From Moritella sp. JT01 (GTDB lineage: Bacteria; Pseudomonadota; Gammaproteobacteria; Enterobacterales; Moritellaceae), in contig NZ_LOCN01000024.1 in assembly GCF_001574435.1 (NCBI RefSeq), forward strand, positions 130,793-162,792: a DNA stretch of 32,000 bases, in the 5' to 3' direction. Positions 1 to 32,000 of the stretch are shown piece after piece. Made by a program: the position numbers and the translations under genes. Numbering within the stretch: the stretch's first letter is position 1; each line of letters begins with the position of its first letter. The notes below the pieces were generated by a model that was given only the letters and a program-made list of their open reading frames with translations, did no database searches and had not been told where the DNA came from.

Positions 1-1129
1 TTAAACTACCACTGTCTCCATTACTCATCACTATGATGCCTTCACCTTCATTTACGAAAGCGTTAAAGTCATTAGTAAAACCAAGATTTTTACCGTCGTG
101 ACCAAAGATAATTTGGTTGTTAACCTGTCTTATAGATGGACCGAGTCCCCAATCACCTTGATGCTTGATAAAAATAGACTCTACTGTCGATTTCTTTAAT
201 ATCCCATCGGTTTTCCCCGCTATTATTGATTGCATATGCATGACATATAAAGCTAAATCTGATGGTGTAGTCCATAGGCCGGCTGCAGCCTTCTCTGGGT
301 AATCATTATAAATCGCGGGGTACATTTTTCCATTCTGGTCATAAGCTGCACTTGCACGCTGCTTTAACATCATAGGCAATACATGCTTGAATGTACTACT
401 TGTCATCCCCATTGGCTTAAGAATTTGATTATCGGCATATTCTGAAAAAGAAAGCCCTGTAATGTCTTCGACTATTTTTTGGATGACAGTATAGCCACCT
501 CCAGAATATCGCCAATTTTTTCCTGGTAGTTGATTAACTTCAACTTTGTGAGTGTTTCCCTTACCACTAAGAATATCAATTGTACTTGGAAGTTTACTAC
601 CAGTTGCGTACCCTGGAAAACCCGGAACGCTAAGGCCTGCATTATGAGTAAGTAAGTGGCGTAGTGTGACGGGGTTTTCTTTGGTCAGTTGGCTTCCTTC
701 AACGTTCCAACCTTTTAGGTATTGATTGACATCTACATCTAGTTTCAACTTCCCTTGTTCAACCAATTTCAGAGCGGCTAGGGCGGCAATTGGTTTGCTG
801 ATTGATGCTGCTTGGAATAGAGTGTCAGTGTTAACCTTCGATGTTGTATTCGCAATACCATAACCTTTTGCCCAATCGATTTTTCCTTTATGAATTACCG
901 CCACACTAAGGCCTGGTAAATTTGTTTTATTCATACTGTCAATTATAGAGATACTTGCGTCTGGTTCACCAACAATCTTAAAAATGTTTTTTAGATTGTT
1001 TTCAATATTTTTGGGCGCATCGGCGTTAGTTTGAGCTGCGCACGTAAATGTCAGCAAACACACAGAAAGCAGCGAGGTATTGAAAACCGAAGAAAAATAA
1101 CGTTTTTTATTCCTAATGGCGTGTTTGAT
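1..1129 (-). CDS. Serine hydrolase / class C beta-lactamase-like protein, secreted; C-terminus runs off the window edge
   Basis: Not in the supplied ORF track. Hand translation of the minus strand gives ...TLFQAASISKPIAALAALKLVEQGKLKLDVDVNQYLKGW...VTLRHLLTHNAGLSVPGFPGY...WRYSGGGYTVIQKIVEDITG...PMGMTSSTF...LWTTPSDLALYV...FGHDGKNLGFTNDF. SISK matches the SxxK motif, and RHLLTHNAGL and HDGKN are typical of the family. The N-terminal IKHAIRNKKRYFSSVFNTSLLSVCLLTFTCAAQT looks like a signal peptide. The start is taken as the ATC at 1129-1127, see findings. Confidence 0.85.
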   Translation of the reverse strand, partial: MKHAIRNKKRYFSSVFNTSLLSVCLLTFTCAAQTNADAPKNIENNLKNIFKIVGEPDASISIIDSMNKTNLPGLSVAVIHKGKIDWAKGYGIANTTSKVNTDTLFQAASISKPIAALAALKLVEQGKLKLDVDVNQYLKGWNVEGSQLTKENPVTLRHLLTHNAGLSVPGFPGYATGSKLPSTIDILSGKGNTHKVEVNQLPGKNWRYSGGGYTVIQKIVEDITGLSFSEYADNQILKPMGMTSSTFKHVLPMMLKQRASAAYDQNGKMYPAIYNDYPEKAAAGLWTTPSDLALYVMHMQSIIAGKTDGILKKSTVESIFIKHQGDWGLGPSIRQVNNQIIFGHDGKNLGFTNDFNAFVNEGEGIIVMSNGDSGSL

Positions 1130-1323
1130 TTATAACTCCTTAACAAGCAAGAACAGATGAAAATAATGCTCTTTTTAATGATGAAGTGAAATTTTTCACT
1201 TGTATTACTTTAACTTGTTTAGACGATGTTTTTCAACCTTTTTTCATACCTCTAGCCGATTGTTGATTAGACCTAAAGTTCATACCATTGATGTGTTAAT
1301 TTGATGAATTAAAAGGATTTTAC

Positions 1324-3921
1324 ATGTCAACGATGTCGTTAAAACACCTAGTGGATAAATTAAACCAAAGCGGGAAAAAGGCACTAGAAGGTGCTGCGGG
1401 ACTTTGTCATTCACGCAGTCAATTTACGGTTGAGATAGAACACTGGCTATTACAGCTGGTCGAAAACAAACAAGATGATATAGGGATAATCTGTCAGCTG
1501 CAGGGCATCGATGTACAAGTGCTTATCAATGAACTTAATTTATCATTAGAACGACAAAAAACCGGGAATAGCGCAGCGCCAAGCCTCTCTCCGCATATCA
1601 TTACCTTGTTAAGACAAGCTTGGTTAAATGCGACCATTGAGTTTGACGAACAGCAGATCCGTTCCGGTATTATTCTTTATACACTGCTTAGTGACGACAG
1701 TATTAATGCGATGTTGTCTCGTCATGTTCGCCAATTTGAACGATTATCAGCAGCCTTAATTCGTGATAATTGGTCTATCATCACCGAAAAATCGACAGAG
1801 CAAAACAGCCTTGTTGGTGTGTCTAATGCGGGCGTAGCAACAAACAGTAAAACACCGTCGTTAGACCAATTTACGGTTGATTTAACGCAAAAAGCCCGTA
1901 GCGGCAAGATGGACCCTATTTTAGGGCGTGACCCAGAAATAAGACAAATGGTCGATATTCTAACGCGTCGCCGTCAAAACAACCCAATATTAACCGGTGA
2001 TGCCGGTGTGGGTAAAACCGCGGTTGTTGAAGGGCTTGCGCAACGTATCGCAGCGAAAGATGTCCCAGAAAGTCTGCAGCATGTTCAATTACGTGAACTT
2101 GATCTTGCGCTTTTGCAAGCGGGTGCAGGGATGAAAGGTGAGTTTGAAAACCGCCTTAAAGCGGTATTAAATGAAGTAAAACAATCTGCAAACCCGATCA
2201 TCTTATTCATTGATGAAGCACATACCATGATTGGTGCTGGTGGCGCGGCAGGTCAAAATGACGCAGCAAATATCCTCAAACCTGCGCTAGCTCGTGGTGA
2301 GTTACGTACTATCGCTGCAACAACTTGGGCTGAATACAAAAAGTATTTCGAAAAAGATCCTGCATTAACGCGTCGTTTCCAAGTTGTTAAGATCGAAGAG
2401 CCTTCTGTTCCAACAGCTGTCACTATGTTACGTGGTCTTTTACCTGTCATGGAACAACATCATGATGTTGTTATTACTGCCGACGCCCTCCAAGCTGCCG
2501 TGACCTTATCTAAACGTTATATAAACGGCCGTCAATTACCGGACAAAGCAGTGGCCTTATTGGATACCGCTTGTGCTCGCGTTGCAATTAGCCAAGCGGC
2601 AACTCCGGGTTTAGTTGAAGATTTACAACGTCAGCAAGCGCAGCTTGAAGCTGAAATTAAACTGCTTGAGCGTGAACAGTTATCTGGCGATGATCACAGT
2701 GACACAATTAGCATGTTACAAACGAACCTTACTGGTATAAAAGATAATTTAGCGATTGAGAAACAGGCTTGGCAAGCGCAATCAGAATTAGTAAAAGCTA
2801 TTCAACAACAAATTGCAGATATTCATGAAAATGGCGCAGAAGAAGAAAAATATACTCGACTTAAAGCGTTAAAAGCACAATTACACCAAGCTAAAAATAC
2901 CATGGTCTACTGGCAGGTTGATGAACAAGTCATTTGTGAAGTCATTTCTGACTGGACAGGTATCCCATTAGGTAAAATGGCACAAGATGAACTGGAAACC
3001 GTGCTCAACCTAAGCGATGAGATGAAGTCACGTGTTATCGGTCAAGACCATGCGATTGATATGATTGCTAAAACAGTGCAAATCTCGCGTGCGCAACTCA
3101 GTGATGAAAGTAAACCCAATGGTATTTTCATGTTAACGGGTCCAAGTGGTGTCGGTAAAACTGAAACCGCGCTCACACTTGCCGAGCAGGTTTATGGCAG
3201 TGAAGAGAATATTATCACGATTAATATGTCTGAATATAAAGAAGAGCATAAAGTATCACTGCTTCTTGGTTCACCTCCCGGCTATGTCGGTTTTGGTGAG
3301 GGCGGCGTATTAACCGAAGCTGTTCGCCGTAATCCTTACAGTGTGGTGTTACTCGATGAAATGGATAAAGCAGCACCTGGCGTGCAAGATATTTTTTATC
3401 AAATCTTTGATAAAGGCTGTGTTAAGGATGGTGAAGGGCGAGATATAGATTTTAAAAATACCATCATTATCATGACATCCAATGTAGGTACTGACACGAT
3501 AACAAGCTTGTTTGCCGATCCAGACACTGCCCCTGAATTAGAGAGCTTGGCTGATTGTATTAAAGCAGATCTAACTGCGGTATTTAAACCCGCGTTCTTG
3601 GGACGTGCAAACATAATTCCGTTTGTGCCGTTAACGGATGACATGTTAAGTACGATTGCTCAATTACAAATAAATCGTTTGGCTGCGCGAATTCGTCGTA
3701 ATCACAATGCTGATTTTACAGTTGATAATGAAGTAATTACTCAAATTGTCAGTCGTTGTCATGACGTGGCATCAGGTGCCCGTACAATCCATAACTATCT
3801 ACAAAATACCTTGTTACCCGAAATATCAGTACAAGTATTGGAAGCAATGACTAAACAGGTTGAATTTAGTCAAATAAACGTTATTACGAATGAAGAAAAA
3901 TTCATTATCACGCTCATTTAG
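1324..3921 (+). CDS. clpV: T6SS AAA+ ATPase ClpV/TssH
   Basis: 865 aa with two Walker A motifs (GDAGVGKT and [16 protein letters not shown]), the ClpB-type [46 protein letters not shown], and [15 protein letters not shown]. It lies immediately upstream of hcp and vgrG, which supports ClpV over ClpB. Confidence 0.93.
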
Positions 3922-4156
3922 AACGAAAAGTATGAGATAGAAAACCATTCTTTTTATAGGGTGAAAGCATACTTGGAAAACTTGTATTACAGAGTGGTAA
4001 TTTAGATAATGTAATCAGCTGTTGAAGCGCAGATTTGTTTATTTATTATAGTGTTAAGTAAACTAACTGGTAATTTGAAATATATTTTAGAGATGGTTTT
4101 ATTGATAAAACTATTGTAATGAAAAGCTTATTTAAGCAATTTAAAAGGATGATAAA

Positions 4157-4636
4157 ATGCAAGCAAATACGTATTTAAATTATGAAGGGATTGCTGGTGA
4201 ATCTACTGCTAAAGAATTCCCAGATTTAATCACAGTATTATCGTTAGACTTCGGTACAACTCGTGTATTAAGTTCTTATACTGGTACTGCGCAAGATCGT
4301 GAAGCAAGTTCTGCAAAGCTTAATGATGTAACGATTACAAAATTACAGGATAAAGCGTCACCTGAGCTATTTAAAGAATCGACAATTGGTAAAGGTAAAA
4401 GTGCAATCTTCCACATTACTAAGCAGGGTAAAGGCATCGAAGAGATCATGAAAATTGAACTTACAGATGCAATGATCAGCGGCTACCAAGTTTCTGTTCA
4501 AGGTGACCGTCCTTTAGAAACGATTACAATTAGTTATACAGAAATGATGATGACTGTAACGCCGACTGATGATCAGAACAATGTACAAGCACCACTTGTA
4601 TATGGTTACAGCGGTGTAACTGGCCAACAAATGTAA
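4157..4636 (+). CDS. hcp: T6SS tube protein Hcp/TssD
   Basis: 159 aa. Hcp-like pattern (MQANTYLNYEGIAGEST...GKGKSAIFHITKQGKGIEEIMKIELTDAMISGYQVSVQGDRPLETITISYTEMMMTVTP) and position between clpV and vgrG. Confidence 0.9.
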   Translation: MQANTYLNYEGIAGESTAKEFPDLITVLSLDFGTTRVLSSYTGTAQDREASSAKLNDVTITKLQDKASPELFKESTIGKGKSAIFHITKQGKGIEEIMKIELTDAMISGYQVSVQGDRPLETITISYTEMMMTVTPTDDQNNVQAPLVYGYSGVTGQQM

Positions 4637-4712
4637 GTTTGCTGGTTTCACAGTTGGGTGACTTAAACAGTTGCCCAACTGTTTCGTTACACTTGTTCAG
4701 TTAGGAAATAAA

Positions 4713-6614
4713 ATGGCAGCGGCTACTCAACAACATTCAATGATGAAAATCACCACACCATTGGGTGGTGACGCCTTACATATTACGGCCGTATCAATGC
4801 AAGAAAGCATATCTGCTTTGTACGAAATTAATGCCTCGGTGTATACCACAAATAGTGAGCTGGATTACCAAGCGCTACTGGGTCAATCGGTAACCATTGA
4901 ACTTGCTGTTAAAGATTCTTCTGGCAACTACACAAGAAATTTTAATGGTCTTGTAACAAGTATCAGTTCTCAGGGGCAATCTTATGAAGCACTGAATAAT
5001 ACCAGTAAATATTACCGTTATACCTTAATTATTTCACCGCAGCTTTGGTTAGCAACTATGCGAAGTAATTGCCGTATCTTTCAAGACCTCTCCGTTATCG
5101 ATATTGCGTCATTAATATTTCCTGAGCATAATATTCAGTTTGTTAACAATGCAGGTACTACATTTAAGCCCTATGAATACTGCGTTCAGTATCATGAAAC
5201 TGATTATCAACTTTTGACTCGATTATTTGCTCAGGAAGGTATATATTTTTACTTTAAGCAAAGCAGTGGGTCTAATTCCGTTATATTAGCAAATTCAACG
5301 ACTTCACATGTGAACTGTGCCGAAAGTCCTTTGCTACAATCAGATGAAATTATTTCTCATGCTTACGTCTCCACTTGGTCGTCATTGGCCGCAGTTAAAC
5401 CCGGTAAGGTGAGCTTAAGAGCTATTAACTTTGAACAGCCCTTAATGAATATTGACGGTAGTTCAGTTAATGCTGAGTTTACAGGGCAAGATAATTTAGA
5501 ACATTTTGAATATGTTTCTGGGCATAAAAATTTAGCCGCATCAAATTCATTTTCAGCAACACACTTAGAACAATTACAATCAAACAAAGCTATTTTTAAA
5601 GCCAACTCAAATTATGTGACGATTGAAAGTGGTAAGGTGATTGCTTTTTCTAAGCACGCAACACAAAGCCTTGTGGGGCCTGAATTCCTTATTACACGCA
5701 ACCATTTTATGGCGAGTCAAGGCTCGCAGCTTGATGTTAATTCAAAAAATGGTATGGAGATCAATTCTAATTTTTGTTGTGTTGAAAATACGCCAAACTA
5801 TCAGCCGATTATAAATATAAATAAACCAATCATTCGTGGTGTGCAAACGGCCATTGTAACGGGGGCTGCGTCGGACGAGATATATGTTGATTCTTACGGA
5901 CGCATTAAAGTTAAATTTTATTGGGATAGGCTAGGTACATCAGACGAGAACAGCTCTTGTTGGATCCGAGTTTCTCAAAATTGGGCGGGTAAAAACTGGG
6001 GCGCATTCTTTTATCCCCGTGTAGGGCAAGAGGTATTAGTATCATTCTTAGATGGTGATGCTTCACAGCCTATTGTTATTGGTGCTATTTATAATGGCGA
6101 TCAAATGCCCGTGAATCCTTTACCGGCCAACAAAACTCAAAGTGGTATTCGGACTCACTCAACAACAACTAACGGTAATGCAAACTGTAACGAACTGATT
6201 TTCGAAGACAAAATCGGCAGTGAATTGTTAGGCTTGCGTGCCGAGAAGGATCATCAATTAGTTGTCGTTAATAATCAGACCGACACTGTAGGTAATGACC
6301 GAACAACAACGGTCACCAATAATGACACATTGACAGTGACCAATGATCAAACGCAAACCGTCAATAACGACCGTAATAGTCAGATCGCTAATAACGATAC
6401 GCTCGATGTTGGCAATATACTTAAACTTAAGGCTGCAACGGAGATTAAGCTTGAAGTGGGTGCGGCTAGCTTATTAATGAAAAGTGACGGAACGATAAAG
6501 CTTTCTGGCGTTAATATCGAAATATCAGGGACAAATGTCAAAGTTAAAGGCACTGCAACTAATATCGAAGGGGCAATGGTTGTCGTGAAAGGCTCTGTCG
6601 TTAAAATTAATTAA
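4713..6614 (+). CDS. vgrG: T6SS spike protein VgrG/TssI
   Basis: VgrG features: LLTRLFAQEGIYFYFKQ, RVKFYWDRLG, SSCWIRVSQNWAGKNWGAFFYPRVGQEVLVSFLDGDASQPIVIGAIYNGDQMPV, and a C-terminal NNDTLTV/VNNDR beta-helix-like repeat. The track starts at TTG 4671. The in-frame ATG at 4713 (preceded by ttaggaaataaa) is a better start. Confidence 0.93.
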   Translation: MAAATQQHSMMKITTPLGGDALHITAVSMQESISALYEINASVYTTNSELDYQALLGQSVTIELAVKDSSGNYTRNFNGLVTSISSQGQSYEALNNTSKYYRYTLIISPQLWLATMRSNCRIFQDLSVIDIASLIFPEHNIQFVNNAGTTFKPYEYCVQYHETDYQLLTRLFAQEGIYFYFKQSSGSNSVILANSTTSHVNCAESPLLQSDEIISHAYVSTWSSLAAVKPGKVSLRAINFEQPLMNIDGSSVNAEFTGQDNLEHFEYVSGHKNLAASNSFSATHLEQLQSNKAIFKANSNYVTIESGKVIAFSKHATQSLVGPEFLITRNHFMASQGSQLDVNSKNGMEINSNFCCVENTPNYQPIININKPIIRGVQTAIVTGAASDEIYVDSYGRIKVKFYWDRLGTSDENSSCWIRVSQNWAGKNWGAFFYPRVGQEVLVSFLDGDASQPIVIGAIYNGDQMPVNPLPANKTQSGIRTHSTTTNGNANCNELIFEDKIGSELLGLRAEKDHQLVVVNNQTDTVGNDRTTTVTNNDTLTVTNDQTQTVNNDRNSQIANNDTLDVGNILKLKAATEIKLEVGAASLLMKSDGTIKLSGVNIEISGTNVKVKGTATNIEGAMVVVKGSVVKIN

Positions 6615-6650
6615 ACTTATTTTATTATCTGGTTTTAGAAAAGGATTTTT

Positions 6651-6938
6651 ATGGGAATGCCAGCTGCAACAATGACGAGTTTTCATGTATGCCCTGCGTC
6701 AACTAGTCGTGTGCCTCATATCGGCGGTCCTGTGATCGTCGGTTCGCCTACTGTGCTGATTGGAGGGCTCCCTGCGGCAAGGTTGGGTGATAAAATGGTA
6801 TGTTGTGGACCACCAGACACGATTGTGAAGGGATCTGCGACGGTACTCATTAATGGTAAACCTGCTGCTCGAATGGGGGATGCCGCTGCACATGGTGGAA
6901 AAATTGTTGCAGGTGTACCAACCGTGTTAATAGGTTAG
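6651..6938 (+). CDS. PAAR-domain T6SS spike tip protein
   Basis: 95 aa glycine/proline-rich PAAR pattern: MPAATMTSFHVCPAS...GGPVIVGSPTVLIGGLPAARLGDKMVCCGPPDTIVKGSATVLINGKPAARMGD. Directly follows vgrG. Confidence 0.9.
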   Translation: MGMPAATMTSFHVCPASTSRVPHIGGPVIVGSPTVLIGGLPAARLGDKMVCCGPPDTIVKGSATVLINGKPAARMGDAAAHGGKIVAGVPTVLIG

Positions 6939-6946
6939 GGATTGAT

Positions 6947-8095
6947 ATGGATGTACAGTCTCTACTTTCGCTGATTGGCCAGGTTGAAACCTACTTTCAA
7001 CAGCGTGAACGTTGCTTTGACAATTGCTGGTCAACGCATTTACAACTCAAGCAACTTGACCAGCAAGCCGCAGGTTGGTTTTATTTATTAACGCAACAAC
7101 GTGATGCATTACCAACTTTAGATATAGATAAACCCACTTGGCTTGATTTATTATTAGCACAAACTGTCACCGAGTTAGTGGAACTCGTCAAACATCGCAC
7201 TGCGATTAATGGTAGCGATAAGGTTTGTCTGCAATGGTGGTCTCAACGTCATAATGGTGCTGCGTTAATTGCTGCGCTTATTACACTGGAAGCCACAGCA
7301 AAGCAATCATCAACACCGCAGAGTTTGTTAACACAAGAATTGTTATGTGTTATAGCCACTGCAACACCTGTCATTAGCGATCAATTCAATTTTCTTCATG
7401 TCGATAATATTAAGCCCTGTATTCATTTTATTAACCAACATTTGGGCAAAGCATCGCATATCTGGTCTAGTCACTTTTTAGACGCAGAAACGACAGAACC
7501 AAACAGTAAAAAGTTATTAGCCTTGAGCTTATGTCGAGGTACGTTTCCTGTGAACTTGCCTGTATTAAGCAGCGTGTTATTAGCAGACAAATCTTTATTG
7601 AAACAATATGTTGTTCAAGCCGATAGCCGTTTGGTGGGTGTGGTAATCAATGAATTGTCTGCCCATAACGACAATGCCAAATTTGTATTATCACTCATGG
7701 CATTTAGCGGATATAAGCAATTCATTCCTTGGTTGATCCAAATGTTAACCGCTGGTTTTTTAAGTCACGCTGCTTTTGCTGCTTTGCATACCTTGTTAGG
7801 GGCTGACTTTGAGGCGCAACTACCTGCTAAATTATATGGCGAGTACGAACCTGAATCTAAAGTAGACTTGCTGGTGGCGTTGAAACAGTCATTGAGTGAT
7901 TGGTGGATATTACACCGCGATGAATTCCCAGAGCGTATATTGGCGGGTAAACCAATTAATGAATCAAATATAGACTTTATCTGGCAGCAAGGAAACATTT
8001 CGCAATGCGAGGTTGCTGCTTATCACTATTGGTGCATGAAGGCTGAACATCGTTTAACGGATGCGCGTGGGTTTAATATCGGAGGTATGCTATGA
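6947..8095 (+). CDS. T6SS-associated protein of unknown function, alpha-helical repeat-like (possibly the TIGR02270-type family)
   Basis: 382 aa, 8 nt downstream of the PAAR gene and overlapping the next gene by 4 nt. Helical content with HEAT-like stretches (LLALSLCRGTFPVNLPVLSSVLLADKSLLKQYVVQADSRLVGVVINEL, LTAGFLSHAAFAALHTLLG). Family assignment is from memory of vgrG neighbourhoods. Confidence 0.6.
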   Translation: MDVQSLLSLIGQVETYFQQRERCFDNCWSTHLQLKQLDQQAAGWFYLLTQQRDALPTLDIDKPTWLDLLLAQTVTELVELVKHRTAINGSDKVCLQWWSQRHNGAALIAALITLEATAKQSSTPQSLLTQELLCVIATATPVISDQFNFLHVDNIKPCIHFINQHLGKASHIWSSHFLDAETTEPNSKKLLALSLCRGTFPVNLPVLSSVLLADKSLLKQYVVQADSRLVGVVINELSAHNDNAKFVLSLMAFSGYKQFIPWLIQMLTAGFLSHAAFAALHTLLGADFEAQLPAKLYGEYEPESKVDLLVALKQSLSDWWILHRDEFPERILAGKPINESNIDFIWQQGNISQCEVAAYHYWCMKAEHRLTDARGFNIGGML

Positions 8096-9045
8096 AATTT
8101 ACGGTAGTCGATTATGCCGGTGAGTTTGGTTGTCATCCTAATTCAATCGATTCTGTTTTGACTGGGCTAACACCGGATATAGCCTTAACAGAGCTTGCTG
8201 CATACGCGCAATTTAAGCCCGTTAAACAAGTCGCGTTTACTCAATCAGAATTGGCTGATAACCGTATTGACCGATGGCAAATATTGATTAACGCTGCGTT
8301 AGCAAACTCGAATTTAATTGAATTAAGTCAAGATGCCCCGGTATTGATGGTGCTGCCTTATGTCGATGCTAAATTTAGCCAGATGCAGAATCACTTGATT
8401 GATTCTGTGATTGATATTTTACCTGCGTGGACAAGGCACCCTAATAGTCATTATTACTTGCTGGGAAGTGCGGGGTTTTATCAGGCATTGCGCCAAGCGG
8501 ACGTATTACTCAGTGCAGGTATGGAACAGGTGGTGATTGGTGCAGTAGACAGTTGGGCGACAGAGCAAGGCTTGTTAAAGTTTATTAGCAAGTTCAGTGA
8601 TTATGGCTCTGTTGTATTACCTGCTTCAGAAGGGGCTGTCTTTATTGTGTTGTCTCGGCTGTCACAGGGTATAGAGGTGTTAGGTTGTGGTATGGATGTG
8701 GTGATTGATCGACATGCTCCAAGTGGCCTAATTGCAATTATTGCGGATCTTGTCGCTAAACAAACTCAACCTGTACAGTATTTGTCGCTGTGTCATTCCG
8801 GAGATGAAAGCTTAGATCAAGTCGGGCACAATACACTCTGTGCTATTTCAGGGCTTTACGATGCCAATACTCAGTTTTTAACGCCACAAATTACGCAAGG
8901 CGATATTGGCGCTTGCTATAGCTTATTACATTTTTTACTCAGTTATCATCATTATAAACAGCATATCTGGCAGGGAACTAGCCTACAAATTGATACGTCG
9001 TCGTTGCCTTATGTTGGCGCTGCGATTTATCGCTGGTGTGACTGA
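8092..9045 (+). CDS. Divergent thiolase/beta-ketoacyl-synthase-fold protein, T6SS-associated
   Basis: 317 aa. Contains ADVLLSAGMEQVVIGAVDSWATEQGLL, similar to the KAS region around GGVDS, and TQGDIGACYSLLHFLL, similar to the C-terminal GDIGAASG motif. Its start overlaps the stop of the preceding gene (ATGA). Confidence 0.6.
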   Translation: MKFTVVDYAGEFGCHPNSIDSVLTGLTPDIALTELAAYAQFKPVKQVAFTQSELADNRIDRWQILINAALANSNLIELSQDAPVLMVLPYVDAKFSQMQNHLIDSVIDILPAWTRHPNSHYYLLGSAGFYQALRQADVLLSAGMEQVVIGAVDSWATEQGLLKFISKFSDYGSVVLPASEGAVFIVLSRLSQGIEVLGCGMDVVIDRHAPSGLIAIIADLVAKQTQPVQYLSLCHSGDESLDQVGHNTLCAISGLYDANTQFLTPQITQGDIGACYSLLHFLLSYHHYKQHIWQGTSLQIDTSSLPYVGAAIYRWCD

Positions 9046-9437
9046 GTATTTATCGCTGGTGTAACAGATTAATTACCGGCAGTAAGACACCTTATTATTG
9101 AAAAGATTAAATGGACTTATTTTCATGAATGGAATCACGATGCAAAGCCCTCTATCGATTGATAGGAGGGTTAACTATGCGGTATGCAATTAAATAACTG
9201 AAGTTGAGTGTATCTATTGGCTTAATTTTGATTTTTGGAAAACAAAAACGCTGCCTTCATGACAGAATTGCTGGTACTAAAGTAGTAAATATATAGTAAT
9301 TTCAGTGTTTTTTAATAAGTATGCTTATAGTTTATTAAAGTTGTAACTTAATTGTCACTATTCCTAATTAGTATTTTAAAACATTGGTATTTAACGGATT
9401 GATACCGACTAATATACTTTTACAAAGGAATGTTTAG

Positions 9438-12086
9438 ATGAAGAAAACAATACTATATTTGTCTGCGAGTGCTATTTTCTCGTTGACGGCACATGCTGAT
9501 ATTTTAATTTCTGAATATATTGAAGGGAGTTCGTTTAATAAAGCCATTGAAATAGCGAATACAGGTAATGAACTTGTTACGTTAATCGGCTATGAATTAG
9601 CAAAGTCTGCGAACGGCAATAATGAATGGGGTAACCGTTTGCCGTTAGATGGCATCGCTATTGGCGCGGGCGATGTGTTTGTGTTGGCTCATAGCGATGC
9701 TAACGCCGATATTTTGTCTAATGCGGACATGACTGATACTAACGTGATTAGCTTTAATGGTGATGATCCTATCGCGTTATTATTGAACGGTGAGGTACAC
9801 GATATCATCGGTGTAATGGGCGATCAAAACTTTGGTAAAGACGTTACCTTAGTAAGACAAAGTCGCATTGCAGCTACTATATACAAGGAATCAGATTGGC
9901 TTGTTAAGGCAAAGAATAATAGCGATGGCTTAGGTTCGTTAGACTCATCTGGTGGCGGTTCTGATAATGGCGGGGAACCTGATACTATTATCGAATCGAC
10001 AATTATGGCACTTCAGGGAAATGGTTGGTCCTCTCCCTATACAGACCCTACAACTGAAAAATACATCTCAGACGAAACGTTCCTAATTGAAGGTATTGTC
10101 ACGGCCATTCAAGTTAATGCTTTAGGTAATGATTTACCACAAGGGTTCTTTATTCAAGATGAACTGGGCGATAATGATGTGACAACATCTGATGGTATTT
10201 ATGTCTCAGGTTTTATAACGGGTCTATCTATCGGAGATAAGGTTGCGGTTACTGGTAAAGTCAAAGAGGATTACGGCTGGACTAAGGTACAAGCAACAAA
10301 TGTAGACGTGATTGGTAATGGCACGATACCTGTAACAAATGTAAGGGCAGCAAGTGACGATGGTGATTTTGATTTTACATTAGAAAGACATGAAGGCATG
10401 TTCGTTAATATTGACCAACAAGCAGATATGTATGTTGCACGTACTTATGGCTTTGACTATGGCCCATTTCGTAACAACATGGTGATAGCCAAGTCTGGCC
10501 TTAACCTGCACCCCAATCAATTGAATATTCCCGCTTCTGCAGGTGCAAACTCGCAACGTGATGATAACGAAGATAGACGCATTATCGTGGAAACCATGAT
10601 TAAAGCGCCCAACGGTGCCCCTCTATGGTATCCAACATTCGGTCAAGATGATGGAACGGGTACCACAAACGACTATATACGTAATGGTGACTTAGTTAAC
10701 GGGTTAGAAGGTGTGCTAGGCTATTCTTACGGTGATTTTAGACTTTATATTACTAACCAAGCTGACGAATTTACTTTTATTCATGCGAACCCTCGATTAT
10801 CTCGTCCTGATGTTACAGGCGAGGGACTACGCATCGCCACTTTCAATGTTTTAAACTACTTTAATTCTCCTTTTGACGGAGCTGCGAACCCCACTGGGAC
10901 GAATCGTGGCGCTACGACTTATGCCGAATTTGAATTACAAGGCGATAAGATCGCGGCTGCTATTTTGGCTTTAGATGCAGATATTATTGGTTTAATGGAA
11001 ATCGAAAATAATGGTTTCGGTGATAGTTCTGCAGTCGCTTATTTGGTTGATAAAGTGAATTCATTATTACCAGACGTTGAGCAATATGCATTTGTCACAA
11101 GCCCTGATAGTGCGGGTTTTATTGGTAGTGATGCCATTGCTAATCAAGTGATTTACAAACCTTCGATGGTGACGCTTGATACTTACCGAATCATTAAGAT
11201 GCCTGAGCAACATGCAGGTCAAACGGGTAAAGAAAATGGTGACAACTATCAACGCGATGCGATAACGCCAACGTTTAAGGTTAATGACTCAGAAGAGTTG
11301 GTCACTGTCTCTGTTAATCATTTCAAATCTAAGGGGTCTACGTGTTGGGAAGATGTTGCTATTCAGAATGGCGAAGATGTTGGCTTACAAGGTTCTTGTG
11401 AGCACTTACGTGTTTCAGCGGCTCAACATTTGGGTAATGAAATGGCGTTAATTGCGGGTAATAAGCTGATCATTGGTGATCTTAATGCTTATGGGCAAGA
11501 AGACCCGCTACTTGTGTTAACAACCATGCCCGAAAACCACAGCGTGATGCCTGCACGTATGACATACATAGGTGACGAACCAATGGCGGGAAGTAATCCA
11601 AACGCTATCTCTGATTCATTTGGGTTTGTTAATGTGATCAGTGAACAGCATCCTGCCGCGTACAGTTATATTTATAACGACACTGTCGGTACACTCGATT
11701 ATATTTTAGTAGACAGTGAAACTGCATCAAAAGTGGTCGATGCAAATGTGTGGCATATCAATGCATCAGAATCAAAGTTGTTTGAGTATTCGTCAAAATA
11801 TACTGCAGACTTAGCTAAGTACCCTGATTTATTTAGATCGTCAGATCATGAACCCGCTATTGTTATTTTGGATGTATTAGGCGATGCTGACCAACCTGAC
11901 CAACCTGACCAACCTGACCAACCTGACCAACCAACGCCACCGTCTGGTACTGATGACACAACAAGTAACGATGATGACGAAGAAGAATGGTATGGCGGCT
12001 CTACTGGCTTATTATCACTTGGTTTCTTAACTGGTTTTGCTTTGTTTCGACGCTTCGGTCAACGATATATTAAGATGAACAGATAA
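9438..12086 (+). CDS. Secreted ExeM/NucH-like endonuclease/exonuclease/phosphatase-family nuclease with lamin-tail-like N-domain and GlyGly-CTERM-like sorting tail
   Basis: 882 aa. Signal peptide MKKTILYLSASAIFSLTAHA; LTD-like ISEYIEGSSFNKAIEIANTGN...GDVFVLAHS; OB-like DLPQGFFIQDELGDNDVTTSDGIYVSG; EEP motifs IATFNVLNYF, DIIGLMEIENNG, VNHFKSKGS, IIGDLNAY, DYILVD, SSDHEPAI; C-terminus WYGGSTGLLSLGFLTGFALFRRFGQR. Confidence 0.9.
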   Translation: MKKTILYLSASAIFSLTAHADILISEYIEGSSFNKAIEIANTGNELVTLIGYELAKSANGNNEWGNRLPLDGIAIGAGDVFVLAHSDANADILSNADMTDTNVISFNGDDPIALLLNGEVHDIIGVMGDQNFGKDVTLVRQSRIAATIYKESDWLVKAKNNSDGLGSLDSSGGGSDNGGEPDTIIESTIMALQGNGWSSPYTDPTTEKYISDETFLIEGIVTAIQVNALGNDLPQGFFIQDELGDNDVTTSDGIYVSGFITGLSIGDKVAVTGKVKEDYGWTKVQATNVDVIGNGTIPVTNVRAASDDGDFDFTLERHEGMFVNIDQQADMYVARTYGFDYGPFRNNMVIAKSGLNLHPNQLNIPASAGANSQRDDNEDRRIIVETMIKAPNGAPLWYPTFGQDDGTGTTNDYIRNGDLVNGLEGVLGYSYGDFRLYITNQADEFTFIHANPRLSRPDVTGEGLRIATFNVLNYFNSPFDGAANPTGTNRGATTYAEFELQGDKIAAAILALDADIIGLMEIENNGFGDSSAVAYLVDKVNSLLPDVEQYAFVTSPDSAGFIGSDAIANQVIYKPSMVTLDTYRIIKMPEQHAGQTGKENGDNYQRDAITPTFKVNDSEELVTVSVNHFKSKGSTCWEDVAIQNGEDVGLQGSCEHLRVSAAQHLGNEMALIAGNKLIIGDLNAYGQEDPLLVLTTMPENHSVMPARMTYIGDEPMAGSNPNAISDSFGFVNVISEQHPAAYSYIYNDTVGTLDYILVDSETASKVVDANVWHINASESKLFEYSSKYTADLAKYPDLFRSSDHEPAIVILDVLGDADQPDQPDQPDQPDQPTPPSGTDDTTSNDDDEEEWYGGSTGLLSLGFLTGFALFRRFGQRYIKMNR
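11887..11931 (+). repeat. Five perfect tandem copies of the 9-mer ctgaccaac, encoding the (DQP)n linker
   Basis: Direct reading: ctgaccaac x5, giving the DQPDQPDQPDQPDQP linker between the nuclease domain and the C-terminal tail. Confidence 0.95.
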
Positions 12087-12094
12087 TCAAAGAC

Positions 12095-12137
12095 GAGGTT
12101 ATACCTGTTGAATCATTGGGTATAACCTCATTATTTT
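12095..12137 (+). terminator. Putative rho-independent terminator after the nuclease gene
   Basis: GAGGTTATACC (12095-12105) and GGTATAACCTC (12119-12129) form a perfect 11-bp stem with a 13-nt loop, followed by attatttt. Confidence 0.6.
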
Positions 12138-12336
12138 GATCTGTATTTACCCATTCACAGGTAAGCGACATGTCGATGGCTCCACTACCGTTTTTGCAGG
12201 GAAATATAGGGTATTAAGTATTAAAAAGTAAGATTAAATGACATTACCGCAAGGTTTGATCGATTTCACTAACTTAATAGGGCATAAATACGCTAAAATA
12301 GTCGGCTATTATCTTATTTCTGAGCTTTATATATTA

Positions 12337-13611
12337 ATGACAACTGTCACAGCACCAGCAAACTTTACCGAACTTGGCCTTATTTCACCTTTGTTAGCGC
12401 GATTAACTGAGCTGGAATACCAGCAGCCAACGCCTATTCAAGCACAAGCTATCCCAAGTGTATTAGCGGGACGTGACTTAATTGCAGGGGCAAATACCGG
12501 TTCGGGTAAAACAGCCGCTTTTGCATTACCTATGCTGCAGCACTTACATATAGAAAAGCAATCGGGTAGTACAAGCAGTAAAGGTAACTATGTTACAGGA
12601 CTGATTTTGGTACCTACCCGTGAACTCGCTAAGCAAGTTGCTGACAGCATTAAATCTTATGCAGTGCATTTTAACGGCGCGATTAAAACGGTTGCTGTTT
12701 TTGGTGGTGTATCAGTGAATACGCAAATGCTCGCATTACGCGGCGGCACTGATATTTTAGTTGCAACACCTGGTCGATTACTCGATTTGATTTCAAGTAA
12801 TGCTATTAAGCTAGATATGGTTAAAACCTTAGTGCTAGATGAAGCCGATCGTATGTTAAGTTTAGGCTTTACAGAGGAGTTATCTTCACTGTTAGCTTTG
12901 TTGCCAAAGAAAAAGCAAATTTTATTATTTTCAGCGACCTTCCCTGAAAAAGTACAGACTTTAACGCAAACTTTGCTTAACGACCCAATTGAAATTCAAT
13001 TGCAAAGTGCGGATGCAAGTACCTTAGTTCAGCGTGTTTTTACTGTTAACCAAGGTGAAAAAACAGCCGTTCTAGCGCATTTGATCAATGAAAATCAATG
13101 GCGACAAGTGCTTATTTTCGTTAATGCTAAACACAGCTGTAATCACTTAGCAGACAAACTTGCTAAGCGTGGCATTACATCACAAGTGTTTCATGGCGAT
13201 AAAGCGCAAGGCGCTCGTATTCGTACGCTTGACGGATTTAAATCTGGCGAAATTCAAGTGCTGATTGCAACTGATATCGCAGCCCGTGGTTTAGATATCG
13301 AAAAACTACCAGTGGTGATCAACTTTGACTTACCAAGAAGTCCATCTGACTACATGCACCGTATTGGTCGAAGTGGCCGTGCTGGTGAAGTGGGCTTAGC
13401 ATTATCGCTTATCGACCATGAAGATTATCATCATTTCAGCGTCATCGAAAAGAAGAACAAGATCCGACTCGAGCGTGAACAAGTAGCGGGTTTTGAAGTA
13501 GATGAAACTATCGAAGCATATATACCGATGGCTCCACCTGAAGGCAGTGGTAAGAAAAAACGTAAAAATACAGCACCAGTAAATGCAGATATCTGGTTGA
13601 GAAATAATTAA
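12337..13611 (+). CDS. DEAD-box ATP-dependent RNA helicase (RhlE-like)
   Basis: Motifs FTELGL, PTPIQAQAIP, AGANTGSGKTAAFALP, PTRELAKQV, VLDEADRMLSLGF, LFSATF, IFVNAKHSCNHLADKL, ATDIAARGLDI, HRIGRSGRAG. The track start is 12238. The ATG at 12337 (MTTVTAPANFTELGL) fits better. Confidence 0.93.
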   Translation: MTTVTAPANFTELGLISPLLARLTELEYQQPTPIQAQAIPSVLAGRDLIAGANTGSGKTAAFALPMLQHLHIEKQSGSTSSKGNYVTGLILVPTRELAKQVADSIKSYAVHFNGAIKTVAVFGGVSVNTQMLALRGGTDILVATPGRLLDLISSNAIKLDMVKTLVLDEADRMLSLGFTEELSSLLALLPKKKQILLFSATFPEKVQTLTQTLLNDPIEIQLQSADASTLVQRVFTVNQGEKTAVLAHLINENQWRQVLIFVNAKHSCNHLADKLAKRGITSQVFHGDKAQGARIRTLDGFKSGEIQVLIATDIAARGLDIEKLPVVINFDLPRSPSDYMHRIGRSGRAGEVGLALSLIDHEDYHHFSVIEKKNKIRLEREQVAGFEVDETIEAYIPMAPPEGSGKKKRKNTAPVNADIWLRNN

Positions 13612-13889
13612 CCTACGCAGAAGCTAAATCTAGTATATAAGAGTAGGTGTCGCGCAACGGCATCTACTTTACAACACTTCAACGGCCTTTCAGATTCACT
13701 TGGTTTTTCCACTGGTTCTATCGTGTTAAATGTTTCAGTAATTCCCATGGAAAACTTCAAGCAGTAATATTTAACTTACATCATACTTAGACCATCATGC
13801 ATATTGTGTTAACTATGGTGTTCGCTTTAAGATTTACGTATGTTGTATTTCAGCAGGAATGTTCGGGTGCTAGAGTTGGTTTAAATAAG

Positions 13890-13915
13890 ATATACCCCAA
13901 CGAGTTGGGGTATAT
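13890..13915 (-). terminator. Near-perfect inverted repeat, likely terminator of the minus-strand motor-like operon
   Basis: ATATACCCCAA (13890-13900), CGAG loop, TTGGGGTATAT (13905-13915); 11-bp stem located 28 nt past the 13943 stop. The downstream T-tract on the minus strand (cttattt) is weak. Confidence 0.55.
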
Positions 13916-13942
13916 GACTTATGAGCGTTAATTCAGAAGGTT

Positions 13943-14608
13943 TTAAGGCCTACGAATGTAAATGACAGCGCGACGGTTTGCTGCTCTAGCTGCGTGTACA
14001 TCCTTAGTTGTACTTAATTCGACTTTGGGTCTTGAGTCAGCATAAGCAACTGCTTTCAGTTCCTTTTTTTCAACACCTTGTTGCTCAAGTCGTTTAACAA
14101 TTACAACGGCTCGAGCGCTCGATAACTCCCAGTTTGATGGGTAGAGTAGGGTATTGATTGGAATGTCGTCAGTATGACCTTCAATTTCAATCAGCTGGTT
14201 TTTGACATTTGAGTTATTAATGACGTCAGCAATTTGATCAATCACAGGTAACATCTGTGATTTGATCTCCGCATCACCAGAGCCATAAAGGGCCTTATTA
14301 GAAAACTCAATCTTGATACCTTTTTTATCAATACTGACATCGACTAATTCAGTCATGTTATTTTTTTCAAGTACACTCGTAATGTCTTTTTTCAATTCAC
14401 TAAAAGGCATAGAGGTCTTTGTGGTGCTGGTTATCGATGTGATACCTTGCTCGAGCTCTTGTAAACGACCTTCATTTACTTCTGATACACTGACCAGAAT
14501 AACAAAGAATGCGAGCAATAACGTGATCGCATCACTGTATGTGACTAACCAACCATTATCGTCTTGATCGTTTAATTGCGAGGTAGACGGAGGTCTTTTT
14601 AATCTCAT
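13943..14608 (-). CDS. MotB-like stator protein with OmpA/peptidoglycan-binding domain
   Basis: 221 aa. N-terminal single TM with NGWLVTYSDAITLLLAFFVILVSVSEV (MotB-type YxD, Asp26), and C-terminal OmpA-like IEIEGHTDDIPINTLLYPSNWELSSARAVVIVKRL. Confidence 0.88.
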   Translation of the reverse strand: MRLKRPPSTSQLNDQDDNGWLVTYSDAITLLLAFFVILVSVSEVNEGRLQELEQGITSITSTTKTSMPFSELKKDITSVLEKNNMTELVDVSIDKKGIKIEFSNKALYGSGDAEIKSQMLPVIDQIADVINNSNVKNQLIEIEGHTDDIPINTLLYPSNWELSSARAVVIVKRLEQQGVEKKELKAVAYADSRPKVELSTTKDVHAARAANRRAVIYIRRP

Positions 14609-15396
14609 TTACCTAACTCCGTCATTTTATGTTTGGGCGCTAGGTAACAGTTTAATCTGTCTTGAATATACAAATTATCTTTATTTTCTGTTATCAACTC
14701 AAAACCAGCTGTTATAATTTGACGCTCGAAGAAAATGCGGTGCTGTCTTCTTGCGATGCGAATTGCAGATGGCTTAAAGAGTAGCTGTGCTAACAATGTA
14801 CCGTACAATGTCGTTAATAGAGCAATGGCAAGGCCTTTGCCTAATTCAGACAAATCACCACTCATATTATCAAGCATGATAATTAAGCCAATTAAAGTAC
14901 CAACCATACCAAAACTAGGGGCATATATTGAAAGTGTATTAATGACATTTACGTGTTCATTTCTACGTTGAAAATCACTTTCATTCGTGTCGTCAAGCAT
15001 ACTAGAAAGAACTTTCGATTTATAACCTGTACCCAATAACTCCATTGCATTGATAATGAAATCATCCTTTTTTTCTTTCTCAGTCAAACTATTTTCTAAC
15101 GCTGTAATACCTTGCTTTTTATATATATCATTCCATTCGACAATACGATTAACAAGTTGCTTTAATTGTTTGTGTTGGTTCTTTTCGTCAAGCAGATTAA
15201 CCATCATTTCGGTAAATGCGGCCCAAATCAAACGAAACGAGTAACTGATTAAGGTGGCACCAAAAGTTCCGCCAAGCACGATAAGTAAACTGAATAGGCT
15301 TACAAATATCAGGTAATTATCAGTGCTTTTAAAAATTGCGTAAACGAATAAACCGACTGCACCTAATATGCCTACGAAAGTACTAATTGAAATCAT
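14605..15396 (-). CDS. MotA/TolQ/ExbB-family proton channel protein, MotA-like
   Basis: 263 aa, four hydrophobic segments with MotA-type topology, including SIYAPSFGMVGTLIGLIIMLDNMS and LGKGLAIALLTTLYGTLLAQLLFKP. Has a large cytosolic loop between TM2 and TM3. Overlaps the MotB-like ORF by 4 nt. Confidence 0.88.
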   Translation of the reverse strand: MISISTFVGILGAVGLFVYAIFKSTDNYLIFVSLFSLLIVLGGTFGATLISYSFRLIWAAFTEMMVNLLDEKNQHKQLKQLVNRIVEWNDIYKKQGITALENSLTEKEKKDDFIINAMELLGTGYKSKVLSSMLDDTNESDFQRRNEHVNVINTLSIYAPSFGMVGTLIGLIIMLDNMSGDLSELGKGLAIALLTTLYGTLLAQLLFKPSAIRIARRQHRIFFERQIITAGFELITENKDNLYIQDRLNCYLAPKHKMTELGK

Positions 15397-15399
15397 TTA

Positions 15400-17220
15400 T
15401 TATCCCTTTAAATCATTCATAGTGAAACGACCTGAATTGAGCAACTGTCTTACTGCTACAACAATGTCTTGTTGCGCTCGAGCTATGCTTTCTTGATCTG
15501 GCACTTCGAGTTGTTTTATCTCAAATAGCAGCGCTGATTTTAATTTAACAGGCAGATCTGTTAATGCATGTTGAATTTGCTCTTCTTCAAAAGAGTGCAA
15601 ACCAATGGCCACTATTTTACGCTCAAGGTTACGCAATGCATCGGCAAGTACTAACGTTGGTGTCTTCAATACATCATCAAAGCAATAAAATTTCTCACGA
15701 ATTTTTATGTAGGTTTCTGGGGAGTTTTCTTTAAGCTGCGTTAATAATGCTTGCTGCTCGTTTAGCGGTAAACGATCTAACATTCCAAGTAACAACTCAG
15801 TGCCATCTGCATTGATGTGCTCGAAGTCTGGTACATGCCGTGATTTCTTGGCTAGACGCTGTGCAATCTCGTTAAACGTTGCGACTGGGAAGTTATGGAA
15901 CTGTCCAATTTCAACTGCAACTAATGCACGCTCAGTAGGGCTTAATTGTTTTAATACAGCCGTTGATTTTAATTCTTCAAGCTGTATTAAAACTAACGCT
16001 TTTATTCTTGGTGGTTCTTCTTTAATTAACCAAGATATTTGATTGTCGGTTAATTTTTGAAGGTAAGAAAATGGTTTATGTGTAACTGCTTCAGCATCAT
16101 TTTCTATGTGAGTCAATAACTGTAGTAGATCATTTAGACTAGTGATCAAAGCAGGGTAATCTTTTTGCTCTTGCTTAAGGTAGTTTATATATTGTGGAAT
16201 TTCATGCACAAGATTAGGGAAAATAGAAGTGAATATCGAACGACCTAATGTTTGATATGAAGCTGCTAACAGTGGCATATTTTGCTCGTTTAAAGCGATG
16301 TTAGCTACGGTGGTTTGGATTTTGTCCGGAGATGCTAAACTCAAGCTGATAATTCGCTGACGAAGTGCTTGTACATCTTGTTGCTGTTGCATTAATAATG
16401 GTTCAGCGGATGGTGGTGTACTATCTATTTCTTCGCGAGGCTCTTTCTTATTTGTATTCCGTAACAATAATACTAATAGAAGCATAATCAAAACAGATAA
16501 TAATATAATTAGCCAATTGATCCAATCTTGATACCAAGGCGCTTGTGTTAAATCGTCAAGATCTTGAACAGTCGTTGTTGGAAAATTAGTTGCTGTGATC
16601 GTTAATGTATCCCCTCTAAAAGGGTTGTAATTTAACTTTTCAGTAAGTAAATTTCTTAGGAATACAACTTGTTCGTTATTAACCGTGTTAGTCACTAATA
16701 GCTTAGTGTGAAGTACTCGCAATTTTTTTTCTGACGTGTCCTTACTTCTTGGTTGATTGGCTTGTTTTACTTGATTTTCGAGTAACTCAGCTTGTTTGGT
16801 AATTGTTTGCTCCATCTCTGCAATTTGAGCTTTTGCCTGCGCTACTACTGGGTTGACAGCAAGTTCTTTAGGCGTATTACTTGGTAAAGCTGGTAAGTCA
16901 AATTCATCTTCAGTTTCAGGTGTTAATGCTGAAGGCGTTTGATTACTCTGTTCTGGACTTTGCACTTGTTCCGGAGTGGTATGTGAGGCTTGAGGTTGTC
17001 CGTTATTATTCGTTAAATCTTGAGCCCTAGGCGTCGTTAATACTTCAGCTCTAATCGAAAGTATAAAGCTATCATCACCGAGATAGGCTTCGATATCTCT
17101 ATTCAGCCTTTCTTCTAAGCCTTGACTTAACTCGAGTGATTCAATTTCATTTGCCATAACCAGTGGTGTGAGCACAAGTAATATAGCTAATAATAAAGAT
17201 TTAAAAATAGTCATAATCAT
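15400..17220 (-). CDS. FliF(RBM3-TM2)-FliG(middle+C-terminal)-like fusion protein
   Basis: 606 aa. Signal peptide (1-23); residues ~33-63 GLEERLNRDIEAYLGDDSFILSIRAEVLT and ~166-213 KLRVLHTKLLVTNTVNNEQVVFLRNLLTEKLNYNPFRGDTLTITATNF resemble the two halves of the FliF third ring-building motif. This is followed by APWYQDWINWLIILLSVLIMLLLVLLLR (FliF PWWQ-TM2-like). Residues ~390-460 resemble FliG-M and ~472-602 resemble FliG-C. Confidence 0.75.
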   Translation of the reverse strand: MIMTIFKSLLLAILLVLTPLVMANEIESLELSQGLEERLNRDIEAYLGDDSFILSIRAEVLTTPRAQDLTNNNGQPQASHTTPEQVQSPEQSNQTPSALTPETEDEFDLPALPSNTPKELAVNPVVAQAKAQIAEMEQTITKQAELLENQVKQANQPRSKDTSEKKLRVLHTKLLVTNTVNNEQVVFLRNLLTEKLNYNPFRGDTLTITATNFPTTTVQDLDDLTQAPWYQDWINWLIILLSVLIMLLLVLLLRNTNKKEPREEIDSTPPSAEPLLMQQQQDVQALRQRIISLSLASPDKIQTTVANIALNEQNMPLLAASYQTLGRSIFTSIFPNLVHEIPQYINYLKQEQKDYPALITSLNDLLQLLTHIENDAEAVTHKPFSYLQKLTDNQISWLIKEEPPRIKALVLIQLEELKSTAVLKQLSPTERALVAVEIGQFHNFPVATFNEIAQRLAKKSRHVPDFEHINADGTELLLGMLDRLPLNEQQALLTQLKENSPETYIKIREKFYCFDDVLKTPTLVLADALRNLERKIVAIGLHSFEEEQIQHALTDLPVKLKSALLFEIKQLEVPDQESIARAQQDIVVAVRQLLNSGRFTMNDLKG

Positions 17221-17222
17221 CC

Positions 17223-17786
17223 TTATTTATCACCCATTTTAGTTAATGCGTTCTGAACATCTTCGTATGATGGATCAAGTTCTAATGCTTTATTCCATGC
17301 GGCTCTTGCATTGGCATAGTTTTTCATTCTGTAATTCACGCTACCTTTAAGTGCGTGAGTTTGTGCAAGACTAGGCGCTGCTTTAATCGCATCTTCGACT
17401 TTAACAAGAGCCTCTGGGTAATCTTTATCTACAGCAAGTTGTTGAGCCGCAGATAATAAGCGTAATGCCTTACCTATATCTTCTGATGCTGGTTCTTCTT
17501 CATCTAATATGTCTTCGAACAGCTCGAGGTCGTCTTGATTGTTGATAAGTTCTGCTGCATTTATTTCCTCATCGTTTTCGATCTCGAATATAATATCGCT
17601 ACCAAGTACGTTAAATGCGACTTTTGATTCGTAGTAAGTTCCCTTATGTCGAAGGGATAATACGCCTAGTTCTAATGGGTTACCTGCTGCATCTGTAATT
17701 GCTTGTACATGATTATCATGATTATCTTTTTTAGCACTACATGCGGTAAGGGTGATAAGCATGCATAAAGTAATTATCTGTTTCAT
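17223..17786 (-). CDS. TPR-containing lipoprotein
   Basis: 187 aa. Lipobox LITLTAC at the N-terminus. TPR-like AHTLKGSVNYRMKNYANARAAWNKALELDPSYEDVQNAL. Confidence 0.8.
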   Translation of the reverse strand: MKQIITLCMLITLTACSAKKDNHDNHVQAITDAAGNPLELGVLSLRHKGTYYESKVAFNVLGSDIIFEIENDEEINAAELINNQDDLELFEDILDEEEPASEDIGKALRLLSAAQQLAVDKDYPEALVKVEDAIKAAPSLAQTHALKGSVNYRMKNYANARAAWNKALELDPSYEDVQNALTKMGDK

Positions 17787-17795
17787 ATTCTGTCC

Positions 17796-18920
17796 TTAGA
17801 GACGGAAGCTAAGTGTAATATCGAAGCTTATGCCACCAAATGTAATCTCTGATGCATAGCCTGATTTAGAACCTGCATCGATATTATGTTTAGGGACGCT
17901 AATGATGCCTAGTTCTAACGAACCATTATCGGGGAAGCTAATTTCAGTACCTACTCTAAACGCAACGGCATGGTAATTTTTGAATAATATTTGACCAATA
18001 CCGATATAAGGTTTGAATTTAATTTTTTGGTTCCAATCTGGCATTAATAATAAAATTCGACCTTCGATGTTTACACCGGCTAAGTTTATAATGTCTCTAT
18101 TTTCAAGGTTTGTGATCGCATCAAAGATAATTGCGTAATCAAGGTAAGGTGTGAAACCTGAAGATTTATTGTTACGCACACCAATTGTTGTGAACTTATC
18201 TACAATCGTAGCTTTACCTGTGCTTGTGTTTAATCGTTTAGCTTCAAGACCCCAAACACCTAAAGTAACTGCCCAGTCTGATTTTTTTGAAAAACCAATA
18301 TCCGAATTTATCTCAACGGTTTCAGATATATTTTTAGCCCATATCACATCCATCGTTTTTGCATTAACAAGTTTTAGTTGCAGATCGTAAACGTCATCAT
18401 GAACTGATGCATCCCACATTAGAAAAGCATTCGCACGAATGTCTTTCGCCATTGTTTGTAATTCTTTATTTGTTTCGGCGCTATGTTTCACACGCACACT
18501 GCCATTTTTTACAGTGATATATGTTTTAGAGCATTGAACACATGTTTTAACTCGTATGTCGTTGTCAATAAGGCTTAATGATAATTTATTTTCGATTAAG
18601 CTTAATGTTGTTTTGTCTAGTTGGTGCTGTAATCTATCACCGGTATGGTAGAGGGCAACTGTTCTAATATTTTGATCAGAAAGTTCCCAGGGAAGTTCTC
18701 CCCAGATATCTTTACGGTCAAAAATATTTAAAAATACAAGGTATGATTGGCTAGGGGTAATATTCGATGGCGTTAAAGCTTGATGAGTTATTTCTGATTG
18801 TTCGTCATTGTCGGTAATTTCTGCGGAATTGCTGAATGGGATATATGCGATTGAAATTATACAAAAAGAAAAAAGATATAAAAAGAATGATTTTTTTATA
18901 TCAAAAAATGAACGTGTCAT
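17796..18920 (-). CDS. Secreted/outer-membrane protein, FlgO/CsgG/TolB-N-like N-terminal half and beta-barrel-like C-terminal half
   Basis: 374 aa. Signal-like hydrophobic N-terminus. Central KELQTMAKDIRANAFLMWDASVHDDVYDLQLKLVNAKTMDVIWAKNIS resembles FlgO/LpoB-type folds. C-terminal alternating strands (FTPYLDYAIIFDAI...KIKFKPYIGIGQILFKNYHAVAFRVGTEISF...EITFGGISFDITLSFRL) end in an aromatic-rich strand typical of OM barrels. Confidence 0.5.
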   Translation of the reverse strand: MTRSFFDIKKSFFLYLFSFCIISIAYIPFSNSAEITDNDEQSEITHQALTPSNITPSQSYLVFLNIFDRKDIWGELPWELSDQNIRTVALYHTGDRLQHQLDKTTLSLIENKLSLSLIDNDIRVKTCVQCSKTYITVKNGSVRVKHSAETNKELQTMAKDIRANAFLMWDASVHDDVYDLQLKLVNAKTMDVIWAKNISETVEINSDIGFSKKSDWAVTLGVWGLEAKRLNTSTGKATIVDKFTTIGVRNNKSSGFTPYLDYAIIFDAITNLENRDIINLAGVNIEGRILLLMPDWNQKIKFKPYIGIGQILFKNYHAVAFRVGTEISFPDNGSLELGIISVPKHNIDAGSKSGYASEITFGGISFDITLSFRL

Positions 18921-19242
18921 GGAATGCCTTTTTTATATTTTAATAAGTATATTAATGTATTAGTGTATCTATTTTCAGATTTTTAAACTGTAAGTAATAT
19001 GTAAGCTGACCGTAATGGAGTGTAAATAATCAGGAGAGGGGGCTGTAAATTACACCTGCCTAGGAAATTCAATCATATTAAACTTATTGATTAATTCAGG
19101 CATAAGGCCGATCAAGGTGATACATAGCATTGGCTAATATGAATCGTGCTTTATACCAATTTTTCAATTGAGGTATCTCCTTTAAACGTGTTGAAAGTGG
19201 TATTATTCTGCAATTCATTTACTAATTATTGAAGGGTGTTTA

Positions 19243-20127
19243 ATGTCTGATGTTGTAATTCATCAAGTACGACCAACTAAGGTTCTTTTTACTCAAGGAA
19301 TCATGCAATCTTTAACTCAAGTACAGTGGGTTGAGCAAACAGACACCAGTACTTATGTGGTTACTGAAAAAACACCGTTTCACCCGGTAAGTCATATCTG
19401 GCCAGATCATCCTGCGGATAAAGGGTTTTTAGTATTTAACGGTAAGCAATACACAGTCACAGATTGCGTGACGGGTGCTTTTGATATTGAAAATAGTAAG
19501 CTATATAAAGGTACAGATATACCAGTAAAACGTGGCGAGCCCGGCTGGTATTTTGTTGTCTTACACGAATTAGAATTAGACATGGCATTAAACATTAATG
19601 ATGCTGTTGAATTAGTTGTTGATGCAAGGTATCAAACGGCGTTAAGTCGGGGGCACAGTGCAGGGCATTTGGCTTCTTATGCGTTAAATAAGGTTTTAGA
19701 ACAAGGTTACTGGCGTAAAGATGCATCACGCAAAGATGTATTAAATAATCGCGACTTTCATTCATACGCACAAACATTAAGTTTGGTCTCTGAAAACAAA
19801 TCGACGGACAGTTACCGTTTAGGTAAAACGTTGAAAAAACGAGGCCTTAATGTGGCAGAAATACTTGCAGATCTATCACTCATTGAAGCGAGGGTTAATG
19901 ACGTACTGGCAACCTGGCTTGCGACTAACGCATCTGTTGTGATGAAGTGTGAAGGTGATACGCTTACAGACTCTCGCTTTTGGTGTTGCGATTTAGGTAT
20001 TGGAGAAAGTATCACTATGCCTTGTGGAGGCTCACATGTGCAAAGTTTGACTGAATATAAAGATATAACGATTGAGTTAACATTTAAGTCTGACCAAGAA
20101 CTAGAGATGATCACAAAGGCTAATTAA
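19243..20127 (+). CDS. Alanyl-tRNA editing / AlaX-like (threonyl/alanyl second additional domain) protein
   Basis: 294 aa. Zn-site-like HSAGH (RGHSAGHLASYAL) and C-x3-H (MPCGGSHVQSLTEY) motifs characteristic of the ThrRS/AlaRS SAD superfamily. N-terminal VQWVEQTDTSTYVVTEKTPFHP resembles AlaX domain entry. Confidence 0.8.
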   Translation: MSDVVIHQVRPTKVLFTQGIMQSLTQVQWVEQTDTSTYVVTEKTPFHPVSHIWPDHPADKGFLVFNGKQYTVTDCVTGAFDIENSKLYKGTDIPVKRGEPGWYFVVLHELELDMALNINDAVELVVDARYQTALSRGHSAGHLASYALNKVLEQGYWRKDASRKDVLNNRDFHSYAQTLSLVSENKSTDSYRLGKTLKKRGLNVAEILADLSLIEARVNDVLATWLATNASVVMKCEGDTLTDSRFWCCDLGIGESITMPCGGSHVQSLTEYKDITIELTFKSDQELEMITKAN

Positions 20128-20172
20128 AAATAACCCTAACGGATGCATCAACATATACATCATAAACGTTGA

Positions 20173-20205
20173 AGAGGTTCGTTTAAATTTGTTATTTGAA
20201 CCTCT
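20173..20205. terminator. Inverted repeat between convergent genes, possible bidirectional terminator
   Basis: AGAGGTTC (20173-20180) / GAACCTCT (20198-20205) with a 17-nt AT-rich loop, located between the convergent 20127 and 20221 stops. Confidence 0.4.
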
Positions 20206-20220
20206 ATATGCCATTAACCT

Positions 20221-21477
20221 CTATTTATACAATGACTCTGCTTTTACATGCTTAACAAAACCAGGATAACATTGGGATAATAATGTCAAAACAGATAATG
20301 CAATAAACATACTTGCCAAGACAAGCTCAGTATCTGGCAGGTGAGCACTCAATTGAGTAAGACTAAATAAACCAAGCATCTGTAATGCACCAAAGGTGGC
20401 TCCCACTTGTCCTTTATGATTAGGAAATAAATACAGTGCACTTACGGCGGCTGTTGCTGTCAACAATCCCGATGAGAACGCATATAAACAGATCGCGATT
20501 AACATCAGAGTGAATAAGTGTAGTTCAATATTAAGGACGAGCAGACCACTCGCTACTAACATCATTGCTCCACCGGTAAGTAACATACGCCTTTTTGTGA
20601 CATGTGTTTTAAGGTAATAGCTAAAAAATAATCTGCTAGCAATCGTACAACTGACGATTAAAATAGAAGTAAGCCCAAAGGATTTAGGTTCCAAACCATA
20701 ATCGTGAAAAGAGACAAAGGAACCAATAATATAAAAAATCATAATTCCACCACTCGCCGCAACCATCATTAAAAGATAAATCCAAAATATTGGATTCTTA
20801 ATTATCATCCAATAGTCTGCAACGAGTGTTTTCATTACTAACGCATCCGGATTTTTTTGTGTATGTGTTTCCGTTAAAAATAAGAATGTAAATAATAAAA
20901 TCAGCAGTGATAGTACAAGCATAAACTTAAAATTTGAACGCCAACCTAAATAGCTCTGTAATAGACCGCCAATGGCAGGTGCTAGGGCGGGTATAGACAT
21001 GAATAAAATACTAAACCAGGCGAGTATTCCAATGAGTTCTTCTTTACTTAATGAATCTTGCAATATTGTAAAACATAATAAATACAATGCACTGACTCCG
21101 ATCCCTTGAATGCAGCGTCCTATTATTAACATCGTTATATTAGTTGAAAATAAACACACGAGTGTACCAACCACAAACACTACTGCGCCTATTAGAACCA
21201 AAGGGCGTCTTCCGAAACGCTCGGAAGCAACGCCAACAACGAGCTGACTACAAGCGACGGACACAAAAAATACGCTGATGGTTTGTTGCACCGTAGACGC
21301 TGTACTTGAAAATGCATCAACAATAAATGGAAGACTAGGGGCAAACATATCGGCAGCAAAAAAATAACTACATGCCATCAATAAGCTGATTAATACAAGA
21401 CGATAAATAAGTTTAGTATCTCTTAAATCGACATGACTATTATCACGTTTACTGACCGTTTTATTTGTTATTGACAT
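20221..21477 (-). CDS. MFS multidrug transporter, Bcr/CflA family
   Basis: About 12 hydrophobic segments; FAPSLPFIVDAFSSTASTVQQTISVFFVSVACSQLVVGVASERFGRRPLVLIG is a typical MFS motif A context for Bcr/CflA. The internal ATG at 21477 has GGAG upstream (gtggagaatatcgATG) and is preferred to the track start at 21522. Confidence 0.9.
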   Translation of the reverse strand: MSITNKTVSKRDNSHVDLRDTKLIYRLVLISLLMACSYFFAADMFAPSLPFIVDAFSSTASTVQQTISVFFVSVACSQLVVGVASERFGRRPLVLIGAVVFVVGTLVCLFSTNITMLIIGRCIQGIGVSALYLLCFTILQDSLSKEELIGILAWFSILFMSIPALAPAIGGLLQSYLGWRSNFKFMLVLSLLILLFTFLFLTETHTQKNPDALVMKTLVADYWMIIKNPIFWIYLLMMVAASGGIMIFYIIGSFVSFHDYGLEPKSFGLTSILIVSCTIASRLFFSYYLKTHVTKRRMLLTGGAMMLVASGLLVLNIELHLFTLMLIAICLYAFSSGLLTATAAVSALYLFPNHKGQVGATFGALQMLGLFSLTQLSAHLPDTELVLASMFIALSVLTLLSQCYPGFVKHVKAESLYK

Positions 21478-21826
21478 CGATATTCTCCACATGATTAATG
21501 CGCGAAGACTATCATTTAACAATGGTAGGACTCAATAAATATAACCGCTGGTATATCAATGACTTATGTTTGCGTGTATTGGTGGGTACAAGGGGGTAAA
21601 TAAGCCCCGTAAGGGACGTTCGCTATGTGAAAGGTAAGCGATGGTTAATAAATTAAATTAGCTTATTGTAAATACAATGAGCAGTGATTACTGGCTAGTT
21701 TATAGAGTGAGCGATTAGGATGAATTAATAACAAAACAATGTCATATTTCACATCCTAATCTTCAGGGATAATCCCAGTTTGATATATTGTTTTCATCTA
21801 CAGGTATATAAAGTTATTATCTCGGG

Positions 21827-22282
21827 TTAAGCACTAATACCGGATTGATATCCTGGTACGCGAAATAGCTTACGACATAAATCAAGAAATTGACCGTAAA
21901 ATACACCGACAAAGCATGACACGACAGCGTTACTTGATACCGCTGTTACGATTTTCTCAACATCAGCACCGACAGATAATAGAATTAAGGCATAAACAGG
22001 TGATTGGAAAGATACATACGCAAACGTATCACCAAATTGTTTTGTTAGTTTATTCTTAACTAATTTAGCACCAGTCCTAATAATAAAGTCACGATATAAA
22101 CCATATGGGTATGCAATGGCGATGTTGACCGGAATAGAAACTACACGGGAAGCTAAAGATCGTTCAAACGACATCCCAGAGACAAAAATCTCAATCAACA
22201 TTCCCACAACAAAGCTAAATACGACCATTGCGAATGTGTCAGCTGCGGCATTACGAACGCAGAAAGGGGCTTTAACTTGCAC
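21827..22282 (-). CDS. alaE: L-alanine exporter AlaE
   Basis: 151 aa, very close to recalled E. coli AlaE: AADTFAMVVFSF...GMSFERSLASRVVSIPVNIAIAYPYGLYRDF...YVSFQSPVYALILLSVGAD...AVSSNAVVS...YGQFLDLCRKLFRV. Confidence 0.93.
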   Translation of the reverse strand: MQVKAPFCVRNAAADTFAMVVFSFVVGMLIEIFVSGMSFERSLASRVVSIPVNIAIAYPYGLYRDFIIRTGAKLVKNKLTKQFGDTFAYVSFQSPVYALILLSVGADVEKIVTAVSSNAVVSCFVGVFYGQFLDLCRKLFRVPGYQSGISA

Positions 22283-22590
22283 TTGCTTATCTCCAACTAG
22301 ATTAATATCGTGTAATAATTGATTTATTCATCACTTATAAACTGGGTGTTTATCTGCGAGTGGAATATGTGGCTATTAAATCACGTATCAAGCAGTTTTA
22401 ATCACTAAAGATAAGTTGGTTTTTAAGTTTTTTATGTATTTAATACTGGGAATCTATAGAAAACAGAGAGTAAATGCTGGGCAATACAAAATATGTGGCA
22501 AATTAACGTGACGCACTTCAAATTACTGACCGAAATAAACGGTCAGCATCTCGTAAGTTACAATTGTTTGTTGACATTCGAGTCAGTTAA

Positions 22591-23430
22591 TTAAGCTTTT
22601 AATGTGATTTCATAGCTTGTGAATTTACGCATGTTGATCACACCAGTATCAAAAAACAGATATTGACCTTTAATACCTTGTAGTATGCCTGTTACAACAG
22701 GTTCTTTATCAAAGTTGTGTGAAACTATTTTAGTCGGGTGCTGAGTAACAGGGTAGTTAATGGTCACAATATCCCCTTCGAGTTCCTCGATTGCATCTAA
22801 ACCATACATCATTTCAATATGACCTAATTGTTCTTCAATTAAAGGCATTAAACGTGCTGCTTCCGCTTTTAAATCAATATCTGCGTTTTCGCCTTTAAGC
22901 ATGGTACGCCAGTTGGTTTTATCACCAATAAATTCAGCTAATGCGGTTTCGACTAATCCTGATATTTGTCTGGTTTTTACTTTAAATATCGGTAAACCTT
23001 GTGTTGCACCTTGATCAATCCAACGGGTTGGTAATTGAGTATGACGGGTAATACCTACTTTTAATGCAGACGTATTTGAAAGGTATACATAGTGGTCAGT
23101 CATACAGAAATCATCGGCCCATTCTGGTTGACGACAAGTTCCGTACTCATAATGACACGTTTCTGGTTTCATGATGCACATATCACAACTGGCTAGCTTG
23201 CGTGTACAAACAAAACAATGGCCTTGTGAATAGCTCTTCTTTGTTTTCTTTCCACAGTTTAAGCAATGTATGTTGCCTGTGTGCGTGAGTGTGATTGATT
23301 TACCGATAAGTTCGTTTAACGGAATAAGTGTATCGTCGAGTGGTAATTGGTAACTGACACTATTATCTGCATTAAGTGTTGAAACCATTTTACTGATATG
23401 GCCTGTGTATGACATTTTATGATATTCCAT
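22591..23430 (-). CDS. DUF2797-family protein with Cys-rich zinc-like N-terminus
   Basis: 279 aa. HCLNCGKKTKKSYSQGHCFVCTRKLASCDMCIMKPETCHYEYGTCRQPEWADDFCMTDHYVYLSNTSALKVGITRHTQLPTRWIDQGA. The true start may be the ATG at 23415. Confidence 0.8.
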   Translation of the reverse strand: MEYHKMSYTGHISKMVSTLNADNSVSYQLPLDDTLIPLNELIGKSITLTHTGNIHCLNCGKKTKKSYSQGHCFVCTRKLASCDMCIMKPETCHYEYGTCRQPEWADDFCMTDHYVYLSNTSALKVGITRHTQLPTRWIDQGATQGLPIFKVKTRQISGLVETALAEFIGDKTNWRTMLKGENADIDLKAEAARLMPLIEEQLGHIEMMYGLDAIEELEGDIVTINYPVTQHPTKIVSHNFDKEPVVTGILQGIKGQYLFFDTGVINMRKFTSYEITLKA

Positions 23431-23755
23431 TGCTCGTGAAATTATTTTAGGCTTACGTTGTTTGTTAATTTACGTGTCTCTTCTTATTATAGGGGGATTA
23501 ATCTACGTAAGATTAACAAAAGCCGTGTAATTATAATGTAATTCTATATAATACTGGGTCTGAAATTTCTTTCTACTTATTGTTATCACTTTTAGTTTTT
23601 AGATGGCAAAATGCCCAGATTGGATTTTAGTTCTTTATTTACATTAGGTACGTTACTTTGTGTATATAAAAGAAAAATTATCACACGATGTTTAATCACA
23701 TCTTAATTTATGCAAACGCTGCATCGTAGGCAGCATCACTGCAAAAGGATATAAA

Positions 23756-25690
23756 ATGCCTGTAATTACTCTTCCAGATGGCGCTCAGCGTCAATTTGAC
23801 AACCCAGTAACGATTATGGAAGTTGCTGCAGATATCAGTTCTGGTCTTGCTAAAGCGTGTATCGCTGGCCGCATTAATGGTGAACGTGTTGACGCATGTG
23901 ACCTGATCACTGAAGACGCTGCAATTGAAATCATTACTTCTAAAGATGCTGATGGTCTAGAGATCCTACGCCATTCTTGTGCGCATTTACTTGGTCATGC
24001 TATTAAGCAATTATGGCCAAACACCAAGATGGCTATTGGCCCTACCATTGATAAAGGCTTCTATTATGATGTCGATATGGAAGAACCAATTAGTGAAGCT
24101 GATTTAGCTAAGCTAGAAAAACACATGAACAAACTGGTTAAGACCAACTATCAAGTAATTAAGAAAGTTGTATCTTGGCAAGAAGCACGTGACACGTTTG
24201 AAGAACGTGGTGAGACTTATAAAGTAGCTATCTTAGACGAGAACATCGGTAAAGATGAAACGCCTGCTTTATATTTCCATGAAGAATACGTAGATATGTG
24301 TCGTGGCCCACACGTACCAGTCATGAAGCATTGCCAGCATTTCAAATTAATGTCTATTGCAGGCGCATACTGGCGCGGTAACTCAGACAATAAGATGTTA
24401 CAACGTATATATGGTACAGCTTGGACTGATAAGAAAGAGCTAAAAGCACATATTGAACGTCTTGCTGAAGCTGAGAAGCGTGATCACCGTAAAATTGGTA
24501 AGCAACTTGATCTTTACCATATGCAAGAAGATGCACCAGGTATGGTGTTCTGGCATAACGATGGTTGGATTATTTTCCGTGAGTTAGAAAATTTAATTCG
24601 TGAAAAATTACGTGAATTTGATTACCAAGAAGTGAAAGGTCCACAAATCATGGATCGTAGCTTATGGGAAAAATCAGGTCATTGGGATAAATATTCAGAA
24701 GGTATGTTCTGTACTCATTCAGAAAACCGTGAATATGCGATTAAACCAATGAACTGTCCGGGCCACGTTCAGATTTATAACCAAGGTTTAAAATCTTACC
24801 GTGATTTACCATTACGTATGGCTGAGTTTGGTTCATGTCACCGTAATGAACCATCGGGTTCGCTACATGGCTTAATGCGTGTACGTGGCTTCACACAAGA
24901 CGATGCACACATCTTCTGTACTGAAAGCCAAATTCAGAAAGAAGTATCTGATTGTATCAAGATGGTTTTTGAAACTTACGCTACATTTGGTTTCGAGAAT
25001 ATTGAGATTAAATTATCAACACGTCCTGAAAAACGTGTAGGTAGTGATGAGACTTGGGATAAATCTGAGCAGGCACTTGCTGATGCATTAACTGCTAGTG
25101 GCTTAAGTTATGATGTGCAAGAAGGCGAGGGTGCGTTTTATGGTCCTAAGATTGAATTCACACTACATGACTGCTTAGATCGTGCATGGCAATGTGGTAC
25201 AATTCAGCTAGACTTCTCAATGCCTGAGAAATTAGGTGCGGAATATGTGTGTGAAAGTAACGGTCGTGAGACGCCTGTTATGATTCACCGAGCGATTTTA
25301 GGTTCACTTGAGCGCTTCATTGGTATTCTAATTGAAGAATATGCAGGACTTTTCCCTACTTGGTTATCACCTGTACAAGCTGTTATTATGAACATAACAG
25401 ACAAACAGGCTGTTTTTGCTACAGAATTTGTAGAAAAAATGAAGAAAGTAGGCATTAGAGCAAAATTAGACTTGAGAAATGAGAAGATAGGCTTTAAAAT
25501 CCGCGAACATACTTTGAAACGTGTGCCGTATCTTTTGGTCATCGGCGATAAAGAAGTCGAATCAGGAGAAATAGCAGTACGTACTCGTAAGGGCGTTGAC
25601 TTAGGTACTATGAAGTTAGATGACTTCATCAGTAAATTACAAACCGAAGTCAATAGCCGCGGTAAAACAACTTTGGAGGATTCGTTATAA
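23756..25690 (+). CDS. thrS: Threonyl-tRNA synthetase
   Basis: 644 aa. TGS domain [24 protein letters not shown]; [10 protein letters not shown]; RPMNCPGH-type [13 protein letters not shown]; [13 protein letters not shown]; C-terminal anticodon domain. Followed by infC-rpmI-rplT. Confidence 0.98.
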
Positions 25691-26229
25691 AAGGCGGAAA
25701 AAAAGGTCAACAACAAACGACCAGACAACATCGTATCAACGAAGAAATTCGTATACCTGAATGTCGCTTAAACGGTGCTGATGGTGAAGTGATTGGAATC
25801 GTATCTATAAGAGAAGCTCTTGCTATCGCAGAAGAAGCTAGTTTAGATCTTGTAGAAATTAGCCCGAATGCCGAGCCTCCTGTTTGCCGTGTCATGGATT
25901 ACGGTAAATTTATATACGAGAAAAGTAAGTCTGTTAAAGAGCAGAAGAAAAAGCAAGTTCGGGTTCAGGTTAAGGAAATAAAATTCCGACCTGGAACTGA
26001 TGTTGGCGATTATCAGGTAAAACTACGCAACCTGACTCGCTTCCTCGAAGAAGGTAACAAAGCAAAAATTACGCTGCGTTTCCGAGGTCGAGAAATGGCG
26101 CACCAGAGCTTAGGCTTTGATCTTTTAAATCGTATTAAAGAAGATTTAAAAGAAATTGCAGTCGTGGAAGCTTTCCCGAAAATGGAAGGTCGCCAAGCTG
26201 TAATGGTGTTAGCCCCTAAAAAGAAATAG
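25687..26229 (+). CDS. infC: Translation initiation factor IF-3
   Basis: The track starts at 25789, but the frame is open upstream with IF3 N-terminal homology: (ATA)[43 protein letters not shown], matching recalled E. coli [28 protein letters not shown]. GGAGG at 25675-25679 sits 7 nt before ATA 25687. Total 180 aa. Confidence 0.95.
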
Positions 26230-26313
26230 TAAGTGCTTCCAAGTGATATGAGTACGTAAGTATTCATATTCGCCTTACTGTTATTCATTAATATTCAACA
26301 ATGCGGAGTTATA

Positions 26314-26508
26314 ATGCCTAAGTTGAAATCGAATAAAGGCGCTGCAAAGCGCTTTAAGAAAACCGCTAATGGTTTTAAACGCAAACAGTCTCACCTACGT
26401 CATATTTTGACCAAGAAGAGCACTAAACGTAAACGTCACCTTCGTGGTACGGAAATGGTTGCAAAGTGCGATGTTGCATCCGTTAAACGTATGCTTCCAT
26501 ACGCTTAA
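26314..26508 (+). CDS. rpmI: 50S ribosomal protein L35
   Basis: 64 aa. [45 protein letters not shown]. Confidence 0.98.
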
Positions 26509-26535
26509 TTTTAGATATAAAAGAGGAAAATAGTT

Positions 26536-26892
26536 ATGCCTAGAGTTAAACGCGGTGTTGTTGCACGTGCTCGTCATAAGAAAGTTTTAAAACAAGCTAA
26601 AGGTTATTACGGAGCTCGTTCACGAGTTTACCGTGTTGCTTTCCAAGCAGTTACAAAAGCTGGTCAATATGCTTACCGTGACCGTCGTCAACGTAAACGT
26701 CAATTCCGTCAATTATGGATTACACGTATTAACGCTGCTGCACGTCAAAATGGTATGTCTTACAGCCGTTTCATTAATGGCCTTAAACACGCCTCTATTG
26801 AAATCGATCGTAAGATCTTAGCAGACATTGCTGTATTCGATAAAGCGGCATTTACTGTACTAGTAAATAAAGCAAAAGAAGCAGTTGCTTAA
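26536..26892 (+). CDS. rplT: 50S ribosomal protein L20
   Basis: 118 aa. [62 protein letters not shown]. Confidence 0.98.
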
Positions 26893-26919
26893 TTTTAATT
26901 AATTAAGTAAATGTTATTG

Positions 26920-26943
26920 AAGGAGGCCTCGGCCTCCTTTTTT
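26920..26943 (+). terminator. Rho-independent terminator after rplT
   Basis: AAGGAGGC-CTCG-GCCTCCTT followed by TTTT; 8-bp GC-rich stem. Confidence 0.9.
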
Positions 26944-27067
26944 AGTATTTGGCATAATAACGAAAATTATACCTATAAATAATTAATACTCTTGCCTTAT
27001 AAAATAGTTATAAACGCCTGTCCACACTGCCTCCTATATACTTGCATAATCCTTTTCTGTAATATCA

Positions 27068-29998
27068 ATGACTCAATTTAAAATAATTCTGAGACTGATA
27101 TTAAAATTTATGCATTCTTTATTGTCTTTACTATTTTTTATCACTTTTAGTCTACACGCCACTTTTGTACAAGCAGAAGGCGTTGTTATTGATTCTGACT
27201 TTAAGGTTGGCCGTCTTGGTACATCAACAAAGTATTTTGAAGATAAAACCAATTCATATACATTTGATTATTTGTCACAAAGACAATCTGCTATTCCATG
27301 GGTTAAAACTAATCAAACTCATTTTAATTTTGGTTTTTCAGATAGCACATTTTGGTTTAAGGGTGAAATAGTTAATAAAACGAACGTTGATAAATACCTG
27401 ATTATTGATTTTGGTGATTCGCTGTTAGATCAAATAGATCTTTATTTGATGCATGAAAATGGACCGTTGGTTGTAAAAAGACTCGGTACGCGTCGTTTGG
27501 GTGAGGACAATATGTCTAAACTTACATTCGCTACGGGTTTTAAGGTTGAAGCGGGTGAAAGAGTGAGTTACTTCATTCGAATTAAAACAAGTGCCTTTTT
27601 ACAAACCCCTCTCACGATCCGGAATGCGAACGATTTCATTGACGAACAATCACAACATAAATTAATGGTTGGTATGTTTACTGGCCTATTTTTAATGATG
27701 GTATGTTATCTAATATTTTTATATATTCACCTGCGTGAACCACGATTAATCCAATATGTTGTATTTATCATGTGTTATCTCTCTGTTATATGGATTTTAG
27801 AAGGTTTTGGCTTTGTTTATAATGTAAGTTTTATAGCTCATTATTATGATTCAATAATCGTGATATTAATGGGTATGATTGGTTTAAACTTGAGTTTATT
27901 TGCACGGCAATTATTAAAGTTAAGATACCGTTCTTGGTTTTCGGTATCGACAAAAACACTCATCTTTTTCTCGACGGTTGTTATTTCAAGTCCAGTATTA
28001 TTTTCATTTAAAACCGGCATCATATTGATGTCTATTTTGGCCTTTGGCATTACATTGTTGTCGATTGTTTGTGGTTTATTTTTTATCCGTAATGAATCTA
28101 AAGATGTTCGTTTTTATGTGCTGTCATTGGTGTATTTTATACTTGGTATTGATATTCACATATTAACCCGTTTCGGGTTGCTTGGTCAGAATGAGTTTAC
28201 GGATTATATCTCGGCATTTTCGGCTTTAATCGTATTGGTTTATTTATGTTGGAATTTTGCAAAGCAAATGGCGCATGACCGGATTGTAAAAAAAGATGTC
28301 GAAAAGCAAATGACATCAGCCAATGAGCGTTATTACAACGTATTTCAAAATGCAGCCGAGGGTATGTTTACGACTTCACTTGAAGGGGACATATTAGCGA
28401 TTAATAAATCAATGTGCAGATTACTCGGTTTTATTAATTTAGAGGACATGGAAAAGTCAGGAAATCTAACCGCAGATGAGTTTTATGCAGACCCTGACTT
28501 GCGTGAGAAGATAATAGAGAAACTTCGTATTGAAGGTGAAATAAATAGCATTGAGATGTCTGGTTATGACCGTTATGGTGAAATATTCCACGGTGAAATC
28601 AATATGCGTCTAAATATACAAGCGGATATAACAGTCATAGATGGTTCATTTGTCAATACGACAAAACGTAAGCAACATGAAATAAAATTGGCGTCTATTG
28701 CTAAATATGATCAGTTGACAGGGCTTGTGAATCGTATTCATTTTGAAAAATTGGTGGGTGTATCTTTAGAAAGTAAGTGTTCGGTATTAGAAGACAATAT
28801 TTTACTTTATTTAGACCTAGATCAGTTTAAATTAGTCAATGATATTTGCGGGCATGATGTGGGTGATTCATTATTGAAAAAAATCACTGTGGTTTTAAAA
28901 TCATTCCTTGATGCCAATGCAATATTGGCACGATTGGGTGGTGATGAATTTGGTATTCTGCTTAACAAGACGAACTTTGATAGTGCGTTAGAAACTGCAG
29001 ACACCATTCGCTGTGGTATTGAAAAATTTAGGTTTACACATAATGGTCGACATTTTGTGTTAGGTGTCAGCATTGGTGTTGTCACTTTAGATGAGTCAAT
29101 TGAAAATTTTTCACAAGCATTGAGTCTTGCTGATACAGCGTGTTTTACAGCAAAAGAGCAAGGACGTAATCGCGTTCATGTGTACAGTAAAAGTAATGAT
29201 GTAATGCTTGGTCATCAACGTGAAATGCGTTGGATCGGAGTATTACGAGAGGCGTTAGATGCAGATAGATTCGAGCTTGCGTTTCAAACTATCAAGCCTT
29301 TATCTCCTTCTGTTAATGAGGGCTATCGTTATGAAATTTTACTTAGGTTAAGAGATGAGCAAGGTATTTTACAATCACCAAGTGAGTTTATTGCCGCCGC
29401 TGAAAATTATAATTTTATGTCGCAGCTTGATCGTTGGGTTGTTAAAACGTACTGCCAATGGTTATCATCTAACCCTAAACATCTCGAACTTCTTACTTCA
29501 GCTTCAATTAATTTATGCGGACAATCTTTAGTTGATCGCAGTATGCATACCTATATAGAAAAAACAATTTCGGACTATGGCATCCCCCCTGAAAAACTGT
29601 GTTTTGAAATTACAGAAAGTCAGGCAATTATGGACTTTGATCGAACAATACTGTTTATGAACAAGTTTAAAGATTTGGGTTGCCGTTTTAGTTTGGACGA
29701 TTTTGGTAGTGGGTTTTCTTCATACAGTTATATTAAACGATTGCCAATTGATCAACTTAAAATTGATGGTTCATTTGTTAAAAATATTGAAACAGATCAT
29801 GTTGATTACACGATGGTTAAGTCATTTAATGAAATTGCAAAAGCGGTTAATATTAAAACGGTAGCTGAATATGTGGAAAATGAAAACATTAAAAATATCC
29901 TGTCAGGAATAGGGATTGATTATGTTCAAGGCTATTTAATAGCCAAACCTGCACTTTTAGTCGATTTAGTTGATATTGAGCACCTAGATTCTGCTTAA
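27068..29998 (+). CDS. Membrane c-di-GMP signalling protein: 7TMR-DISM extracellular + 7TM + PAS + GGDEF + EAL
   Basis: 976 aa. Signal peptide; DISMED-like STFWFKGEIVNKTNVDKYLIIDFGDSLLDQIDLYL; multiple TMs; PAS-like NERYYNVFQNAAEGMFTTSLEGDILAINKSMCRLLGF; GGDEF ARLGGDEFGILLNK; EAL-like YEILLRLRDEQG...DDFGSGFSSYSYIKRLPIDQLKIDGSFVKNI. Confidence 0.95.
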   Translation: MTQFKIILRLILKFMHSLLSLLFFITFSLHATFVQAEGVVIDSDFKVGRLGTSTKYFEDKTNSYTFDYLSQRQSAIPWVKTNQTHFNFGFSDSTFWFKGEIVNKTNVDKYLIIDFGDSLLDQIDLYLMHENGPLVVKRLGTRRLGEDNMSKLTFATGFKVEAGERVSYFIRIKTSAFLQTPLTIRNANDFIDEQSQHKLMVGMFTGLFLMMVCYLIFLYIHLREPRLIQYVVFIMCYLSVIWILEGFGFVYNVSFIAHYYDSIIVILMGMIGLNLSLFARQLLKLRYRSWFSVSTKTLIFFSTVVISSPVLFSFKTGIILMSILAFGITLLSIVCGLFFIRNESKDVRFYVLSLVYFILGIDIHILTRFGLLGQNEFTDYISAFSALIVLVYLCWNFAKQMAHDRIVKKDVEKQMTSANERYYNVFQNAAEGMFTTSLEGDILAINKSMCRLLGFINLEDMEKSGNLTADEFYADPDLREKIIEKLRIEGEINSIEMSGYDRYGEIFHGEINMRLNIQADITVIDGSFVNTTKRKQHEIKLASIAKYDQLTGLVNRIHFEKLVGVSLESKCSVLEDNILLYLDLDQFKLVNDICGHDVGDSLLKKITVVLKSFLDANAILARLGGDEFGILLNKTNFDSALETADTIRCGIEKFRFTHNGRHFVLGVSIGVVTLDESIENFSQALSLADTACFTAKEQGRNRVHVYSKSNDVMLGHQREMRWIGVLREALDADRFELAFQTIKPLSPSVNEGYRYEILLRLRDEQGILQSPSEFIAAAENYNFMSQLDRWVVKTYCQWLSSNPKHLELLTSASINLCGQSLVDRSMHTYIEKTISDYGIPPEKLCFEITESQAIMDFDRTILFMNKFKDLGCRFSLDDFGSGFSSYSYIKRLPIDQLKIDGSFVKNIETDHVDYTMVKSFNEIAKAVNIKTVAEYVENENIKNILSGIGIDYVQGYLIAKPALLVDLVDIEHLDSA

Positions 29999-30028
29999 GT
30001 ACTAGCACTTCGGCTTACTTTTGAGTAA

Positions 30029-31072
<1,044 letters not shown>

Positions 31073-31086
31073 GATAGGACTCAATA

Positions 31087-32000
31087 ATGAAATTCAGTAA
31101 TGAATGGTTACAAACTTGGGTTAAACCAGGTCTTACAAATGAAGAGCTAGCTCATCAAATCACGATGGCTGGTCTTGAAGTTGACGGTATTGACGCTGTT
31201 GCGGGTGATTTTACTGGTATCGTTGTGGGTCACGTTGTTGAATGTGGTCAACACCCAGATGCAGATAAATTACAAGTAACTAAAATTGATATTGGTGCAG
31301 AAGAGTTAATTGATATCGTATGTGGTGCAGCTAACTGCCGTGAAGGACTAAAAGTTGCGGTTGCAACCGTTGGTGCTGTATTACCTGGCGATTTCAAAAT
31401 TAAAAAAGCAAAACTACGTGGTCAACCATCACACGGTATGCTTTGTTCTGAGTCTGAAATGGGAATGGCTGAATCAGCAGATGGTATCATTGAATTACCA
31501 GCTGATGCAGTACCGGGTACTTGTATCCGCGAATGCCTTGGTCTTGATGATGTTACGATCGAAGTTGATCTAACACCTAACCGTGCTGATTGTCTAAGTA
31601 TCGCAGGTATTGCTCGTGAAGTCGGTGTTTTAAACAACATTGCTGTAACGGCACCTGAATGGACAAATGCAACGGAAACAAGTTCTGAAACAGTAAGTGT
31701 TTCTGTAGACGCAACAGCACTGTGTCCTCGTTACCTTGGTCGTGTGATCAGCAACTTAGATGTGACGGCGAAAACGCCTTTATGGATGGTAGAGCGCCTA
31801 CGCCGTTGTGGTACTCGTTCAATTGATCCAATCGTTGACGTTACTAACTATGTATTGTTAGAACTAGGTCAACCAATGCATGCATTTGACTTAGCGACTT
31901 TAACGGGTGGTATTAATGTTCGTCTTGCAAACCAAGATGAAAAATTAACACTACTTGACGGTAATGAAGTTAAGCTAAATGACAATACACTTGTTATTGC
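31087..32000 (+). CDS. pheT: Phenylalanyl-tRNA synthetase beta subunit, truncated by the window edge
   Basis: Not in the supplied track. Hand translation from ATG 31087 gives [70 protein letters not shown]...[17 protein letters not shown]...[22 protein letters not shown]-like. No stop before 32000. Confidence 0.97.

What the first reader, a model, noticed from the sequence alone, without database searches (positions are those of the whole stretch)
13943..18920. Candidate undescribed system: a stripped-down rotary motor operon (MotA + MotB + FliF-FliG-like fusion + TPR lipoprotein + secreted barrel-like protein) with no other flagellar genes in the window
Five minus-strand genes are packed with spacers of 9, 2 and 3 nt and one 4-nt overlap, so they look like one transcript. 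Two encode a MotA/MotB-like ion-channel stator. A third encodes a protein reading as FliF RBM3/TM2 joined to FliG middle and C-terminal domains, i.e. the torque-receiving side. The remaining two are envelope proteins (TPR lipoprotein; FlgO/CsgG-like plus OM-barrel-like) that could link the inner-membrane machine to the outer membrane. No filament, hook, rod, export apparatus, FliM/FliN or chemotaxis genes are visible nearby. The gene set implies an ion-gradient-driven, trans-envelope force generator built from flagellar parts and repurposed. I know of no characterised system with this composition, but cannot search for one.
Basis: partly seen in the sequence, partly recalled or inferred. Interest (0 to 1): 0.93.

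Follow-up and report, generated by a model that had tools for sequence, protein, structure and literature searches.

The report
Flagellum-free rotor-stator envelope motor operon
A five-gene operon in this Moritella genome encodes the rotor and stator parts of the flagellar motor plus two outer-membrane proteins but no flagellum parts, and the same gene set recurs in bacteria that never make flagella, which suggests an undescribed ion-driven machine in the cell envelope.

Summary
Five minus-strand genes (13943-18920) have gaps of 9, 2 and 3 nt and one 4-nt overlap.

They encode:
- a PomA-like MotA and a MotB with plug and peptidoglycan-binding domain;
- a 606-aa protein made of signal peptide, FliF RBM3-like domain, one membrane helix and a complete FliG (N, M and C domains);
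- a TPR lipoprotein;
- a 374-aa protein with an LpoB/TolB-N-like domain and an OmpA/OmpX-like beta-barrel.

The five genes are co-conserved in about 30 Oceanospirillales genomes, where neighbours are housekeeping genes and never flagellar. A distant subfamily carries them in another order (FliFG, barrel, TPR, MotA, MotB). Some of those contigs are from Bacteroidota, a non-flagellated phylum, and one is from an Elusimicrobia MAG.

Stator channel residues and the rotor-stator charge pair are kept. The FliM-binding EHPQR motif is lost. A periplasmic LPGLP motif is family-specific.

PADLOC, Rfam and nine literature searches found no description.

Best reading: a self-contained non-flagellar rotor-stator machine coupled to the outer membrane, output unknown. 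The parts and their co-conservation are shown; rotation, ring formation and function are inferred.

The parts
17796..18920 (-). 374-aa outer-membrane protein. It has a signal peptide, a periplasmic LpoB/TolB-N-like alpha/beta domain (about residues 58-201, with invariant C127 and C130 as CxxC), and a C-terminal OmpA/OmpX-like beta-barrel (about residues 216-374) that ends in the ...LTLGxR[F/L] signature.
   Evidence: No Pfam or NCBIfam hit. AF2 model has mean pLDDT 75, with the barrel near 90. Foldseek against PDB hits LpoB C-domain 4q6l (1e-5), TolB, GNA1162 and PelBC for the N-domain, and OmpA, NspA, OmpX and OmpW for the C-domain. Invariant residues come from alignments A2 and A3.
17223..17786 (-). 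187-aa TPR lipoprotein. Lipobox L-T-A-C with Cys17 and Ser at +2, so probably sorted to the outer membrane by the E. coli rule. An acidic linker is followed by two C-terminal TPR repeats (about residues 110-186).
   Evidence: TPR_2 1.6e-7 and TPR_1 6e-6. PDB hits are generic TPR proteins only. Orthologues in all loci begin with a signal peptide and a Cys.
15400..17220 (-). 606-aa rotor-like fusion ('FliFG'). Signal peptide (1-23); periplasmic RBM3-like domain (33-210) with a disordered, helix-containing insertion; membrane helix (about 232-254); cytoplasmic full FliG (about 285-603).
   Evidence: FliG_M 7e-12, FliG_C 9e-13, YscJ_FliF_C 0.1. Relatives carry PF08345. The A1 profile hits 3hjl FliG at 1e-21 and 6scn FliF at 1.4e-6. 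phmmer aligns 3hjl residues 10-329. Vibrio FliF 417-491 aligns over the end of RBM3 plus TM2. AF2 secondary-structure order. Foldseek returns FliG only.
16882..16896 (-). LPALP (residues 109-113). This is the family-wide LPx[LIVM]P motif, usually LPGLP, inside the otherwise disordered periplasmic insertion of the rotor protein. It is a candidate docking peptide for the TPR lipoprotein.
   Evidence: Invariant in A1 and among the few invariant columns of the very diverse A4 alignment. Present in 86 of 127 family representatives, against 3.6% of shuffled sequences. The link to the TPR protein is inference.
15496..15552 (-). Torque-helix equivalent of FliG_C (residues 557-575, PVKLKSALLFEIKQLEVPD). 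K559 corresponds to E. coli FliG R281 and E567 to D289.
   Evidence: Column-by-column alignment to Vibrio, Thermotoga and Aquifex FliG. K559, E567, K569 and E572 are invariant in A1. A positive residue at the R281 position is kept in at least 80% of both subfamilies.
14605..15396 (-). 263-aa MotA/PomA-like stator A subunit.
   Evidence: MotA_ExbB 1e-19. NCBIfam PomA 8e-41 and MotP 4e-40, both below the equivalog cut-offs. Best PDB match is PomA 8bri at 8e-26. Two lysines align with PomA R88 and K89 and a glutamate with E96. The positions of PomA P151, T158, T185/T186 and P199 are conserved.
13943..14608 (-). 221-aa MotB-like stator B subunit. It has a membrane helix with the channel Asp (D26 in WLVTYSDAITLLLAFF), a plug, and an OmpA-like peptidoglycan-binding domain. 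Its start overlaps the motA stop by 4 nt.
   Evidence: MotB_plug 7e-14 and OmpA 6e-14. NCBIfam MotD 4e-49, below cut-off. PDB matches are MotB and PomB. The Asp is conserved in both subfamilies.
13890..13915 (-). Terminator-like hairpin (11-bp stem) 28 nt after the motB stop. This is the probable 3' end of the operon.
   Evidence: sequence read. The T-run is weak (CTTATTTAAA).
18921..19242 (-). 322-nt upstream intergenic region, which presumably holds the promoter. It is shared divergently with the 294-aa gene at 19243.
   Evidence: Sequence read. The sigma-70 consensus scan found no site there and no Rfam element was found. The promoter is not identified.

Best explanation
The operon encodes a self-contained, non-flagellar rotor-stator machine of the cell envelope.

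Shown:
- It encodes a complete PomAB/MotAB-type ion channel stator.
- It encodes one protein that fuses the ring-building end of FliF (RBM3-like domain plus one membrane helix) to a whole FliG.
- These sit with an outer-membrane-type TPR lipoprotein and an outer-membrane barrel protein that carries a periplasmic LpoB-like domain.
- The five genes travel together across phyla, including non-flagellated Bacteroidota.

Inferred:
- The fusion protein assembles through its RBM and FliG domains into an inner-membrane ring with a cytoplasmic FliG face.
- MotA5B2-type units are anchored to peptidoglycan by MotB and driven by Na+ or H+ flux. In Moritella the channel residues look PomA-like.
- The stator pushes on the conserved charged torque helix and turns or strains the ring.
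- The ring's periplasmic insertion (a long helix plus the conserved LPGLP peptide) contacts the TPR lipoprotein and the LpoB-like/barrel protein. Inner-membrane ion energy is thereby delivered to, or scaffolded from, the outer membrane.

The output is unknown. It could be movement or remodelling of an outer-membrane or surface component. The loss of the FliM-binding motif and the absence of RBM1/RBM2 imply no C-ring switch and no type III export gate.
For: - Component identities.
- Operon packing and terminator-like hairpin.
- Co-conservation in gammaproteobacteria: 36 genome loci in Oleispira, Bermanella, Thalassolituus, Oceanobacter, Marinicellulosiphila, Bacterioplanoides and others. In the 30 loci with enough flank, MotA is adjacent in 30, MotB in 29, TPR in 28 and the barrel protein in 30. 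Flanks are fumarase, CTP synthase, enolase, ftsB and ispDF, and they differ between lineages.
- Wider family: 145 representatives of 50%-identity clusters at E<1e-30; 127 of the best 150 are 540-790 aa with the same signal peptide, periplasmic domain, membrane helix and FliG_M/C architecture.
- Distant loci keep FliFG, a 355-395 aa barrel-family protein, TPR, MotA and MotB. hhalign links the barrel proteins at 94-95% probability.
- Hosts: locus L056 carries an RpoC closest to Flavobacteriaceae and Porphyromonas enzymes, 1955 and 1917 bits against at most 1464 for Proteobacteria. PorP_SprF is adjacent in L042. One member is from an Elusimicrobia MAG.
- Functional residues: the FliG R281 and D289 equivalents, the MotA R88/K89/E96 equivalents, the channel Pro and Thr residues and the MotB Asp are conserved.
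- Purifying selection against Moritella sp. 5: dN/dS 0.07-0.49 for the five genes.
- No published description. One paper only remarks that rotor proteins in non-motile genomes 'could have an alternative function' (PMC12199754).
Against: - No experiment or complex prediction shows ring assembly, rotation, or contact between the inner- and outer-membrane parts.
- The AF2 model of the 606-aa protein is mediocre (mean pLDDT 62.5, pTM 0.28).
- The E. coli FliG K264, D288 and R297 equivalents are not conserved.
- In the Bacteroidota-type subfamily the MotA loop charges are poorly aligned or variable.
- Some family members (L040, L041, L044) have a TPR gene but no adjacent MotAB.
- Moritella and the Oceanospirillales hosts are flagellated (from general knowledge), so a flagellum-linked role in these hosts is not excluded.
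- dN/dS of the two outer-membrane genes is relatively high (0.34-0.49), measured at low divergence.
- The literature library omits most subscription journals.
Confidence: 0.55

Rival explanations
1. A non-rotary energy transducer of the Tol-Pal/Ton type. The MotAB-like channel cycles and pulls on the FliFG protein, which acts like TolA or TonB as a single-pass membrane adaptor. This transmits force or a conformational signal to the TPR lipoprotein and the outer-membrane barrel for envelope maintenance or transport, with no large rotating ring.
For: The gene set parallels Tol-Pal: a channel pair, a single-pass inner-membrane protein with a long periplasmic helix, a TolB-N/LpoB-like domain, a TPR protein like CpoB, and an OmpA-like peptidoglycan binder. 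The loci sit in conserved housekeeping neighbourhoods. The periplasmic insertion is largely disordered plus one long helix.
Against: MotA is of the flagellar PomA/MotP type (8e-41), while TolQ and ExbB models score only E 0.01-0.04. The partner is a full FliG with a conserved torque helix, and the periplasmic domain is an RBM, a ring-forming fold. In Tol and Ton the transducer engages the channel through its membrane helix, not through a cytoplasmic FliG domain (general knowledge).
Confidence: 0.2
2. An accessory module of the host's ordinary polar flagellum, encoded away from the flagellar clusters. It could be an alternative rotor/stator set, or a decoy ring that sequesters or regulates stator units.
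For: Moritella and the Oceanospirillales hosts are polar flagellates (general knowledge). The stator is PomA-like. TPR and LpoB-like periplasmic proteins recall the stator scaffolds of polar motors such as MotX/MotY, FlgT/O/P and PflA/B (from memory, not tested).
Against: No flagellar gene is adjacent in any of about 85 loci. The system occurs on Bacteroidota contigs. The fusion lacks RBM1/RBM2 and so cannot house an export gate. The EHPQR FliM-binding motif is lost. The system brings its own MotAB.
Confidence: 0.12
3. A MotAB-based anti-phage or stress-sensing system of the Zorya kind, in which the stator-like channel senses envelope perturbation and the other proteins act as effectors.
For: MotB matches ZorB models (1e-19), as any MotB would. 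In Moritella the operon lies next to a T6SS cluster.
Against: ZorA matches are negligible (E about 1e-3, 0 domains). There is no ZorC/ZorD-like helicase or nuclease, and no PADLOC hit for the other three proteins. MotA is 263 aa with no long tail. The genomic position is stable among housekeeping genes across genera, rather than in variable islands.
Confidence: 0.05
4. A decaying remnant of a lost secondary flagellar system.
For: The parts derive from flagellar families. Rotor proteins without filaments have been noted in non-motile genomes (PMC12199754).
Against: All five ORFs are intact. Synteny is kept at about 30% identity across orders and phyla. Functional residues are conserved. dN/dS is below 1. 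The family has acquired its own conserved motifs, LPGLP and KEExxRIKALV.
Confidence: 0.03

Closest known systems
Flagellar rotor-stator core (FliF MS-ring, FliG, MotAB/PomAB), including FliF-FliG fusion proteins (e.g. PDB 8z4d)
   Same: FliG N, M and C domains with a charged torque helix. A FliF RBM3-like domain, the TM2 equivalent and the shared RGD motif. A PomA-like MotA with the loop charges. MotB with channel Asp, plug and OmpA-like domain.
   Different: - No FliF TM1, RBM1 or RBM2.
- A cleavable signal peptide instead of TM1.
- The beta-collar is replaced by a disordered segment, a helix and the LPGLP motif.
- The EHPQR FliM-binding motif is lost.
- No FliM/FliN, export gate, rod, hook or filament genes are linked.
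- Two dedicated outer-membrane proteins are present.
- It occurs in Bacteroidota.
- Stator scores fall below the NCBIfam equivalog cut-offs.
Periplasmic stator scaffolds of polar or high-torque flagellar motors (MotX/MotY, FlgT/FlgO/FlgP, PflA/PflB)
   Same: TPR or Sel1-type repeat proteins and outer-membrane-associated lipoproteins accompany a PomAB-like stator. This resemblance is from memory.
   Different: No sequence or fold match to these proteins was obtained. The TPR hits are generic, and the N-domain of the 374-aa protein matches LpoB, TolB-N, PelC and GNA1162 rather than FlgO. Here the proteins are encoded with the rotor and stator in one operon, with no flagellum.
Tol-Pal system
   Same: An ion-driven inner-membrane channel pair, a single-pass inner-membrane protein reaching into the periplasm, a TolB-N-like fold, a TPR protein, and an OmpA-like peptidoglycan-binding domain. 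It is a trans-envelope energy coupling system encoded in one operon.
   Different: The channel is of the MotA/PomA class, not TolQ. The inner-membrane partner carries FliG and an RBM, not TolA domains. There is no beta-propeller TolB and no Pal lipoprotein.
T9SS/gliding motor (GldLM/PorLM with PorK/N ring and PorP)
   Same: A 5:2-type inner-membrane motor coupled through the periplasm to outer-membrane lipoprotein and barrel components. One Bacteroidota-like locus has a PorP_SprF barrel gene immediately downstream.
   Different: There are no GldL/GldM homologues. Torque would be taken up on the cytoplasmic side by FliG, not by a periplasmic GldM shaft.
Zorya defence system (ZorAB)
   Same: A MotAB-like channel used outside the flagellum.
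   Different: No ZorA tail and no ZorC/D effectors. PADLOC gives only generic MotB similarity.

Membership tests
Bacterial flagellar motor (as a system) | MotA/MotB-type stator with channel Asp, plug and peptidoglycan-binding domain | tested here: met
Bacterial flagellar motor (as a system) | FliG that couples to a FliM/FliN C-ring through the EHPQR motif | tested here: not met
   EHPQ is replaced by EEPP in the window. Only the Glu is conserved in both subfamilies. No FliM or FliN gene occurs in any locus.
Bacterial flagellar motor (as a system) | Full FliF MS-ring (two membrane helices, RBM1-RBM2-RBM3) housing a type III export gate | tested here: not met
   Only the RBM3-like part and one membrane helix are present, and the N-terminus is a signal peptide. 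No export-gate genes lie nearby.
Bacterial flagellar motor (as a system) | Genetic linkage or co-occurrence with rod, hook and filament genes | tested here: not met
   None in the window or in about 85 related loci. Genome-wide co-occurrence could not be tested.
FliG family | FliG N, M and C armadillo-type domains | tested here: met
   Pfam FliG_M and FliG_C above cut-off. phmmer alignment to 3hjl residues 10-329. Foldseek gives full-length FliG hits, and single domains reach TM 0.84-0.88.
FliG family | Charged torque-helix residues facing MotA (E. coli K264, R281, D288, D289, R297) | tested here: inconclusive
   The R281 equivalent (K559) and D289 equivalent (E567) are conserved. The K264, D288 and R297 equivalents are not.
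FliG family | NCBIfam equivalog score for FliG (TIGR00207 cut-off 226.7 bits) | tested here: not met
   60.1 bits.
MotAB/PomAB flagellar-type stator (FIT clade of PMC12505986) | Four-membrane-helix A subunit with an extended cytoplasmic torque-generating loop carrying the R/K and E charges, plus conserved prolines | tested here: met
   Alignment to PomA 8bri over residues 3-245. Two lysines align with PomA R88 and K89 and a glutamate with E96, and the P151 and P199 equivalents are present. Phylogenetic placement in the clade was not computed.
MotAB/PomAB flagellar-type stator (FIT clade of PMC12505986) | Equivalog-level identity to PomA, MotP or MotA | tested here: not met
   Best score is PomA at 140 bits against a cut-off of 341.
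Zorya | ZorA with a long C-terminal tail, plus ZorC/ZorD or other effectors | tested here: not met
   MotA is only 263 aa.
Tol-Pal / Ton | TolQ/ExbB-class channel with a TolA/TonB transducer | tested here: not met
   TolQ E 0.042 and ExbB E 0.013, against PomA 8e-41. No TolA or TonB domain was found.
RBM (ring-building motif) proteins | Alpha-beta-beta-alpha-beta fold that oligomerises into rings | tested here: inconclusive
   The fold order is present in the AF2 model at modest confidence, and the profile matches FliF RBM3. Oligomerisation cannot be tested with these tools.

The most novel reading that the evidence does not exclude
This is the first non-flagellar machine built on the FliG-MotA rotor-stator interface. 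It would be a widespread five-protein rotary motor (Gammaproteobacteria, Bacteroidota, Elusimicrobia) whose FliF-RBM3/FliG ring is spun by PomAB-like units. Its torque would be delivered through a periplasmic LPGLP-bearing extension to an outer-membrane TPR-lipoprotein and barrel complex, powering an unknown surface or outer-membrane process. Because it has a rotor and a stator but no type III export apparatus, it could also represent, or descend from, the pre-flagellar rotary module. That would bear directly on how the flagellar motor originated.
Probability: 0.4. Interest if true: 0.95.

Novelty: new variant of a known kind. Interest (0 to 1): 0.85.

Why it matters
FliG and the FliG-MotA torque interface are regarded as exclusive to the flagellum. 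All other known relatives of the stator (ExbBD, TolQR, GldLM, AglRQS, ZorAB) work without a FliG rotor.

A conserved operon that pairs a flagellar-type stator with a FliF/FliG fusion and outer-membrane partners, in lineages that include non-flagellated Bacteroidota, would have three consequences:
- It would add a new class of ion-driven envelope machine.
- It would explain 'orphan' rotor and stator genes in non-motile genomes.
- It would provide a minimal five-protein system for studying rotor-stator mechanics.

It would also make the long-standing question of how the flagellar motor arose testable: was a rotor-stator module ever independent of type III secretion? The test is a phylogeny of these FliG, FliF and MotA domains against their flagellar counterparts.

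Tried and rejected
- **Zorya or other defence system:** PADLOC gave only generic MotB/ZorB similarity. Rejected.
- **Regulatory RNA or riboswitch upstream:** Rfam E-value scan of 13550-19350 gave only chance-level eukaryotic hits.
- **Promoter:** the sigma-70 scan found nothing in the 322-nt upstream region, and the region overall had fewer hits than shuffles. By eye there was no convincing sigma-54 or sigma-28 site. The promoter is left unidentified.
- **Specific identity for the TPR protein** (MotX, PflA/B, CpoB): only generic TPR matches.
- **Metagenome scan with a 30-sequence pan-family alignment:** Repeated with one subfamily.
- **Taxon assignment through cluster look-ups of neighbouring genes:** returned no organism names. 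Replaced by the RpoC comparison.
- **Literature:** nine full-text searches and four papers read gave no description of the system.
- **Relic hypothesis:** rejected on synteny, intact residues and dN/dS.

Full report
**1. Observation**

The ORF list shows five consecutive minus-strand ORFs:
- 18920..17796 (374 aa)
- 17786..17223 (187 aa)
- 17220..15400 (606 aa)
- 15396..14605 (263 aa)
- 14608..13943 (221 aa)

They are separated by 9, 2 and 3 nt, with one 4-nt overlap, exactly as reported. There is no terminator-like site inside the block on that strand. An 11-bp hairpin follows the last stop codon at 13915-13890. The 322-nt upstream region has no recognisable sigma-70 site or Rfam element.

The window is from a Moritella strain: the 606-aa and 374-aa proteins are 100% identical to Moritella sp. 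JT01 entries. The other window ORFs scanned are T6SS ClpV/VgrG (an Hcp-sized ORF lies between them), a nuclease, a DEAD-box helicase, an MFS transporter, DUF2797 and ThrRS. None is flagellar.

**2. The parts**

*Stator.* The 263-aa protein is MotA_ExbB (1e-19). Its best NCBIfam models are PomA (8e-41) and MotP (4e-40), both below equivalog cut-offs; TolQ and ExbB score only E 0.01-0.04.
- It aligns to Vibrio PomA (8bri) over residues 3-245.
- Two lysines align with PomA R88 and K89 and a glutamate with E96. The prolines and threonines of the ion path (PomA P151, T158, T185/T186, P199) are conserved.
- The threonine pattern resembles Na+-type stators. That reading is from my own knowledge and was not tested.

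The 221-aa protein has MotB_plug and OmpA domains and the channel Asp (D26).

*Rotor-like protein.* The 606-aa protein has a signal peptide, a periplasmic domain, one membrane helix (about 232-254) and a cytoplasmic FliG.
- Pfam gives FliG_M 7e-12 and FliG_C 9e-13.
- phmmer aligns residues 285-603 with residues 10-329 of full-length Aquifex FliG.
- A 10-sequence family profile (A1) hits FliG structures (1e-21) and Salmonella FliF residues 234-532 (6scn, 1.4e-6).
- The single sequence aligns with Vibrio FliF 417-491, the end of RBM3 (including the shared RGD) plus TM2.
- The AF2 model is of modest quality (pLDDT 62.5). Its periplasmic part has the RBM order helix 33-47, strand 52-64, [insertion 65-162], strand 163-176, helix 182-196, strand 206-210.
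- The 13 Foldseek PDB hits with E<=0.001 are all FliG, and single domains superpose at TM 0.84-0.88.

So the protein is a natural fusion of truncated FliF (RBM3, TM2, tail) with whole FliG.

*Outer-membrane parts.* The 187-aa protein has a lipobox (LTAC, Ser at +2) and two C-terminal TPR repeats. The 374-aa protein has no family hit. Its AF2 model (pLDDT 75) shows two domains:
- an N-terminal domain matching LpoB, TolB-N, GNA1162 and PelC folds;
- a C-terminal small barrel matching OmpA, NspA, OmpX and OmpW.

It also has an invariant CxxC pair and the terminal ...LTLGxRF barrel signature.

**3. Conservation**

*Gammaproteobacteria.* A genome scan found 36 loci in Oceanospirillales/Pseudomonadales genera at about 31% identity. 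All five genes are adjacent in the same order. Among the 30 loci with enough flank, MotA is adjacent in 30, MotB in 29, TPR in 28 and the barrel protein in 30. Flanks are housekeeping genes and change between lineages, so the cassette itself is the conserved unit.

*Wider family.* An exhaustive profile search found 145 representatives of 50%-identity clusters at E<1e-30. Of the best 150, 127 are 540-790 aa with the same architecture. Contexts of distant members repeat the set in a different order, FliFG, 355-395-aa protein, TPR, MotA, MotB. Extra barrels (BBP2_2, PorP_SprF) are sometimes present.

A metagenome scan with one distant subfamily gave 41 more loci with the same five genes. The middle protein is recognised as the barrel family by hhalign (94-95% probability) and by a second-iteration HMM (E 1e-79 to 1e-110). 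A few members (L040, L041, L044) keep the TPR neighbour but have no adjacent MotAB.

*Hosts.*
- Locus L056 carries an RpoC that scores 1955 and 1917 bits against the Flagellimonas taeanensis and Porphyromonas gingivalis enzymes, and at most 1464 against proteobacterial ones. Four related loci (L058, L063, L065, L066) have 1433-aa ORFs in the same upstream position. These contigs are inferred to be from Bacteroidota, a phylum without flagella (general knowledge).
- Another member is from an Elusimicrobia MAG.

**4. Residue-level signals**

- In both subfamilies the position of E. coli FliG R281 stays positive, and the D289 position is mostly Glu.
- K559, E567, K569 and E572 are invariant in the window's subfamily.
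- The K264, D288 and R297 equivalents are not kept.
- The EHPQR FliM-binding motif is lost.
- The stator channel residues are conserved in both subfamilies. The MotA loop charges are clear in the gamma subfamily and unclear in the other.
- A short LPx[LIVM]P motif (LPGLP; LPALP at 109-113 here) in the disordered periplasmic insertion is one of the few invariant features. It occurs in 86 of 127 representatives, against 3.6% of shuffled sequences.
- dN/dS against Moritella sp. 5 is 0.49, 0.34, 0.18, 0.07 and 0.27 for the five genes in operon order (control genes 0.04-0.09).

**5. Interpretation**

What is shown: a complete stator, a FliF/FliG rotor-type fusion and two outer-membrane-type proteins form a unit conserved across phyla, outside flagellar clusters.

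What is inferred:
- The fusion forms a ring.
- The stator pushes on its torque helix.
- The periplasmic insertion, perhaps through LPGLP bound by the TPR domain, links to the outer-membrane components.

The missing RBM1/RBM2 and EHPQR motif argue against an export gate and a switch complex. The output is unknown.

Rivals are a Tol-like non-rotary transducer (0.2), a flagellar accessory in flagellated hosts (0.12), a Zorya-like defence system (0.05; PADLOC negative) and a relic (0.03).

**6. Comparison and novelty**

The closest known entity is the flagellar rotor-stator core, including engineered or solved FliF-FliG fusions (8z4d). The system fails several defining features of the flagellar motor: the full MS-ring, C-ring coupling, and linkage to axial and export genes.

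It resembles Tol-Pal and the T9SS motor only in overall logic. Nine literature searches and four papers read found no description. The nearest statement is a remark that rotor proteins in non-motile genomes may have another function (PMC12199754). The stator phylogeny paper PMC12505986 does not mention such a partner.

I rate it a new variant of a known kind: a flagellar-type rotor-stator used without a flagellum. There is a substantial chance that, as a system, it is categorically new.

Caveats:
- No experimental data.
- A moderate-quality model for the key protein.
- Two fold libraries were unavailable.
- The literature library excludes most subscription journals.

Noticed in passing
window 16882-16896 (residues 109-113 of the 606-aa protein); also alignments A1, A4, A5: An LPx[LIVM]P motif (mostly LPGLP) sits in an otherwise disordered, Q/P/S/T-rich periplasmic insertion. 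It is among the very few invariant features of the whole FliFG family: 86 of 127 representatives against 3.6% of shuffled sequences. It is a possible ligand of the co-encoded TPR domain.
   Followed up: partly
window 18531-18542 (C127 and C130 of the 374-aa protein): An invariant CxxC pair lies in the LpoB-like periplasmic domain of the barrel protein across all 32 aligned homologues. It may be a disulfide or a metal site. The model is poorly confident around it (pLDDT below 50 for residues 128-146).
   Followed up: no
window 1324-9045: A type VI secretion cluster: ClpV-like AAA+ (865 aa), a 159-aa Hcp-sized ORF, VgrG (647 aa), then two ORFs with no Pfam hit (382 and 317 aa) that could be an effector/immunity pair. 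The same block lies next to the operon in Moritella sp. 5 (L087), where a PAAR gene is also called.
   Followed up: partly
window 9438-12086: An 882-aa secreted protein with a Lamin-tail domain and an endonuclease/exonuclease/phosphatase domain, a DQP repeat run, and a C-terminal GG-S-T-G plus hydrophobic helix plus RRF tail. The tail looks like a GlyGly-CTERM (rhombosortase) sorting signal, as in Vibrio Xds nuclease (from memory). This gene is absent from the syntenic region of Moritella sp. 5 (L087).
   Followed up: no
window 19243-20127: A 294-aa ORF transcribed divergently from the operon has no Pfam hit at 1e-5. It contains SxGHSAGH and PCGGSH motifs reminiscent of AlaX/ThrRS-type editing domains. 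It is conserved (96% identity) at the same position in Moritella sp. 5.
   Followed up: no
L039, L042, L043, L045 and L046-L084 versus window and L001-L038: Gene order differs between subfamilies: barrel-TPR-FliFG-MotA-MotB in the Moritella/Oceanospirillales type, and FliFG-barrel-TPR-MotA-MotB elsewhere. Some lineages add a further outer-membrane barrel (BBP2_2 in L039, PorP_SprF in L042) or fuse TPR repeats to MotB (L042, 372 aa; the 400-aa MotB of L043 is similarly extended).
   Followed up: partly
L040, L041, L044: Some FliFG family members (646-777 aa) keep a TPR or Sel1 neighbour but have no MotA/MotB within 8 kb. Either the stator is encoded elsewhere or these variants work differently.
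   Followed up: no
window 17215-17220: The database annotation of the 606-aa protein (P0001, 604 aa) starts at the third codon (MTIFK...). The true start, and hence the 2-nt versus 8-nt spacer to the TPR gene, is ambiguous.
   Followed up: no
L056, L065, L066 (about 6500-8700): In several Bacteroidota-type loci a LytTR-domain protein (278 aa) and two small ORFs (205 and 197 aa) lie between rpoC and the FliFG gene. They could be a local regulator, but they are not conserved in the sister loci L058 and L063.
   Followed up: no

Follow-up and report, generated by a model that had tools for sequence, protein, structure and literature searches.

A natural FliF-FliG fusion protein encoded beside its own MotA- and MotB-like stator genes in Moritella

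Results

A five-gene cassette in a non-flagellar setting

We identified a cassette of five tightly spaced or overlapping genes (18920 to 13943, minus strand) in the window, the whole 32,000-nucleotide stretch of Moritella sp. JT01 DNA analysed here. We propose that the five genes form a co-transcribed operon. The genes and the probable operon end are:

17796..18920, minus strand: secreted protein of 374 aa (conserved in 46 loci)
17223..17786, minus strand: TPR lipoprotein of 187 aa, lipobox LTAC with Ser at +2 (TPR_2, E 1.6e-7; 45 loci)
15400..17220, minus strand: FliF(RBM3-TM2)-FliG fusion of 606 aa, putative single-polypeptide rotor (Pfam, NCBIfam and PDB sequence/profile matches, AF2, Foldseek)
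14605..15396, minus strand: MotA/PomA-like stator A subunit of 263 aa (Pfam MotA_ExbB, E 1.1e-19; NCBIfam PomA, E 8e-41; PDB PomA 8bri, E 8e-26)
13943..14608, minus strand: MotB-like stator B subunit of 221 aa (Pfam MotB_plug, E 6.7e-14; OmpA, E 6e-14), its start overlapping the motA end by 4 bases
13890..13915, minus strand: terminator-like hairpin just 3' of motB, probable operon end (consensus match only)

An ORF check of the window gives the fusion gene as 15400-17220 (minus strand, 606 aa); the NCBI start lies two codons later, giving a 604-aa Moritella sp. JT01 protein that is 100% identical to the window ORF. The earlier note on this DNA had described the ORF as a natural FliF-FliG fusion, a description that the sequence-profile and fold evidence below supports. 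Its ORF coordinates are correct and all the peptides it quoted are found at the residue numbers given. The surrounding five-gene cassette with its own MotA/MotB had escaped it.

The surroundings in the window are non-flagellar, comprising T6SS genes, a helicase, an MFS transporter and thrS-infC-rplT. No export-gate, rod, hook, FliM/N or other fli genes lie near the cassette in the window or at the related loci L001 and L002. Upstream of the operon there is no sigma-54-like promoter and, by eye, no clear FliA-type promoter; promoter-like sites show no enrichment. The window has no Rfam matches, a tblastn search against plasmids gave no match, and the GC content of the cassette is unremarkable.

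Domain organization of the fusion protein

A single chain carries a signal peptide, RBM3 (the building block of the FliF S-ring), an equivalent of FliF TM2 and a FliG with clear M and C domains and a weakly N-like region. Its parts are as follows:

17152..17220, minus strand: N-terminal signal peptide, aa 1-23, MIMTIFKSLLLAILLVLTPLVMA, with a V-M-A cleavage-type end (translation; cleavage predicted from the sequence)
17029..17151, minus strand: RBM3a, helix alpha1 and strand beta1, aa 24-64 (AF2; alignment to Salmonella FliF)
16735..17028, minus strand: insertion at the beta-collar position, aa 65-162, with the invariant LPxLP motif (AF2; length variable in the family)
16882..16896, minus strand: LPALP, aa 109-113, at the insertion tip, corresponding to the family-invariant LPGLP (translation; family counts)
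16582..16734, minus strand: RBM3b, beta2-alpha2-beta3 with the RGD...F motif, aa 163-213 (AF2; Vibrio and Salmonella FliF alignments)
16453..16533, minus strand: transmembrane helix, aa 230-256, FliF TM2 equivalent (translation, family hydropathy, FliF TM2 alignment)
16096..16404, minus strand: helical region, aa 273-375, weakly FliG_N-like (3hjl alignment, Foldseek)
15832..16068, minus strand: FliG middle domain, aa 385-463 (Pfam FliG_M, E 6.8e-12; residue mapping)
15409..15801, minus strand: FliG C-terminal domain, aa 474-604, including the FYCF hinge at 511-514, equivalent to MFxF (Pfam FliG_C; pLDDT 75-86)
15505..15555, minus strand: torque-helix equivalent LPVKLKSALLFEIKQLE, aa 556-572 (translation; mapping against Vibrio, T. 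maritima and Aquifex FliG)

Likeness to the FliG middle and C-terminal domains, which the earlier note had read from the letters, is borne out, well above chance, by Pfam matches of FliG_M to residues 393-463 (E 6.8e-12, 45.9 bits; cut-off 25) and of FliG_C to residues 495-600 (E 9.2e-13, 48.8 bits; cut-off 23.3). The NCBIfam model for fliG (TIGR00207) matched over model positions 103-326 of 338 with E 2.3e-16, at 60.1 bits and thus below its equivalog cut-off of 226.7. A phmmer search against the PDB aligned residues 285-603 with Aquifex FliG (3hjl, E 1.9e-11), and Foldseek with the AF2 model recovered full-length FliG (E 5.7e-9, about 333 columns aligned). We rejected the reading of the C-terminus as a mere MgtE_N-like helical repeat because the matches to FliG_C and FliG_M are much stronger and are universal (32 of 32 family members, best E 1.3e-22); MgtE_N matches 20 of the 32 (best E 6.7e-8). 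Further upstream, residues 285-375 align weakly with FliG 10-107, residue 285 being the counterpart of FliG 10 at the start of the 3hjl alignment. Pfam FliG_N matches were mostly mis-registered on the M domain and correctly placed only in relative P0022 (E 6e-4).

Judging from the alignment, the FliM-binding EHPQR motif is lost. EHPQ maps to E402-P-P-R and R160 to E437; across the family only the Glu of EHPQ is retained (120/132), and the R160 position carries E, A, S or K. Hinge residue F514 is conserved in 110/132. The segment that the earlier note had taken for the torque helix, TLVLADALRNLERKIVAIGL (520-541), aligns instead with the helices preceding it; the true equivalent is residues 556-572, a mapping identical against Vibrio, T. 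maritima and Aquifex FliG. There, K559 takes the place of E. coli FliG R281, a position that is basic (R/K) in 114/132, and E567 that of D289, which is acidic (E/D) in 51/132. The other E. coli charges are not kept (D288 is F566, R297 is D575 and K264 is H543), which leaves the window protein with two of the five classical FliG charges.

The assignment of the N-terminal half to FliF RBM3 and its second transmembrane helix, also made by the earlier note, stands on profile, alignment and model. A family profile aligned with Salmonella FliF (6scn, E 6.6e-6; profile 38-321 to FliF 234-532). RBM3a aligned to Salmonella FliF from about residue 227 (LKFANDVESRIQRRIEAIL...), and RBM3b to ...SDKRGDTLNVVNSPF. 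In the phmmer search against the PDB, the engineered Vibrio FliF-FliG fusion 8z4d was matched in two collinear stretches, residues 179-259 corresponding to FliF 433-513 (domain i-E 0.0093 for the FliF part) and residues 382-600 to the FliG part; the single sequence also matched Vibrio FliF 417-497 (8z5s, E 0.0026). Pfam YscJ_FliF_C is weak in the window protein alone (E 0.1) and lies above the Pfam cut-off in relatives: in P0009 (32.5 bits against 23.8, E 1.4e-7) and, in a set of diverse family members, in 13 of 32. The RBM1/RBM2 family (Pfam YscJ_FliF, PF01514) matched neither the window protein nor any of 32 relatives, which agrees with the earlier view that RBM1, RBM2 and TM1 are missing. 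The signal peptide suggested to replace TM1 is likewise apparent: some 23 residues ahead of RBM3 are signal-peptide-like, and a hydrophobic N-terminus occurs across the family.

AlphaFold placed a helix at 24-47, strands at 52-64 and, beyond the insert, 163-177, a helix at 182-195, a strand at 205-211 and the transmembrane helix at 230-256, followed by an all-helical region. The N-terminal part is thus an RBM3-like alpha-beta-beta-alpha-beta unit, in answer to the structure prediction that the earlier note had proposed as a check. The quality of the model is moderate (pLDDT 65, pTM 0.28); used as a Foldseek query it retrieved FliF MS-ring chains (probability 1.0, E 0.01-0.3). Conserved across the family are E36, Y46 and F52 in RBM3a and the RGD...F motif in RBM3b (R202 in 111/132, G203 in 126/132, D204 in 129/132 and F213 in 106/132).

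In real flagella, FliF builds a ring of some 34 subunits, its RBM1 and RBM2 surround the export gate, and the FliF beta-collar contacts FliE and FlgB of the rod. At the beta-collar position, the Pro/Gln-rich and helical segment noted previously is reproduced by the model: a Pro/Gln-rich stretch is modelled as disordered (pLDDT <50 for residues 64-123), and a helix spans 124-154. The insert varies in length across the family and in a distant clade is short and without the helix. The long flanking strands, 52-64 and 163-177, could represent a stub of the beta-collar in the predicted structure. LPGLP is strongly represented in the family (L 125, P 127, G 126, L 94 and P 94 of 132 sequences); against FliF it aligned to the VPGALSNQP region with low posterior probability. 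The earlier note had singled out the split of the ring-building motif, but canonical FliF RBM3 is equally divided by the beta-collar into RBM3a and RBM3b (PMC11481574). The difference here lies in the content of the insert.

A divergent family with conserved gene linkage

At E<=1e-30 the family numbers at least 144 cluster representatives. Almost all are 550-720 aa long, with a hydrophobic N-terminus, one transmembrane helix and a FliG-like C-terminus; identities fall to about 20%. A further word-indexed search, run with a diverse profile, yielded no proteins beyond the 15 found before. In public databases these proteins are labelled 'flagellar motor switch protein FliG' or 'hypothetical', and the former label can mislead genome-based motility predictions.

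At all 46 related loci with enough flanking sequence, the fusion gene is accompanied by the same four partner genes (the TPR lipoprotein in 45). The loci derive from Moritella, from Oceanospirillales and from a clade of only about 20% identity, among whose protein relatives is one from a Fibrobacteraceae MAG, an assignment that rests on this single MAG. The gamma clade (L001-L038) has all five genes in 36 of 38 loci, the exceptions, L025 and L036, being cut by contig ends. In the distant clade (about 20-29% identical) the same five genes occur in another order. These five are the only gene families common to all clades, and no rod genes occur within the cassette across the loci compared.

One might view so small a gene set, smaller than that of a flagellum, as the decaying and functionless relic of a lost flagellar system. 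We strongly disfavour this reading and give it next to no likelihood, given intact full-length ORFs, conserved motifs and conserved gene linkage over at least 46 loci and at least 144 sequence clusters that diverge to about 20% identity.

Alternatively, the cassette might serve the usual flagellum of its hosts, polar or lateral, as an accessory or alternative rotor part such as an additional ring that recruits a second type of stator. Every part is of flagellar ancestry. Hosts from Moritella and Oceanospirillales are flagellated, and the known hosts in general are mostly flagellated marine gammaproteobacteria. In addition, the 374-aa partner is weakly similar to FlgO, a component of the Vibrio H-ring (bioRxiv 10.64898/2025.12.02.691832). 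However, no flagellar genes adjoin the cassette in the window or at L001/L002, it occurs as a unit in differing genomic contexts between which it appears to move, RBM1/2 and the FliM-binding residues are missing, and the family has a member in the Fibrobacteraceae MAG. Moreover, the FliG part scores 17.9 bits against Salmonella FliG and 80.4 bits against Aquifex FliG, and is therefore no recent copy of a host fliG. We consider a flagellar accessory role quite improbable.

Stator subunits and outer-membrane-directed partners

The cassette MotA has the features of a four-TM channel subunit with rotor-facing charges. Its best NCBIfam score, 140 bits, lies well short of the PomA cut-off (341), and it falls below all equivalog cut-offs. 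K93, K94 and E101 correspond to PomA R88, K89 and E96, of which R88 and E96 are indispensable for motility (PMC10374538). The R88-equivalent position is basic in 38 of 46 loci and Gln in the distant clade (8/46), and the E96-equivalent is acidic in 44/46; the PomA D114 equivalent is T123. On this mapping, stator-rotor charge pairs are retained on both partners, though only two of the five classical FliG charges are kept. T167, T195 and T196 correspond to PomA T158, T185 and T186; T167 and T196 are present in 46/46 loci and T195 in 40/46. Because this three-threonine Na+ signature is present, we predict that the stator is probably Na+-coupled. The MotB-like protein has a plug, the transmembrane Asp26 (D26 in 46/46 loci) and an OmpA-type peptidoglycan-binding domain.

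Two further products appear to be directed to the outer membrane. The lipobox of the TPR lipoprotein is also found in the distant clade. The 374-aa protein probably consists of an N-terminal alpha/beta domain, weakly LpoB/FlgO-like, and a beta-rich C-terminal half predicted to form an outer-membrane beta-barrel; C-termini in this family read LGYRF or HYTF, and no lipobox was found in the partner. An hhalign comparison shows its homology with the partner in the distant clade (probability 97.8%, E 8e-13), and a homology search with it retrieved Moritella-type relatives only. FlgO (PF17680) matches 8 of 16 homologues below threshold (best E 8.5e-4) and does not match the window protein itself; FlgT_M gave a weak, below-threshold match in the partner. 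The best PDB match of a profile of the N-domain was LpoB (E 0.09), and a profile of the partner found nothing in the PDB. The AF2 model was of low confidence (pLDDT 41.6) and too poor for a fold search.

A FliG_C with conserved stator-binding charges, anchored in the membrane and free of a switch complex, might also be a decoy whose role is to sequester or regulate stators or ion leak, as a brake, reservoir or sensor, without performing work. A decoy would need neither its own stator genes and two conserved outer-membrane partners, encoded at every locus, nor the retained ring-building periplasmic domain and invariant periplasmic motif. We regard this possibility as very improbable.

A non-rotating force transducer or tether deserves more weight, yet we still judge it unlikely. 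Here a static FliF/FliG-like platform in the inner membrane would be pulled by MotAB by means of ion flow, or MotAB would pull the outer-membrane partners, in the manner of Tol-Pal or Ton and with no ring turning continuously. Other 5:2 motors of the MotA/ExbB family energise outer-membrane processes without a large rotor (reviewed in PMC9389320); the cassette includes two outer-membrane-directed proteins, and several torque-helix charges have been lost. However, conservation is most faithful at the charged interface of FliG_C with MotA and in RBM3, the ring-building domain that carries RGD...F; a stator-turned ring needs both, and the plug and peptidoglycan-binding domain of MotB are those of a true stator.

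Discussion

To our knowledge, neither the FliF/FliG rotor nor the MotAB stator is known from outside the flagellum. It is the conserved five-gene cassette with its own MotA/MotB that makes the present finding important. We think it fairly probable, from gene content and residue conservation, that the cassette encodes a self-contained, filament-less flagellar-type rotor-stator machine with the fusion protein as its rotor subunit. We propose a motor without a flagellum because the cassette brings its own stator and two outer-membrane proteins and no other flagellar genes. The machine probably spans the envelope and is probably driven by Na+.

In the proposed machine, RBM3 would assemble the subunits into an inner-membrane ring in which the FliF and FliG parts stand 1:1, as they do in the engineered fusions. 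Dedicated stator units anchored to peptidoglycan would push on the FliG_C torque helix, and the ring would be turned or loaded in one direction only, because the cassette lacks a switch. The periplasmic insertion, tipped by the invariant LPGLP, may engage the TPR lipoprotein and/or the beta-barrel partner; through this contact, ion-motive force would reach the outer membrane. Candidate outputs are movement of a surface component, secretion and envelope maintenance.

We suggest tentatively, as a wider claim that may well not hold, that such loci represent a widespread, previously unrecognised class of flagellum-independent rotary machines with a FliF/FliG ring, Na+/H+ stators and LPGLP coupling to a beta-barrel and a TPR lipoprotein. 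Its FliG part stands apart from the FliG lineage of its hosts, and its distribution extends from Gammaproteobacteria to Fibrobacterota. On these grounds two origins can be considered: the machine may be an ancient sister of the flagellar motor, made of rotor and stator but no type III export, or it may have split off from that motor long ago. If the proposal is correct, the torque-generating core can work, or once worked, alone, without export apparatus, rod, hook, filament or switch, which bears directly on the long-standing debate over how evolution put the flagellar motor together. The set of ion-driven envelope machines (Ton, Tol, Agl-Glt, GldLM and Zorya) would also gain a member, and structural and synthetic studies would have a natural minimal system with a one-gene rotor and a two-gene stator.

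Full-text literature searches returned no description of a natural FliF-FliG fusion or of the five-gene cassette. A proteomics paper on Fibrobacter succinogenes describes a Ton-type ExbB/ExbD/TonB cluster, not the five-gene cassette, and Cavalier-Smith (2006) mentions only spirochaete FliG paralogues. The MotAB evolution paper (PMC12505986), in which FliG appears only in the introduction, makes no mention of a FliG-associated non-flagellar stator.

Comparison with known systems

SpoIIIAG resembles the window protein in having an RBM3-type ring-building domain with an insertion outside the flagellum (PMC11481574), but it has no FliG and no stator, and we found no sequence or fold match between the two. 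ExbBD-TonB, TolQR-TolA, AglRQS-Glt, GldLM and ZorAB are filament-less ion-driven inner-membrane motors with outer-membrane or surface partners (PMC9389320; PMC12505986). Unlike the cassette, they lack a FliG rotor and FliF ring, and their A subunits are non-flagellar whereas the cassette MotA is of the flagellar type.

The Vibrio H-ring proteins FlgO, FlgP and FlgT and the Campylobacterota proteins PflA and PflB likewise place outer-membrane-anchored and TPR proteins beside a stator-rotor pair, FlgO forming an outer-membrane-anchored ring (bioRxiv 10.64898/2025.12.02.691832). The matches here are below threshold, however, the cassette partner has an extra beta-rich C-terminal half, and there is no LP-ring, rod or filament. 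Among stators, PomAB and MotPS are the closest counterparts. The cassette MotA is nearest PomA and shares the K/K...E charges and the T158/T185/T186 signature, and MotB shares the plug, the Asp and the OmpA-like domain. In contrast to PomAB and MotPS, the cassette MotA lies below equivalog cut-offs, has lost the D114 equivalent and is encoded beside its own rotor.

With FliF and FliG the window protein shares the interrupted RBM3, RGD...F, TM2, the FliG M and C domains preceded by a weakly N-like region, an MFxF-type hinge and a torque helix that keeps part of its charges. It differs in being one polypeptide with a signal peptide for TM1 and no RBM1/RBM2, and in having a variable insert with LPGLP where FliF has its beta-collar. 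Whereas FliG is a soluble protein of roughly 330 aa encoded in a fliFGH context, the window protein is membrane-anchored, 606 aa long, devoid of EHPQR and encoded outside flagellar genes.

The same collinear order, FliF then FliG, is found in the engineered FliF-FliG fusions of Salmonella and Vibrio alginolyticus (PDB 8z4d/8z4g). These form membrane rings efficiently and support motility in Salmonella (PMC10941966; PMC11481574), and a 1:1 covalent rotor is therefore workable. The engineered proteins are laboratory-made, join full-length FliF (about 580 aa) to FliG in 945 aa and act inside a complete flagellum, whereas the window protein is natural, has 606 aa and dispenses with the M-ring and the parts that face the export gate.

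Gene organisation

The fusion protein is encoded within five closely packed ORFs on the minus strand, which span positions 18920 to 13943 of the window.

Features of the cassette
17796-18920, minus strand: 374-aa partner protein
17223-17786, minus strand: 187-aa TPR lipoprotein, with lipobox LTAC and C-terminal TPR repeats
15400-17220, minus strand: 606-aa fusion protein
14605-15396, minus strand: 263-aa MotA, with MotA_ExbB/PomA matches
13943-14608, minus strand: 221-aa MotB, with plug and OmpA-type domain
13915-13890, minus strand: terminator-like hairpin, 3' of the last cassette gene (motB)

The intergenic gaps are 9, 2 and 3 bases, the final pair (motA/motB) overlaps by 4 bases, and the GC content is unremarkable. 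The 606-aa protein has 100% identity to a Moritella sp. JT01 entry named ‘Flagellar motor switch protein FliG’. Besides the cassette, no flagellar genes were found among the annotated genes across the whole window.

Elsewhere, the window encodes a DEAD-box helicase, an MFS transporter, AlaE, a DUF2797 protein and thrS-infC-rplT-pheS (thrS-infC-rplT at 23756-26892, plus strand). A 976-aa receptor of the 7TMR-DISM type, which carries PAS, GGDEF and EAL domains for c-di-GMP turnover, lies 10 kb away from the cassette (27068-29998, plus strand). Part of a type VI secretion system (T6SS) locus occupies 1324-12086 (plus strand), with a ClpV-like AAA+ ATPase (1324-3921), Hcp (4157-4636) and VgrG (4671-6614). 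Next come two ORFs that have no Pfam match (6947-8095 and 8092-9045) and an 882-aa protein with lamin-tail and endonuclease/exonuclease/phosphatase domains (9438-12086), all on the plus strand; these three could form an effector/immunity region. Facing away from the cassette, a 294-aa ORF (19243-20127, plus strand) has no Pfam match at E<=1e-5; on reading, its HSAGH...CGGSH-type motifs presumably recall AlaX/ThrRS editing domains. Neither leaders nor any other RNA family were detected in the whole window (Rfam, gathering thresholds).

The FliG half of the fusion protein

All peptides quoted in an earlier note, which read the protein as a natural FliF-FliG fusion, were found at their residue numbers in the translation. 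The C-terminal half is indeed FliG. FliG_M (residues 393-463, E 6.8e-12) and FliG_C (residues 495-600, E 9.2e-13) both exceed the curated Pfam cut-offs, and the fliG model TIGR00207 matches over positions 103-326 of 338 (E 2.3e-16) with a score far under its equivalog cut-off. Residues 285-603 align with full-length Aquifex FliG (3hjl, E 1.9e-11), and the top Foldseek matches in the PDB are full-length FliG proteins (8umx_B, E 5.7e-9; 3hjl, E 1.1e-8), with ~333 columns aligned.

The segment TLVLADALRNLERKIVAIGL (520-541), previously proposed for comparison with the torque helix, aligns instead with the first FliG_C helices. Three independent alignments, with Vibrio, T. maritima and Aquifex FliG, place the torque-helix equivalent at LPVKLKSALLFEIKQLE (556-572), where K559 corresponds to E. 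coli R281, and F566 and E567 to D288 and D289. Further, D575 corresponds to E. coli R297 and H543 to K264.

The FliF half of the fusion protein

The N-terminal half resembles FliF. As a single sequence, the protein matches Vibrio FliF (residues 179-259 to FliF 433-513) and, collinearly in both halves, the engineered Vibrio FliF-FliG fusion 8z4d. The family profile matches Salmonella FliF 234-532 (E 6.6e-6). A profile of the periplasmic part only, built from two distant clades, is collinear with FliF 227-483 (E 0.011), pairing helix alpha1, the VPGALSNQP region, strand IERLSVAVVVN, alpha2, the motif KRGDTLNVVNSPF and TM2. The Pfam family YscJ_FliF_C reaches only E 0.1 in the window protein; it is over the cut-off in relatives, namely in P0009 (32.5 bits vs 23.8), in 13/32 diverse members (best E 7e-8) and, as precomputed PF08345 matches, on P0008-P0015.

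An AlphaFold2 model of moderate confidence (alignment of 11 sequences, mean pLDDT 65) predicts a helix (24-47), a strand (52-64), a disordered stretch (64-123), a helix (124-154), a strand (163-177), a helix (182-195), a strand (205-211) and a TM helix (230-256), followed by nothing but helices from residue 273 onward. The modelled N-terminal topology is the alpha-beta-beta-alpha-beta of RBM3, broken after beta1. After FliG, the Foldseek matches are FliF MS-ring chains (probability 1.0, E 0.01-0.3). The split of RBM3, pointed out earlier, is normal for FliF, whose canonical order is RBM3a, beta-collar, RBM3b (PMC11481574); the difference lies in the inserted content.

Neither the fusion protein nor 32 relatives match RBM1/RBM2 (Pfam YscJ_FliF). 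RBM3 is preceded by 23 residues, MIMTIFKSLLLAILLVLTPLVMA, which by sequence resemble a cleavable signal peptide in place of the FliF N-terminus, as had been suggested. Given the FliG matches (Pfam, TIGR00207, 3hjl), the FliF matches, the RBM3 topology and the lack of RBM1/RBM2, the observation of a FliF-FliG fusion is confirmed.

Distribution and linkage of the cassette

Searched exhaustively with a profile, 1.84 billion representatives yielded 144 clusters of the fusion family at E<=1e-30. Almost all of the 150 best-scoring proteins have 550-720 aa, a hydrophobic N-terminus, a single TM helix at ~170-300 and a FliG-like C-terminus. Among 32 diverse members, Pfam matches FliG_C and FliG_M in 32/32 each and, more weakly, MgtE_N in 20/32.

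We found 36 loci in species-representative genomes, nearly all from marine Oceanospirillales-type genera (Oleispira, Bermanella, Thalassolituus, Oceanobacter, Bacterioplanoides, Marinicellulosiphila and Oceaniserpentilla), to which 2 metagenomic loci were added. Complete genomes with the cassette include Marinicellulosiphila NZ_AP023087, Bermanella NZ_CP139003 and Moritella sp. 5. Among the sources that carry a name are Moritella spp., Vibrio sp. SCSIO 43136, a Saccharospirillaceae MAG and a ‘Pseudomonadota’ MAG; one family member comes from a Fibrobacteraceae MAG. Every gamma-clade locus with sufficient flank carries the identical five genes in identical order (in Moritella: 374-aa partner, TPR, fusion, MotA, MotB). 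A metagenomic clade, 20-29% identical, encodes the same five families in changed order: fusion, 353-442-aa protein, TPR lipoprotein, MotA, MotB (loci L040, L042-L047). Homology links the clade's 353-442-aa protein with the Moritella partner (hhalign probability 97.8%, E 8e-13), and the periplasmic insert of its fusion protein is much shorter and without the helix. When every ORF of 51 loci (50 fetched, plus the window) was clustered all-against-all, the five cassette families, present in 51, 46, 46, 46 and 45 loci, proved to be the only gene families common to all clades.

One fetched contig (L027, JBLHVV010000051.1) is labelled as a Crocinitomicaceae (Bacteroidota) MAG; its cassette proteins are Bermanella/Oceanospirillales-like, with MotA/MotB 49-50% identical to those of the window, similar to its list neighbours. 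The label may reflect mis-binning or transfer. Three ~310-aa FliG-like relatives (P0077, P0081, P0139) are soluble, of FliG length and have a canonical-looking FliG N-terminus; in place of EHPQ they have STESPRI, KDENARI and INESSRV. They match the fusion-family profile at E ~1e-42 to 1e-33, better than expected of ordinary FliG, and may belong to an unfused form of this system, in which a FliF-like protein has a gene of its own.

The rotor-stator interface

The 263-aa protein is, by its matches, a PomA-type MotA (MotA_ExbB, E 1.1e-19, Pfam; PomA, E 8e-41, NCBIfam; PomA 8bri, E 8e-26, PDB). The 221-aa MotB matches the plug (E 6.7e-14) and the OmpA-type domain (E 6e-14) in Pfam.

Residue conservation in the fusion family (131 family representatives and the window protein)
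R281 equivalent (559): R or K in 114/132
D289 equivalent (567): E or D in 51/132
MFxF-type hinge Phe (514): 110/132
Glu of EHPQ (402): 120/132, without conservation of H, P and Q
R160 equivalent (437): E, A, S or K in place of Arg
RBM3 motif R-G-D...F: 111, 126, 129 and 106 of 132
Insert motif L-P-G-L-P: 125, 127, 126, 94 and 94 of 132

Of 46 cassette MotA proteins, 38 have a basic residue at the PomA R88 position and 8 have Gln, which characterises the distant clade; 44 have an acidic residue at the E96 position. R88, E96 and D114 of PomA are indispensable for motility (PMC10374538); the D114 equivalent in the window MotA is T123. The T158 and T186 equivalents are invariant and that of T185 is Thr in 40/46. 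These three threonines are conserved across all Na+-driven stators, while H+-driven stators have Ala in place of T158 and T185 (PMC10374538). In the cassette MotB, D26 (PomB D24) is invariant. Based on these residue counts and the published comparison, the stator-rotor interface appears largely kept on both faces, FliM binding is predicted to be lost by the fusion family, and the cassette stator carries the Na+ signature.

That the cassette is an accessory of an ordinary flagellum is improbable, as the gene context and the loss of RBM1/2 and EHPQR argue against it. So do the scores that the family profile gives for FliGs with solved structures: Aquifex 80 bits, T. maritima 61, Vibrio 53, H. 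pylori 42 and Salmonella 18, a ranking that also argues against a recent gammaproteobacterial fliG copy. We give very little credence to a stator decoy, and less still to a relic.

The 374-aa partner

As a single sequence, the partner has no family match in Pfam or NCBIfam. Its N-terminus is hydrophobic, residues 55-200 form a conserved alpha/beta domain, and the C-terminal half is beta-rich. Most homologues have LGYRF or HYTF at the C-terminus, the Moritella JT01 copy SFRL. An aromatic final residue is typical for outer-membrane barrels. Its AlphaFold2 model (pLDDT 41.6) is too poor for a fold search and has about ten strands between 216 and 373. FlgO is matched weakly by 8/16 homologues (best E 8.5e-4, Pfam), single homologues match FlgT_M, LpoB and CsgG (Pfam), and LpoB is the best PDB match of the N-domain profile (E 0.09). 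FlgO is a ring protein of the Vibrio H-ring, anchored in the outer membrane (bioRxiv 10.64898/2025.12.02.691832). We take the possible FlgO/LpoB likeness as a lead only.

In the gammaproteobacterial clade, the N-domain also holds a C-x-x-C pair at residues 127-130 (CVQC in the window protein, CIEC/CLEC in Oceanospirillales), swapped for APEL or SPEL in distant-clade homologues; the pair may form a disulfide or bind a metal in this clade only.

Proposed mechanism

One chain combines a ring-building domain of FliF type, a membrane anchor and an apparently complete FliG, without the switch-binding and export-gate-facing parts, and its gene always accompanies those for a stator of flagellar type, a TPR lipoprotein and a beta-rich protein that is secreted. 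We are highly confident of this domain architecture and cassette. The protein would build a ring in the inner membrane via RBM3, each subunit bringing one FliG; engineered FliF-FliG fusions assemble efficiently into rings, and those in Salmonella support motility (PMC10941966). The cassette MotAB, probably Na+-coupled, would hold peptidoglycan and work on the FliG_C torque helix, and with FliM/FliN missing the device would be unidirectional. The FliF beta-collar touches FliE and FlgB (PMC11481574). The insert with its invariant LPGLP tip would occupy this place and instead engage the TPR lipoprotein, the putative beta-barrel partner or both, so that work reaches the outer membrane.

From genes and predicted structure, we lean towards this filament-less rotor-stator model overall. 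True rotation, as read from sequence, is to us an evenly balanced question, and a static force transducer resembling Tol/Ton seems unlikely.

Comparison with known systems

Parts of the cassette are homologous to FliF, FliG and PomA/MotB. Compared with FliG, the fusion protein misses the FliM-binding motif, the equivalog score, the soluble form and the fli context; compared with FliF, it misses RBM1/2 and TM1. Since defining features of both are missing, it should not be filed as either. Databases name the family proteins FliG or hypothetical. The literature searched describes neither a natural FliF-FliG fusion nor the five-gene cassette, and we see a substantial, if less than even, chance that the cassette is a rotary machine of its own class, independent of the flagellum. 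The non-flagellar envelope motors (Ton, Tol, Agl-Glt, GldLM) are alike in organisation but are without a FliG rotor, and the closest system in working is the rotor-stator core of the flagellar motor.
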